Shown in pieces: positions 1 to 64,000 of a DNA stretch of 64,000 bases (positions are counted from its first letter, which is position 1; each line of letters begins with the position of its first letter). The stretch spans positions 682,001 to 746,000 of the forward strand of contig NIVC01000126.1 in assembly GCA_002269645.1 (NCBI GenBank), read 5' to 3'. The stretch comes from Macrostomum lignano. Its lineage: Eukaryota. Made by a program: the position numbers and the translations under genes. The notes below the pieces were generated by a model. The model was not told where the DNA came from and ran no database searches. It was given only the letters and a program-made list of their open reading frames with translations.

Positions 1-540
1 TGTATCAAAATCTCACCCTTCGTATCTAGATGTCCCAAAATATCACCCTTAAATAATAGATGTCTCAAAATCTCATCCCATGTAGTTAGATGTCTCAAAA
101 TCTCATCCCTACATAGTAGATGCCTTAAAATCTCACCCTTCGTAGCTAGATGTCTCAAAATCTCATCCTTCGTAGCTAGATGTCTCAAAATCTCATCCAT
201 TGCAGCTAGATTTCTCAAAATCTCATCCTTCGTAGCTAGATGTCTTAAAATCTCACCCCATGTAGTTGGATGTCTCAAAATCTCACCCCTACATAGTAGA
301 TGTCTCAAAATCTCACCCTTCGTAGCTAGATGTCTCAAAATCTCATCCCATGTAGGTAGATGTCTCAAAATCTCACCCTACATAGTAGATGTCTCAAAAT
401 CTCACTGCGCATAGTTAGATGTCTTTTAATCTCACCCTTAAATAGTAGATGTCTCAAAATCTCACCCTTAAATAGTAGATGTCTCAAAATCTCACCCCAC
501 GTAGTTAGATGTCTCAAAATCGCACCCTACATAGTACCTC
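1..540. repeat. 30-bp minisatellite (approx. TAGATGTCTCAAAATCTCACCCTTCGTAGC), in a SIDT intron
   Basis: About 18 degenerate tandem copies visible; the array starts before the window. Confidence 0.95.
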
Positions 541-569
541 TACCCCTACATACCCAGCGCCGCGCTCAC

Positions 570-2611
570 CTAGTCTGGTAGATCTTCAGCATGCAGAGTC
601 CGGACAGCATGTACATAAACGCCGTATCGAACTGGAAGTTATTGTAGCTGGGACAGATATGATAGCAGCCGGAGAGTACACCCTCCATGATCAGGGCGAT
701 GCCGACGGCATAGTACAGTCCGTAGTGATGCGGAATGCCGTACTGGCTGGCCCGGGGGTCGCGGCGGACCAGATTCTGGTGCAGCAAGTCCCGGCGCCAG
801 CACAGCAGAAGAAACAGCAGGCCCAATAGCACGTAGCTGATGTTGGAGAAGACATTGTTGAACGAGGAGATGACGCCCAGAGTGTGGGCGCAATCGAAGT
901 TGTAATAGCACATGTCCTCGTCTCCGCTAGTGTTCAACACCTTCTGGTAGGTCAGCACCAGCTGGATCACCGGCAAGCAGTAGAAGATCGATATGATGAT
1001 CAAATACCAATAGTACAGCTTGTACTTTTTGCGCAGCCTGCTGGGCGGCTTTCTGGACAAATCCTGCACCGTCATGTCTTTGCGCAGGCGGAAAATCTCC
1101 TTCTCCTGGTTGGCCTCCGCCATCAGGTCGACAAATCCGCCGTCTTCGCCGACTCCCGTGCCGACGCCGACGGTGGCAGAGGCGGAAGCGGCCGAGGTCG
1201 AAGCCAGCGCATCCGATGCGTTCGTCGACGCCGAAGTTGTCGCCGAATTGGCCGAGGCCGGAGGCTCGACGACGCTCATCTGGCTGGGCAGGGTGCCTCT
1301 CTGCATGGACAAAGACGACATTGCCGCGGTAGAGAAGGTGGCAGTTGTCGACATTGTCGCCGTTCTCACCGTTGGAGTCTCCCCCACGGCGAGATAATTA
1401 CGCGGCGATGAATTTGACGCCTCGTTAAAATCTGTCGAGTTATCACCAACGTCGGCTGCATCGCCGCGTTGACGAAGCGGCGACTCTGGAGTGTCCTCGA
1501 TTGGCGCGTTGTTGCCGTCGTAGTTGTTAGCGGCGCCGGCGCGGCTGCGAGCCAGCAAGCGCCTGGTCTCGTAGGTGTGATGAAGCAGCGCTATGATAAA
1601 GGCGGCAGCGTAGAACAATAGAAAGAAGAATATTGTGCCAAACACTGGCAGAAAGTATTCGTTGATGCCAAGCGAAGGCAGTACGGTGATGTTCAACTGT
1701 TTGGTGCGCCGGTACAGTTCCCGACCGTGCTCTCCGGGATCTGGCGGCACCAGCTGGGCGGGAATATTTGGCCGGCAGTTGGCGTCAGTGGGGTACACGA
1801 CCAGCACCACGTAGAATGCTGTGGCCGAAGCCAGCGCCGGGTCGCTGGTGGTAACACTCAGACTGGCCTTCTTAGATGCCGTCTGCCTGATGCCAGTGAA
1901 TTCTACATTCCTAGCCAGATCGTACACTGGGCAGTTGACCGCCTGTACAGACACCCGCATGCACAGCATGTCGTCTGACACCATTCTAACCTGCACAGAC
2001 GAGACATTGGGAGGAAACTCAAACTTGTAATACTTCGGCTGCGATGGAGACACGTGGGCCGATCTGATACCGTGACTAGCGCCCAGATACAACTGGAAAT
2101 TCGGCACTATTGAAGCGTTCAAAGAGAATGCCGTCATGTTGGGATTCTGAGTTGTCACCTCAACAAAGATGGTGTGAACCCGGCCAGTGACAGAGCCACC
2201 CAGCGGCAGCGTGGGACAAAGAGTCCGCGACACTATATAGTAGGGGAACTCTTTCTCCTCGCTGGAGTAAAACAGCGGCAATCGCCATGACACAATCTCC
2301 CGCTGTTGCCTAGCAACTACAAGCACGGGATGGTCTGAGCTGGCCGATTCGCTCACGATTGTCAACCGGACAGCTTGAGTAACATCGACAATCTCTGTAT
2401 AGTTGAATCTGAACACCAATTCGTTAGTGCTGGACACGCTGTAGTTATAAGTGAGGTTGAACTCTCCAGCTACAATGTGCCGCTGCGGCTGCTGCTCGCC
2501 ACCATCGCCAACAGCCAGCGGAGGAAGTGACAAAATCAGCAGACTAAAGATCAATAGCGACAGGTGCTCGTACGGCAACTGGCGCTGTGAGCTACGGGCA
2601 GGCAGCGCCAT
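570..2611 (-). CDS. SIDT: SID-1 / SIDT (ChUP) transmembrane family protein, first ~2 kb coding exon; gene continues beyond the left edge
   Basis: Signal-peptide-like N-terminus from ATG 2611 (alternative ATG 2716). Luminal domain with CPVYDL; TM1; then DLSRK..KKYKLYYW, YYNFDCAH, FNNVFSNISYVLLG, HYGLYYAVGIALIMEGVLSGCYHICPSYNNFQFDTAFMY, all SID-1 family signatures. The ORF-track stop (566-568) lies inside a donor site AG|GTGAG (intron starts 569). Confidence 0.95.
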
Positions 2612-3339
2612 AGACAGGAGGCTGAACGGCCCCCCCACAGTCCCGTAATCTGCTTTGTCTCTGCTGAGCCGTGAGCTGAGTAGCAGGCGTCGCAGAAATG
2701 ATGGCCGGATGAGCATTGCTGGATCGGCTGTAGGACAGCCCCATCCCCTCCTGAGCAACAGGCGAATCAGCTCAAGGCTCAGTGCCGATCTCCGCTAAAT
2801 CCCCGGAGCCATTTCCGCAGCAAGGCTTAGAGAAGGGGGGAGGGGAGGGGAGCATGTCAGAGAGGAAAAATCAGACGGGTAAGCCTAGTTGAGCCTAGTT
2901 TTCATCTGCAAGACAGGCACTGCTAGGCTGGCCCTGTTGCATTTGATTGAGAGGCCGAAATGTGTAGTAGCATAACAGCATGACAAAAAGCACACTCGAG
3001 AAACTGACAAGCGATCATCAGTGAGACGGCTCAGTCAAGGAGAAAGTACTAGAAGCGCTTAGCTCCGCCCATCTTCCTCTCCATCTCCCATCTATTTATA
3101 GCAGTCCTCGAGCTGTTGTTTAAAGTGTGACTACAGGCAGAATGAGGGAAACCTCTGTAAGATTTGGCTTACAGCTGCTGTATCTAAAACTCGTATTGAC
3201 ACCGTCTTTTGCCCGGGGATTCGCTTTTAAAAAGCAGCTTTCTAAGAATTTGGCAACGAAACACGGTTTGGACCACTACTGCAGGCTTCTTGCTGCCCGC
3301 TACTTTGTTTATACCGGGGTTTGTGAGTCCAGTCTCAGC

Positions 3340-3860
3340 TTGTCTAGTGCAGTCCAATCTAATCTAGTCTTAACCTAATCAACTCCAGCCTAGTCCAATC
3401 TAATCTATCCTACTCTACTCTAGTGCAATTTAGTGTAGTAAAATCTAGTCTAGTCTAATTTAGTCTAGTCTAGTCTAGTCTAATTCGATCTAATCTAATC
3501 TAGTCGTATCTAGTCAGTCTAACTTTATCTAATCTAATCCAGTCTAATTTGATATAATCTAATCTAGTCTAGCTTAATCTAGTCTAGTCTAATCTATTTT
3601 AGTGTAATCTAGTCTAATCTAATCTAGTTCAATCTAGTCTAGTCTAATCTAGTTCAATCTAGTCTAGTCTAATCTAATCTAGTTCAATCTAGTCTAGTCT
3701 AATCTAATCTAATCTATTTTAGCCTAATCTAGTCTATAGTTCAATCTAGTCTAGTCTAATCTATTCTAGTCTAATCTAGTTTAATCTAGTCTAGTCTAAT
3801 CTAATCTAGTTAAATCTAATCTAGCCTAATCCAGTCTAGCCCAATCTAACCTAGTCTGTT
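3340..3860. repeat. (TCTAG/TCTAA)n pentamer simple repeat
   Basis: Direct reading. Confidence 0.9.
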
Positions 3861-4294
3861 CACACTGTAGTCGGGCCACTTGCCCCTTACTGTACAAAGA
3901 ATCTAGCGAGGTCTACTAAGTTCTGTTAGACCTATTCGTTCGAGACAAATAAACAAATTCAATCGAATGGTAAATGTCAGTCAGATAGGCGGAGGGAACT
4001 GTCTCTTCGCTAACTCTGCTGCTTTGAAGGGCATTCGTTTGCCAGCAACCATCTCAATATTAGTAAATATCAACTATGTCAATGTTTGAGGATCTCCACA
4101 GGTCTAAGAGTAGAAATCCCCCAGACTGATAAAAAAAGTCAACAGACATTTCTGTCAGACGGTAGTTTATGCGGACACTTGCGGGTCTCTTATGCTCTTG
4201 GTCTGCCTGCCCTCTCGGGCCTTCTCTGCCGTAAATTGTTCTTTACGGGCCTTGCTGGCCATCATCTTTGATCCGTTTTCCAGGCTTGAGGTTT

Positions 4295-4791
4295 AATAGT
4301 CTAGTGAGTCTAGTGGTTCTAGTGAATCTGAGTCTAGTGAGTCTAGTGGTTCTAGTGAGTCCTAGTCTAGTGAGTCTAGTGATTCTAGTGATTCTAGTGA
4401 GTCTAATGAGACTAATGAGTCTAATGAGTCGAGTGAGACTGAGTCTGAGTCTAATGAGTCTAGTGAGTCTAATGAGACTAATAAGTCTAATGAGACTAAT
4501 GAGTCTAATGAGACTAATGAGTCTAATGAGACTGAGTCTGAGTCTAATGAGTCTAATGAGACTGAGTCTGAGTCTAATGAGTCTAGTGAGTCTAATGAGA
4601 CTAATGAGTCTAATGAGTCTAATGAGACTAATGAGTCAATCAGTCAGTCAGTCAGTCAGTCAGTCAGTCAGTCAGTCAGTCAGTCAGTCAGTCAGTCAGT
4701 CAGTCAGTCAGTCAGTCAGTCAGTCAGTCAGTCAGTCAGTCAGTCAGTCAGTCAGTCAGTCAGTCAGTCAGTCAGTCAGTCAGTCAGTCAG
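4295..4791. repeat. 9-bp (GAGTCTAAT/GAGTCTAGT)n array followed by (TCAG)n
   Basis: Direct reading; explains ORF 4268-4834. Confidence 0.92.
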
Positions 4792-5829
4792 AGCAGAATC
4801 AGGTTTCGTCACGAAGAGCGGCACACTTGGCTGATCAATAATTGCTATTCGAAACTCCTCTTCAGCCAGTCACGCTCGGTGCATATAAAGGTATTTAGTG
4901 TCTCAGGACTCGAGCACACTATATATAAAATACACCCGCACTGCAGGATACGCAACTGGAAAGTGCACACAAAGGGTTGGCAGCAGGGGAGCACAGGGAA
5001 TTCGGGAGTTTATATGGGGCATATCAGTAAGACGCGACTTTCTGCTTAAATAATAAGAGCTCACGCCATGACACTGAGAGCTTAGCCAAGGGAAAAAACT
5101 GACTGAGAGAGAAGGTCAGTAGAGAACAGGCTGACTAAGGGCTTAGATCTCAGATGCTAGGAACTAGCCAGACAGACATGATATACATGTAGGCTCCAGT
5201 GCATAATTAAAACTTAAGATATAAAATTAACGCTCAAAGGTTAGTGTTGAAATTTCTACAGAAAGTAAATGGAAATTGGCTGAAAAGACCTCAGAACTGA
5301 CAAATCTCGAATCCCATTTATGGAATTTCATACTTTTAAAGTACAAGTATCGCATGAATATCAGGTAAAAATACTCCGCTATAAGCCAATAAGTCAGGCA
5401 GAAAAATGGCTAGATCTAAATGATCAAAGCAGCACGCAATTTATTAGTAGGCAAAAATCACAGCGAAGCCCCATATAATATGACGAAAGCAAGTTGAAGC
5501 AGAGATGCAGGTACACTGTAGCCCAGGGTGTAGCAGAGAAGGGGAAGAGACAGGGGATTAGCAATGGGGATATTTCAGCCTGTCTGTAGGCTGTGCAGGT
5601 CATAACAAGGTTTCACGCTCCAGTAGTGGTTTCCATTAAATGTAGGAGGCACACTTCGGCTGATCAAAGGGGCGCTATCTCTCATTATTAGCACAGGTCC
5701 GTGCAGCCCAGCACTCGGCCGCTTCAAGGACAATTAAAGGTCGCAAAAGGAAAGAAAAATACACGTAAAATATTCTGAGATTAGGTGGGATGAGAGTTGC
5801 AGGGTGGAAAAACACCTACCTGAGGGGTA

Positions 5830-6682
5830 AGAAGAGACGGGATCTCAGAGATGAGAAGAGACGGAATCTCAGAGATGAGAAGAGATGGAATCTAAGAGAT
5901 GAGAAGAGACGGAATCTCAGAGATGAGAAGACGGGATCTCAGAGATGAGAAGAGACGGGATCTCAGAGATGAGAAGAGACGGAATCTCAGAGATGAGAAG
6001 AGACGGGATCTCAGAGATGAGAAGAGACGGGATCTCTGAGATGAGAAGAGACGGAATCTCAGAGATGAGAAGAGACGGAATCTCAGAGATGAGAAGAGAT
6101 GGAATCTCAGAGATGAGAAGAGACGGGATCTCAGAGATGAGAAGAGACGGGATCTCAGAGATGAGAAGAGACGGGATCTCAGAGATGAGAAGAGACGGGA
6201 TCTCAGAGATGAGAAGAGACGGGATCTCAGAGATGAGAAGAGACGGGATCTCAGAGATGAGAAGAGACGGAATCTCAGAGATGAGAAGAGACGGGATCTC
6301 AGAGATGAGAAGAGACGGGATCTCAGAGATGAGAAGAGACGGGATCTCAGAGATGAGAAGAGACGGAATCTCAGAGATGAGAAGAGACGGGATCTCAGAG
6401 ATGAGAAGAGACGGGATCTCAGAGATGAGAAGAGACGGGATCTCAGAGATGAGAAGAGACGGAATCTCAGAGATGAGAAGAGACGGGATCTCAGAGATGA
6501 GAAGAGACGGGATCTCAGAGATGAGAAGAGACGGGATCTCAGAGATGAGAAGAGACGGAATCTCAGAGATGAGAAGAGACGGGATCTCAGAGATGAGAAG
6601 AGACGGAATCTCAGAGGTGAGAAGAGACGGAATCTCAGAGGTGAGAAGAGACGGAATCTCAGAGGTGAGAAGAGACGGGATG
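5830..6682. repeat. 24-bp minisatellite (GAGATGAGAAGAGACGGGATCTCA), ~35 copies
   Basis: Near-perfect tandem copies; explains the MRRDGISE-type ORFs. Confidence 0.97.
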
Positions 6683-7218
6683 ATAAAATCTCTAACATCT
6701 CTCATACCTAAGCAACTAAAAGCCTGCAGTTAAAGGACTGCAGTTAAAAAATCGAAGTAAAGACACAAAACTACTCGTGCTCAATCGTAAACAACCAAGA
6801 GGTCGAGTATTATTATTAATTACATCCATAAAGCAGCATTACTGAGCAGTACTGTAACAACATATATGCAATAACTGAAAGACAAGCATTAGGCAGTTTA
6901 ATAGCAAATAGAGCATATTTGAGTACTGTAGAAGCTTATTACAAGACTGAACATATGGCTCTACAAAAAAGCACAATCTAACGACAACAAATAAGCATTC
7001 AGAAGCAGATAATTTTTCTTCGAAACTTGGAGTACAAATCCATAACGCCAGAGCTAACTATTGGTGGCAGTGAAGTTTAAATTTACTTAATATTTCAAAA
7101 ATAATGGTTATAGATGTAAATACCTTGCCGACTAGACAATCATAATAAGCCGCACTTTGTACTGCTGATCAATGGTGTGCAATGCAGAAAGAGCCGGACA
7201 GAAAGTGCTTTATCGACT

Positions 7219-7315
7219 TTGTCTGTCTGTCTGTCTGTCTGCCTGTCTGTCTGCCTGTCTGTCTGTGTGTCTGCCTGTCTGTCTGTCTGTCTGTCTGTCT
7301 GTCTGCCTGCCTGCC

Positions 7316-7350
<35 letters not shown>

Positions 7351-7403
7351 GTGTCTGCCTGTCTGTCTGTGTCTGTCTGTGCGTCTGTCTGTCTGTGTCT
7401 GCC

Positions 7404-7440
<37 letters not shown>

Positions 7441-7465
7441 GCCTGTCTGTGTCTGTCCGTGTCTG
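7219..7465. repeat. (GTCT)n microsatellite immediately 3' of the LST8 stop
   Basis: Direct reading. Confidence 0.95.
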
Positions 7466-7466
7466 C

Positions 7467-9207
7467 TCAGTCATCAGCATAGCTGTCATCAACAAAGGCC
7501 AGGCAGGTCATGGGCTTGGCTGAGGTGCTGCCGTGCCCGGCAGACTTAGTGGAGCCGCGGTACTCCCGCCTGGGCTTGGCGCCGTCGTCAATGGAGTAGA
7601 GCCGGGCGCAGCCGTCGGAGGACACGGTGACAACGAACTCTGAGTCGGCCGAGAAGGCGCAATCCCAAACCCATTTGTCGGCTCCCGATAGTTCAACCTT
7701 AAGCGGGTCGGGCAGCGGTCATTGGTTGGGTCTGCGTGCGGTAGGCCTAACTCAATTTTTGCTTTTCTAAGCTTTAATTCTGCATAGCGGAGAGTGCTGT
7801 GGTGCCGCTGTGGGACAGGGAATTGCTTCTGTGGGATTCTATCCCATTAGCTACTGGCTTATATGGCTTTTCATACAGTGCGGCGGCTATCGGAGGGACT
7901 GGTATTAATGGGGAGTAATAGAAAGAGGAGAGAATAAAAATAAGGAAAGAGAAGGGGAGATAAAAGAAATTGGAGAGAGTGGGAGAAATGAAGAGGGAGG
8001 GGAGAGAGGGAGAGAGGGAGCGAGAGGGGGGAGAGAGGGAGGAGTGGGAGAGGGGGGAGAGTGGGAGGGGAGAGAGGGAGAGATGGAGAGGGAGAGAGAG
8101 GGAGAGGGAGAGACGGGAGGGAGAGATGGAGATAGAGGGAGGGACTCTGGAGAGAGAGGAGGGCAAGTGTCTCGGGTAAAGAAAAGGTAAAAGGTAAGAA
8201 ACCGAAGCCCAGCAAGACCCAACAGAGAAGAAAGGGAGAAGGGAGAAGGGAGAAGAGAAGAAGGGGAGAGAGCTCAACTCAAGCGCACCTGTTTCTGATA
8301 GTCGGACGTTTTCCAAACGTTGCACAGGCGGTCGGAGCCGCAGGTGGCCAGCAGGGTGCTGTCAGGTGAGAAGGCGCACCTCAGGCCGTAGCCAGAGTGG
8401 GCAGCGATCCGAGCCTTGGGGACGGCCTGGCTGCCCGACACGTTGGTGACGGCGCTGGCCAGCGACCACATGAAGCAGCTGCCGGTGTTGGCCAGAGCGG
8501 CCAGGTGCGTGCCGGCCTGATTGACAGCCACGGACTGAATCCGGGCGTCGAGGTCGGGCACCAGCGAGCAGCTCTGGTTGCTGCGCAGATCCCAGATGTG
8601 CACCGCGCCGGTGGCGTCGCCGACAAATAACTCGATTTGATTAGGGTGCAGGCACACCGATGTGATGGAGCCGTTCACCTGCCCATGTGAAAGTGCGATA
8701 GCAGACTAATATTAACACTAAAGCGAACACTGAGGGGACGGGCCAACAGACAGACTAGTTCAGACAGTCATGGACACCAAGACAGTCAGTACGGTGCACT
8801 GAAAGAGAAAGACGGACAAAAAGACACGTATTGACAGACAGGTAGACACACACGCTAAGATAGACAGACGAACACGTGAAGACAAAGAGACTAAAGTCTC
8901 GGTCTAAAGACACAGACAGACAGACAGACACACAGACAGACAGTCAGACAGACAGACAGACAGACAGAAAGACAGACAGGCAGACAGACAGGCAGACAGA
9001 CAGACACAGAAACAGACAGACAGACAGACAGACAGGCAGGCAGGCAGACAGACAGACAGGCAGGCAGACAGGCAGGCAGATAGAAAGACAGACAGACAGA
9101 CAGACACACAGACAGATAGACAGCCAGACACACAGGCAGACAGACAGACACACAGACAGTCAGGCAGACAAACAGACAGACACAGACAGTCAGGCAGACA
9201 AACAGAA

Positions 9208-9240
<33 letters not shown>

Positions 9241-9258
9241 GGCAGACAGACAGACAGG

Positions 9259-9296
<38 letters not shown>

Positions 9297-9727
9297 GCGG
9301 GCAGACATAGTGAATAAGACAGCATTAGCAGTGATGATTTGCACGCCAACCCCACCTGGAACAGTCTGCTGCAGGGGTTGCCGCCCTGCCCGCCCCTGGC
9401 GTGTCGCAAGTCCCACACCCGGCAGACGCAGTCCTCGCCGCCGCTGTACATCCACTTGCCGTGGCCGTCGAAGCCAACAGCCGTGATGTTCTTCTGCATG
9501 TCGAAGGACAGCGAAGGCGAGGTGACCAACGTGTCGCCGATGTCGTACAGGCGGATGTGCTCGTAGCCGGCGGCTGCCAAGGTGCGCCTGTCTGGGGAAA
9601 TGCTGAGCGCATTCACCTGGGAGCCGGCGTGCTCAAGCTGCCGGATAAGCTGAGCACTGTAGGCCTGCCACAGCTTGATCACATTCTCGTAGCCGGCCGT
9701 GGCCAAAATGATCGGCTCCTCAGACAT
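7467..9727 (-). CDS. MLST8: Target of rapamycin complex subunit LST8 (G-beta-L), 7xWD40, complete; exons 9727-9356, 8678-8289, 7697-7467 (993 nt, 330 aa)
   Basis: [91 protein letters not shown] aligns by eye with mLST8. Both introns are GT-AG and phase 0. Confidence 0.96.
7920..8275. repeat. GA-rich low-complexity tract in LST8 intron 2
   Basis: Direct reading. Confidence 0.85.
8910..9302. repeat. (GACA)n microsatellite in LST8 intron 1
   Basis: Direct reading. Confidence 0.95.
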
Positions 9728-9774
9728 TAGCTGGGGCTGCAGGCAGGAACAGTACATTGGGATGTTATTGTCGG

Positions 9775-12297
9775 CTCACAATCAATCCCATTGTTTTCTA
9801 GCTGCCCTAAATCAAATCCATTGTGTTCTAGCTGCCCTAAATCATTTCCATTGTGTTTTAGCTACCCTAAATCAAATCCATTGTGTTCTAGCTGCCCTAA
9901 ATCATTTCCATTGTGTTCTAGCTGCCCTAAATCAAATCCATTGTGTTCTAGCTGCCCTAAATCATTTCCATTGTGTTTTAGCTACCCTAAATCAAATCCA
10001 TTGTGTTCTAGCTGCCCTAAATCATTTCCATTGTGTTCTAGCTGCCCTAAATCATTTCCATTGTGTTCTAGCTGCCCTAAATCATATCCATTGTGTTCTA
10101 GCTGCCCTAAATCATTTCCATTGTGTTTTAGCTACCCTAAATCATTTCCATTGTGTTCTAGCTAACCTAAATCATTTCCATTGTGTTCTAGCTAACCTAA
10201 ATCATTTCCATTGTGTTCTAGCTAACCTAAATCATATCCATTGTGTTCTAGCTGCCCTAAATCAAATCCATTGTGGTCTAGCTGCCCTAAATCATTTCCA
10301 TTGTGTTCTAGCTGCCCTAAATCAAATCCATTGTGGTCTAGCTGCCCTAAATCATTTCCATTGTGTTTTAGCTAACCTAAATCATTTCCATTGTGTTCTA
10401 GCTAACCTAAATCATTTCCATTGTGTTCTAGCTAACCTAAATCATTTCCATTGTGTTCTAGCTAACCTAAATCATATCCATTGTGTTCTAGCTAACCTAA
10501 ATCATATCCATTGTGTTCTAGCTAACCTAAATAATTTCCATTGTGTTTTAGCTACCCTAAATCAAATCCATTGTGGTCTAGCTGCCCTAAATCATTTCCA
10601 TTGTGTTCTAGCTGCCCTAAATCAAATCCATTGTGGTCTAGCTGCCCTAAATCATTTCCATTGTGTTCTAGCTGCCCTAAATCAAATCCATTGTGGTCTA
10701 GCTGCCCTAAATCATTTCCATTGTGTTTTAGCTACCCTAAATCATTTCCATTGTGTTCTAGCTAACCTAAATCATTTCCATTGTGTTCTAGCTAACCTAA
10801 ATCATTTCCATTGTGTTCTAGCTAACCTAAATCATATCCATTGTGTTCTAGCTAACCTAAATCATATCCATTGTGTTCTAGCTAACCTAAATCATTTCCA
10901 TTGTGTTCTAGCTAACCTAAATCATATCCATTGTGTTCTAGCTAACCTAAATCATATCCATTGTGTTCTAGCTACCCTAAATCATTTCCATTGTGTTCTA
11001 GCTGCCCTAAATCATATCCATTGTGTTCTAGCTAACCTAAATCATTTCCATTGTGTTCTAGCTGCCCTAAATCAAATCCATTGTGTTCTAGCTAACCTAA
11101 ATCATATCCATTGTGTTCTAGCTAACCTAAATCAAATCCATTGTGTTTTAGCTACCCTAAATCAAATCCATTGTGTTCTAGCTGCCCTAAATCAAATCCA
11201 TTGTGTTCTAGCTGCCCTAAATCATATCCATTGTGTTCTAGCTGCCCTAAATCATTTCCATTGTGTTTTAGCTACCCTAAATCATTTCAATTGTGTTCTA
11301 GCTACCCTAAATCATTTCCATTGTGTTCTAGCTAACCTAAATCATATCCACTGTGTTCTAGCTAACCTAAATCATTTCCATTGTGTTCTAGCTAACCTAA
11401 ATCAAAATCATTGTTTTCTAGCCACCCTAAATCAATGGTTTAGCCACCCTAAAACATCTCTTTTGCATTCTAGCCACCTTAAATTATTCTCATTGTGTTG
11501 TAGCCACCCTAAATTATCTCCATTGTAATTTGCCTACCCTAAATCATCCCCACTGTGATCTAGCTACCCTAAATCATCCCCACTGTAATCTAGCTACCCT
11601 AAATCATCCCCACTGTGATCTAGCTACCCTAAATCATCCCCACTGTGATCTAGCTACCCTAAATCATCCCCACTGTAATCTAGCTACCCTAAATCATCCT
11701 CACTGTGATCTAGCTACCCTAAATCATCCCCACTGTGATCTAGCTACCCTAAATCATCTCCACTGTAATCTAGCTACCCTAAATCATCCCCACTGTGATC
11801 TAGCTACCCTAAATCATCCCCACTGTAATCTAGCTACCCTAAATCATCCCCACTGTGATCTAGCTACCCTAAATCATCCCCACTGTAATCTAGCTACCCT
11901 AAATCATCCTCACTGTAATCTAGCTACCCTAAATCATCCCCACTGTGATCTAGCTACCCTAAATCATCTCCAATGTAATCTAGCTACCCTAAATCATCCC
12001 CACTGTGATCTAGCTACCCTAAATCATCCCCACTGTGATCTAGCTACCCTAAATCATCCCCACTGTGATCTAGCTACCCTAAATCATCCCCACTGTAATC
12101 TAGCTATCCTAAATCATCCCCACTGTGATCTAGCTACCCTAAATCATCCCCACTGTAATCTAGCTACCCTAAATCATCCCCACTGTGATCTAGCTACCCT
12201 AAATCATCCCCACTGTGATCTAGCTACCCTAAATCATCCCCACTGTGATCTAGCTACCCTAAATCATCCCCACTGTAATCTAGTTACCCTAAATCAT
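9775..12297. repeat. 2.5-kb 30-bp minisatellite with two domains: type A (AATCATTTCCATTGTGTTCTAGCTGCCCTA, ~9775-11410) and type B (AATCATCCCCACTGTGATCTAGCTACCCTA, ~11530-12297)
   Basis: Exact 30-bp period evident from line alignment; explains the 609-aa and 261-aa ORFs. Confidence 0.97.
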
Positions 12298-12644
12298 TGT
12301 GTTGTAGCATCTTAATTACTGGATAGAATTTTTAACCAAAGTCAATAAGCGACAATGTGAAGACACAGAGCGAATACGATAGCAATAGCAATGCTGATTT
12401 GCATTGAAAATACTGAAAAGTACAAATTACTATTAACAAATAATAAAAATTCACCACTTGTCCATCGAAAAGGATTGTATACGTAGTATTTACTTGAAGT
12501 ATTATTAGCAAAGTGGTATTTAAAATGCGTATGTATGTACATATCCAACTCAAATATACATGCGATGTACAAGAGCGCAAATATTATTATGCGCGTCAAC
12601 AGCCAGCGTGCAACTTGCAATTCTAATTAATGGTTCAATAAAAG

Positions 12645-13178
12645 CGCGCAGTTGAGATCTAGATGTCAATCAAACAGCGCGCAGTTGAGATCTAGATGTC
12701 AATCAAAGAGCGCGCAGTTGAGATCTAGATGTCAATCAAAGAGCGCACAGTTGAGATCTAGATGTCACTCACTAAGCGCGCAGTTGAGATCTAGATGTCA
12801 ATCAAAGAGCGCACAGTTGAGATCTAGATGTCACTCAATAAGCGCGCAGTTGAGATCTAGATGTCAATCAAAGAGCGCACAGTTGAGATCTAGATGTCAA
12901 TCAAAGAGCGCACAGTTGAGATCTAGATGTCAATCAAAGAGCGCACAGTTGAGATCTAGATGTCAATCAAAGAGCGCGCAGTTGAGATCTAGATGTCACT
13001 CACTAAGCGCGCAGTTGAGATCTAGATGTCAATCAAAGAGCGCGCAGTTGAGATCTAGATGTCAATCAAAGAGCGCACAGTTGAGATCTAGATGTCAATC
13101 AAAGAGCGCACAGTTGAGATCTAGATGTCACTCAATAAGCGCACAGTTGAGATCTAGATGTCACTCACTAAGTGCGCA
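12645..13178. repeat. 33-bp minisatellite (GCGCAGTTGAGATCTAGATGTCAATCAAAGAGC), ~16 copies
   Basis: Direct reading. Confidence 0.95.
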
Positions 13179-13354
13179 GATAATTATAGACTGAATGGGA
13201 TAAGCACATAGTAATTTTTACAGATTCCTGTATCGACATGTTGGAAATTGATGTAGCCAGTTCCTCGCTAGCAAATAACCCAACTTTCTTGATAAAAAAT
13301 ATATCGATAGTTAGCATTACTTCCGTATTCTAAATCGAAAATAACGCGCTAGAA

Positions 13355-13723
13355 TTAATTGCCACCAATCAGTGACTCAACATTGGTGTAACGCCACTCG
13401 TCATCAACCAAGTCTCTGGCTAATTGGCGCATCTCTCTGAGCCGGGACTCGTGCAGATCCCTGGCCAGTTGGGCGAGGCCCGTGTCCACCTCCTGGCACA
13501 CCTGCAGGCGGGCGTCAACAGCGCGGCTGCTGTGCAGATCCGCCGCTGCAGCCGACGCTCCCGCAGATGAGCTGCCATCGATGGACCGCCTGAACAGCGG
13601 GCCGCAGAGGTCGTCCAGACCTACAAAAGATGAACTGGCGGCTGCGGCTGCTGCTGCTGCTGCTGCGGCGCTTCCGCTGATGCGAATGCGAGGAGCCGCT
13701 GTGACCGAGGACGGCATCGACAT
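13355..13723 (-). CDS. ANAPC16: Anaphase-promoting complex subunit 16-like, 122 aa, single exon
   Basis: C-terminus SRLREMRQLARDLVDDEWRYTNVESLIGG resembles the recalled human APC16 [29 protein letters not shown]. Ala/Ser-rich N-terminus and size also fit; GC-rich ORF in AT-rich flanks. Confidence 0.78.
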   Translation of the reverse strand: MSMPSSVTAAPRIRISGSAAAAAAAAAAASSSFVGLDDLCGPLFRRSIDGSSSAGASAAAADLHSSRAVDARLQVCQEVDTGLAQLARDLHESRLREMRQLARDLVDDEWRYTNVESLIGGN

Positions 13724-13852
13724 GACGGATGGGGAGCCGAGATTTGTTTAGTATGGAGCGCTACCAACTGGCATGCATTCGGTTCAGTTCGGGCTTCAGT
13801 GGGTGGTTACCGAGTAATGAGAGAAACCAGTCTCAGTGACTGCATGATGGCT

Positions 13853-14150
13853 GGCAGCTTAACCTGAAGGACTGGGGGGCATGGCAGCTAAACCTGAAGG
13901 ACTGGGGGGCATTGCAGCTCAACCTGAAGGACTGGGGGGCATTGCAGCTCAACCTGAAGGACTGGGGGGCATTGCAGCTCAACCTGAAGGACTGGGGGGC
14001 ATTGCAGCTCAACCTGAAGGACTGGGGGGGGGGGCATTGCAGCTCAACCTGAAGGACTGGGGGGCATTGCAGCTCAACCTAAAAGACTGAGGGAGGGCAT
14101 GGCAGCTTAACTTGAAAGGCTAGGGAGCATAGAAGATCAACCTGAAAGAC
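13853..14150. repeat. 30-bp minisatellite (AACCTGAAGGACTGGGGGGCATTGCAGCTC)
   Basis: About 8-10 copies, degenerate at the ends. Confidence 0.9.
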
Positions 14151-17139
14151 TAAGGGACATACTACCTCAACTTCTATCCCCATATTAAATAACAAACATT
14201 AAAACTATGTCTTCATATATACTAAATGCATACTCATAATATACTAAATTTTGAATGATTTAGCAGGAAAATTTGTACATAATACTAATGCTAGGACAAT
14301 AATTAAACAACAATATAATTGATGATGTTAATATATAACTTAACTATTGAGACATACACTTTCCTTATTGTTAGATAACTTTATTTATTTTTAATAGTAA
14401 TTACTTTGATTTTAATACTATTTATGCTTGAATAAATAATTGCATTTATTCTAACTCTTTTAACAAGTATACTTTTTAATTTATACAATATATTCCATTT
14501 TTATAACAACCTTTTGGCAACACTATGCAAATAAAAACTAGGTGCTATTGTTAAAAATGTAATGAACTTGCTTTGTTTATTGACAAATATAGCTTGTATT
14601 GATTCATTGCCATTTTTGTTTTGTGTACCTTGGACAAAATTGCCTAGAGATAAGACAAATATTTAGAATATTTGGAATTTCAAATTAAACAAATTTTCAT
14701 TTCAAATCAGAATTCAAAAAATAATAATCAGAATATCAAATATTTGCCAATATGAGCATATGAGCATGTAGAACAAAGATTTAAGATAATTCAAGAATAA
14801 AAATATAAAATATTGATGTTGTAGCTTAAAATTTAGAGAAAGAATTAGGGATCATTGTGCTCTGAGAAAAGGTAGAGAGATTAGAGATGTAACAATTGAG
14901 TACATTAAGTTAAAGTTGAGAAGGCTTTAGGAGGAATGGAGGACTAAGACATTGAAGCTTAAAGAATTATGTTAGAGGTTATAGGCTATAAGCTTGTGGC
15001 TTAGAAATGAGGGGAAAAAATTAAAAATGGAACAATATAGGACAATTCTTAAGAAAAAGCAAGGATGATTAAGTAGTCTCCATGCTTAAATTGAGGTTTT
15101 AGAGGGGGGTCACTAGGAATTAAATTTATAGAACATTGATTCAAGAGCACTGGTTCTTATAAATGTAGAGTAGGATTGGCATTTGGTTTAAGTATATTTC
15201 ATTGAAAAAGAAATACAGATACTAGCCTATTACTTTTTGTTGAGGGCTACTAAAAGGATATTTTTACTAAAATATTTGTTTGTATTTAGTATTATTTGGT
15301 ATTTGAATCTGTTTTATCAGATATTTAAATTAAATCAGTTGGAAATAAAGGAAAATAGTATTTTAATTAATGTTTATATATTAGATATGAGCTGGGTTTA
15401 TTTTTTGTGCGTAAAGTATGCATAGGCACCTTAAATTAAAAAATTGCACCCTGAAATTGAAATGTAGGTGCAGTTTAGGTGCGGTCTTATAACCTATTTT
15501 TCCATTAAAACCTCATTTGCACTGCTTTGAAATAAGAAAAAAGAGAAATTGCACTTTGAGCCTTAAAATCGCACCATGAAAGTAAGCGCATTATAAGTTA
15601 AGGATAGGAAAAAAGCAAATTGGAATTTTAGAAAATAGATAATATAATTTAATTTCTATACTTTACATTTTTTACTTAATAATAGGTCTGAGCCATTTTA
15701 AAGCCAATGTCAACCTAAAGCCAAGGAGCTTATATTGCTAATAGCCAACAAGATGTTGACTATTTGCTAGTTGGCTATATATTGTGTATGGGCTCCTGAA
15801 GAAATTCTTGGGTCTGTGAATGATGTCTTAAGACTCCAGCTATGCAGCAACAGTGACTAAATAAAGAGAGAGCCCAGTTTGTTGACAGCTACTGCTGATC
15901 ATTTCCTACCTGCAGGACACAGAAGGCCATCCCAAAGGGCAGTTTTTTTTCCTGGGCAGCCATATCTAACCCTGTTGCAGCTGCTGAAGCTGCTGACTTA
16001 TGCACTGCCTCGCCTTTACTGGGTGGCTCACTATTATTAGTAGGCCTATTATTTAATTAATATTACTGATCTGACAATACTTACCTGACACACTTATTAT
16101 AATATGCCTGCTACTCATATTCTGCCTGTTATGACCATTTCTGTGTGAAAAAAATGATAAATAATTTAACGCAGCAAACTAAGACTTAGAGATTCATTCA
16201 TATTAAAATATGCCTTCATACGTAAAAATTAAGACAGACTGTGAGTCTGTAAATAGGTACCAGGTGACATTTTAGTCCGTTAGTTATAGCCAAGGCAAAA
16301 AATCTTAAACTCCATGGTGACATTGTGGACGTGACAACAAACACTTAAAATTATGAATGTCAATGTTCCCAAGTCGAATCGGTGTGATCGTGTGATGTGA
16401 TTGTCAATCAATCAATCAACTAATTCGACAACGACGATGATCTCTATTTTCACAACATGATTTAAAATAAAATCATTAGAAAATTGGAATTCTTTGTCTT
16501 GTTTGTTTAGACTATAAAATTTTAAATAATATATCTATTGTTGGCCTCGGCTAACCATAGTTTAGAAAAATGCACCTTTCTAAAAATATTGTTGCCTACG
16601 ATTGTTTTAACGTCAGAAAAAGTACATTTGAGCGTAACTTTTTATGCTTTTCATATTTACCGATTCCGGAACCAGAATCGATTCCGATCTTCAAAGAAAA
16701 GCAGTATAACTATTTAACTTTCTTGAATGTTTGACTGCCTTAACAGCCTCACTTTGCACAATTTTTCACTTTCTTTTTTGCTATTATTTCATGCATTCAA
16801 TAAATAAAACTTTAGCAAGTATATTCTAGTTTAGAACACAAAAATTTTTACTTTAGAAATTGGATCTGGTTCTAGAACCAGAACAAGCAATATTAAAAGG
16901 CCCATTTAGAGGCGGCTCGAAATGGGTATATGACAAATGATTCTCACAAATTGACTGCTACTACAAATGACGTCCAACAAAACTTTTGCCGTGTATAATA
17001 TTGACTGCTGGCGGCAGAAATTCTTGCACATACAATATTTTGACTGCGACCAATTAAAAATTAGATCGAATAGCAGAAAGTCAAGACAATAAAATGAATA
17101 TATGGATTAATGCCTAGCTAATGCACGCCTATGCGATTT

Positions 17140-17654
17140 CGACGCGGCATCCTGCAGCAAGGCGCCACAGTGACGGCAGAATGGTACAGCACCGCGTCTG
17201 CTTGCCTCAGGTTCTGCAGGCGCTCGCACAGCAGCGGCCAAAATGCTTGACAAAGGCATGTTCCTCCATCAGGACAGTGCTCCCGTGCACCGGGCACGAG
17301 TAACCCAGGAGTTCCTTCAGGCGATCCAGCTGCCGCATCCCGCATATTCGCCGGACCTGGCGCTTGCTGACTTTTTCCTCTTTCCCAGGATGAAGAAAAA
17401 TCTGAAGGGGAAGCGCTTCGACTCGAGGAAGGAGCTGGTTGTTGCGCTGCAAGCTGAGCTGGACTGAGCTTCAGCATAGCTGATCTCAGGGGGTGCTTCG
17501 GCGCACATGGTTCCAGCGCCTGCAAAAGTGCTCCGATTTGGGTGAAAATTATGTTGAGAAGTTATAATAGACTGCAGTTGCTACAGGTAAAATTTCGCAC
17601 AGAAGCAACAATCAGAATTGAACTTTTCCGGGAATTTAATCAGCACCCCTCGTA
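17140..17654 (+). mobile_element. Truncated, frameshifted mariner (Tc1/mariner) transposon, 3' half with right TIR
   Basis: Across frameshifts: RGIL.QQGATVTAEWY..QRP..KGMFLHQDSAPVH..HPAYSPDLALADFFLFPRMKKNLKGKRF..WFQRLQKC..GENYVEK. The end ...CAGCACCCCTCG|TA is the reverse complement of a CGAGGGG-type mariner TIR plus TA. Confidence 0.9.
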
Positions 17655-18211
17655 TAATCCCGTTCCAAAAAAGTCTAACAGAATTGAAGAAAAGTCGAAC
17701 TTTCTTTCATGTTGGTTTCCCCATGAGACACATCTTAAGAAAGGCGACGTGAAATTCCAAATGTATGAACCATAGACCAATTAATGTGGCATTGAGATGT
17801 CGAAACGAGATGTCAATTAACATTAATTATGTACTTTTACTTTAACATTCAAGGCTTTCTTGCATGTACTATATTGCAAATTTTACAATCCATGTACATG
17901 TAAACTGAAAATTTTAATCATTTGAAAATTTATCTATATGCCTTTTGTACTGTATGTACAACTGCATGTACAATTTGCATACCAAATCGTGTAAATCTTG
18001 ATTGACAGCCTGATGAAAAAAAGAAACAAATAACACAAAAAAATAATGTTTATCTTTTTCAAGCATTTGAAAAGAATATGTTAACTGAAAAAGTCCCTTT
18101 TTATCGACGATTGACTGATTATAAGCATGCAGGCTTATGTTATAACGATGCACACATTTTGAGGAAGCTTTGGCTGAACGAAGACGCGCGTGCATTGAAC
18201 TTTTATATTGT

Positions 18212-20750
18212 TTAGCGGCAGTACTTGTTGTTGTCATTTGTCTTATCGTCGAGCGCGATTCGTACCTCGTGAGCCTCGGCTGTCTCGCTAGGATTGTCAC
18301 GCCTAGATTGCTCCTGAGGATCCACGCCGTGACGCAGTCGCCGAAAACTCTTGATTAGTCCGCGCTTGACCCGTCTAAAACGAGAGCTCATCCAGTTGCT
18401 CTGCCGCCTGGGCTCCAAGTTCTCCGGTTGAGCTGATCTACTACCTGCTGCTTGAGTTTGTACGCTGCTGTCAACGTTCGAGCCAGACTGCGGCACAGAA
18501 GCCGCGCTGGAGGCGGACATCACCGTGACTGGAGTGGACACATCGCAACTGTCGAGCTCTCCGCCAGGGCTTGTTTGCGACCGACTCGCAAGCACATCCT
18601 GGTGGATTGCGATTTATTGCATGTTTCATTCTATACTCAATGAAAAATGTTAAGGCTTGATGTTTTACAGCGAACGAATTTTAAGGACAAGAACAACTTT
18701 CCAACCAGTTTTGAAGAAGTATCGAGTACCATCAATACTTTTAAAAGAAATTACATGCAGATCCAATGGTTTATGGATATTACATACCGGCATGCATCTA
18801 TACATTTGTGATCACACAAATTTCTGAATCTCATTCAACTACCTGAACATGCAAATACCCTTGCTGGTCCAGAGCCAACCAAGCTGCAGGTTTAAAATAT
18901 TTCACCTGATCCGTGTCGCTTAAGTCCGACAGCAGATCCGGCGGCAGGTCGGACGCCTCCGACTTGTTGCTGTCCGGAACGTCTGACTGTCCGGCTGCGA
19001 TCAGAACAGGAACTGTGTCCAGCTCCTCGTCCTCATCTTGGAGATTGGTCTCGAACTCAACACCGCTGGAGAGAGGAGCTGCTGGAAGCTCTAAGCTCTT
19101 GACGTCAGCCACAGCGCCACACAGTTCAAGTTCGGCACCGGATTCGATTGAAACAGTGTCACTGAGGACTGCTGGAGACTGAACTCTGCATGTTGGTGGT
19201 ATAGTTTATGAGAAGTAAGACAGTGAGTTGATTCAGCATTCTGCAGAACCTGACTTATGGTGTAGCATGTACACATGTAGCTACGATCTAAAAAGCTTCA
19301 TTGTTTTCAAAAATTGCATCGCAATCCTAGCCAGACAGCTCCCTAATATCAGCACCTCAATACCCGCACCTCAACTTAAAGACCAACGACGTTCAGACTC
19401 AACAACCCCATTAAGTGCACCCCAGCACCACCAACCACTTATACGAGTACAGCACCTCAACATTCACAGGTCAAAACATCAATACCCCAACAACAATACA
19501 CCAAGATCAGCTCAACATCAACACCCTAACATCATCACCCCCCGACACCAACATCACAACACCACAACATGGCAACACCACAACATCACAACACCACAAC
19601 ATCACAACACCACAACATCAACACCCCAGTATCAACTATCCAACACAAACAGATTTCAGATATTTCCCAAACCAGAAAACCACCCGATTAAAACCAACCG
19701 CTCCCATTACCGCATCGGAGAATGGCCAGTCCACACGTCCTGAATTTGATCGCACTCGAAGCCAGCTCCGCTCTCCAGACTGAAGCTGTCACTCTCGCGC
19801 ATTAGCAACGCGGGATCGTCCATTGAACTGTTGCTTTTCGGACTCAACTCAACTTGGCGCTGAGGTGACTGGTAATTAAGCAACAGATCACTGTTGGAGC
19901 TTTGATGAATTGTCGTACATTCCGTTCCTTTATTGCATGTTGACCTGCTGCCAGATTTGCCGCGGTTCGTACCCGATCGGCGAGCTGTGCGGCACTGCAA
20001 TGCTCGGCTAAATGCGCTGTTCGAGTTTGACGTCTCGGTTAGTTGCTGAGGCCTCTTTAGCTGGCAGGCTGAGCGAACGGCTCGAGCAGCTGAAAATTAT
20101 TTAAAATGATAAAAATTGTCTTCCAAAAATGCATTGGGTCCCAGAAAGGGTGCCATCCAGAAAAGTTAGGGGCAAATCCCAGTTATGTGATAACTTGAGT
20201 GTGCTGAACCAATTTGAGTACTGCATCAAAGAGGAATCCAAAACCCTGGTGGTCCACACGTTCAGGACCGACACGCTTTGTGTTCTGGCCTCAGCAGCTT
20301 TTTTCACAGACGCTGCAGACGCCCCATGCACCAGTGAGGTGAGGACAGGTGCGCACTCGGCATTCCGTCAGTGGTTTTCACGTTGCACCTTGAGCACCAA
20401 GAGTTGTTTTGAGACGAACCATCTACAACACTGCTTTAGGAGTTTATATTGTACAGCATATTTTGGTTCAGCGTTGGTTTAAGTACTATACGGGCGCCAA
20501 TTTGGTTGTCAGGAGCACACCGGCTTGGTTGCTAGGGGGCACCGATCATCAAACTGAACTGGGGGTTGCTACGAGGATAGTTTGTTTATTAGATTGTTCA
20601 CCTTCATTGTCGCCATAGTTCGAATGCAAGATGCGAGATTTCATGCGTTTTTTAGAAGTAAAAAGGCAGAAAAGCTTATGTGGATTATTAGAACATACCA
20701 GATCGTAGAAACTGCATTGCATTGCTTCCAAATTCTTTTATGTTCGTCAT
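18212..20750 (-). CDS. Uncharacterised Ser-rich protein, predicted exons 20750-20699, 20089-19711, 19185-18906, 18598-18212 (~365 aa)
   Basis: Four GC-rich segments joined by GT-AG introns in phases 1, 2, 0 give a continuous ORF. Exon 1 is the least certain. No domain recognised. Confidence 0.55.
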
Positions 20751-20984
20751 GGCCACTGTTCGCCGTACGACTTGTAAGTCAGTTTATCCCAAGCCTGCAG
20801 ATTCTATTCGAGAGTTGGCCAAGTGTTTAAAACCGGGAATAAGCTGTTTTGACTACCTGCTGCAGTGCGCGCATTTGATTTCATCCTTTAAAGCTTTCAA
20901 AATTGATCTATGGCATGGCAGAGGCTCTCGCACTCTAAGTTTATTTTTAACATAAAGCTTGACTACAGTATAAATAAGTCTGTG

Positions 20985-21041
20985 TGTGTGCGCGCCTTCT
21001 CTGCGTCTGTCTGTGTGTCTGTCTGTCTGTCTGTCTGTCTT

Positions 21042-21136
<95 letters not shown>

Positions 21137-21233
21137 TTCTGTCTGTCTGTCTGTCTTTCTGTCTGTCTTTCTGTCTGTCTGTCTGTCTTTCTGTCTGTCT
21201 GTCTTAGTGTCTGTCTGTCTGTCTGTCTGTATT

Positions 21234-21264
<31 letters not shown>

Positions 21265-21302
21265 GTCTGTCTGTCTGTCTGTCCGTCTGTCTGTCTGTCC
21301 GT
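20985..21302. repeat. (GTCT)n microsatellite
   Basis: Direct reading. Confidence 0.95.
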
Positions 21303-21675
21303 CTAAACAAATATTTTGACCAACAAAATTTTTCTAGCTCGCGGCGAGCTGTTTGACGTCAAAGAGGCCCATGCATGGGTAAGAGATTTCTTCACCAAAT
21401 TATTGCGTACCTTTGCTTTTTAACCTGCTCTGCGCCTCTCTTCATGTGTCACTGGCGGCCATTTTACGTGCAAGAAGGCTTGACCCTCATTTTGTTTATT
21501 AATCTTTTAATTAAACAACGCAGCTGAAGGTTGCCAGCTGATGGCTGTTTTAAGTGCATTTCATCTGCCCCTCTCCCCCACTTGTATTCGAGCGCATTAG
21601 TTATAAATGCGATGCAAATTCTGGTTGGCAATCAATTCTCGCTTCGAATCGAATATTCAAACACATTAAAATCCA

Positions 21676-21909
21676 ATGTCCTACGCACTCGGAGATCCTT
21701 CGCAACGAGAAGCAGAAGCGGCTGCTGCAGAGCTTGACAACCCGACGCTGATGATGAATCAACCGCGATTGAAGGTTCGACGAAATGCCATCTGCGTCAT
21801 CGACGTTCGTCAGGAGGTCCCGACTTTCGATGGAATCCAACGATTTCCGATCGGACGCGCGGGCAAGCCGGATGAAGCTGCGATTGGCTTGTCTGAGATT
21901 CTGGACTAG
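21676..21909 (+). CDS. Possible small protein (77 aa) with RRNAI motif
   Basis: ATG-to-stop GC-rich ORF in AT-rich surroundings; no confirmed homology. Confidence 0.3.
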   Translation: MSYALGDPSQREAEAAAAELDNPTLMMNQPRLKVRRNAICVIDVRQEVPTFDGIQRFPIGRAGKPDEAAIGLSEILD

Positions 21910-22057
21910 CTAAATCGATGTTCCAATAGTAATCGCTTCATTGCATGCATTCTTTTTTTTAACGAAAATAACCAAATTTGCAACATCAACAAATTAACAT
22001 TTTTTCTATTGATTCTTATTTTTTGGTACATTAAAAACAATTGCTGCTAGCCGTAGA

Positions 22058-22161
<104 letters not shown>

Positions 22162-24640
22162 CAACACTCTCTCTGAGTACGGTTGTTTGCTTTGATTATA
22201 TACACATTTATAATTGCACCTTAAAAGTTTGAATCGCGCTAAAACCATGCAGAAACCACCTGCGGTTCTCGTCTCAACTTTGGGTGGATAGAATCCCTAG
22301 AGGACATTGACTTGTTGATTCTTAGCAGATCTTATATCTATTTTCTTGGGTTGCTGCACAAGTACTTGCAAGAACGTGCAAGATCTTCGCTATGATAATA
22401 CTTAAGTAAACTTACCAGATCTGGGCAACTTGCTACATCGTACAAGATCTTATCTTAACAGCAAATAACTTCCGTGATTAGCCAAAGCTATATTATTATT
22501 AGTTTATTGTAACCTTTCTGTATTTTATATCTGTTTTCACAACTGTACAGTAGACAGTAAAGTTAAATAAGAAAGACAATGACATCATTTTCAGTAATCC
22601 TTACAAATTTATAGCTACTGTATAAAATTATTATATTATGTATATTAATTGTACATAATTAAAATGATTAATTATGTATGTATACATTATATCACATGAT
22701 TTGGCAAATTAAGGTAAAACAATATTGATCAAGTAATAGAGCGCATTAAAACAAAATGGCAATTGTGAGCAAATTAAAAGTACAAGTAGCACATTATGCA
22801 GCAGGCTATGGAACAGGTATGGCAGGTATGGCTAGGTATGGCTATGGCAGGTATGGCTATTGGCTAGAGTTGGAGTAAGCTGCCAATTTAATTTTTACCA
22901 CTGCATTGGGGTATAGAAACTTAAACATATTGCTAGTAGTATGGTTCGGGTCCACAGGTAAACTTGCAACAACTGATAAGCATTACGTACAATCTCTGCT
23001 GCTGTTAAAGTACATTTACAAACCCCCGTCTGCGTCAACCCCTCCCCTAAAGCTGTCTGCACTCAACCTACAATGTCTTCTGTCCCAGGCAATACGCATG
23101 CATGCAGATTGAGCCCCTGTACCAATTTTGGCATGACGATCATCATTGCATTTCTAGCCAATTCTATATGTATATCAATCAGTGCCATAATCACAGCATA
23201 CGGGAACTTTACCAACTGAACCTGTGCGTGGCTGCCCGACGCATCCCGCTTGATTGCCTCCAAACTCAATCCAGACAGTGCATGGGCTGATCTCGGAAGC
23301 GCTTCCTAGATACATGTAGTTATATAAATCCACGTTTACTGCGACCACACGTGCATGTCGCAACGCTGTACACGTGCATTTTACATACTCAGCAACTTCA
23401 AAAGTCGCCATCACAGAAGATTCCGTCGGTGCATATGGTCGCCACTTTTGAAAGTATACAGGTAAAGTCTCTCAATCTTGCGAGTGACGCAACAATTACA
23501 TATAGCTATAACGCTGCGGCAGACTTAAGTTGAGGAATGAAGTGGGGGGGGGGGGCGGCCGTGTGCCTGTTGGACAGATAAAAGCTATCCCAATGAGTTT
23601 CTCTAATATTTTTCAGAATAGTACAAGAGATATTGTTCACTGGTGCATGTGGTGACTCGTCAAACGTTGCTGAGTATATCACTCTAGCTTGATGTACATT
23701 AGACTAAAAATATTGCATAAATCGCATTTATCCCATCAGTAAATTACTAGCTGGAAGACAGCCTGCAGGAACGAGATTATATTATTATACATGCAATTCT
23801 GTACTGATGTACATGTACAAAATATACATAAAATTTCGGGAATATTAACATGCGATCGATGCAAAGGATGGCGCGGTCTGAATATTGAATATTGAATTGC
23901 TTAAAAATGCATTAGCGTCATAAAGTCGGGAAACTTGCATTGTACAGATCGTCGAAATCGCGGTGAAGTTTCCAGCTTGTGAATGACAGTAATTGCTAGC
24001 ACCATCAGTGTCACAATCACGTAGCAGAATAGGACACGTTTTTTTCGGCTTCAGAAGCGGTCAATACATGTTTTGTGTACGAAAATGTATTAGTAAGATG
24101 TCCATTTGTATTCATTTTAAAGTCATGAGAATAATGCTTAAACCTTTTTAAAGAGTAAGCCTACAGGCTACATTTTGCGCAAATCAAGGTTGGCGGTTTA
24201 TTTTCATAGCAGTTGGAGCCGAATGAAATTTAGAACATTTGTTTTTATGCATAGGCCTAAATTTGGTAAGGTGTTACGAATTCTTACACTAGTATACTTA
24301 TTGCCTTTTGTGTCATATGAAGTGACTGGAATTTAATAACTAATGCGTTAGTAATTATGGTAGAACTACAATCTACAGTCTAGGCAGAGAGTGTTTTTTA
24401 GAATATCTGGAAGTTGACTTCAATTCAAATGCATGCAATTTTTTGTCTATTATCACTCCTATCACATTCTATGACTGTTTGTGTGAATGTGAACTATGAT
24501 GAGGTGTGGCTGGCAGTGGTGGCAACAGTACCTCTGGTTCTATTACATAGCCAGGCTATATAAATAGACCCCATGCTCTATTCTTCACAAATAATAACAA
24601 TATAGGGCCTATAGCATTGGGCCCAGATTATTAAGCTAGG

Positions 24641-24833
24641 CATGGGTGGCAGCTGGCGGGAGCTTGTGGCACTGGGGGCACATGCCCCCCCCCCCCCAGA
24701 AAATGAGTTCACGCAACAACTTTTAGTGCTTTTTCTGATTTCAGGCCCTAATAAACAATTAAAAGGTACCTATGCCCCCCTTGCCCTGTGCCTAGTGGTG
24801 CCCCCCCCCAAATATTAGGCTCTGCCGCCCCTA
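24641..24833. mobile_element. 193-bp hAT-like MITE
   Basis: Exact 8-bp direct repeat AAGCTAGG at 24633-24640 and 24834-24841 flanks imperfect 12-bp TIRs (CATGGGTGGCAG / CTGCCGCCCCTA). Confidence 0.6.
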
Positions 24834-27800
24834 AAGCTAGGGGTACCATAGGGGCCTAGAAGATATTATTTATTAGGCCTAATCTTTGTCGATAAACCTG
24901 GTTACTAAAATTTAATAGTCATTTAAACTTAAACTAAAGATTATTTTACTTACTTCGCTAAATGTAAACTTTTTTACTTTCAACCTATCTATGAGATTGG
25001 AAGAAATTGTTAATTTAAACTTAAAGCAGTAAAATACTAAATATTTGGCAAAGTTTTTTTTAGAATTATTAATTTATAGGCCTAAATTAGTCCTTTTTTA
25101 TCTAATTTTTTAAAACATATTATATAGCATAGCCATAGGAATTTACTCAATTTTTTCTACATAGTATTAGGATAATATCTTGCATATAGTATAATATAGT
25201 ATATAGATATGATTATCTAAGCTATTTATTGTTAGGTTTTTTTGCTAGGATAGCTATGCAATAGTATTTAGCCATAGACAAACTATAGAAAGCCATAGAC
25301 AACAGAAATCAATTTGGTTTTAACTGCAAGCAATTTGGGCCATAGCTAGAAGGCATAACTAAAGCAAAGAATGGCACAAAGAAGACCATATACTAAAATC
25401 TATCTAGTGGACAGAGAGAGGATAGTGAATGCATACGTGATGTGAAATAAACCAAATTGGTTGTAAAAAAAATCAAATTGCTCGTTTACTTCAGTTCTTA
25501 GTCTATGGTAAACTATGACTTCTGCTAAACTATTTGCAACATACCAAATTGGACGCAGTAAAAACCAAATAAGAAGCAAAAAGGTATTCTAATAAATATA
25601 TATATTCATAAATATATTCTTAATTACAAAAAACTAAAATAGCATAAGCTTTCAAGGCTTTTTATCAAACCATAATCTTGGTCTTGGTTATTAGTTAACA
25701 TTTATAGGCTTAGTTAATATGATAGGCTTTTATAATACCTAGGAAAATCCAAGTTTGATTATATATTATAGTAGAAAATAGTGTATTAGATATAAAAATA
25801 TAATTAAGCACTCAAAGTCATTCATAAATATGAAGCCTTTCATTGCTACTTTTTCAGTTGTAAAATCTATTTTATAGAACATTGTTTTATTGCTTTGTTT
25901 CTTTTTTTATTTTTTCTCTATTTTGTTATATCTTTATAGTGTATTACCTTAGAAAAAACTAGGTAGCTTGTTTATACTTGATTTGCTTTTTGTTAAAGAT
26001 AGTACATTTTCCTTTTTGCCAAATATCATGCAATTTCATGATATTAGCAAATATATATATGATATATATATACAATATATATTATAGCACTTTTTAGTTT
26101 TTTATCATGTTTTTTATTTTATTCTATAATATTCCTAAATTTGTATCCTAATTGAAGTATATTGCTTTGCCTTAAATGCATTAGATACTAGATATTTATC
26201 CTAATTGTGCAATAGTAAGAAACAAAAAATACTCATTTATGGGTTTAAAAATAAGAAAATAGTGTGACTAACTATGACTTTCTTAACATAGTTAAATATG
26301 TAGTCATCTAATTAGTGAAAGCCTCAGAACTACACTCTTAATAGTTGCACTATATCATTATAGTATACTATGCCACCACTAGGCTGATCTATGCTGGATG
26401 CTATTTACTAAAATGCCTATGTACAATGTCCTATGTCCTAATACAAATCAGGATTTGTATAATAAATTAGACCCATAAAATATATAATTCCATGTGTGAT
26501 TTTTAAAAATCTTATTTAAATTAATTAAATTTTTTATATTTTACCAATTTTACCAAAAATAGCACAAATGTCCTTAGCATAGAAACTTTGTGCCAAGACT
26601 AAAAATCTTGTCCTAAGACCAACTTAAATGGCAAAGGGCATATATAAATATAATAAAATACCATAAATCTGGTGGTTAAATTTGCCATTTATCTAACAAA
26701 ATATATACACTAACTTTTATTTTTAAAAGTTTGGTTAAGATTGGAAATCAGACAAAAGACAAAATATCAGTAATTAGAATGGGATTTACTCACATTATAT
26801 TAAAATTATAGTAATATTAAAATATTTATATCTAGCTGTAATATATATGGTATTGATACTTTATGGGAACTGATTAGCTATACCAATAAACTTTAGGAAA
26901 CTATTCTGGTCTACTAGCCTTATCCTATTTTTAAATACTAAATAAAAAGTGGCTAATAGCCATTTTAGCTATTGGTATTTTTATATATAATAAACCTATT
27001 TTAGAATTATAAATGATTTAATGCATTAAAAATGACCAAAGAAGCATTGGAACTAAAATTGTGCCTATGGCTTTGATACAATAATGAAAAGGAAGAAAAA
27101 ACATTATTTAACATTTAGTAAATTTCTGAAAAAGGCTCTAAAAATTCATCAACTAAAACTAACACAAGCTTAGTTTTTCATATACTAGGCTAGTATAATT
27201 ATAGAGTTCCTGCAATTCAAATGCATAGACACAAATCTTAGTCTTCTGCCTTACACCAGGGTGGCAAGAACACTAATACACTCACTACATGACCATTGAC
27301 CTTTCCAACCTTCACCACCCTCTCAGCTCAGTCTCCATATATAATGAGTTATCTAAGGATCTCCAATTTAGCTATTCAATCCTTAAATACTTACCAAAAG
27401 AGCTTAACTCACTGATGTGTTCCAGTGCCTTTTCAGCTCACCTCTTGTTGCATGTCTAAACTCCATAGTTCTCATGTTGTGAGGCTCCCTATAGGAAAAA
27501 GTTGTAAAACCACAGATGGCAACTGGTGCACTTTTGAATTTTTTTCTAAAGCACTGTGTGCACACCCTTTTTGTGTGCACACCCTTTTTTGCTAGCTGCT
27601 GCTCTAGCAAATAAATAAAATACATATGGGCAGCCAAAGACAGGCTACAATCAGGACCCCAACCTCTATGGAAGGGGGCCCATATACTCATCACTTATAA
27701 TTCTAAAGTGCAATAAAATAGTTAGACTATTCTAAAGTGTGTGTCTGCTGGTTTTCAACATTCTACTAGGGGTGAGGCTTCTTGGGATTAGTGGTGGCAG

Positions 27801-27888
27801 TGATCTAACTTGGTCACATCACATCCCAAGCAAAGAAAGATGCTTCTATTCTTGTTTCAGCCATCCCTGGAAGAGCAATTAGCTTATA

Positions 27889-28686
27889 CTTCGGGTGTGT
27901 CATAAGTTATGTCACTGATGTGAAAACAGAGGAACATGCAATCCCAGATGAACAAAACTGTACCACCCAATAACATAGAGTCCCCCAATATCAATCACCC
28001 TCTGGCAGTGCTATACAGCTTGTCTACCTACACCTACAGCTCAGCCTGCAGGTGTTTTTCCTCCAACTGCCATAACCAGTGCAACGCGGCCTGTTTGACC
28101 TCTTCATGGCTTGTGAAACTCTCTTGGAAAAGTCTGCCTTTAGCCATTTGATGAACAGAAATCTGTCGCACAAGTTTAAGTCCGGGCTGTAGGGACTGTC
28201 AGAGCAGATTCACTCGCCGTGCAGGCAGAAAATGCGAAACAGCCTTACAGGTGTGCGGCCGTGCGGTGTTTATCTGCCACAGAACCTCATCCAGGTGACA
28301 TGGATTTGACCGGAGAGTGCGCTAGAGGTCCCCAGTGTGCCAGGCAAAAGCCGATAAAACTACTGACCATCGAACTTGACGGTTGAGTCGGTTGACCCTT
28401 GATGAGACTCCTTTGTTTGGCGTGAAGGCTACCAGCAGCATGGTCTTCTTGTCCGAGATGGACCTCGTGGTCACGGTCGGCAGCAGTCCCCAGCTCCTAG
28501 CCAGCAGCGATTGTCTGCCTTGCTGCCCTTGCCATCCAGGTGGAGCACAGTGTGCTCCTATGCACGTCTCAAATGCACTGGTATTGCTTCACTAAGTATA
28601 CTTTGCAGCAACACTACCCACAAGTCCATGTGCCTACATATTTTAGACAGAGGCCTGCAGTGACATTACTTATGACACACCCGAAG
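27889..28686 (-). mobile_element. Internally deleted DD34D mariner, 798 bp, both TIRs and TA duplication
   Basis: TA|CTTCGGGTGTGTCATAAG..ATGTCACTG at left, its reverse complement plus TA at right. Minus strand reads WQI(N)TARPH..(P)YSPDLNLCDRFLF with 34 residues between the catalytic positions, allowing one stop and one frameshift. Confidence 0.92.
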
Positions 28687-29010
28687 TATGTGGCTATGTA
28701 TTCCTACTAGAGTATATCTGACTGCTAAAATAAATCCAAATATACTAAATCTCTAAGAATTTAACTATATTTTAATGTATTCAATTTCAGAGCTCATATT
28801 TTCAATTTTAAGCATTTTATTAAGTGTTATGAAAAATGGGAACTCCACCACACACATATATATATAGCTATTTAATGTTTGTTAATAACCAATTTTTTAT
28901 CGTACTGCTTATTGGTATATTTTTATAGATTTCACTTTTTGACTAGTGCCAGTTTGAATCCAGACTAAAGATAAAAATTAATATTCTCCTGTTCTCCAGT
29001 TGTATTCCAG

Positions 29011-32000
29011 ATGGGACGACGAAAAGAAGATCGCAGAAGAAAGCCCAGAATATACAGTTGCCCTGGCCAGAAAGCTATAAAACAATTAATTGTCAGCCAG
29101 TTGCGCCATCCTGCTAAGGGAGTGTGTGCCTCAAATCCGGAATCATGTAGTAGCCGTAAGTGATTTTTGCTGCATTTAGGATGTGCTCTGTAACAAATTT
29201 TTTATTGGTGTGATATTTTTAGTCATCTGTTGTGCTACTGTTTGCAAATCAAGGCAAATTCTACACCAAATATAGAATTTTGTCACCCTCCTGTATAATG
29301 GTCACTTTTCATGAATGTTCACTGGACAATTTTAGTCTTGAAAAGCTCGAAAGCTCGAGGGCACTAAGTAAATAGTGCCCGGAAAATAGCGTGCTTTATC
29401 TCATATAGAGCAAGCATAGACAAATGGTTGAAAAATAAAGCCCGCAAGTTAACTAACTGCTTGGAATAGCGGGCAATATAAGGCTCACACCATGCTCTAT
29501 GCGGGAGGGAGTACGACGTTTGCTTGCAGGAAGTTTGCTTGCGGAGCTTTGCTTGCGGAATTTTGCTTGCCGAGCTTTGCTTGCCGAACTTTGCTTGCCG
29601 AGCTATGCTTGCCGAACTTTGCTTGCCGAGCTTTGCTTGCCGAACTTTGCTTGCCGAGCTATGCTTGCCGAACTTTGCTTGCCGAGCTTTGCTTGCCGAA
29701 CTTTGCTTGCCGAACTATGCTTGCCGAACTTTGCTTGCCGAGCTTTGCTTGCTGAACTTTGCTTGCCGAGCTATGCTTGCCGAACTTTGCTTGCCGAGCT
29801 TTGCTTGCCGAACTTTGCTTGCGGAGCTTTGCTTGCGGAATTTTGCTTGCCGAGCTTTGCTTGCCGAGCTATGCTTGCCGAACTTTGCTTGCCGAGCTTT
29901 GCTTGCTGAACTTTGCTTGCCGAGCTATGCTTGCCGAACTTTGCTTGCCGAGCTTTGCTTGCCGAACTTTGCTTGCGGAGCTTTGCTTGCGGAATTTTGC
30001 TTGCCGAGCTTTGCTTGCTGAACTTTGCTTGCCGAGCTATGCTTACCGAACTTTGCTTGCCGAGCTTTGCTTGCCGAACTTTGCTTGCGGAGCTTTGCTT
30101 GCCGAACTTTGCTTGCCGAGCTATGCTTGCCGAACTTTGCTTGCCGAGCTTTGCTTGCCGAACTTTGCTTGCGGAGCTTTGCTTGCGGAATTTTGCTTGC
30201 CGAGCTTTGCTTGCCGAGCTTTGCTTGCCGAACTTTGCTTGCCGAGCTATGCTTGCCGAACTTTGCTTGCCGAGCTTTGCTTGCCGAACTTTGCTTGCGG
30301 AGCTTTGCTTGCGGAATTTTGCTTGCCGAGCTTTGCTTGCTGAACTTTGCTTGCCGAGCTTTGCTTGCCGAACTTTGCTTGCGGAGCTTTGCTTGCGGAA
30401 TTTTGCTTGCCGAGCTTTGCTTGCTGAACTTTGCTTGCCGAGCTATGCTTGCCGAACTTTGCTTGCGGAGCTATGCTTGCCGAACTTTGCTTGCCGAGCT
30501 ATGCTTGCCGAACTTTGCTTGCGGAGCTTTGCTTGCGGAATTTTGCTTGCCGAGCTTTGCTTGCGGAATTTTGCTTGCCGAACTTGAATTTTGCTTGTCT
30601 GCTTGCTTGTTTTGATTACTTGCGAAGTTGGTCAGTCAATTATTACTTACTACAGATGCTTTGCAAGTGGATTCTTATTCAACGTAAACTGACTTGACAG
30701 TAAGCTTTCAAACTAGGCTTATAGAGTTTCATTCTAAGTATTTAGTATATAGAAATGATGTACATTGATGTACAATGTACGTTCGTTTTCAAAAAATCTA
30801 TTCTGTATTCTGTACTGATGTTGAAACAGTATTCCCAGTTTCAACATCTAGGGCTTTTCAAATCCGCCATATCCTCATGCAAAATCATAACACTATAGGC
30901 GACTTCCACGAATCTTAGAAAATAAAAAATAGAAATACAAAAGCTCACTAATAGGTTCTTTAAGGTTCCGCAAGAAAACTGTGGCTGGCGAACCTCGCCA
31001 AGCAAAATTTCTGCAAGCAAACTTCGGCAAATTTATGTGCAGCAAGCAAATTTCCTGCAAGCAAAGCTCGGCAAGCAAAGTTCGGCAAGCAGACTTCGGC
31101 AAGCAAAACTTCGGCAAGCAGACTTCGGCAAGCAAAACTCCGCTAGCAGACTTCGGCAAGCAAAACTCCGCCAGCAGACTTCGGCAAGCAAAACTCCGCC
31201 AGCAGACTTCGGCAAGCAAAACTCCGCTAGCAGACTTCGGCAAGCAGACTTCGGCAAGCAAAACTCCGCCAGCAGACTTCGGCAAGCAAAACTCCGCTAG
31301 CAGACTTCGGCAAGCAAAACTCCGCCAGCAGACTTCGGCAAGCAAAACTCCGCCAGCAGACTTCGGCAAGCAAAACTCCGCTAGCAGACTTCGGCAAGCA
31401 GACTTCGGCAAGCAAAACTCCGCCAGCAGACTTCGGCAAGCAAAACTCCGCTAGCAGACTTCGGCAAGCAAAACTCCGCCAGCAGACTTCGGCAAGCAAA
31501 ACTCCGCCAGCAGACTTCGGCAAGCAAAACTCCGCTAGCAGACTTCGGCAAGCAGACTTCGGCAAGCAAAACTCCGCCAGCAGACTTCGGCAAGCAGACT
31601 TCGGCAAGCAAAACTCCGCCAGCAGACTTCGGCAAGCAAAACTCCGCTAGCAGACTTCGGCAAGCAAAACTCCGCCAGCAGACTTCGGCAAGCAAAACTC
31701 CGCCAGCAGACTTCGGCAAGCAAAACTCCGCTAGCAGACTTCGGCAAGCAGATTTCGGCAAGCAAAACTCCGCCAGCAGACTTCGGCAAGCAAAACTCCG
31801 CAAGCAAAAGTCCCGCACTGCACAGCTTTTTGCACAGAGGCTGATTTGAATGCGAATAGCTAAAATTTCAACTGCTTCTGGTTACTGTTCCAAATTCATA
31901 ATAGTCTTTTGTAAAACCAGTGTTCCCAAGTAGGTAAAATGGTGGACCGGGGTTGGAGTAGAATAGGTGACTTATATTATAAAAATAGTTGCTCTTTAAA

Positions 32001-35000
32001 GTCTCGGAAATTAGTCCTTTTTAATTTACTAATTAGATAGACTGTTAATAAAGCCGAATGCTCTCATTATCTATAATAATTTTCTGGAACATATACTTTA
32101 GATACTAGAAGTAGTATCATAAAAAGAGAGCTCTCCTGTGAGAGAAATGTTATTGTGATTTTTTATAATTCGATAGAGTAAAGCTTTCTTTTTAATTTTT
32201 AAAACCTTTTTGAACTCTTAAAATAATATCAATCTAATTGCTACATCCAATTTAGAATTCATCTCATCGTCATTTTTTAACTTTCCTGTGTCATACCCAT
32301 CACCATCTGGTGCAAAGCAATACCATGTCAAGTCAAGCATGCTTACCTTTCCCTGTTTCTGATTCTCCTCGTTTAAGGGCCGGAAACGCAATCGTCTGAA
32401 CTTCCGGAGCCTGACGCTGAGTTCGTCTATTCTGCGCATCATCAACGGGTGCATGATTCCGCAGAGCTATGGGATCACCATTTTGCAGAATTCGTAACAG
32501 GATTTGGTCACCATTTTTCTCCAACGGTTAAATGCATACTATGCCATGGCAACACCAGCGAAAATAGCTACCGATGCTTGCAATGTGACTTAATGACCGT
32601 CTGCCTTCCGTGCCTGCAGCACCAGCACCGACACTCTCCACCTCATTTGGTGCAGCGTTGGAATGTAAGAAGTATTGATCTATTGTGGTAGGATTAAACT
32701 ATTGTGATAGGATTGATCTATTGTGATAGGATTGAACTATTGTGATAGGATTGAACTATTGTGATAGGATTGAACTATTGTGATAGGATTGAACTATTGT
32801 GATAGGATTGATCTATTGTGGTAGGATTAAACTATTGTGATAGGATTGATCTATTGTGATAGGATTGAACTATTGTGATAGGATTGAACTATTGTGATAG
32901 GATTGAACTATTGTGATAGGATTGATCTATTGTGATAGGATTGAACTATTGTGATAGGATTGAACTATTGTGATAGGATTGAACTATTGTGATAGGATTG
33001 AACTATTGTGATAGGATTGAACTATTGTGATAGGATTGAACTATTGTGAAAGGATTGAACTATTGTGATAGGATTGAACTATTGTGATAGGATTGATCTA
33101 TTGTGGTAGGATTAAACTATTGTGATAGGATTGATCTATTGTGATAGGATTGAACTATTGTGATAGGATTGAACTATTGTGATAGGATTAAACTATTGTG
33201 ATAGGATTAAACTATTGTGATAGGATTGAACTATTGTGATAGGATTGAACTATTGTGATAGGATTGAACTATTGTGATAGGATTGATCTATTGTGATAGG
33301 ATTGAACTATTGTGATAGGATTGAACTATTGTGATAGGATTGAACTATTGTGATAGGATTGAACTATTGTGATAGGATTGAACTATTGTGATAGGATTGA
33401 ACTATTGTGATAGGATTGAACTATTGTGATAGGATTGAACTATTGTGATAGGATTGAACTATTGTGATAGGATTGAACTATTGTGATAGGATTGAACTAT
33501 TGTGATAGGATTGAACTATTGTGATAGGATTGAACTATTGTGATAGGATTGAACTATTGTGATAGGATTGAACTATTGTGATAGGATTGAACTATTGTGA
33601 TAGGATTGAACTATTGTGATAGGATTGAACTATTGTGATAGGATTGAACTATTGTGATAGGATTGAACTATTGTGATAGGATTGAACTATTGTGATAGGA
33701 TTGAACTATTGTGATAGGATTGAACTATTGTGATAGGATTGAACTATTGTGATAGGATTGAACTATTGTGATAGGATTGAACTATTGTGATAGGATTGAA
33801 CTATTGTGATAGGATTGAACTATTGTGATAGGATTGAACTATTGTGATAGGATTGAACTATTGTGATAGGATTGAACTATTGTGATAGGATTGAACTATT
33901 GTGATAGGATTGAACTATTGTGATAGGATTGAACTATTGTGATAGGATTGAACTATTGTGATAGGATTGAACTATTGTGATAGGATTGAACTATTGTGAT
34001 AGGATTGAACTATTGTGATAGGATTGAACTATTGTGATAGGATTGAACTATTGTGATAGGATTGAACTATTGTGATAGGATTGAACTATTGTGATAGGAT
34101 TGAACTATTGTGATAGGATTGAACTATTGTGATAGGATTAAACTATTGTGATAGGTGCGATATAGAATGTAAGTTTTTAGCGCCTTCCTTTTTACTATCG
34201 TCTTTTTTAGGGAAGCTTCTATGAGACACAAGCGACATCAGCGATTCTGAAGTGTAACTGTGAAATGGATTCTAACACTGTTCCTGTAACCCTTTTCCTG
34301 TTTGATGGTACGTAATTTGACTTTTTAATCTTATGTTACTATTACTGATGCTTTAATATGATACTTGTGTAGGCGGTGCAAAACTATAGTTGAATAGCAT
34401 ACACGCATAGATAAGCAGTATATTGTTCATATATCCGTATTATCAGCACTTTGACTGTGAAAAATTAAATGTTCTTTCAAACATTTTCATTATCCGTTTA
34501 CATTCATTTAACGTTAATCCTTGTTCTTAAAATACTCATATGCAGGCCAGCTAGTGGAAGCTTCGGTATGCAGCTGCGACGTTCGCGGTACTCTTCTTCG
34601 AAACGGGTTCTGGCCTCTCCAGCCCGGAGGAGAGCAGTCCATACGCCGTGCTGTTCACATTCGCGCTCTCCTTCTGCTGGATGCAGTTCAGCTTCAATGT
34701 GGGGCATCATTGTGGAGCGCATGCAATGCCCTGAGAGATTTCCGAAATTCGCTTTGGGAACCCCGAGGTGTAAGTATTTTTATTATTCTTAGGCATCAAT
34801 ACTTTCAATATTAATATATTCTAAATAAAACGTAGTTAAACTGCTCCCTAAACTGGCAGTTTTCGTACAATAGGCAGCTGGCTGCTTCTTTTTAGCATAG
34901 GATAGTCATTGTAAAGTTTAGATGCACCAACTAGGAGAAGAAAACAATGACTACAAAACTTTGAAAACAAAACATCACTTTATGCGTGCGTTTGAAAGTA

Positions 35001-38000
35001 TCGTTTTATTCTTTCCCATACTTACACATAATTCATGTTTTCACATACTTCCAGTGCTGATGCACGTATTTAGTTTTTGTTGTGAAAATTATTCTATTTA
35101 ATTTGTGTTCCAAAAGATACAACTCTAAAAAATAGAGCTTCCCTGCGTTCAATCCAAAGTCCAATCGTAAGAGTCTGTCCGACTTGTTAATAGTAGCATT
35201 GAGCCCCGACATGCTCGTAGGTTCCTCTAACAAGTATAGTTGTTTTCAGGATACAATTGTATAGTTTACGGACTGGCTAGCCAAGATTCTAAAATTAAAC
35301 GTCCTTTGCCACAGTTAAAGCACTTTTTCATTAGATTTTTTCCTATTTTTGTGTCTATTGTGTAGGCGGAAATGTACCGGGCTCTCAACTCATTCGGTGC
35401 TTTTGCTGCATTTCGTCGAGTGCTTTCCGTTGCGCGGTGGCCTGAATTGCCGAACTGTCCTGCTTGCTTTGTTGTGAGTATTTTTTAGCCTTTTTCCGCC
35501 GTTTTTGCCCCAAGCGGGTTGGGGGAACCCCTCCCCCTTGACGATTATTTTTGCTGCACCCGAACGGAGCAACGCAGGCGCACGAAATTCAAGAACACGC
35601 CGTCATGATGGGGGTGAAAGGCTACAGAGTCAAGTTAAGGTCCTCCTGCAGTCGACAGTTGCCCATTGTGAACGCTTGATCAGTGATATTGGGCTTTTCT
35701 GCATCAGAGTCGTCATAGACGCCTGTCGCCTGGTGGCATCCGCTGAAGGTCCAGAAGTTCCGTCCAAGTGACGACCACTGGTCGCTGCTTCTAGAGGCGA
35801 TGCAGGCACATGTTTTCAAGACACTGATGACGTATGAAGGCTCAGCAAGGCAGCGCTGAGACAGGGTTGACTCGAGTGTGGGGTGTTCTGAATACATTAG
35901 CACGAATGGGAAAATCCTACCTGGAAAAATCGTTGATTATCTCGACAGCCCGAAAGGGTGGTGACTTGATTTATTTTTCATAAAGTGCGCAACAAAAAGT
36001 TAAACCTTGTTCTTGAATTTCGTGCGCCTGAGTTGCTCCGTTCGGGCGCAGCAAAAAAATCGTCAGAAGTGCGTTCCCCCTCTTTGGGGTTTCTACTGTT
36101 AATTAGCATTTATACTTATCATTCTGTTTTTTGGTTGCTTTGCAACTTTTTGCAACCTTATATGCATACGTTAGGGGCCGTAGCCCAGCGGTAGCGCAGC
36201 TGCTCTGGTGTGCCAGCGACCCAGGCTCGATTCCAAGTGCAGCCATTAATTTGGGGCTGAATTGGAATCTCGGCTTGGCTCTGCTCGTGCAATTAACGGC
36301 CTTGAGAGCCAACATCCCAAGGCGCAGTGAAGTGTACATGCCTAACGATAAAATAAAGTTAGGGCCGCTGTACACTCCTGTGTGAGTGTGTGCCTGCGTA
36401 CGTATCCGCGCGCTTGTCTGCCTGCTCAGGGGAGTCGGCGGAATGGGCAGTAATGCCTCTCGCCGGTTATGTGCCAATGACGCTTAAAGTGCGCCTGGGT
36501 GCACACAACCCCCTGCCTTTAATAAAAAAAAATAATAAATGCATACGTTGTATCTCTTCGTTCCTCTTTGTACTACAGGGTGGCGTGTCCTCAAAGCCAC
36601 TCTTTCTGCTCTTGGACGCGTGCTTCGGCATGAAGCACAAAGTGACGGCGAATTCGGGCCACTCAGTTCAAGCAGAAGCTGGGTACTTTATCACCCCCGA
36701 TATCGAGTCCAATGTCACAGCGGCGGACGACTCCTGCGCTAATTGGAGGGCTGGTCGGGGCGAAAGCTTGCTCTCAGCATCTCAGCATCGGCTGTACGAC
36801 GTATTCGGTCTGTTTTCCGGCATCTGCAGACATGGCTCCGTTGTTATGTTGGAAGATCTAGTGACCCCCGGTGAAAAGTGAGTCTAATATCTATCAATTT
36901 TTCGTGAATTTTGATCGTCTGTGATTTTTTGTACTTTCTAGTGTATTTAAACCTTTCTCAATCGGTATTTAGACACATACACGCTATGTAATCCAGCAAG
37001 TTTTAGTTTAATGCGATTGCGGTCTTGCTCAAACTTTACAACTTTTTGCAGTTGGTAACTATAAAATTGAGGTGAATTAGCATTTTAACCTTTGCACGCC
37101 GGAGCTAGAAATACAAAAGCTCCGTTCCTGGGCCTTTCATATTGCCTGTTCTGGTTCCAGAACCAGAACCAATTTGTGAAGTATAACTTTTTGTCTCCAT
37201 ACCTAGAGGGAGATACGTGCTATAAAGTTTTTATTATTGAATGACAATCGCCAAGAAGAAAGTGAAAAATTGTGCTAAGTGAGGTTGTTAAGGCAGTCAA
37301 ACATTCAACAATTGAATAGTTATATACTGCATGCTGTTTTTCTAAGAACATCCGAACCGATTCTGATTCTGGAATTGGTAATATGAAAAGCCTCCCTGCC
37401 GACATGGTCAGTTGGGCTGGCCATAGACTATAGCTAGAATCTTAATGCGCCCCTGTGCAAAGCCTTTCTAGCCGAGAAGGGAGCATTTTATACTTGGCTT
37501 GGGCAAATCTAAGGTCGAAAAACAGTTTCAAAGTGCATTTCACTTAATGCTCTCTAAATAGATTATGCAGTGTGTACACTCGATATGTAGCTATAGACTC
37601 TACAGTTCACTTTAAAATCTGCAAACAGGCCTTTTTGAAAGAGAAAGCACTGCACCTCCTTAATACGAGTAGTGCATCATTTTATTGAAAAGTAAATCAG
37701 CTACAACCATGGACATTTTGCATACATCGGATTCTGAAACTGATGATGTCATCACAGAGAATGCTGAAACCGAGTCGCTGCATTTCATTGCAGATAAGTA
37801 GGACTTCTTTCACCCATTTTTCGTATTATCAGCGTTGCTGACCATGTCGGCAGGAACGGCGTTCTGTGGGAACGGCACAAAACTTTTTTTTACCATAGAC
37901 TCAAAAATTACAGCAGCAGTAAATGCTGTTGGTCCATCGTCAGCTCTGCCAAGGAGTTCTATACTTAGCAGCCTGGAGTGGAAGCGAGTTTTACCACATG

Positions 38001-40351
38001 AGGCCACGCCAATTGTAAAGACAAGCAGCCAGCACTGAATGTCTATGGCTCTGTCTGATTCTGTCTATGCTAGTCTGGCCTCATGAGACGTAACTCGCTT
38101 CCACTCCAGGTTGCTTCTTATAGAGCTCCTTGGCTCTGCTGACCATCCGGCAGCTTAAAGTTAATGATAACAGCACTTAACTGCTGCATATTATAGGCAT
38201 AACCTAGCAGCCAACGTTAAAAAATAAGGTATAATATGTTTCATCCTCCGTTGCAGAAATTTACTCCTGTACTGCACCGGTACAGCTGGCTATAGTACAT
38301 CATAATTTTTGCTTAACCGAATTATGCGCTCTAAAGCTCATTTTCATGACAACAGACATTTTGATGACCCTGCTGCTCTTTACAGGGCGTTGTTTTCAAT
38401 ATAGTATGTGTTAAATTAATTAACACTTAACCTTTTGTCCCTTGTATGCGTCCTTAGTATTCAATAATAATGCTTCTTGTTATATCCCTAAAATTCAGCC
38501 TTCTAAAATTAATTTCATCACTTAAGTCAAAGGGCTTGGAGACTCGTCTCAAAATTACTCGTTTCAAAATAGTGGGTCTCTTTATTTCCTTAATAAGACT
38601 AAATTCAAGATATTCATCTTGCACGTGACTTGGCGTTGGTTGCAACTGCCAAAAATAATCGTAAATTAAATAAATTTCCTAAAAGCAGAACCATTTCTTC
38701 TATCTAGTCGCAGCATATCTGAATCATATGGAATCCAGTCGGGGTAAATTGTCAGACGAAATGATTAATCCTTACATTATACATGCTTCGCATGACAGTG
38801 CTATGCATGCAGAAAGTTTTTGTCTAAATAAAAAGCAGGAGTAATATTTGCTGTTGAATGATGCATGACTTATCCAGACTATTTAATTTGTAGATGTGAA
38901 GATGAGATATGAACGGGGTAAATGTAAAGCATACCATGCAATCATTAGTCTTCGTAAACTTGGATGCATTTCTCTCTCTCTCCCCTTTATTGGTTATTAA
39001 GTTGCTTTCTGACACTAGCTCTATTTACAACGTCTTTCCCTTTTAGACTTAATTATGCGAAGTCGATGGTCCATAACTTCTTAAGTGGGCTTCCATCGAG
39101 CTGCAAAGCCATCATCAGCTACGATGTGGCTTGTAAGCTATCGAGCCACTTTCACCAAGACGAGCGACTTCGGTTTGCTGTGCCTGCATTTCACGCCTAC
39201 GGTCACACAGCTGCCTGCCAATTGAAGTCCGGGATCCGCGCCACCGAAGGTGCCGGGTTAACTGATGGCGAGGCTGTTGAACGATTCTGGTCAGAGTTGC
39301 GCCCGATAACGAAGCAAACTAAAGAGATGACGAAGAGAAATCGCCAGGACTTCCTGAACTTTGTCTGCAGTAGCCGTAACTTAGCTCTTGTATTCAAAAT
39401 TGGTAAGCAAGTCGCAACTTCCCTGCAATCTCTGCATTTCTATGTCGGTAATTTAGTATTTTATTGAAAAAAAATTATTTCGTTCTAGGACTCTGGCTGA
39501 TAGAGCGTCAACGGCTCCAAGCGAAGACTCTGCGCTACCTAGAAGGCGCGTCTGGCGATGCGACCAAAATAGGTATTTTCATTTTTTCTTTTGCTTCCTA
39601 TTTTTCCTTTTGCTGCTCCCCTTTTTAAGAAGCAGCGATTCGTCTCGCCTTTTTTGGTTAGTTTTTTATTGTCAGCTATGTGCATTTAAGTGACTGATGA
39701 AACCCTTGCATTTTCTATGTAGATGACGAAGCCGAGCGTATTCTCGAAATATACGAAGCAAACCAAGCTGCATCCCGGCAACGAACACGCGATAAGGAGG
39801 CGACGATAAAATTTTTGCACGTGCAAGCTTGCGATCGAGAGTTTCTCTCGCGCTATCTGCTAACCTCGAGGGGACAAAAAATGGCAGCTCATCTGAGAAA
39901 TGTAATTAACAAAAGCTTGGCCAGCAGCAAGACACATGTAAAAAACTACAACCAGGACCATCTCGAAGCACCACTCGACTTTGAAAGCGTTAGGTACCCG
40001 AGTTCGTCTGCTTTTAACGAGCTGCCTTCGGATGTATGCCACGCGATCCAGGCCATTAAACACCGTAATCTCCAACAGAGGCTTCAAGAGGAAGAAGATC
40101 TTTGCTCCGAAGAAGTTCGACGAGTGACGAAGTGGATGGAGTGGTGGCTTAATTTCGAGAGGTTCGACAATTTCGAAAGCTGCCTACGATCTGTAGACGA
40201 AGCTCGGCGACATACTTTAAGGCAACTTTTAAAGCAGCATGGATGCTTGTTTCCGTCAGAAGCGCCCGTAATCGATCGGATTCTTGCCGATTTCCCTAGC
40301 ATGAATTCTGATCATGACAAATCGGAGACCGAAAGCACGAATTCGGATTAA
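29011..40351 (+). CDS. CxC cysteine-cluster + KDZ (Kyakuja-Dileera-Zisupton) transposase, intact 9-exon gene, ~742 aa; exons 29011-29155, 32378-32664, 34211-34307, 34546-34769, 35366-35473, 36579-36877, 39047-39402, 39489-39572, 39723-40351
   Basis: All 8 introns are GT-AG with matching phases (1,0,1,0,0,2,1,1); 2229 nt with no internal stop. Motifs: CILC..YRCLQC..VCLPC..H..SPPHLVQRWNG, CSC..LLRNGFWP, CPAC, LLDACF, GICRHG..GEK..YA, YDVAC, VPAFHAYGH..CQ, GAGLTDGEAVERFWS..KEM..R.DFL. Exon 1 is inferred from phase and splice signals only. Confidence 0.88.
29517..30600 (+). repeat. 14-bp-unit array (CTTTGCTTGCCGAG/A), left arm of an inverted pair
   Basis: Direct reading; lies in KDZ intron 1. 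Confidence 0.93.
31005..31810 (-). repeat. 14-bp-unit array (TTCGGCAAGCAAAA with variants), inverted relative to 29517-30600
   Basis: Reverse complement shares the TTTGCTTGCCGAA core. Confidence 0.92.
32683..34155. repeat. 19-bp minisatellite (TATTGTGATAGGATTGAAC), ~77 copies, KDZ intron 2
   Basis: Near-perfect tandem array. Confidence 0.97.
35539..36065. mobile_element. TIR-bounded non-autonomous element (~58-bp inverted repeats), KDZ intron 5
   Basis: 35539-35597 is the near-exact reverse complement of 36008-36065; no TSD identified. Confidence 0.6.
36174..36538 (+). mobile_element. tRNA-derived SINE (family A) with A-rich tail and 11-bp TSD
   Basis: A-box-like TAGCCCAGCGGTAG and B-box-like GGCTCGATTCC; tail AATAAAAAAAAATAATAA; ATGCATACGTT repeated at 36162-36172 and 36539-36549; second copy at 61493-61848. 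Confidence 0.9.
37949..38133. repeat. Imperfect inverted repeat / hairpin (~58-bp arms, ~70-bp loop)
   Basis: 37949-38006 versus reverse complement of 38076-38133; core CCTGGAGTGGAAGCGAGTT is identical. Confidence 0.75.
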
Positions 40352-40683
40352 AGCAATTATAACTAGCCAGAGTCGCCACTCTACTTTTTAATTTAATGTC
40401 GTTTAGTTTAGAGTTCCGTATCTTAAATTTCGAATTAAAAAGACGACTTTATTATTTGAATTTATTACCAACTTTACTGGCAAGAAATAAATTAAGTGTA
40501 AAATAAATTGTCCAATAGATTGAAATTTACAAGGATATGTACCCATGCAGCATTGTTAAGTGCTAGGGAACATTTAATCAAGACGCTGATAATATTTTAT
40601 GCCATTCTTTGTTGTGGCTTTTTAACTTAGTATTAACCAGTCCAAAAAGACATTTGCAAAGCAGTAGCAATTTGACTCTTTTA

Positions 40684-41652
40684 CTTCGGGTGTGTCATAA
40701 GTAATGTCACTGATGTGAAAACAAACGAACTTGCAATCGCAGATGAACAAAACTGTATTACTCAAAAACATAGAGTCCCCCAATATCAATCACCTTCTGG
40801 CAGTGCTCATACAGCTTGTCCACCTCAGCCTGCAGGTGTTTTTCCTCCAACTGCCATAACCAGTGCAACGCGGCCTGTTTTACCTCTTCATGGTTTGCGA
40901 AACTCTTCTTGGAAAAGTCAGCCTTCAGCCATTTGAACAGGAATCTCTTGCAAAAGTTGAAGTCTGGGCTCTAGGTACTGTCAGAGCATATTCACTCGCC
41001 GTGCAGGCAGAAAATTCGAAACAGCCTTCAGGTGTGCAGCCGTGCGGTGTCCATCTGCCACAGAACCTCGTCCAGGTGACATGGATTTGACCGGAGAGTG
41101 CACCAGAGGTCCCCAGTGTGCCGGAAAAAGTCGATAAAGTACTGGCCATTGACCTTGGTGTTCGGTGGAGTTGTGCAGATGGAGACTCGTTTGTTTGGCG
41201 TGAAGGCTACCAGCAGCATGGTCTTCTTGTCCAAGATGGACTTCCTAGTCACCATCGGCCTGGAGTCCCCAGCTCCCAGCCAGCAGCGATTATCTGCCTT
41301 GCTGCCCTTGCCATCCAGGTGGAGCCAGCTTTCATCCTCAGCAACCAGGCAGTTTAGGATGTCATTCAAGCCCCGGCTGCTGAACACCTTGCGAATCTGC
41401 TTGGTGCAGGCGTCTTGTCGAGATTCATGGTGATTTTTGTTCGCTGCATGGACGATTTTTCATCGCGTTGCACTTGTTAAATCTGCTTGGCGTATTCTTG
41501 CGATAGCTTGGGCCATAAACAACCTATGCACGTCTCAAATGCACTGCTATTGCTTCACTAAGTATACTTTGCAGCTACACTACCCACAAGTCCATGTGCC
41601 TACATATTTTAGACAGAGGCCTGCAGTGACATTACTTATGACACACCCGAAG
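40684..41652 (-). mobile_element. Internally deleted mariner, 969 bp, same family as 27889-28686
   Basis: Same TIRs and TA flanks. Minus-strand remnant ILNCLVAEDESW..KKTMLLVAF..VNGQYF..WQMDTARLH..SPDF..RFLF, with stops and frameshifts. Confidence 0.92.
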
Positions 41653-42814
41653 TACTCAATTATAAGTTTTCGTACAGTGCAATTTTAACCAAAATATGTA
41701 AAAACATGTATTCTTTGTTCATACTTTCTTATATGTACGAGTTGTTGTATACGTAAAAGTTGTTTTTTCTGTAACAAAAAATGCTATATTATATTATTGA
41801 AGCTAACCAATCCGCCATAGTCCAGAAAGTGAAACTGGGTAAAAATTACGCCAACTGTCTTTTTTACAGGGCATTTATTTAGAACTAGTAGTGAATATGC
41901 TGCTGCAGACAATACTCATTTTTAGCTTTTGCTTTACAGCATGAGTACTTTCAAGCAAACTGTTACAACTTTGTGAACGTTTGAATGCATTTTTATAACT
42001 GCTTTAGCACCTGGATAGCTTCCATTGTGAATATTTTCATTAGCGACGTGATTTTCTACTGCATTACAATCCAATTTTGTGGTAATGCTTATTGACCCCA
42101 GTTAAATATTCATAGAAGGCCATGTAATTAGGTAAACAAGCAGTCCCTCTCTATATATAACGCGATTATGTTTACAAAGCTAACGTTTAACTGTCCTATC
42201 CACCTTACATTATACTACATTTTAATAACGCAGGAGTCTTTTACATATCTCTTCGTATACGATAAAAAGATACAGATTGCTATTTATTAAAGAGAATTCT
42301 ACTTTGAACACAAAGGAAATGTGTTTTCTGATCAGATCTCTGTTTGAGGTCCTAGGCTGGTCTTTAAGGACTAATACCGCACTGTCTGCGGTTACAGGAA
42401 AAATTTCTACTATATTAAAGAGTTTGTCTCCAAAAACTTACCTAAGCTGCTAATACGGTCTTTGTAAGTCAACTTGCATTCTCCCAGGTAACAATCGTAA
42501 CAATATGTAACATTACGTAACAATAACGATAACTCTGTATCGTAACAATATGTAGCATCCATTAGTCTTCAATATAAATATATAATATAATATCAATATC
42601 AATATAAAATAAACTTATTGTGCTCCGAAGTAGGCATTCAATCAGAGTGCCGCAACTGTGCAGAAAACTAATGCATTTTAATAACTGCAGTGACGCTCTT
42701 TAACATTTTGGATTATTTTTCTTATTATGGTATAGGGAAAAAAGCGGAAAGTGAATTTTCACCAAATTTCATGACCGGGGAAGAAGATAATTCGCTAGTC
42801 TTCACGTGGGAGAT

Positions 42815-43540
42815 TTGCCAACTGTTACACGGGGGCATGGGGAGAGATGAATATTCGCCAACTGTTACACGGGGGCATGGGGAGAGATGAATATTCGCCA
42901 ACTGTTACACGGGGGCATGGGAGAGATGAATATTCGCCAACTGTTACACGGGGGCATGGGGAGAGATGAATATTCGCCAACTGTTACACGGGGCATGGGG
43001 AGAGATGAATATTCGCCAACTGTTACACGGGGGCATGGGAGAGATGAATATTCGCCAACTGTTACACGGGGGCATGGGGAGAGATGAATATTCGCCAACT
43101 GTTACACGGGGGCATGGGGAGAGATGAATATTCGCCAACTGTTACACGGGGGCATGGGGAGAGATGAATATTCGCCAACTGTTACACGGGGGCATGGGGA
43201 GAGATGAATATTCGCCAACTGTTACACGGGGGCATGGGGAGAGATGAATATTCGCCAACTGTTACACGGGGGCATGGGGAGAGATGAATAATCGCCTAAT
43301 GTTACACGGGGGCATGGGGAGAGATGAATATTCGCCAACTGTTACACGGGGGCATGGGGAGAGATGAATAATCGCCTAATGTTACACGGGGGCATGGGGA
43401 GAGATGAATATTCGCCAACTGTTACACGGGGGCATGGGGAGAGATGAATAATCGCCAACTGTTACACGGGGGGCATGGGGAGGGATGAATAATCGCCTAA
43501 TGTTTTTACAAAGGGGGATGGGGCCGAGAGATGAAATTCG
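42815..43540 (+). repeat. 40-bp minisatellite (AACTGTTACACGGGGGCATGGGGAGAGATGAATATTCGCC), ~17 copies
   Basis: Direct reading. Confidence 0.95.
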
Positions 43541-44649
43541 CCAAATGTCATTTTTTATACTCGTACATTGTCGTTTCTTGACCCGGACATCACAATCCGG
43601 ATATCACAAGGCAAACTTTGCAAGCAACTTCAACCTGCTTCTGACTTCCAGGGGGATACTGGAAGTACCCCGGAGAACGTAAAGCAGCTTGATATCCGGA
43701 CCGGATGCTTGCAATATCCGGGGGGGGGGAGATCAGAAATTACTTATACTATCTGGGCGGACAGCATGCAAGACATCCGAAGGTAGAATTTACGTGCATG
43801 TTACACTACAAGTAATTACATATACATGTTTGAGCTTACCGTGTGGAATGTACCTACCTACATACGAATTTATAAAACATATTACTTTTAGGGCTCTTTC
43901 CAATATACATGTACGCATCCAATTAAAAATAAGAAATTAACACTGGGAAGAGGGTGTGACGAATATTAATTAGGACATTAATTTGTCTAGACGGATTGAA
44001 CTATACCGACGTGTGCGTCCTATAAGCTGCTGTACATGGAGGCCTGGTGTTATTGTTAAGTATGGTAGGTCCCTGAGTGTATAGCAATTGTAGCATTAGC
44101 ATAGTATAGCATTGGTGCACACTGCCCACCCCACCAGAAATAAACAAACAAGCGAAGTTAGGCTGCGAATGAGCACGAAGGGGCCAGAGGGAAACCAGCA
44201 AGCTGACCTGTTTATTCGTCAGGCAATATTCTACGAATCTTAATAGCTCGTAGTAAATTTAAAAAAAAGGTAAATAAAAGCAACACGAACGAGAGAAAAA
44301 TTTCAACCAGGGCAGTGAGATAACTGCCCCGAAACACGACATAACCCCCCCCCCCGGCCCCCAACCCCACAAGGAGGAGGGGTGAGTGCCGGCGGGGGAG
44401 ATGCAAACATACTGGTATGCAAGGGGGGTGGGCAGCGTTCACAAACGCTGGTTAGCGCCGTAGCACAAACCAATCACCCCACCAGAAAAAAACAGGGAAA
44501 GGCTGCGAAAGAGCACGAAGGGGCCAAAGGGAAACCGGCAAGCTGACCTGTCTATGTTGACTCTGAACCTAGTTGACTCAGCCAACACCAAAAAAGCCGA
44601 AGTACAGCAAAAGCAGCAAGAGCGTAACAAGCACAACAACGAATATTTA

Positions 44650-45520
44650 TCTTCCGCCATCCCCCTTTGTAACATTGGCGAATATTCATCTCTCCCCATG
44701 CCCCCCGTGTAACAGTTGGCGAATATTCATCTCTCCCCATGCCCCCGTGTAACAGTTGGCGAATATTCATCTCTCCCCATGCCCCCGTGTAACAGTTGGC
44801 GAATATTCATCTCTCCCCATGCCCCCGTGTAACAGTTGGCGAATATTCATCTCTCCCCATGCCCCCGTGTAACATTAGGCGATTATTCATCTCTCCCCAT
44901 GCCCCCGTGTAACAGTTGGCGAATATTCATCTCTCCCCATGCCCCCGTGTAACAGTTGGCGAATATTCATCTCTCCCCATGCCCCCGTGTAACAGTTGGC
45001 GAATATTCATCTCTCCCATGCCCCCGTGTAACAGTTGGCGAATATTCATCTCTCCCCATGCCCCCGTGTAACAGTTGGCGAATATTCATCTCTCCCCATG
45101 CCCCCGTGTAACAGTTGGCGAATATTCATCTCTCCCCATGCCCCCGTGTAACAGTTGGCGAATATTCATCTCTCCCCATGCCCCCGTGTAACAGTTGGCG
45201 AATATTCATCTCTCCCCATGCCCCGTGTAACAGTTGGCGAATATTCATCTCTCCCCATGCCCCCGTGTAACAGTTGGCGAATATTCATCTCTCCCCATGC
45301 CCCCGTGTAACAGTTGGCGAATATTCATCTCTCCCATGCCCCCGTGTAACAGTTGGCGAATATTCATCTCTCCCCATGCCCCCGTGTAACAGTTGGCGAA
45401 TATTCATCTCTCCCATGCCCCCCGTGTAACAGTTGGCGAATATTCATCTCTCCCCATGCCCCCGTGTAACAGTTGGCGAATATTCATCTCTCCCCATGCC
45501 CCCCGTGTAACAGTTGGCAA
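44650..45520 (-). repeat. Same 40-bp minisatellite, inverted, ~21 copies
   Basis: Direct reading. Confidence 0.95.
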
Positions 45521-46682
45521 ATCTCCCACGTGAAGACTAGCGAATTATCTTCTTCCCCGGTCATGAAATTTGGTGAAAATTCACTTTCCGCTTTTTTCCC
45601 TATACCATAATAAGAAAAATAATCCAAAATGTTAAAGAGCGTCACTGCAGTTATTAAAATGCATTAGTTTTCTGCACAGTTGCGGCACTCTGATTGAATG
45701 CCTACTTCGGAGCACAATAAGTTTATTTTATATTGATATTGATATTATATTATATATTTATATTGAAGACTAATGGATGCTACATATTGTTACGATACAG
45801 AGTTATCGTTATTGTTACGTAATGTTACATATTGTTACGATTGTTACCTGGGAGAATGCAAGTTGACTTACAAAGACCGTATTAGCAGCTTAGGTAAGTT
45901 TTTGGAGACAAACTCTTTAATATAGTAGAAATTTTTCCTGTAACCGCAGACAGTGCGGTATTAGTCCTTAAAGACCAGCCTAGGACCTCAAACAGAGATC
46001 TGATCAGAAAACACATTTCCTTTGTGTTCAAAGTAGAATTCTCTTTAATAAATAGCAATCTGTATCTTTTTATCGTATACGAAGAGATATGTAAAAGACT
46101 CCTGCGTTATTAAAATGTAGTATAATGTAAGGTGGATAGGACAGTTAAACGTTAGCTTTGTAAACATAATCGCGTTATATATAGAGAGGGACTGCTTGTT
46201 TACCTAATTACATGGCCTTCTATGAATATTTAACTGGGGTCAATAAGCATTACCACAAAATTGGATTGTAATGCAGTAGAAAATCACGTCGCTAATGAAA
46301 ATATTCACAATGGAAGCTATCCAGGTGCTAAAGCAGTTATAAAAATGCATTCAAACGTTCACAAAGTTGTAACAGTTTGCTTGAAAGTACTCATGCTGTA
46401 AAGCAAAAGCTAAAAATGAGTATTGTCTGCAGCAGCATATTCACTACTAGTTCTAAATAAATGCCCTGTAAAAAAGACAGTTGGCGTAATTTTTACCCAG
46501 TTTCACTTTCTGGACTATGGCGGATTGGTTAGCTTCAATAATATAATATAGCATTTTTTGTTACAGAAAAAACAACTTTTACGTATACAACAACTCGTAC
46601 ATATAAGAAAGTATGAACAAAGAATACATGTTTTTACATATTTTGGTTAAAATTGCACTGTACGAAAACTTATAATTGAGTA

Positions 46683-47259
46683 CTTCGGGTGTGTCATAAG
46701 TAATGTCACTGCAGGCCTCTGTCTAAAATATGTAGGCACATGGACTTGTGGGTAGTGTAGCTGCAAAGTATACTTAGTGAAGCAATAGCAGTGCATTTGA
46801 GACGTGCATAGGTTGTTTATGGCCCAAGCTATCGCAAGAATACGCCAAGCAGATTTAACAAGTGCAACGCGATGAAAAATCGTCCATGCAGCGAACAAAA
46901 ATCACCATGAATCTCGACAAGACGCCTGCACCAAGCAGATTCGCAAGGTGTTCAGCAGCCGCGGGCTTGAATGACATCCTAAACTGCCTGGTTGCTGAGG
47001 ATGAAAGCTGGCTCCACCTGGATGGCAAGGGCAGCAAGGCAGATAATCGCTGCTGGCTGGGAGCTGGGGACTCCAGGCCGATGGTGACTAGGAAGTCCAT
47101 CTTGGACAAGAAGACCATGCTGCTGGTAGCCTTCACGCCAAACAAACGAGTCTCCATCTGCACAACTCCACCGAACACCAAGGTCAATGGCCAGTACTTT
47201 ATCGACTTTTTCCGGCACACTGGGGACCTCTGGTGCACTCTCCGGTCAAATCCATGTCA
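46683..47259 (+). mobile_element. Inverted duplicate of the mariner at 40684-41652, cut by the gap
   Basis: Reverse complement of 41077-41652 with one visible 1-nt indel (CCCGCGG versus CCCCGG). Confidence 0.92.
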
Positions 47260-47803
47260 NNNNNNNNNNNNNNNNNNNNNNNNNNNNNNNNNNNNNNNNN
47301 NNNNNNNNNNNNNNNNNNNNNNNNNNNNNNNNNNNNNNNNNNNNNNNNNNNNNNNNNNNNNNNNNNNNNNNNNNNNNNNNNNNNNNNNNNNNNNNNNNNN
47401 NNNNNNNNNNNNNNNNNNNNNNNNNNNNNNNNNNNNNNNNNNNNNNNNNNNNNNNNNNNNNNNNNNNNNNNNNNNNNNNNNNNNNNNNNNNNNNNNNNNN
47501 NNNNNNNNNNNNNNNNNNNNNNNNNNNNNNNNNNNNNNNNNNNNNNNNNNNNNNNNNNNNNNNNNNNNNNNNNNNNNNNNNNNNNNNNNNNNNNNNNNNN
47601 NNNNNNNNNNNNNNNNNNNNNNNNNNNNNNNNNNNNNNNNNNNNNNNNNNNNNNNNNNNNNNNNNNNNNNNNNNNNNNNNNNNNNNNNNNNNNNNNNNNN
47701 NNNNNNNNNNNNNNNNNNNNNNNNNNNNNNNNNNNNNNNNNNNNNNNNNNNNNNNNNNNNNNNNNNNNNNNNNNNNNNNNNNNNNNNNNNNNNNNNNNNN
47801 NNN
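47260..47803. other. Assembly gap, 544 N
   Basis: N run. Confidence 1.
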
Positions 47804-50800
47804 CCAAAAACGCATTCCGAGTCTTGATAATCACAAGTTTTCTGCAGCAAAGAACGCTAGAGAGCGTGAAACTCTTGCAAAGTCGCTTGGTCGAGGCACG
47901 TGGGACGTAGTTTTGGATTTCGATAGGGATAGCCGCAAGGAAGGAGGCATCTTCACCTTTATGGAAGAAGAAATGCGCAAGTTAGGTCGACTGAGCACGG
48001 TAAAGTCGTGGGAGGACCTTTCCACTCTGCAGACCACGACATTGAAGAGTGCCAAAGCGTGTCATCGAACAATTTACGTTCAAGTGATGGGATGCAGCGA
48101 GACAGGCAAAGCAGGACCGACTAATGAACACAAGCTCAAGAAGCTGCTGAGAACCAACTTGCTAAATGCCATATTTGAGAAGAACAGCGTCCTAGACCAG
48201 TGTTGTGTACGTCTCTATGCCTCTGCACCTCATTTTTGGAAATTGAAAATTTACCAATGAGTCCCACAGACGCTGAGTGCCATCTAAGAGAGGCATTCTT
48301 GTCCGAGTCTAACAATGAAGATGCCTTTAAAGCGTATACCATGTACGTTCAGCAGCAAGTGCTATCCGGCCTAAGCGATCAGCTAAGGAAAGTCTATAAG
48401 AATCAAAGTCTGCAAGAACACTTGATTATCGTTCCTGTGAATCAGTTATGCCATCTATTTGAGTCTATTTATCCTTCAATGGTTGCACTGAAACAATACG
48501 AGCTGCCTGGAAAGCACGGCCAAATATCTTTGGCTCGCGAGCAGTTCGCGACGTTTAAACCGTACCTCCGGCTTTACCACATCCAGTCTGGTCAGTCCAA
48601 GTATCTCAGCAAGGCCCTCGATCAGAAGGAACAGTACACTAATCAAGTTCGCCGTCAGTTCTTAGCTGGAAACGAACTCACAAAGGAGATGCTCCATCTG
48701 CATGATGAGCTACGATACCAAAACAGTGGAATATATGTTGAGCGAAGACAAGTTGAGACGCAGAAAGAAAAAGTGAGCAAATCTCTTAGCCATTGCGGCA
48801 ACCGTTCTTTCACAACCTGGGACACCAACGTCAGGCAGATCATTCGCTTACCTCACGAGGCAGTATCTGGTGCGTCAACGATCGCCAAAATCGTGCTTTG
48901 GCGTCTTCGTAAAGAGTACCCTTGCATTGAAGTGAAGTGCTTCGATCGAATGCAGGAAGTGTCTGAAGGTATTTGTACCCTGCACAAGAAGACAGAGCTA
49001 CCTGTCCTAGTGCTGTTCGACTCTAAGGAATTCCCACACTCATCTGTTCACGCGTTTGCGTCAGAGTTGAACAGGCGCGTTTCTGCGCCAAGATTTGTTG
49101 CCGTTTGCGTGGAGCAAGTTCAGTCCAATAAAGAAACTAACAGGAAACGGTGCTACTTTGAGATTCCAGTTTTGACGGCAAAACTTAGCCCAGACGAGGC
49201 AAATGCATTCACGAAAATATACATGGAATCCGGAGGCGATGAGAATCGCAAGTTGACGGACAAAGTCGAAAAGGAAACTGATCGAACACCGTTCCTTTTC
49301 GGCGTCTGGCACTTTAGAAAGGATTATGGAAAGATTAACGTGTTTATTCAGTCTCTTCTAGAGGATTGTGAAAACAAAAAGAATTCTCTTCTGCGCTTTG
49401 CCTGCCTGACGAAGTATTTCACGCACTCATCTTTGAACTTATCGATAGCTGCCAAATTTCTGGACCTTCCTCCAGAACAGAAGGATCCTTTACAGGTGTT
49501 GGAACACTTGGAAGAACAGCGATATCTATTAACTGTGAAAAGAATGCGGAAAGGATGGGGGTTGGCCCAATATCGATTGTCGGCGAGAAAATTCTTGAAT
49601 ATCTTTTTGAAGATATCAGTCCTATCGAGCGAGAAGGAGAACAAGTCAGAATGTTTGTGAGCAGTCTGTGCAAAATGGGTGAAGAAGGACCCGACTCTCT
49701 GCTTTCCTGCTTGACCTACCTGGTACGAAGGTTGATTTCTTGCCAGAAAAGGACAAAACATCCTAAGTTAACTGACTTCTTCATGACTCTTCACGAGAAC
49801 CTTCCATTGGAAGAAATTGAGCGCATATTCACGAGACTAGCAAATGCTTTTCCAGAAACAAAGTCTCACACGCTGGTCCACTTTGCTCGCTATGTTGCAT
49901 ACCACCAGAAGGATCATACAAAATCTATCGTTTTTGTCCGTAAGGCATTGGACATAACTGAAGATGCGACATTCTTCTCGGACACAACTTGCACTGATGA
50001 TGTAGTCCTTGGTTTATCCGCTCACCTCATTAACTGTCGCGTGAGCTCCGGTCCAGAGATATCTTTTCAAGAGGCTCAGGCGTGGGCTGTCGAAAGCATT
50101 CGCCTGTGCAAGAAGATTCAAAAAAGAGTTCCCGCAAAGTCAACTGGAGATTTCGTTTACAAAGCGCACCCGTTTGTTTACGAAATTCAGGCGCAGCGCA
50201 TACTGCTAAATCGTTTCTTCGAAACTGAGTGTCACTCTGACAGCGAAATTTACTTTCAGGAGATTGAAAACGACTGCTTCTGTGTTGCTAGAGAAGCACA
50301 TCAGAAAATAATTGAGAATGTTTTAAACCTGGAGAAGATGCACGAAGAAGGCGAAGTGGACTCGGAAACGCTAACCGAAAAGGATATGGGAAAACTAAAT
50401 GATGCAAAAGAAGAATTTATCAGCCGCTATCGCTTCTCTCAATCGGCCATCAATGCAAGCAGCGTGAAGCTTCGAACAGACATCAAGGACAATGCCTATG
50501 CGTGGACGATTGTGGATGTGTACACCCAGAGCAAGAAGGCATCTAAGGATTCGGCTCTATGGGATATTTATGAGTCCGATGATAACAAGCTGCTGGCGCG
50601 ACTTATGTGGGATCGCGTCTGGCGACTAAAAGGAGTGAATGCGAAGGACTCTGAGTCACTTTTAGAGATTTTGCTGCAGTGCAAATCGAAGCTGTCGCGT
50701 ACTTACTTGGAAGCCTGTGTGCTAACTATCTTGTCTCGACCTACAAAGGACGTGCTAGAACGGGGCATTCAACTTGCTGCCGATTGGCGAACGAAGTTCA

Positions 50801-51273
50801 CTACTGACGTCATTGCCAATTTCATACACGGCGCGTTCTATCTGGCCTCTGCGCTCTCTCGGAAGCCGACGGATCCAAAGCGAAAAGAACATCTGCAGGA
50901 GGCCAAGCAGCTGATGGAAAGGTGCGATCGCCTGACGAAACGGGACGATCCGTGCCATCAGGGAAGCTCCAAGACATTTCCTGGACGAAACGTGCCCCGA
51001 CTTGTTCTCGGCACTGGTGATAACTTGAAAGCTTTGATTTACCTACCGAGACGACGATCGTTCGAAGAGCAACAAAAGTACATCCTGAACGAGACTCGCT
51101 ACAGAACATTCACTGGCTACCTGAACGACACCGATCGAGTGGTCTGCGAAGAACTTGACTGGGTGCTTCGAGTGCCCGAGAACTCGTTGCGAAAAGAAGA
51201 ATTTCGTCAAAGGCGCAAGGTGTCGTTTGCCATTGCGTTAGCCTACAGTGGACCTGTGCCTTTCATGATCTGA
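47804..51273 (+). CDS. SAMD9-like: SAMD9/SAMD9L-like STAND-type NTPase (SIR2-like, P-loop, helical/TPR-like, OB-fold), intronless, 5' end lost in gap, two 1-nt frameshifts (~48235, ~49560)
   Basis: Compared with recalled human SAMD9: WDVVLDFDRDS ~ WFAVLEFDPES; IIRLPHEAVSGASTIAKIVLWRLRKEYPC ~ [36 protein letters not shown] ~ PVLLLVD; LSPDEANAF ~ LSPKEQRAF; C-terminal KVSFAIALAYSGPVPFMI* ~ KVSFYLGFSIGGPLAYDI. About 1150 aa after repair. Confidence 0.85.
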
Positions 51274-52589
51274 CGTCACTTTTTGGTCGATTGAAGTTTT
51301 GAGGTACATGTGACTGGTAACTACATAGTGCATAGGGATAATTTCCATCTGAAATTTATTCTGCGGCTAAGTTAAGTAAAGCAGGCAACACAAAAACAGA
51401 AAAAAAGATTTAAACTATACATCTGAAGTTGATTTTGTTAAAGTTTAAAACCCACCTTCAAGTTGACAATAAAAATATTTGTTTGGCGGAGTATCAGGAA
51501 TTTCAAAACGATATTGAACGATACTATTCGATATGAATCGAGATTTTGCCAATTTTGGCTACCAATTTCTGGAAGTTTGCCTGCCTAGGCTAAGTTTCTT
51601 TGTTTTATCAATTTTGATTAACTTGTCTGATAGATTATCCAGCTTTGCACTTTTATTCATTTTGCATGTTCACTATCTATAAAAAGCTTTAATTTTTTAG
51701 AAAGAAAAAAAATATGCAGTCAAATTTAAGCAAAATTAAATAACTGTTGCATGCGGGCCCTAGTTTTTTGTGAAAAAATCTAATCTAATAAAACAAAAAG
51801 TCACTTATGAACGTTTCAATGATAGAAGTATTTTCTCTTCCGAAGTAAAAATTGTAAGAAATTATTTATTCTACGAGCTAATAAAATCTAATTTTTTCTT
51901 TGTAATTTTTTTTACTTTATCCGATGCGAAATTTAAGAGAAAGTGTTTTGTTTACTATTTGATTCTTTTTTACGAGCTATGTTTCTGTTGCGCTTCGACG
52001 AATTTCGATCGCATATTGATTCGCATATTGAAAAAAGTCGGTAAAATCTGCTTATTTTCTACAATATCAATCTAAATATAATATATTTGGCGTTTCAATA
52101 AAAGTAGTAAAATTTTTGGAAAGTTACTACTTACTTACTACTTAAGTAAGTTGCATGGAAAGTTAGTTAAGTCCATGCTGACAGAATAATTCCACATTAA
52201 TGAATTAACTTAGGTTAGACATTACTTGGTAGATGACAAAATAACACCCTTCCAGTAATTGGTGTATGTTGATTAATATTGACGAAGTGTGACAAGAACC
52301 GAGGTTGGGGTCATCCTAGAAGACGAAATGACGGATGACGAAATAAGTAGGAATTAAAAAAATTTATGCGTTATACTACTTGATTAGACAGCCGGTTATG
52401 GTTGTCTATTTAGAAAAAAGATAAAATAGTTGAATAATTGTTAATTTTTTACGCATAAGGCCTGTAGAAAAGTAGTAATTAGGTAGGAAATTTTATTATT
52501 CAAGTCGCATTTTCTATTACACCTGCCTTGGCCGGCATATGTGCAAAAGCTGCGACAGCACAGCTGTGGCTATTGCTGTTCAGTCGAAG

Positions 52590-52780
52590 GACTGGGGGGG
52601 TCGCCACACACACTCTCAGTTACCCCAGCTAATGCTGGTGCCAATTTTACAGCTGGATGAACTGAAGCAATGCAGAGAGTAAAGTGTTTTTGCTCAAGGA
52701 CACAAATTGTTCCGAGTGAGTCGAGAATCGAACCACCGGACCTTTCAGTCGTGAGTCTGACGCTCTAACCACTAGGCTAC
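52590..52780 (-). mobile_element. tRNA-derived SINE (family B)
   Basis: Reverse complement begins TAGCCTAGTGGTTAGAGCG..GGTTCGATTC (A/B boxes), then a GTGTCCTTGAGCAA..TTGCTTCAGT..CAGCTGTAAAA body; partial second copy at ~63555-63690. Confidence 0.8.
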
Positions 52781-53977
52781 AACTGTTTCATAGCATATAG
52801 GTTTTTCCTTCACAGCTATGCAGCAAAGTCTGTCGATGTAGAAGTCAAATTATTTAATAAAACCAGACTGATATATTAGTCATTCAGAAGTCCTTGAACC
52901 TCGCGGGAGTTGAGTTGCCAAAAAATCTTGCGACTAAAATTGGATCATGCCTTAGAACATGACTCTACAGAAGCATCGGCATTCCACTGAAATTTAGAAA
53001 TAAATAAACTACAAAGTCGATCAGTCGTGCATTGCATTTCAAATCCTAATAAAATATACATATAGTGCATATATGCAAGGAAAGAAGCCAAACGGTTAAT
53101 CGTCTTTCCAATTCAGTCTTGATAGCTAGATCATTTTTAACAGAATAACAGGTTATGCTATGCAATGGTTCACACTGAAGCTACACGTAGCCAAGCGTGT
53201 GCCAAAGTTCTTTTTATTTTAAGCCACTCTTTTCTTGGCAAAATTTTGCAAGCAGCAAATAAACTCCCGCGCTTAAGTCTCTCTGATTTGATAGCGCCTA
53301 CAGAATGTTAAATGAGAGTAGAACAGTTTTGAAAACAAGAAAAGTTCACTTTATCGCAATCGTAAAGGTAAAAATACGCCGAGCAAAATGCCATGCACCC
53401 ACCACACTCGGGCAGGTTTAAGGTCGCGGAATAAAAGAACATTAAATCAAATCGAATGCAGGCAGCTCTATACACGAATATATTTGCTGTTTAGGCCAAT
53501 AAATTTCGCAGGATAAAGAGTTGATCCTGGCCGAAGCCTACTCTCTGCGCACCTGTTCTTGGAGAGTCATATAAGCAAGCCGCCCTGGGGTCGTTTCTTT
53601 TTTCAAAAAGTGAGATACAGTATCTTATCAGCGCAGTTTAACCTTGCAGTCGAGGCTGAATGCGTGCAGTTGCCCATGAGTTTTTGGGCGAGACCCGAAA
53701 AGTCAAACAAGTGGTGTTGAGAAAACGCCCTTTGCCACAATTCCACAATCCGCGAATTTCGGTCTGATTCATGGAAAATTATTCGACCGAAAAATTGGCT
53801 CGGGGGGTGGGAGGGCCGAGCTTTTAATCGGGCAGGTATAAAAGTGGTTGCGGTGTGCCAATTTTAGCATGGCAGAGCTGCGATAAACTTTGCAGAGCAG
53901 TAGTAGCCGTTAAATACTAATCGCAAAAAACTCCAGAGCAACAGTAGACTTGGCTGTTAAACCACTTTGATTCAGTT

Positions 53978-56900
53978 ATGACTGAGGTGGAATACGCTGG
54001 AAACAGGGTGAGCATCAAAGTTTAACAAATTCTTTATGTTCAAAAAAGTAAACTTGTTCCATAAATTTTGCTACATTCTTTCGTCCGAACAGCAACATGA
54101 CACGGACGATATTGAAGAGCCGAAGCCGCCACAGGCGTTTAGCTCGTCAGCTGCTATCGTTTTCTCCTGTCTCGGCACCGTCGTTGGCACCGGAAATATT
54201 TGGCGATTTCCTAGAATCGCCGCCCAGAACAGCGCCTCTCAGGGTGAGTCAATCTAGGAAATCCGTCATATTTGCTACTGAAGTTTCTACCGATCGGAAT
54301 CGTGTCTCCCGTGGTCTGGGGCTGCTGATTTACTAACCCATCTGCTGACATTTCCGCAACTTAAACTACTCACAGTAGCGTAATAGAAAATTTTGCGTTA
54401 TCCCTTAAACTATGCCCTAATCGACAACTAAAGTTTTCACTTTTAGTTACCCAAACTTTTTTTTGCTAAACGTTAAACGCTGTTCCCGTCAAGCTGTAGT
54501 TTTAGTTCCACAAATGCGCAGTTTTATATTTATTTATATGTTGACTTTTGTAAGACCTTTAGTGGCTACATGTAGGTATCAAATGGCTAGCAAAATAAGA
54601 TTAATCACACTGCAGGTCTAGGGGATGCCATAATATTTACTAAATACCGCTATTAAGAGCTGCGTAACGACGCATTCGAACCTCAACCCGCAGGCACCCT
54701 GATTTTTCTGGTCACGTGGTTTGTTTTTCTGTTCCTGTGGTCGTCGCCGATGCTTCTAATCGAGTACGCCATCGGGCGCTACTTCAAAAAGTCGCCGATC
54801 CAATCGTTTAGGAAGGCGATGGGCGACAAGTTTGTGTGGTGCGGCGCCTGGGTCACTTCGGTGACGTTTCTGATTAGGTAAGATCGACAGGTTTCTTACA
54901 CCAATTGATCAAGCCAGTCTGCAGTCGCAGCAGATTCAGGTTGACTTTCATAGTAGCAATAAATGAGGAAATTCTGCTATATTCGAACCAACGCCAGCTT
55001 AATTATGATCAATTTTCTCATCGCATCAACATCGTTGGAAAAGTTACTGAAGCTCGAAACCTCTTGGACTTACAAAATAGTCATATGCAAGCGATGTGCG
55101 GTTCGCTCGAGTCTGGTTCCCTAAATTTAACGATAGGCATACAAAATGACATTCCAATAATTTTATACAGTTAAAATTCTTTCTACTATCAGTAGTTTAT
55201 TCGCAGCTAGAGAGACAAAACACTTAAGGACAGAGGGTCAGAAATATATTAAAAAGTAAACTTAGCGTACTTTTTCTTCAAACTCTACTTACTCTGTAGT
55301 GTCATTAGCAAAGCCTGTGTGTCTCTGTGAAAAACGCTGAAATTTTAATTTACAAGTTCAAGAAAACTTGAGTGATATACACTAGTTCAGGGCTCGGCAA
55401 ACTTCGGCCCACGCAGGCCACATGCGGCCCGCAAAGCCTCTTTATCCGGCCCTCGGGTCCTTTAAAACTTCACAATAGCAATCTATCTCGTTTACGTCTT
55501 GTGTCTCTTCTCAGCTATCTGTCTCTACTCTCCTCTCTCTTCTCTCTCCCTTTCTCTCTCCTCTTAGCTCTCTCCCCATCTCCCCTCTCCCCCATTCCCC
55601 CTTCTCTCTCCTCTCTCCCCTCTCCCTTCTCCCATATTCCCCCTTCTCTCTCCTCTCTCCCCTCTCCCCTCTCCCCTTTCCCTTCTCCCCTCTCCCATCT
55701 TCTCTCTTACCTCTTCTCTCTCCCCTTTCCCCTCTCTCCTCTCTTATCTTCTCTCCCATTATCTTCTTTCTTATCTTTTCTTTCATCCCATCTCTCCTCT
55801 CCTCTGTCATCTTCTATTGTCTCACCTTTCTTCTCTCATCTGGCCCGAACCCGAAGCCCCGATTCTTTATCTGGCCCTTAAGGTAAAAATCAGCTGGCCC
55901 TTTTCACCGACCTCTGTAGTAGATTTAACAACTAATCATATTTATCATTGCCCAGCCAAGTCAAACTGTCATAAGCCGTACGTTTCACTTAGGCTCGTCG
56001 TCTCTCATTAATAGCCAACAAGGTGAAAGCCGAGGCAAACCCGACCGCTAGTAGGCAGCTAACGCATATCAATGCATAGTTCATCGGCCCCATCGATAGA
56101 TTAGCCTCGATGGCCGGCTCTGAAATATCATACAAGGATAAGGGTTAATAGTTAAAAGATTTTACGTTATTTTACCTACTTACAGTAGAGCAGTTTGCAT
56201 CTTACTAAACTTTTTTTAACTCACTGTAGGCCAAGCATCTGTATCGCATCAGGAATCCTCTATTAGTATTTTTCCCACTATGATTGGGAACGTCGCTTAG
56301 AAATGCAACTAGTAGGTGCTGCTTCGAACTGACGCTTCGATTTCTACGCGTTGTCGAGCAGAAACTGGGACTGCCGCAGTAACGGGCCGGGGAGTAGTCC
56401 CACTGGCGCTTGCCTGCGAGTATCGCTTATGCAATTGATCCGATGCGGTCTCTTTTGAATTGTGAGAGTTCAAGGTTAGCCTATTGAGGAGATGGTCGTG
56501 GCTCAGTTTACGCAACTGGCATGGAAGGATGGGGTGGCGGTCCAAGTTTAACCTACTGGAGGAGGGGGTGGCGGCCCAAGTTTAACCAACTGGGGGAAGG
56601 GGCTGGCGGCCCAAGTTTAACCAACTGGGGGAGGGGGTGGCGGCCCAAGTTTAACCACATGGGGGAAGGGGCTGGCGGCCCAAGTTTAACCACCTGGGGG
56701 AAGGGGCTGGCGACCCAAGTTTAACCAACTGGGGAGGGGCTGGCGACCCAAGTTTAACCACATGGGGGAAGGGGCTGGCGGCCCAAGTTTAACCACCTGG
56801 GAGAAGGGGGTCGCTGCCCAAGTTTAACCAACTGGGGGAGGGGGTCGCGGCCCAAGTTTAACCAACTGGGGGAGGGGTGGCGGCCCAAGTTTAACCAACT

Positions 56901-59900
56901 GGGGAAGGGCTGGCGGCCCAAGTTTAACCAACTGGGGAGGGGGTGGCGGCGCAAGTTTAACCAACTGAGGGAGGGGGTGGCGGCGCAAGTTTAACCAACT
57001 GGGGGAGGGGTGGCGGCCCAAGTTTAACCACATGGGGGAAGGGGCTGGCGGCGCAAGTTTAACCAACTGGGGGAGGGGGTGGCGGCGCAAGTTTAACCAA
57101 CTGGGGGAGGGGTTGGCGGCCCAAGTTTAACCACATGGGGGAAGGGGCTGGCGGCCCAAGTTTAACCACCTGGGAGAAGGGGGTCGCGGCCCAAGTTTAA
57201 CCAACTGGGGAGGGGGTCGCGGCCCAAGTTAACCAACTGGGGGAGGGGGTGGCGGCCCAAGTTTAACCAACTGGGGAAAGGGCTGGCGGCCCAAGTTTAA
57301 CCAACTGGGGGAGGGGTGGCGGCGCAAGTTTAACCAACTGGGGGAGGGGGTGGCGGCGCAAGTTTAACCAACTGGGGGAGGGGGTGGCGGCCCAAGTTTA
57401 ACCACATGGGGGAGGGGTGGCGGCGCAAGTTTAACCACCTGGGGGAAGGGGCTGGCGGCCCAAGTTTAACCAACTGGGGGAGGGGCTGGCGGCCCAAGTT
57501 TAACCACATGGGGGAAGGGGCTGGCGGCCCAAGTTTAACCACCTGGGAGAAGGGGGTCGCGGCCCAAGTTTAACCAACTGGGGGAGGGGGTCGCGGCCCA
57601 AGTTGAACCAACTGGGGGAAGGGGGTGGCGGCCAGTTTGACCAACCTGGAAGAAGGGATTGGCGGCCCAGTTTAATCTTCGCAAACTCAGAACTGTCTTT
57701 AGACTTACCGTCCCGAACCTCAACAAAGTCCCTAGTGCACGAGGGACTCTCCTGCATTTCGTAGTCCAGCATCTCGAGTTCCACCCGATACTCCAAGCCC
57801 TCCTGCTGGTCCGTATCCTGGCAGTTGCATGAGGAAATCACCCAGCGGCAGGTGGCGCTGCTAAAAGTTTAATTAAACAATCAAATCAGCCACACATCAC
57901 ACTTTCAATGGAAATTTAAAGACTTGATCAAACTCACTCTGGGTAGCTGTCGGGATACCTGGGACTGCTGATGTACTGGTAGGACAGTTTAGCGTACACC
58001 TGGTAGTACTCTGCACAGCTGCCAGAGGTTGCCACCCAGTCGCACGGGTCCGTGGCCGGAGACCGATTCTCACCTGAGAATAGATTAATTAAATTCATAG
58101 AAAAGTGGCGCTCCTGTAATCTAATTTTCGCCTTGGCACCTAAAAGGCACACATGCAGACACCAAAAGTAGCACCAGGCATCAAAAATAGAGTTCAGATA
58201 TCCGAAATAGTGCACTATTCTAGACAACTTAGATGCGTCAAGACGCCCAAAAAGGCGTCAAGGCTCTCAAAGTGACGCCAAGATACCCACAGTGACGTCA
58301 AGACACCAAAAAAGGCGTCAAGGCTCTCAAAGTGACGCCAAGATACCCACAGTGACGTCAAGACACCAAAAAAGGCGTCAAGGCTCTCAAAGTGACGTCA
58401 AGCACCAAAAGTGACGTCTAGACACCCAAAGTGACGTCAAGACACCCAAAGTGACGTCAAAACACCCAAAGTAATGTCAAGACACCCAAAGTGACGTCAA
58501 GACACCCAAAGTGGCGTCAAGACAACCAAATTGGGTTAAAACACTCAAAATGACGCCAAGACCCACAGAAATCGTGAATTCATAACTGAAAAGTCATCCT
58601 GACATCAATCTTCGAAAAAGAGGCTTTTCCAGAAATTCCGAGAGCCCAGCTTAAAAAAATGAAGCAACACGAAACTTACACGTTCCGGCCTTTAAAACAG
58701 GCATACATTGGCACAGAATTGCGCAGGTAACAATCGCCATCGCAATGCGGTGGTCTTTTCTATAGATTAAAACCATAATGCCGATTTGCTAAACGAGGCT
58801 TGTGCTCAGGTGTTTCCTGGTTTTTGAGGATTTTTGTGTGCTCGCCTGTTTATACAGTCTCTGGGAGAGAAGTTCGGTCGATAAGGCACGAAGCGCTTAT
58901 ATAGATAAGATGACTGCTTGCGACAAAGTGAACTCTTTTTCTTCAGCCAACTATCGAACGCTATTTTGTTTTCGATACTACTTATTAAATCAGTAGCTTG
59001 TAAAGGCAAAAGTTACCTAAACCATAAACTTTCAGTTGCTACTATTCGGTCGTGCTGGGCTGGTGTTTCTACTATGTGTACAAAACGATTCAACTGTCCG
59101 CGACCGGAGAGCTGCCGCAGGCCGAGCCAGAGAGTCAGGAAATATTCGAAGCGTTTGCTGTAAGGCTTTGGCCCGAGTTCTCTTTTAAATTCACAGGTTG
59201 ACTGCTTTTGACTCTGAAGAAACTGGAATCTGAGGCTTCCAGTCCTGAAGAAACAGGAAAATGCATTGGATCGAGGACACTCTACCCTGAAAAATTAGGG
59301 ATTCCCTGCCCTGAACAACTAGGGATTCCCTGCCCGGAACAACTAGGGATTCCCTGCCCGGAACAATTAGGGATTCCCTGCCCGGAACAACTAGGGATTC
59401 CCTGCCCGGAACAACTAGGGATTCCCTGCTCTGAACTTTATTCCCTGCCCTGAACAACATTCTCCTGACTATAGAGATGACTAGAGATTAACATAGGCTC
59501 CCAGTCCTGAAGAAATTTAAGGATTGAGTCTCCCAGTTTCGCAGTCCTAAATGAGCAGTTGCTTCGCCTTTGAGACGCTAAATTCAAAAGACGCGTTGGT
59601 AACGTTAACCGCCTGATTGACTTCTCAATTCCCAGGAGAAAAGCTACTGGCCAATCATGTGCCACGGTCTGGCCATCCTCGCATCCGGCGCTTGCGTAAT
59701 CGGCGGCATCACCTGGATTGAGAAGGCCAACATGGTGCTGGTGCCTACCCTGCTGCTTATCATTATTGGCACCTACTGCTGGTCGGTTCTGAACAAATAT
59801 AGCGACTATGGCATTAAGTTCCTATTTACTCCGGATTTAGGTAAGTTCAGTTGTGCGCTCCTACTAGGGTGTCGTGAGGGATTTAACCCAGCGACTAAGC

Positions 59901-62854
59901 AATCCATGACGGCTAAAACAACTTGTAGAAGTTTCATTATGCAGCAATTCATTCACAGTTCGCAAAGACGTATTAACAACGCTAGATTTCCATTTTCAAT
60001 TCCCTACAGAAGCGCTGCAAGACCCTCGGCTCTGGGTGGACTCGGCTTCCCAAAATGCCTTCGACACCGGAGCCGCTATGGGCCTTATCGTTCCCTACGC
60101 AACCTACATGACTAGGAAGCATGGCGTCGTGAGGTTCTCGACGCTGATTCCCGCCATGAACAACTTTGTTAGGTAACACAATTTCAATCGTTTTTTTCTA
60201 AGTTTAGCAGGAGAACTTTTGTTGGAAACAAGGAATTTAAAAAGCTCTCATGGCAATTTTCATTCCGCAGCATGCTGTGCGCACTGACCATCTTCTCGAC
60301 AGTGTTCTCCACTCTGATCCAGACTCAGAGCACTCTATCGCGCACCGGCATCGTGGAGATTATCAAGCAATCTGGACCGGCTTCCACTGGGCTCACATTC
60401 ATCTGGATTCCCGTGCTATTTGCTCAGGTTGGCGTCTTAGGAAAAATTCTCTGCGTCTTGTTCTTCCTCTGCCTCAGCTTTGCCGGTGTTAGCTCGTTGA
60501 TCGCCAATTTCGAATTGACGTCGCTCACTCTGCAGGACTTTGGAAGTAAGCTGTCTACTAAATAAATAATTATTGCTCATGAAGGCATGAGCCGCCAAAG
60601 CTCAGAGTAACATTCGTACAAGCCTTCGGACGTGACGATGAGAAGTCAGGGCCGCTGTAGACTATGTATGACGTGTATGTGTACTTATCTGCGTCCGTTT
60701 GCATGCTCTGGAGTCAGTGGAGTGGCCATGACTGCTTGCCTTCTGGCTGACTTGGGATCAACTGTCGCTTGATTTTGCAGCGGACAGTATGTTTCTACGG
60801 TTGTAGGAGATGACGCAATGTATGGGGATGTACGAGTGTACCTGACTGAGCATCCCCAATATGTTCATGAGCCAACTCTGTTAAGCAAAGAGTTTCAAAA
60901 TGAACTTTAGCTACCTCTTATTTGCATCGTTCTAAATTCCAGTTCCACGAAAGTATGGCACACCGATTGTGATAGTTGCAACCTTCTTGATTGGTCTGCC
61001 GTCGGCTATGGAGATTGAAATTCTAAGAAACCAGGTACGCCGCATTTGGAAGTTAATTGTCTAATTAATACAATTTTAATATGAAACGTTTGTACAACGA
61101 AATTGCAGGACTTTGTGTGGGGCTTCGCTCTAATGCTGTCTGGCATCATGTTCCAATTGTTGGTAATTAAGTACGGCGTTAGAAAATTCCAGCAAGAGGT
61201 TGTGAATGACTACGGCGAGAAGGACTGGCGTTTGACCATCGTTACTATGATTATCATTGTGTAAGCTGGCCGCTACAATTTCCACTTGAGTAATCGATTT
61301 CTTAGTTCATTGGTGAATGACAGGCATATACTTGTATCCGGCCCTCGGGTCCTTTCAAACTACACAATGGCAATCTGTCTAGCTCAAGGCTTATGTCGCT
61401 TCTCCCCGTCTTCCGTCTTCTCTCTCCTATCTTCTCTTAACCCTCTTCTTTATCCCCTTTCTCCTCTCTCTCATCTTGTCTCTTCTCATCTTTTTTATTA
61501 TAGGCAGGGGGTTGTGTGCACCCTGGCGCACTTTAAGCGACATAGGCACACAACCGGCGAGAGGCATTACTGCCCATTCCGCCGACTCCCCTGAGCAGGC
61601 ATACAAGCGCGCGGATACGTACGCAGGCACACACTCACACAGGAGTGTACAGCGGCCCTAACTTTATATTATCGTTAGGAATGTACACTTCACTGTGCCT
61701 TGAGGGGTTGGCTCTCAAGGCCGTTAATTGCACGAGCAGAGCCAAGCCGAGATTCGAATTCAGCCCCAAATTAATGTGACTGAACTTGGAATCGAGCCTG
61801 GGTCGCTGGCACACCAGAGCCTGCGCTAGACCGCTGGGCTACGGCCCCCTTCTCATCTTCTCTCTTATATATTTTCTCTCATTCCATCTCTCGTCTTTTC
61901 TGTTCTTTCTCCTCTCTTATCTTCTATTCCCTCTCATTTCCTCTCTCATTCTGGCTTTATTTGGCTCTTGAGGTAAATGTCACCGACCTCTTAACATGAA
62001 GCGATGTCAACACGAAAAACCGGACCCTTTACGCCTAGTAAAACTTGTAGATTATAAAGCTTAATAGTTTAAAAAGCTTACTCAGCTACATTGTTTTATC
62101 GTATTTTTATAAAACCTAGTTTGACAAGCTGACAAAGTGATTACAGATTAATGAATCAATTTATTCTCCGATAATTTTGTTTTCAGCGTCATCGCTCCAC
62201 TCGAAGCGGTGGGCCTGTTGGTCTGGTGGGGCTTGAGCTGATCCGCAGCACCGCGGATGAGGCACCAGGCAATCGCTGGTACGACTACGGCGTTGAGACC
62301 TTTGTCACCGTCATCACTGAGGTCAGTTGCTACGATGCCATACTCAAAGCGCCTTGAAAATGACTTTTCGTCTTAAGTTAGGACAAATTTAGTTGGTACG
62401 ACTTATGAAGCACTAAGTGGTTAGCAAACTACGAGTCAATCCTTTGGTTTTAAGCAAGAACTGTTAAATTTTAAGTTCGATTCTAGAGCATTATACTGAT
62501 CTTGAGAGTTTAAATGGAGGATGTCGCATGCGAACTACCTAGAAAAGTAGTATTAGCCGCTGTCATTTACTGAAATAGTAAAATTTACTGAATTCATGTG
62601 CCATCTTTCAATTCGTACTATTCTTTATTTCGCAGTGGGTTGCGCTGCTGCTGCTGCTATTGTTTGTCAACGTTCTTGTCTATTACCTGCGACCATCCTG
62701 GATGAGGGAGGACACGGACGAGTCCAAGTACGCCAATGGCGAGGGCCAATTCGAATTGAAGTCGTCCGGTGCCTATTCACGACCGTTCGAGCCCGGGGCG
62801 GTCAACTCGGCCTACGTTAACAGCAACGAGAATCTGTCCGATGTCAAGTACTAA
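53978..62854 (+). CDS. SLC6 / neurotransmitter:sodium symporter family transporter, prokaryote-like, ~576 aa; exons 53978-54007, 54093-54243, 54694-54877, 59036-59159, 59636-59840, 60010-60172, 60271-60545, 60943-61034, 61109-61260, 62187-62321, 62636-62854
   Basis: GTVVGTGNIWRFP, IEYAIGR, YYSVVLGW..YY, WIEKAN, LWVDSASQNAFDTG, FFLCLSFAGVSS, NQDFVWG. All GT-AG and phase-consistent if one G is restored in the G-run near 62230. Confidence 0.92.
55388..55916. mobile_element. hAT-like MITE with CT-rich interior
   Basis: Begins CAGGGCTCGGCAAAC..GGCCC and ends ..CACCGACCTCTG (imperfect TIR); TSD not evident; related partial copy at ~61335-61990. Confidence 0.55.
55989..58776 (-). CDS. Type I membrane protein: signal peptide, single CUB domain, TM helix, short basic tail (234 aa); exons 58776-58680, 58073-57938, 57860-57709, 56413-56225, 56119-55989; nested antisense in SLC6 intron 3
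   Basis: Phases 1,2,1,1 all match; 705 nt. ISSPRYPDSYPDSATCRWVI..VELEMLDYEMQESPSCTRDFVEVRDG..RYCG..LLVAFLSD..RGFLMRY is a canonical CUB pattern; ends ALICVSCLLAVGFASAFTLLAINERRRA*. Confidence 0.88.
56530..57670. repeat. ~29-30-bp G-rich minisatellite (GGCGGCCCAAGTTTAACCAACTGGGGGAGGGGT)
   Basis: Direct reading; lies in an intron of both the CUB and SLC6 genes. Confidence 0.94.
58235..58565. repeat. ~20-bp-based tandem repeat (GACGTCAAGACACCCAAAGT), with an ~80-bp higher-order duplication at its start
   Basis: Direct reading. Confidence 0.85.
59265..59460. repeat. 24-bp tandem repeat (CTAGGGATTCCCTGCCCGGAACAA)
   Basis: About 6-7 copies in SLC6 intron 4. Confidence 0.88.
61335..61990. mobile_element. 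Partial copy of the CT-rich hAT-like MITE, interrupted by a SINE
   Basis: Shares TATCCGGCCCTCGGGTCCTTT..CACAAT.GCAATCT and ..AGGTAAA..CACCGACCTC with 55388-55916. Confidence 0.55.
61493..61848 (-). mobile_element. tRNA-derived SINE (family A), second copy with 11-bp TSD
   Basis: Reverse complement of 36174-36538 with scattered substitutions; CTTCTCATCTT at 61482-61492 and 61849-61859. Confidence 0.9.
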
Positions 62855-63554
62855 TGATGAAATTGCCTTGTTGTATAATATATAATATCCTCTATAACTG
62901 ATTCGATTGGGAATGAGTTGGATGCGTGTAATTAGTCTACCGTGTAATGTTTTTGGAAGGCTGGAACAAAATTGTCAGCATTATGAAAAGTCGCCTCCAA
63001 TTGCTCCAGTAAGCAACATCTCACAGTCTACATTGCCGAGACATGCATTACATAATCACAACGCTGAGCAATAGGATGTAACACAATGATAGCATCGTTT
63101 CACTTTTTTATTAACATTATTGTTAAAGGGTGACAGGGTGACGGCTTTACAATTTTGCTGAGTAGATTTTCCTAGGTATGAATACTTTCTATTGGCAGAG
63201 CATGGGAAGAATATAATTTTGGAGATTACGCAGTCGTCGCAGTCTTAGCTATGGCTAATCTGCAATTCAAGCTGTAACTGTGTTGCTTTTCTCTGCGTTT
63301 CGGAATGTAATGTTTCTGATTAACTCGCGTTTTTTTCAAATTAAAAATAAATCGATCAATAATAAATATCTTGTCCTCAAGGATGGCAGAATCCGCAAAA
63401 TAATAATTTTTTGAAGGGTTTTTCTTGAATTAAATTTATCGCAGTGTTTAGTAGTTCTTAATATATTTTCTCTTTCAGTATTTAAAGGAATTGTGCGTAT
63501 CATAAAGTATTAATAGTAATAATTGATTACGCCTTGCCCTGTTGGATAGTTGTG

Positions 63555-63690
63555 TCGCCACACACACACACACACATCCTCAATTACCCCATAATAATCC
63601 TGGTGCCCATTTTACAGCTTGGTGAACTGATGAAGCAATGCAGAGTTGAGTGTCTTGCTCAAGGACACAAATTTAAGTGAGTCGAACCCC
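63555..63690 (-). mobile_element. Truncated SINE family B copy
   Basis: Similar to 52600-52735 (TTTTACAGCT..GAAGCAATGCAGAG..TTGCTCAAGGACACAAAT). Confidence 0.7.
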
Positions 63691-64000
63691 TATTAATAAA
63701 ACGCCAACAATATGCTACATGCGATATGCGATACGGAATTGTGTAAGTCATTTCGATATTTTAGATAATTTTAGGCAGCTTCTGCAAACTTAAAGTTCGA
63801 CACAGAAACGAACGCTTCCAGGTTAGACTAAACTCTATAAAAGCCCACCTTTGCTTATATAACTGCCTAGATTGCATTATCTACAAGAATGCTGATGATT
63901 TACAATACCTGTTACTGCATGCGCTGTAGACTTTTCTTCTCCCCCTCAAACTGTTTATCTCTCTGTAGTTTGGGTCAATTGTCCAAAGTCATTTACCAAA

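What the first reader, a model, noticed from the sequence alone, without database searches (positions are those of the whole stretch)
29011..40351. Intact, intron-rich KDZ transposase gene: candidate new domesticated transposase or active spliced KDZ element
Seen: nine exons across 11.3 kb splice into an uninterrupted ~742-aa ORF with CxC-type Zn cluster, CPAC, and the putative catalytic set LLD(ACF), YD(VAC), FHAYGH..C and DGEAVER. The introns hold fold-back arrays, a 1.5-kb satellite, a TIR element, a SINE with TSD and a hairpin, but no insertion or stop hits an exon. I found no element TIRs. The ORF track shows only fragments. Known: KDZ transposases occur in fungi (often linked to TET/JBP) and as Zisupton in fish, and HMGXB3 is a host gene derived from this group. 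Inference: purifying selection on a resident gene, i.e. an independent domestication lacking the HMG box (none seen), or a long-lived spliced element. No TET/JBP or SWIM/SUMO-protease domain was recognised.
Basis: partly seen in the sequence, partly recalled or inferred. Interest (0 to 1): 0.88.

Follow-up and report, generated by a model that had tools for sequence, protein, structure and literature searches.

The report
Recently mobile KDZ transposon, multi-exon transposase
The nine-exon, 742-residue KDZ transposase gene is real and intact, but it sits inside a large DNA transposon of the flatworm Macrostomum lignano that inserted recently, so it is a mobile-element gene and not a newly domesticated host gene.

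Summary
Nine GT-AG exons (29011-40351, + strand) splice into a 742-aa ORF with a full-length Pfam KDZ domain (E 1e-40). All residues invariant across the family are present. The same model is already in GenBank as PAA90160.1, a 'hypothetical protein' of Macrostomum lignano, from an annotation built only on RNA-seq.

The domestication reading is not supported. The gene lies in a block of at least 23.3 kb (24003 to at least 47259). A second contig carries this block at about 100% identity but with an unrelated left flank. Two homeologous copies of the window's left flank stop matching exactly at 24002 and continue as an empty site. The block starts with CATCAGTGTCACA. This matches the terminus CACCCGTGTCACA of a 9.9-kb element around a 40%-identical paralogue, which has 259-nt terminal inverted repeats and a 6-bp target-site duplication. 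Four paralogues share six to seven intron positions, and multi-exon transposase genes are a published trait of Zisupton elements.

Best reading: the transposase gene of a low-copy, recently active KDZ/Zisupton-like transposon. The right end and the target-site duplication of this copy were not found. It is a new member of a known kind, of modest interest.

The parts
24003..24027 (+). Left terminus of the mobile block (CATCAGTGTCACAATCACGTAGCAG).
   Evidence: Identity with the second locus L002 starts here, and homology of the two empty-site homeologues L008 and L009 ends at 24002. Thirteen of the first 16 bases equal the TIR start of the paralogous L004 element. The sequence occurs once in the window.
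24003..47259 (+). Minimum extent of the block shared with the second locus at about 100% identity. The KDZ gene is its only long ORF.
   Evidence: 99.6-99.9% identity to L002; no substitutions in the unique parts of the introns and one in the 5-kb upstream arm; no other long non-repeat ORF.
27883..28688 (+). Nested short element with 31-nt TIRs. It looks mariner-like by eye only; Pfam gave no hit for this family.
   Evidence: It is 87.5% identical to the copy at 40678-41654.
28998..28999 (+). AG acceptor at the annotated 5' end of the mRNA, a probable spliced-leader trans-splice site (inferred).
   Evidence: The sequence reads ...ttctcctgttctccag|TTGTATTCCAGATG. The GenBank CDS starts at 29002. 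All four paralogues start at such an acceptor. Gene boundaries in this annotation were set from trans-splice reads.
29011..29155 (+). Exon 1 (ATG; basic N-terminus).
32378..32664 (+). Exon 2 (Cys/His zinc module CxxC..CxxC..CxxC..H..H).
   Evidence: The pattern is conserved in alignment A1.
34211..34307 (+). Exon 3 (KCNC cluster).
34546..34769 (+). Exon 4 (CSC cluster; GFWP motif).
35366..35473 (+). Exon 5 (CPAC). It is 108 nt in three paralogues.
36579..36877 (+). Exon 6 (first half of the KDZ domain; D300).
39047..39402 (+). Exon 7 (second half of the KDZ domain; D413, H436, H440, C444, E462, E465).
39489..39572 (+). Exon 8.
39723..40351 (+). Exon 9 (helical C-terminal region; stop codon TAA at 40349-40351).
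29519..31813 (.). Intron 1: two 28-nt-period arrays in inverted orientation (29519-30585 and 31042-31813).
32674..34155 (.). Intron 2: 19-bp satellite, 78 copies. The second locus carries 342 nt less.
35548..36057 (.). Intron 5: small element with 50-nt TIRs.
36174..36530 (+). Intron 5: tRNA-headed SINE with an A-rich tail and the TSD ATGCATACGTT.
37936..38146 (.). Intron 6: hairpin with 71-nt arms, 80% complementary.
40553..43470 (+). Arm A of a 7.3-kb palindrome that begins 200 nt after the stop codon. It contains a second copy of the nested TIR element (40678-41654) and a 40-bp satellite (42813-43504).
44830..47259 (-). Arm A' (inverted copy of A, 99% identical). It runs into the assembly gap and is complete in L002 up to position 27844.
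47260..47803 (.). Run of N (scaffold gap). Colinearity with the second locus cannot be followed past it.

Best explanation
This is the transposase gene of a large (at least 23 kb), low-copy, recently mobile KDZ/Zisupton-like cut-and-paste DNA transposon of Macrostomum lignano.

Shown here:
- A nine-exon gene whose spliced mRNA is in the RNA-seq-based annotation.
- A 742-aa protein with a complete KDZ domain and every family-invariant residue.
- An exact left terminus at 24003.
- A second, almost identical copy at an unrelated site.
- Empty sites at two homeologous loci.
- A paralogous element with perfect TIRs and a 6-bp TSD, whose terminal sequence resembles this one.

Inferred:
- The protein folds into an RNase H-like core, with D300 on strand 1, D413 after strand 4 and E462/E465 at the following helix.
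- The N-terminal Cys/His zinc module binds the element ends.
- The enzyme excises the element and reinserts it with a short staggered cut.
- The mRNA is spliced-leader trans-spliced at the acceptor at 28998-28999, so expression may depend on read-through transcription and not on a promoter of the element's own.
For: - Gene model and domain. The public RNA-seq-derived protein is identical.
- Second locus: L002 shares 24003 to at least 47259. All nine exons are identical. Outside the intron-2 satellite, the roughly 7.6 kb of intron has no substitutions and a single 1-nt indel. There is one substitution in the 5-kb upstream arm. The left flank is unrelated and carries the FSAF1 gene.
- Empty sites: homeologues L008 and L009 match the window from about 6880 and 8567 up to exactly 24002 (94-99% identity). 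They then read TATTCTAGAAAAAAAG, followed further on by a transhydrogenase (NNT-type) gene.
- Paralogous element: L004 6646-16569 has 259-nt TIRs at 98.5% identity (188 nt perfect) flanked by CTCATT. The motif CA-NNN-GTGTCAC occurs only at those two ends and at the block boundary in all sequence examined. The chance of 13 matches in 16 at a fixed position is about 4e-6 (my calculation).
- Intron positions and phases are conserved in four paralogues.
- Invariant residues D, D, E, H, H and C are present.
- The strand and helix order of the model fits an RNase H-like core.
- Zisupton elements are published as multi-exonic (PMC9297572).
- The closest non-flatworm relatives are multi-copy 'uncharacterized' CxC-KDZ proteins of amphioxus, echinoderms, a priapulid, an oyster and a fish.
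Against: - No right terminus and no TSD were found for this copy. No inverted copy of the left end exists in the 40 kb to the right in the window or in the 26 kb available in L002.
- The right flank of the empty site is not in the window. So either the element is very large, or the scaffold is misjoined at the gap, or the unit moved by an aberrant event.
- Only two copies are known, in an assembly with much redundancy.
- No TIR/TSD pair was found within 10 kb of two other paralogues.
- No solved structure matched the model.
- Transposition was not observed directly.
Confidence: 0.8

Rival explanations
1. It is an independently domesticated KDZ transposase: a resident host gene kept by purifying selection.
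For: - The ORF is intact despite introns swollen by nested repeats.
- It is expressed, correctly spliced, and was not masked as a repeat in the annotation.
- Copy number is very low.
- The CDS is richer in G+C and CpG than the introns.
- Two paralogues show no TIR/TSD within 10 kb.
Against: - The gene is absent from two homeologous loci, with a clean empty site.
- A second copy sits at an unrelated site and shares the exact terminus.
- That terminus resembles the TIR of a paralogous element that has a TSD.
- No orthologue with more than 50% identity exists in any other species in the collections searched.
- The two copies are identical in introns as well as exons, so exon identity says nothing about selection.
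Confidence: 0.06
2. The KDZ element is an immobile relic. In this reading the two copies come from a recent segmental duplication, or from an assembly chimera, whose breakpoint happens to lie at an old transposon end. The ORF is intact only because little time has passed.
For: [quoted passage not shown]
- No right end or TSD was found.
- The scaffold gap at 47260-47803 may be a misjoin.
Against: - The left breakpoint coincides to the base with a TIR-like terminus in both loci and with the empty site in two homeologues. A random duplication breakpoint would not do that.
- The closest homeologue is 99% identical in the flank yet lacks the block. The insertion is therefore young, which fits mobility.
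Confidence: 0.1
3. This copy still encodes an intact transposase but has lost its right end. In this reading it was moved by one-ended or aberrant transposition together with flanking DNA, namely the palindrome.
For: The left end is precise, but no right TIR exists within 26 kb in the gap-free locus. The shared block ends in a 7.3-kb palindrome of non-element-like sequence that carries its own nested element.
Against: There is no direct evidence. The end of the shared block cannot be located because of the gap, and an ordinary right end may lie further right.
Confidence: 0.04

Closest known systems
Zisupton DNA transposons of animals (first described in fish by Bohne et al. 2012; also Pristionchus pacificus, PMC9297572)
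   Same: - The transposase has a KDZ (PF18758) domain preceded by a Cys-rich N-terminal region.
- The transposase gene is multi-exonic, so the element looks like an ordinary gene.
- TIRs are present (seen here in the paralogous element).
- There is evidence of recent insertion from comparison of syntenic loci.
- The closest relatives come from lancelets, echinoderms and molluscs, as reported for the nematode elements.
   Different: - The one TSD seen in this flatworm family is 6 bp (CTCATT, in the paralogue), against 8 bp reported for Zisupton (PMC12730594).
- The protein is shorter (742 aa against up to about 1400 aa).
- No SWIM or ULP domain was seen.
- The unit here is at least 23 kb, and its right end is unresolved.
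- Pfam CxC1/CxC2 models do not reach threshold.
Kyakuja and Dileera elements of fungi (KDZ elements, often carrying TET/JBP genes; Iyer et al. 2014; PMC12730594)
   Same: The transposase domain is the same, with the same invariant residues. The termini begin with CA. Kyakuja lacks TIRs, which would fit the failure to find a right TIR here.
   Different: - No TET/JBP gene or any second long ORF lies in the block.
- Fungal proteins are much more distant (E about 1e-18 against 1e-40 for animal ones).
- Reported TSDs are 7 bp (Kyakuja) and 8 bp (Dileera).
   Same: None established here. I did not compare HMGXB3 with this protein, and the two papers found on it were not read.
   Different: No HMG box is present. 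The gene is not fixed at its locus: there are empty sites and a second copy elsewhere. It keeps an element terminus.
Paralogous M. lignano element around Mlig024767 (PAA89046.1; locus L004 6646-16569)
   Same: - Same nine-exon plan with seven of eight introns at identical positions and phases.
- Same orientation of the gene relative to the left end.
- Related terminal sequence, CAYCMGTGTCACA.
- 40-43% protein identity.
   Different: That element is compact (9.9 kb, introns 105-686 nt) and has both TIRs and a TSD. This one is more than twice as long, has bloated introns, and has no right end identified.

Membership tests
KDZ transposase family (Pfam PF18758) | Match to the KDZ profile above the curated threshold, over its full length. 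| tested here: met
   140 bits against a cut-off of 26.6, E 1.1e-40, profile positions 3-217 of 217.
KDZ transposase family (Pfam PF18758) | Invariant acidic and Cys/His residues of the catalytic core. | tested here: met
   D300 is nearly invariant. D413, C416, H436, H440, C444, E462, E465 and R466 are invariant across 15 diverse members (positions given in the 742-aa numbering).
KDZ transposase family (Pfam PF18758) | N-terminal CxC-type cysteine cluster (Pfam CxC1/CxC2). | tested here: inconclusive
   No CxC1/CxC2 hit at E of 1 or less. However, the Cys/His pattern aligns with relatives that do carry PF18802/PF18803.
KDZ transposase family (Pfam PF18758) | RNase H-like fold of the core. | tested here: inconclusive
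   The model (mean pLDDT 74; core blocks mostly 85-95) has the strand and helix order expected, with D300, D413 and E465 in the usual places. Foldseek of the whole chain against the PDB gave no significant match.
Zisupton-type DNA transposon | Defined termini with terminal inverted repeats. | tested here: inconclusive
   The left terminus is fixed to the base. No right TIR was found. The paralogous element has 259-nt TIRs.
Zisupton-type DNA transposon | 8-bp target-site duplication. | tested here: inconclusive
   The right junction of this copy was not found, so its TSD is unknown. The paralogous element has a 6-bp TSD, not 8 bp.
Zisupton-type DNA transposon | Multi-exon transposase gene. | tested here: met
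   Nine exons, with introns conserved among paralogues. The trait is described in PMC9297572.
Zisupton-type DNA transposon | Mobility: presence/absence at homologous sites and copies at different sites. | tested here: met
   Two empty homeologous sites and a second filled site with a different flank.
   Absent from homeologous loci, present at a second site, and the terminus is retained.
   The two copies are identical in exons and in introns. No orthologue exists in other species in the collections. The paralogues are too diverged.
   No Pfam domain besides KDZ.
TET/JBP-carrying KDZ elements of fungi | A TET/JBP dioxygenase gene inside the element. | tested here: not met
   There is no second long ORF in 24003-47259 apart from remnants of the nested element. 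No such domain is in the KDZ protein.

The most novel reading that the evidence does not exclude
The Macrostomum KDZ elements could form a distinct lineage of the superfamily. Its features would be a 6-bp target-site duplication, the terminus CAYCMGTGTCACA, an old and conserved eight-intron transposase gene, and an mRNA that relies on the host's spliced-leader trans-splicing. This copy would then be a giant unit of at least 23 kb with asymmetric ends, still moving in the laboratory line. Some of the other intact, low-copy paralogues that lack visible TIRs could be truly domesticated.
Probability: 0.25. Interest if true: 0.5.

Novelty: new member of a known kind. Interest (0 to 1): 0.3.

Why it matters
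- It removes a false lead. Intact ORF plus many introns is not a sign of domestication in this superfamily, because KDZ/Zisupton transposase genes are multi-exonic by nature.
- It gives the Macrostomum community a candidate endogenous cut-and-paste transposon that seems to have moved very recently in the DV1 line. That bears on the known karyotype and assembly instability of this model animal.
- The element could in principle be tested as a transgenesis vector.
- It provides a base-exact left end, an empty site, and a compact sister element with perfect ends. Together these make a transposition assay for a KDZ enzyme straightforward to design. I found no solved KDZ structure in the PDB searches, and I did not look for published transposition assays.

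Tried and rejected
- A word-indexed protein search with the KDZ core alone found nothing, although the full protein later found itself. I treat the first result as a failure of the prefilter.
- I tried to measure selection by comparing the two loci. The exons are identical, but so are the introns outside the satellite, so there is no signal.
- I searched for a right end in five ways:
  - the exact and 3-mismatch left-end sequence;
  - the terminal motif on both strands;
  - sensitive BLAST of the left 600 nt;
  - a best-match scan of the downstream sequence;
  - TSD candidates of 6-10 bp.
  All were negative.
- The 40-bp satellite contains CCCCCGTGTAACA, which resembles the TIR core. Equal scores occur by chance in the same scan, so I dropped it.
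- I looked for the right flank of the empty site in the window and in L002. It is absent.
- Foldseek with the whole model was dominated by the C-terminal helices and gave no significant match. I did not make a core-only model.
- A generic TIR-plus-TSD search around two further paralogues found nothing within 10 kb.
- The flanking direct repeats at 27883-28688 and 40678-41654 are copies of a small nested TIR element, not ends of the KDZ element.
- The Bohne et al. 2012 paper is not held. Its features are cited second-hand from PMC12730594 and PMC9297572.
Full report
**What is there.** Between 29011 and 40351 on the + strand, nine open segments join through eight canonical GT-AG introns. Together they form a 2229-nt reading frame of 742 codons with no internal stop. 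The first exon-exon junction works only with the strong donor GTAAGT after 29155 and the acceptor ending at 32377. Pfam places a complete KDZ transposase domain at residues 295-498 (140 bits, E 1.1e-40). No HMG, SWIM, ULP or TET/JBP domain is found. The coding sequence has 51% G+C and a CpG ratio of 1.06, against 41% and 0.79 in the introns.

- inverted 28-nt arrays in intron 1 and a 19-bp satellite of 78 units in intron 2;
- a 510-bp element with 50-nt TIRs, and a hairpin;
- a tRNA-headed SINE with an 11-bp target-site duplication.

**Source and prior annotation.** An exhaustive profile search found a 745-aa public protein identical over all 742 residues. It is PAA90160.1/PAA87534.1, 'hypothetical protein BOX15_Mlig019149g2, partial', of the flatworm Macrostomum lignano. 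The window is part of contig NIVC01000126.1 of assembly Mlig_3_7. That annotation was built only from RNA-seq transcript assemblies, with gene boundaries set from trans-splice and poly(A) reads. Transcripts overlapping annotated repeats were removed (PMC5730564). The nine-exon mRNA thus has independent experimental support, and the gene model is not new.

The annotated 5' end (29002) follows an acceptor...ttctcctgttctccag, at 28998-28999. The three paralogues examined also start at such an acceptor. I infer spliced-leader trans-splicing but could not check the reads.

**The family.** M. lignano encodes at least five diverged relatives, 30-45% identical. I mapped three of them onto their loci. 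Compared with the gene in the window, seven of the eight introns lie at the same alignment column and phase in two paralogues, and six do in the most distant one. The intron-exon plan is therefore old and is a property of the family, not of this gene.

Outside flatworms, the best matches (27-33% identity) are unnamed CxC1/CxC2-KDZ proteins. They come from amphioxus, sea urchins, a sea star, a priapulid, an oyster and a cave fish, and several are multi-copy. Fungal KDZ proteins follow far behind. [quoted passage not shown] Intron richness therefore does not argue for domestication.

**The gene is inside a mobile block.** The identical protein is encoded on a second contig (locus L002). The two loci are colinear from window 24003 to at least 47259, where a run of N begins. 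All nine exons are identical, and so are the introns. Outside the 19-bp satellite, the introns show no substitutions and a single 1-nt indel. The 5-kb upstream arm has one substitution. To the left of 24003 the two loci are unrelated.

I then recovered two homeologous copies of the window's left flank through the neighbouring 365-aa gene. Both are colinear with the window, at 94-99% identity, up to exactly 24002. Both then continue with the same different sequence...gctagcac|TATTCTAGAAAAAAAG, which leads further on to a transhydrogenase gene. These are empty sites. The window carries an insertion that starts at 24003.

**The boundary is a transposon end.** The paralogue Mlig024767 lies in a 9.9-kb unit (L004 6646-16569). 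This unit is bounded by inverted repeats 259 nt long and 98.5% identical, with 188 nt perfect. It is flanked by the direct repeat CTCATT. Its ends begin CACCCGTGTCACAC. The block in the window begins CATCAGTGTCACAA, which is 13 of the first 16 bases identical, and the end has the same orientation relative to the gene. The motif CA-NNN-GTGTCAC occurs nowhere else in the window or in the five loci scanned (L002-L006). By my calculation, the chance of such a match at one fixed position is about 4e-6.

**What remains open.** I could not find the right end or the target-site duplication of this copy.
- No inverted copy of the left end exists in the 40 kb to the right in the window, or in the 26 kb of the gap-free second locus.
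- No short direct repeat of either left flank turns up in a plausible place.
- The right flank of the empty site is not in the window.
- Beyond a 7.3-kb palindrome that begins 200 nt after the stop codon, the two loci can no longer be compared, because of the gap.

Four readings remain possible: the element is longer than what I can see, the scaffold is misjoined at the gap, the ends are asymmetric as reported for Kyakuja (PMC12730594), or the unit moved by an aberrant event. Two further paralogues show no TIR/TSD pair within 10 kb, so I make no claim about them.

**How it most likely works.** In an alignment of 15 diverse members, D413, C416, H436, H440, C444, E462, E465 and R466 are invariant, and D300 is nearly so (742-aa numbering). 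An AlphaFold model (mean pLDDT 74; core mostly 85-95) has the strand and helix order of an RNase H-like core. D300 lies on the first strand, D413 just after the fourth, and E465 on the following helix. A long helical C-terminal region follows. The whole-chain fold search found no solved relative.

I infer a DDE-type cut-and-paste enzyme. Its N-terminal Cys/His module would bind the element ends, and integration would produce a short duplication, 6 bp in the one case seen. This step is inference from the family, not shown here.

**Verdict.** This is an intact, expressed transposase gene of a recently mobile KDZ/Zisupton-like transposon. It is a new member of a known kind in a flatworm, and it is already present in GenBank as a hypothetical protein. 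Modest points of interest remain:
- the 6-bp duplication in the sister element, against the 7-8 bp reported for the superfamily;
- the size of the unit and its missing right end;
- the probable dependence on trans-splicing;
- the very recent insertion in a laboratory model with an unstable karyotype.

Noticed in passing
window 21375-21378 and 21695-21909 (+): An annotated 72-aa gene whose first coding exon is only 4 nt long (ATGG|gtaaga). The protein carries an RRNAI motif like the pseudosubstrate of protein kinase A inhibitor peptides. It was found on one contig only.
   Followed up: partly
window 48179-49657 and 49372-51270 (+): Two overlapping long open frames (493 and 633 aa) just beyond the assembly gap. 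They are not in the gene table of the locus, have no Pfam family, and the 633-aa frame has no PDB sequence match. Whether they belong to the same mobile unit is unknown.
   Followed up: partly
window 569-2794 (-): A SID-1 dsRNA-channel homologue readable as one uninterrupted 742-aa open block (Pfam E 2.5e-117). It has, by coincidence, the same length as the KDZ protein.
   Followed up: no
window 7470-9775 (-) and 54012-60562 (+): Host genes flank the region: WD40-repeat exons that look LST8-like, and exons of a sodium:neurotransmitter symporter (SLC6/SNF).
   Followed up: no
window 42813-43504 and 44640-45522: A 40-bp satellite lies in both arms of the palindrome, in opposite orientation. Its unit contains CCCCCGTGTAACA, which resembles the TIR core of the paralogous element. 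The similarity is no better than chance hits in the same scan.
   Followed up: yes
L002 27873-29882: To the right of the shared block in the second locus lies a 48-bp satellite (18.5 copies). It is followed by the zinc-knuckle tail of a LINE ORF2. The same LINE tail is fused to a KDZ ORF in UniProt A0A1I8HMS9, which looks like a chimeric gene model from the older assembly.
   Followed up: partly
L003 (Logan run SRR30276804, 2935-bp contig) 210-2456: An uninterrupted 748-aa KDZ ORF, 35% identical to this protein. It may be intronless or derived from a transcript. The organism is unknown.
   Followed up: partly
window 27883-28688, 40678-41654 and 46681-47259: Three copies of a small element of about 0.8-1.0 kb with 31-nt TIRs (TACTTCGGGTGTGTCATAAG...). 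Two lie on either side of the KDZ gene in the same orientation and could be mistaken for its ends.
   Followed up: yes
window 4200-12300, 20850-21360 and others: There are many short-period arrays, including (GTCT)n-type repeats and a satellite at 9780-12297 whose copies are offset by multiples of 30 nt. This fits the very repeat-rich genome reported for this species.
   Followed up: no

Follow-up and report, generated by a model that had tools for sequence, protein, structure and literature searches.

A SAMD9-family gene adjoining an assembly gap in the flatworm Macrostomum lignano, most likely a whole-genome duplication copy

Introduction

The human proteins SAMD9 and SAMD9L are antiviral STAND proteins that are induced by interferon and act through an AlbA_2 tRNase effector, and for which cryo-EM structures are available (9zjr and related; PMC13600222). 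The SAMD9 family is present in most animals and carries variable N-terminal modules (Mekhedov, Makarova and Koonin 2017, PMC5445408), and flatworms go unmentioned in the main text of that survey. In bacteria, the SAMD9-like STAND defence proteins Avs9, Avs5 and Avs6 combine an N-terminal effector, a STAND core and a C-terminal sensor (PMC12680541), the same modular logic as that of the protein described here. Invertebrate members have been described before: SAMD9-like proteins from Brachionus calyciflorus, Styela clava, Sinanodonta woodiana and Elysia chlorotica share the same conserved core, and the gene described below is a further member. Literature searches found nothing relevant on SAMD9 in combination with Macrostomum or with HEPN or DZIP3, nor on the locus tag.

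The stretch of DNA analysed here, referred to as the window, comprises 64,000 nucleotides of the Macrostomum lignano contig NIVC01000126.1 (assembly GCA_002269645.1, positions 682,001 to 746,000 of the forward strand), and all coordinates are given relative to its first base unless another locus is named. A first-pass annotation made from the sequence alone had proposed an intronless SAMD9-like STAND NTPase at 47804-51273, easily missed by annotation because of a gap and two frameshifts.

Results

Positions 47804-51273 of the window (forward strand) are filled by real coding sequence, whose first base directly abuts an assembly gap of 544 N (47260..47803) and whose stop codon lies at 51271-51273. 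It is covered by three long ORF pieces, each in a different frame, and chance is ruled out by its conceptual translation, which is 98% identical to P0001, the 1577-residue product of BOX15_Mlig002174g2 (hereafter the sister copy). Without any intron, it is colinear with the 4.17 kb main exon of that gene (4170 bp, L001 10955-15124, encoding aa 188-1577 of P0001), and it represents the rear three-quarters of a flatworm relative of human SAMD9. The intronless layout described in the first-pass annotation is real and is common to paralogues and relatives, a single ORF or large exon being seen for P0001, P0002, P0003, P0008 and P0011. The accompanying description of the neighbours as intron-rich holds for the one neighbour checked, the SNF-transporter gene downstream of the sister locus, which takes more than 6 kb to encode at most 576 aa. 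In vertebrate SAMD9/9L, the protein body is likewise encoded by one large exon.

Compared with the intact sister copy, the coding sequence carries five 1-bp indels rather than two frameshifts, namely single-base deletions at 47835, 48034, 48185 and 49566 and a T insertion at 48060, as a consequence of which it reads in six forward-strand segments. The first (47806..47834, phase 1 mod 3) encodes KNAFRVLII, aa 422-430 of P0001, at the start of the SIR2-like region, and is terminated by the 1-bp deletion at 47835, which falls in an A run; the second (47835..48033, phase 0) covers aa 432-497 within the same region. A short third segment (48034..48060, phase 2; HDIEECQS) lies between the deletion at 48034 and the insertion at 48060, and the fourth (48061..48184, phase 0; aa 507-548) continues the SIR2-like region. 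The fifth (48185..49565, phase 2; aa 549-1008) contains the remainder of the SIR2-like domain, a helical insert, the nucleotide-binding domain, HD1 and most of the WHD, and the sixth (49566..51273, phase 1; aa 1009-1577 and the stop codon) contains the end of the WHD, HD2, the TPR/helical region and an OB-like C-terminal beta domain. The deletion at 48034 and the insertion at 48060 compensate each other and were for this reason overlooked in the first reading. The shift at 47835 was missed there too. Searches were run with the window pieces separately or joined by XX, and no repaired gene was written out.

Several observations bear on the nature of these indels. Four of the five are 1-bp deletions at short base runs. 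At the third segment the paralogue P0002 reads DLEECQRG, which favours the frame of the sister copy, and the uninterrupted reading is common to both. The 26 substitutions that discriminate the window from the sister coding sequence comprise 21 synonymous and 5 nonsynonymous differences (pN/pS 0.07), which argues that the indels are probably assembly errors; from this comparison, all five frame-breaking indels are most likely errors of the assembly consensus and not mutations. An in-frame 3-bp (CTG) deletion at 51159 (forward strand) leaves one Cys fewer than in the sister copy. The 572-aa ORF, looked up by exact sequence, was found on no other contig. The locus has indeed been missed by annotation, through the gap and the consensus indels, and hence because of assembly quality and not of unusual biology.

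The sister copy is intact with a complete 5' end, whereas the window copy is cut at its 5' end by the gap: as assembled, it is without its first ~420 codons and hence without the AlbA_2 nuclease, aa 1-420 of P0001 have no match anywhere in the window, and the sequence to the left of the gap has no match to the sister locus. Of the large exon, the absent portion (L001 10955-11651, 697 bp) exceeds the 544 N in length; the sizes of scaffold gaps are often nominal. Outside the gene, the gap is adjoined by the right arm (44792..47259) of a 2.5-kb inverted duplication, the left arm of which (41077-43548) is 98.7% identical to it. The duplication includes an ORF of transposase-like appearance, for which no Pfam match was found and which is left unnamed here. 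This repeat-rich duplication is the likely cause of the gap or of the truncation.

Positions 47804-52126 of the window show 98.1% DNA identity to the M. lignano contig NIVC01000104.1, on which the sister copy resides. Downstream, the flanks of the two loci share 92-96% identity and remain syntenic as far as the SNF transporter gene, with synteny holding for more than 12 kb. Substitutions amount to 0.75% in the coding sequence and about 3% (2.9%) in the non-coding flank; the divergence reported for paralogous blocks in the inbred reference line is 1.1% for coding sequence and 2.2% genome-wide, with large indels between such blocks being common (PMC10733133). These values suggest that the window gene is most likely a duplicate of BOX15_Mlig002174g2 originating from the whole-genome duplication in the neopolyploid M. 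lignano. In the protein collection, P0001 is the only protein nearly identical to the window translation, and the absence of the window copy from protein databases is accounted for by its frameshifts, since such a copy would yield no protein model. Two further paralogues, Mlig021180g1 (P0002) and Mlig000249g2 (P0003), have the same order of domains, over which they are 33-37% identical. The UniRef names of P0001 and P0002 begin with "Sterile alpha motif domain", and P0003 is an "Uncharacterized protein" whose gene model is a truncated annotation; in the reference assembly, the frame changes within its longer locus (L003). M. lignano thus has at least three SAMD9-like paralogue lineages, each possibly present in several duplicated copies.

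The SAMD9-like identity that the first-pass annotation had proposed is borne out by profile searches, by Foldseek and by the exon layout. A profile built from the Macrostomum paralogues only found human SAMD9 as the sole sequence in the PDB with E<1 (3.5e-11, 470 aligned residues covering the P-loop region), and a family profile of 56 sequences matched near full-length human SAMD9 chains with E=1.8e-103, in an alignment that runs from chain residue 124, includes the region of the DFDPES motif and reaches the last residues of the chains; a faint match to CspB was also seen (E about 0.8). The homologue search from a 21-sequence alignment, which is word-index based, added three distant proteins. 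Searched individually, the pieces were uninformative: Pfam gave nothing significant for the three raw window ORF pieces, and a single-sequence PDB search with the C-terminal ORF returned noise only. For AlbA_2, a Schlafen-type domain that binds or cuts nucleic acids, the Pfam evidence is borderline (23.5 bits for P0001 against a cut-off of 25.3, and 25.4 bits for P0002), and a PDB sequence search with the alignment of this region gave no match. Pfam found no SAM domain in P0001, P0002 or P0003, as expected given that this domain has been reported in vertebrate members only (PMC5445408).

Structure prediction was carried out on two halves, aa 400-1000 of the sister copy, which are 98% identical to the window, and window positions 49555-51270. 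For both, the six best Foldseek matches are human SAMD9 cryo-EM chains, in agreement with the first-pass reading. The N-terminal model (pLDDT 89, pTM 0.87) shows an alpha/beta domain followed by the nucleotide-binding oligomerisation domain (NOD) and aligns to human SAMD9 9zjr over 613 columns (E=1.2e-24, TMq 0.60), which points to a variant SIR2-like domain preceding the predicted NTPase. The C-terminal model (pLDDT 81, pTM 0.76) is all-helical up to residue ~460 and has a beta-rich C-terminal domain with strands at model residues 483-570. Its six best matches lie between E=2.2e-9 and 7e-8, with generic TPR proteins at 1e-4 or worse, and its TM-scores to human SAMD9 are modest (0.33-0.42); a TPR/helical array following the NOD is the predicted arrangement. 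In these Foldseek searches, SAMD9 leads the next folds by 18 orders of magnitude for the SIR2-like and NOD half and by ~3.2-4.7 for the TPR-OB half. In common with human SAMD9 and SAMD9L, the flatworm protein has its body encoded by one large exon, and the SIR2-like domain, a NOD with a lysine-less Walker A, the TPR/helical region and the C-terminal beta domain follow in the same order; a putative AlbA_2-like N-terminal domain is seen in the sister copy, not within the window copy. It differs in that the structural alignments reach only 13-18% identity and that the sister copy has no detected SAM domain.

The residues of the nucleotide-binding site are given here with the Walker A features of the family taken from PMC5445408 and the human residue numbers and roles from PMC13600222. 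In the Walker A region HEAVSGAST (48854..48880, forward strand), the His that stands for the P-loop lysine (human H737) is kept, and 742-GGT-744 reads GAS. The lysine is absent, the upstream His is conserved in 51 of the 56 family members, the consensus first Gly and the Pro are replaced too, and G-A-S-T stands against G-G-T-T in human SAMD9; the deviant P-loop xSGA[ST]T is common to P0001, P0002 and P0003. By these sequence features, the window copy carries a variant of the SAMD9-type P-loop domain with its lysine-less Walker A and upstream His. Of the two acidic residues of Walker B, which reads VLVLFDS (49004..49024, forward strand), the first (human D799) is retained and the second (D800) is replaced by Ser. 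The sensor-1 position (49115..49117, forward strand) is occupied by Gln, where Arg is found in 49 of the 56 family members and in human SAMD9 (R837) and is also retained by P0003. In the WHD, A-P-I-S takes the place of R-x-x-H, so that human R982 and H985 correspond to Ala and Ser. The human R837A substitution abolishes antiviral activity (loss-of-function) and H985A is a gain-of-function mutation (PMC13600222). At several of the positions that contact ATP, the flatworm clade differs from human SAMD9, and its nucleotide sensing is for this reason probably altered or reduced. In the earlier term "STAND NTPase", the word "NTPase" may be too strong, as neither the Arg of sensor-1 nor the His of the WHD is retained.

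To place the flatworm genes among animal and bacterial sequences, a neighbour-joining (NJ) tree was inferred from 391 NOD columns of 140 sequences, in which distances are saturated (>2 substitutions per site) and deep nodes are weak. The three Macrostomum sequences are monophyletic in 99 of 100 replicates and fall inside an invertebrate clade with rotifer proteins in 98 of 100. In the point-estimate tree, this clade adjoins one that contains human SAMD9, a fish protein and a mollusc (Elysia) protein, at a node without a bootstrap value. Within the limits of saturated NJ distances, the flatworm genes group with animal and not with bacterial sequences, which places them inside the animal radiation of SAMD9 proteins. 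In the nearest clade, several members have HEPN_DZIP3 in place of AlbA_2.

A comparison with bacterial Avs proteins had also been raised by the first-pass annotation. The modular logic is shared, and the alignment of bacterial proteins (Smithella and Glassbacteria MAGs) to the family model begins at the NOD and extends to the C-terminus; the representative-library search was run with a trimmed alignment. The Avs models of PADLOC were left unmatched: neither PADLOC nor NCBIfam gave a match at E<=0.1 for P0001 or the window pieces, the 2023 release of PADLOC predating the name Avs9 and not representing this subgroup. The window protein further differs from Avs9, Avs5 and Avs6 in grouping with animal sequences and in its eukaryotic chromosomal context.

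Discussion

We consider it quite probable that the window holds the 3' 3.47 kb of a SAMD9-family exon, most likely a whole-genome duplication copy, the 5' part of which is cut by the gap, the indels of which are consensus errors, and the product of which would work by the mechanism of human SAMD9. A different history, which we regard as fairly unlikely, is that after duplication this copy lost its 5' third through rearrangement or the TE-associated inverted duplication, then acquired real frameshifts and is now a young pseudogene. Such a dead copy would fit the coding sequence running directly into the gap, the TE-rich inverted duplication on the left flank without homology to the sister locus, the 697 bp missing against 544 N, the five indels that break the frame, the frequency of large indels between paralogous blocks of M. 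lignano (PMC10733133), and the frame change likewise present at the third paralogue locus (P0003, L003) in the reference assembly. It is difficult to reconcile with a pN/pS of 0.07 and only 5 nonsynonymous changes: from the ratio of 1-bp indels to substitutions in the neutral flank (~12:85), five real indels predict ~35 neutral substitutions, of which ~27 would be nonsynonymous. Deletions at short base runs, which make up four of the five indels, are moreover typical of long-read consensus error, and the size argument loses force where gap sizes are nominal.

The synteny over more than 12 kb downstream, together with P0001 being the sole near-identical protein in the collection, could also suggest that the window and L001 are one locus sampled in two strains, haplotypes or sibling species rather than duplicates within a genome. 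We find this improbable, as divergences of 0.75% in the coding sequence and about 3% in the flank fit the paralogous blocks of the inbred line (PMC10733133) and the missing second protein is explained by a frameshifted copy giving no protein model. A generic TPR-containing STAND or AAA protein, or a bacterial Avs-type gene brought in by contamination or recent horizontal transfer, is very improbable and is largely refuted by the SAMD9 profile and fold matches, the eukaryotic context and the tree. The window pieces alone lack a Pfam match, many bacterial proteins match the Macrostomum profile in the NOD region with E=1e-13 to 1e-21, and pairwise distances exceed 2 substitutions per site; against these points, human SAMD9 is the only PDB match of the Macrostomum-only profile and the best structural match for both halves by a wide margin, with p97/TRIP13 (E=1e-6) and generic TPR proteins (E=1e-4) next in rank, the surrounding DNA is eukaryotic and syntenic and includes a neighbouring gene with introns, the protein groups with rotifer and other eukaryote-contig proteins in 98 of 100 replicates and not with bacterial ones, and PADLOC and NCBIfam gave no match.

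If the SAMD9-family duplicate in the window resembles its human relative, a full-length protein with the family architecture of AlbA_2 nuclease, SIR2-like domain, STAND-type NOD, TPR/helical region and OB-like C-terminus would be closed and autoinhibited through contacts between the SIR2-like, NOD and TPR-OB parts. By analogy with human SAMD9, a signal of infection or stress would cause it to open and oligomerise, after which the N-terminal AlbA_2 nuclease would cut RNA (tRNA in humans) and thereby shut down translation. An antiviral role of the flatworm gene is suggested by homology only. The losses at the sensor-1 and WHD positions weaken the view that it works exactly like human SAMD9, not its membership in the family, since these residues matter for function in the human protein and do not define the family. 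More tentatively, the flatworm and rotifer branch could represent a distinct lineage of animal STAND immune sensors with a rewired nucleotide switch and an interchangeable N-terminal effector. Here the rewiring may consist in the loss of the sensor-1 Arg and the WHD Arg/His under strong purifying selection, and the interchange may be that of the AlbA_2 nuclease of Macrostomum for the HEPN_DZIP3 RNase of close relatives; if true, effector swapping in this branch would mirror the logic of bacterial Avs proteins in animals.

Medically, the SAMD9 family is important as an antiviral and anti-proliferative system, and its members in invertebrates are uncharacterised. The natural replacement of the sensor-1 Arg and the WHD His provides a ready comparative system for studying how autoinhibition depends on the ATP switch, useful because mutating the sensor-1 and WHD His positions of the human protein results in loss and gain of function, respectively. 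As M. lignano is a transgenic flatworm model amenable to RNAi, an annotated set of its SAMD9-like genes would permit in-vivo tests of this ancient immune module outside the vertebrates.

An intact gene on another contig, a probable sister copy

The coding sequence runs on the forward strand from 47804, the first base 3' of an assembly gap of 544 N (47260-47803), to a stop codon at 51271-51273, and the ORF list divides it into three long pieces (47804-48260, 48200-49660 and 49555-51273, all +) in three different frames. Pfam searches with each piece alone gave no family match. Joined by XX into one protein query, the pieces best matched P0001, the 1577-aa product of the M. lignano gene BOX15_Mlig002174g2 (98% identity, 99% of the query covered). 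PADLOC and NCBIfam searches, run with P0001 as well as the window pieces, gave no match. The first-pass annotation had proposed a count of paralogues, and beside P0001 the query recovered two, P0002 and P0003 (33-37% identity), and a fragment, P0004. The UniRef names of P0001 and P0002 already read 'Sterile alpha motif domain...'.

The P0001 gene sits on contig NIVC01000104.1 (locus L001), where residues 188-1577 are encoded by a single unbroken exon of 4170 bp (L001 10955-15124) preceded by two short exons. Window positions 47804-52126 are 98.1% identical to L001 11652-16010, and the colinearity continues downstream at 92-96% identity up to a sodium:neurotransmitter symporter (SNF) gene. The first-pass description of a continuous coding sequence with no introns is thus borne out, the sequence being colinear with the uninterrupted sister exon. 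The SNF region is itself syntenic in the two copies (window 52316-60535, L001 17452-25127, 92-96% identity). Several multi-base indels separate them, one being a 97-bp difference within a 24-bp repeat near 59281. The SNF gene has introns, since its span of more than 6 kb codes for no more than 576 residues. A 34-bp minisatellite array within this region (56527-57675) has an equivalent in L001, and long arrays of this kind are numerous in window 1-60000 (e.g., 5830-6681, 9780-12298, 29519-31813 and 32674-34155), with units of 19-40 bp and up to 84 copies.

Comparing the M. lignano reference with itself has revealed paralogous blocks that stem from recent duplication of the whole genome (PMC10733133; also PMC5704211); these blocks diverge by 2.2% overall and 1.1% in coding sequence and carry many large indels (PMC10733133). 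The divergence between the window and L001 agrees with these figures, and from the sequence comparison we read the gene as a probable duplicated sister copy of Mlig002174g2; less probably, the two represent one locus, from another strain or a sibling species.

Gap, truncation and frame breaks

Nothing in the whole 64-kb window corresponds to the first ~420 codons of P0001, which include the putative AlbA_2 region (aa 216-355), and the absent part of the large exon (697 bp) exceeds the gap of 544 N. The gap size may be nominal and the 5' part of the gene simply unassembled; alternatively, the window copy may be truly truncated. Positions 44792-47259, immediately left of the gap, form the right arm of a 2.5-kb inverted duplication of 41077-43548 (98.7% identical), and this arm, which is unrelated to the sister locus, stops exactly at the gap. 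The duplication may be a genuine palindromic repeat or may have arisen in the assembly of long reads. Each arm contains a 40-bp satellite array (42813-43504 and 44640-45522) and the same ORF (41028-41387, -; 46862-47259, +), which has no match in a Pfam search. The DNA upstream of the gene is rich in transposons and includes a KDZ (Kyakuja-Dileera-Zisupton) transposase fragment (38964-39467, +; PF18758, E=1.3e-26).

Base-by-base alignment of the coding part with the sister copy gave 26 substitutions, one in-frame 3-bp deletion (51159) and five 1-bp indels. Four of these are deletions, in an A run (47835), in C runs (48034 and 49566) and of one C from CC (48185); the fifth is a T inserted at 48060. 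The reading is thus split into six segments rather than three. Frame breaks had been recognized correctly in the first-pass annotation, but their number, given as two, was wrong: the break at 47835 was missed, as was the pair 48034/48060, whose two shifts cancel each other. At every indel the frame of the sister copy is also that of the 37%-identical paralogue P0002, which makes the window the sequence that deviates.

As neutral changes in a dead gene, the five indels would be expected to accompany some 35 neutral substitutions, with about 27 being nonsynonymous, whereas only five of the 26 observed are nonsynonymous and 21 synonymous (pN/pS = 0.07). The coding sequence is under purifying selection; its substitution density is 0.75%, as against 2.9% in adjacent non-coding DNA, where 1-bp indels and substitutions stand at about 12:85. 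Four of the five indels remove a single base from a short base run, and we consider it likely that the five are consensus errors of the window assembly.

Membership of the SAMD9 family

The NTPase-containing ORF alone gave a marginal match in the PDB to a human SAMD9 chain (E=3e-4), pairing IIRLPHEAVSGASTIAKIVLWRLRKEYPC with a 29-residue human stretch. A profile of four Macrostomum proteins matched the same chain over 470 residues (E=3.5e-11), the sole PDB sequence at E<1. This was the 967-residue chain 37ib_A rather than the longer SAMD9 chains containing the same region, a preference that probably reflects filtering or bias correction in the search rather than biology, and the broader profile described next recovered all SAMD9 chains. 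An exhaustive profile search covering 1.84 billion representative proteins yielded 609 relatives at E<=1e-3 (165 at E<=1e-10), from which a 56-sequence family alignment was built with sister-copy residues 400-1000 as lead sequence. Its profile matched near-full-length human SAMD9 chains from the SIR2-like region through the last residues (E=1.8e-103), with generic TPR proteins far behind and a faint cold-shock-protein signal at the C-terminus.

Predicted structures gave the same answer. The SIR2-like and nucleotide-binding (NOD) region was modelled from the 98%-identical sister copy because the window's own reading is broken there (pLDDT 89, pTM 0.87); the top six Foldseek matches were human SAMD9 cryo-EM chains (best E=1.2e-24, TMq 0.60, 613 columns), followed by p97 (E=1e-6). 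A model of window 49555-51270 (pLDDT 81, pTM 0.76) is helical with a terminal beta domain, and again the top six were human SAMD9 (E=2.2e-9 to 7e-8), with Ctr9, APC and other TPR proteins behind (E 1e-4 or worse); the modest TM-scores (TMq 0.33-0.42) suggest that the overall shape of this half is not tightly reproduced. With SAMD9 best in both PDB profile matches and Foldseek comparisons of the AlphaFold models, the SAMD9-like identity proposed in the first pass is upheld, and the order of domains is shown from SIR2-like to the C-terminal beta domain, a putative OB fold.

The family occurs in most animals and in bacteria, with a core of AlbA_2, SIR2-like, P-loop (GGT/S), TPR and OB domains and N-terminal modules that vary among invertebrates (Mekhedov, Makarova and Koonin, PMC5445408). 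Avs9 analogues in bacteria (PMC12680541) and structures of human SAMD9 (PMC13600222; bioRxiv 10.64898/2026.02.01.703102) have been described since. A literature search found no paper naming SAMD9 together with Macrostomum. The gene lacks annotation and is imperfectly assembled, a probable duplicate of a family member that has been annotated already, and a SAMD9-like gene in a spiralian would be no surprise to a specialist.

Phylogenetic placement and effector domains

A neighbor-joining analysis (391 NOD columns, 140 sequences, human SAMD9 represented by a fragment from the 56-sequence-profile alignment) recovered the Macrostomum trio as monophyletic in 99 of 100 replicates, with P0008 as its sister in 79-83. 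P0008 is encoded by a single-ORF gene beside a eukaryotic-type acetyl-CoA carboxylase on a eukaryote-like metagenome contig. These form a clade with 13 further proteins, two from Brachionus (rotifer) among them (98/100), and in the point-estimate tree this clade joins next to one that contains human SAMD9, the mollusc Elysia and a fish protein; 'SAMD9-like' proteins of coral, tunicate and bivalve attach later, and the named bacterial members (Smithella and Glassbacteria MAGs) fall outside. The deep branching order is weak because distances exceed 2 substitutions per site. The tree, which had been proposed as a check between animal and bacterial groupings, thus supports an animal rather than a bacterial affinity on the sequences compared.

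The annotated 940-aa P0003 covers just the downstream ORF of a longer SAMD9-like locus (L003, NIVC01000107.1, 4674-8823). The AlbA_2/SIR2-like part lies upstream (4674-5558) in another frame, and the reference assembly itself carries the frame change, near 5555.

In the nearest relatives outside Macrostomum (P0010-P0013) an N-terminal HEPN_DZIP3 domain replaces AlbA_2 on the same SAMD9-like core (E=1e-28 to 1e-32 in three of them). P0011 is one unbroken ORF of 1435 aa (L005 5001-9308, within a eukaryote-like contig of 912 kb), and its fusion is therefore not an artefact of the gene model. Our literature search found no paper on this combination, and the alternation of AlbA_2 and HEPN effectors in the nearest clade is worth following up beyond the finding as given.

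A modified ATP pocket

Compared with the ATP pocket defined by cryo-EM of human SAMD9 (PMC13600222), the window keeps the equivalents of H737, which stands in for the Walker A lysine (His in 51 of 56 family members), and of Walker B D799, but differs elsewhere: Walker A 742-GGT-744 is GAS, D800 is Ser (a common family state), sensor-1 R837 is Gln (49115-49117; P0001 residue 858) and the R982/H985 R-x-x-H motif of the WHD is A-P-I-S (49567-49578; P0001 residues 1007-1010). In the human protein R837A abolishes antiviral activity and H985A is a gain-of-function change (PMC13600222). Sensor-1 is Arg in 49 of the 56 family members and Gln only in P0001 and P0002, as in the window, whereas P0003 has Arg; R-x-x-H is missing from all three Macrostomum paralogues and from P0008 and P0009.

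By analogy with human SAMD9, the protein would rest in an autoinhibited closed state, a trigger would lead to opening and oligomerisation, and the output would be an AlbA_2 nuclease arresting translation. The flatworm proteins are clear family members whose nucleotide switch appears modified, and purifying selection on them is strong, which speaks for their being functional; this rewired ATP pocket is a further point worth following up beyond the finding as given.
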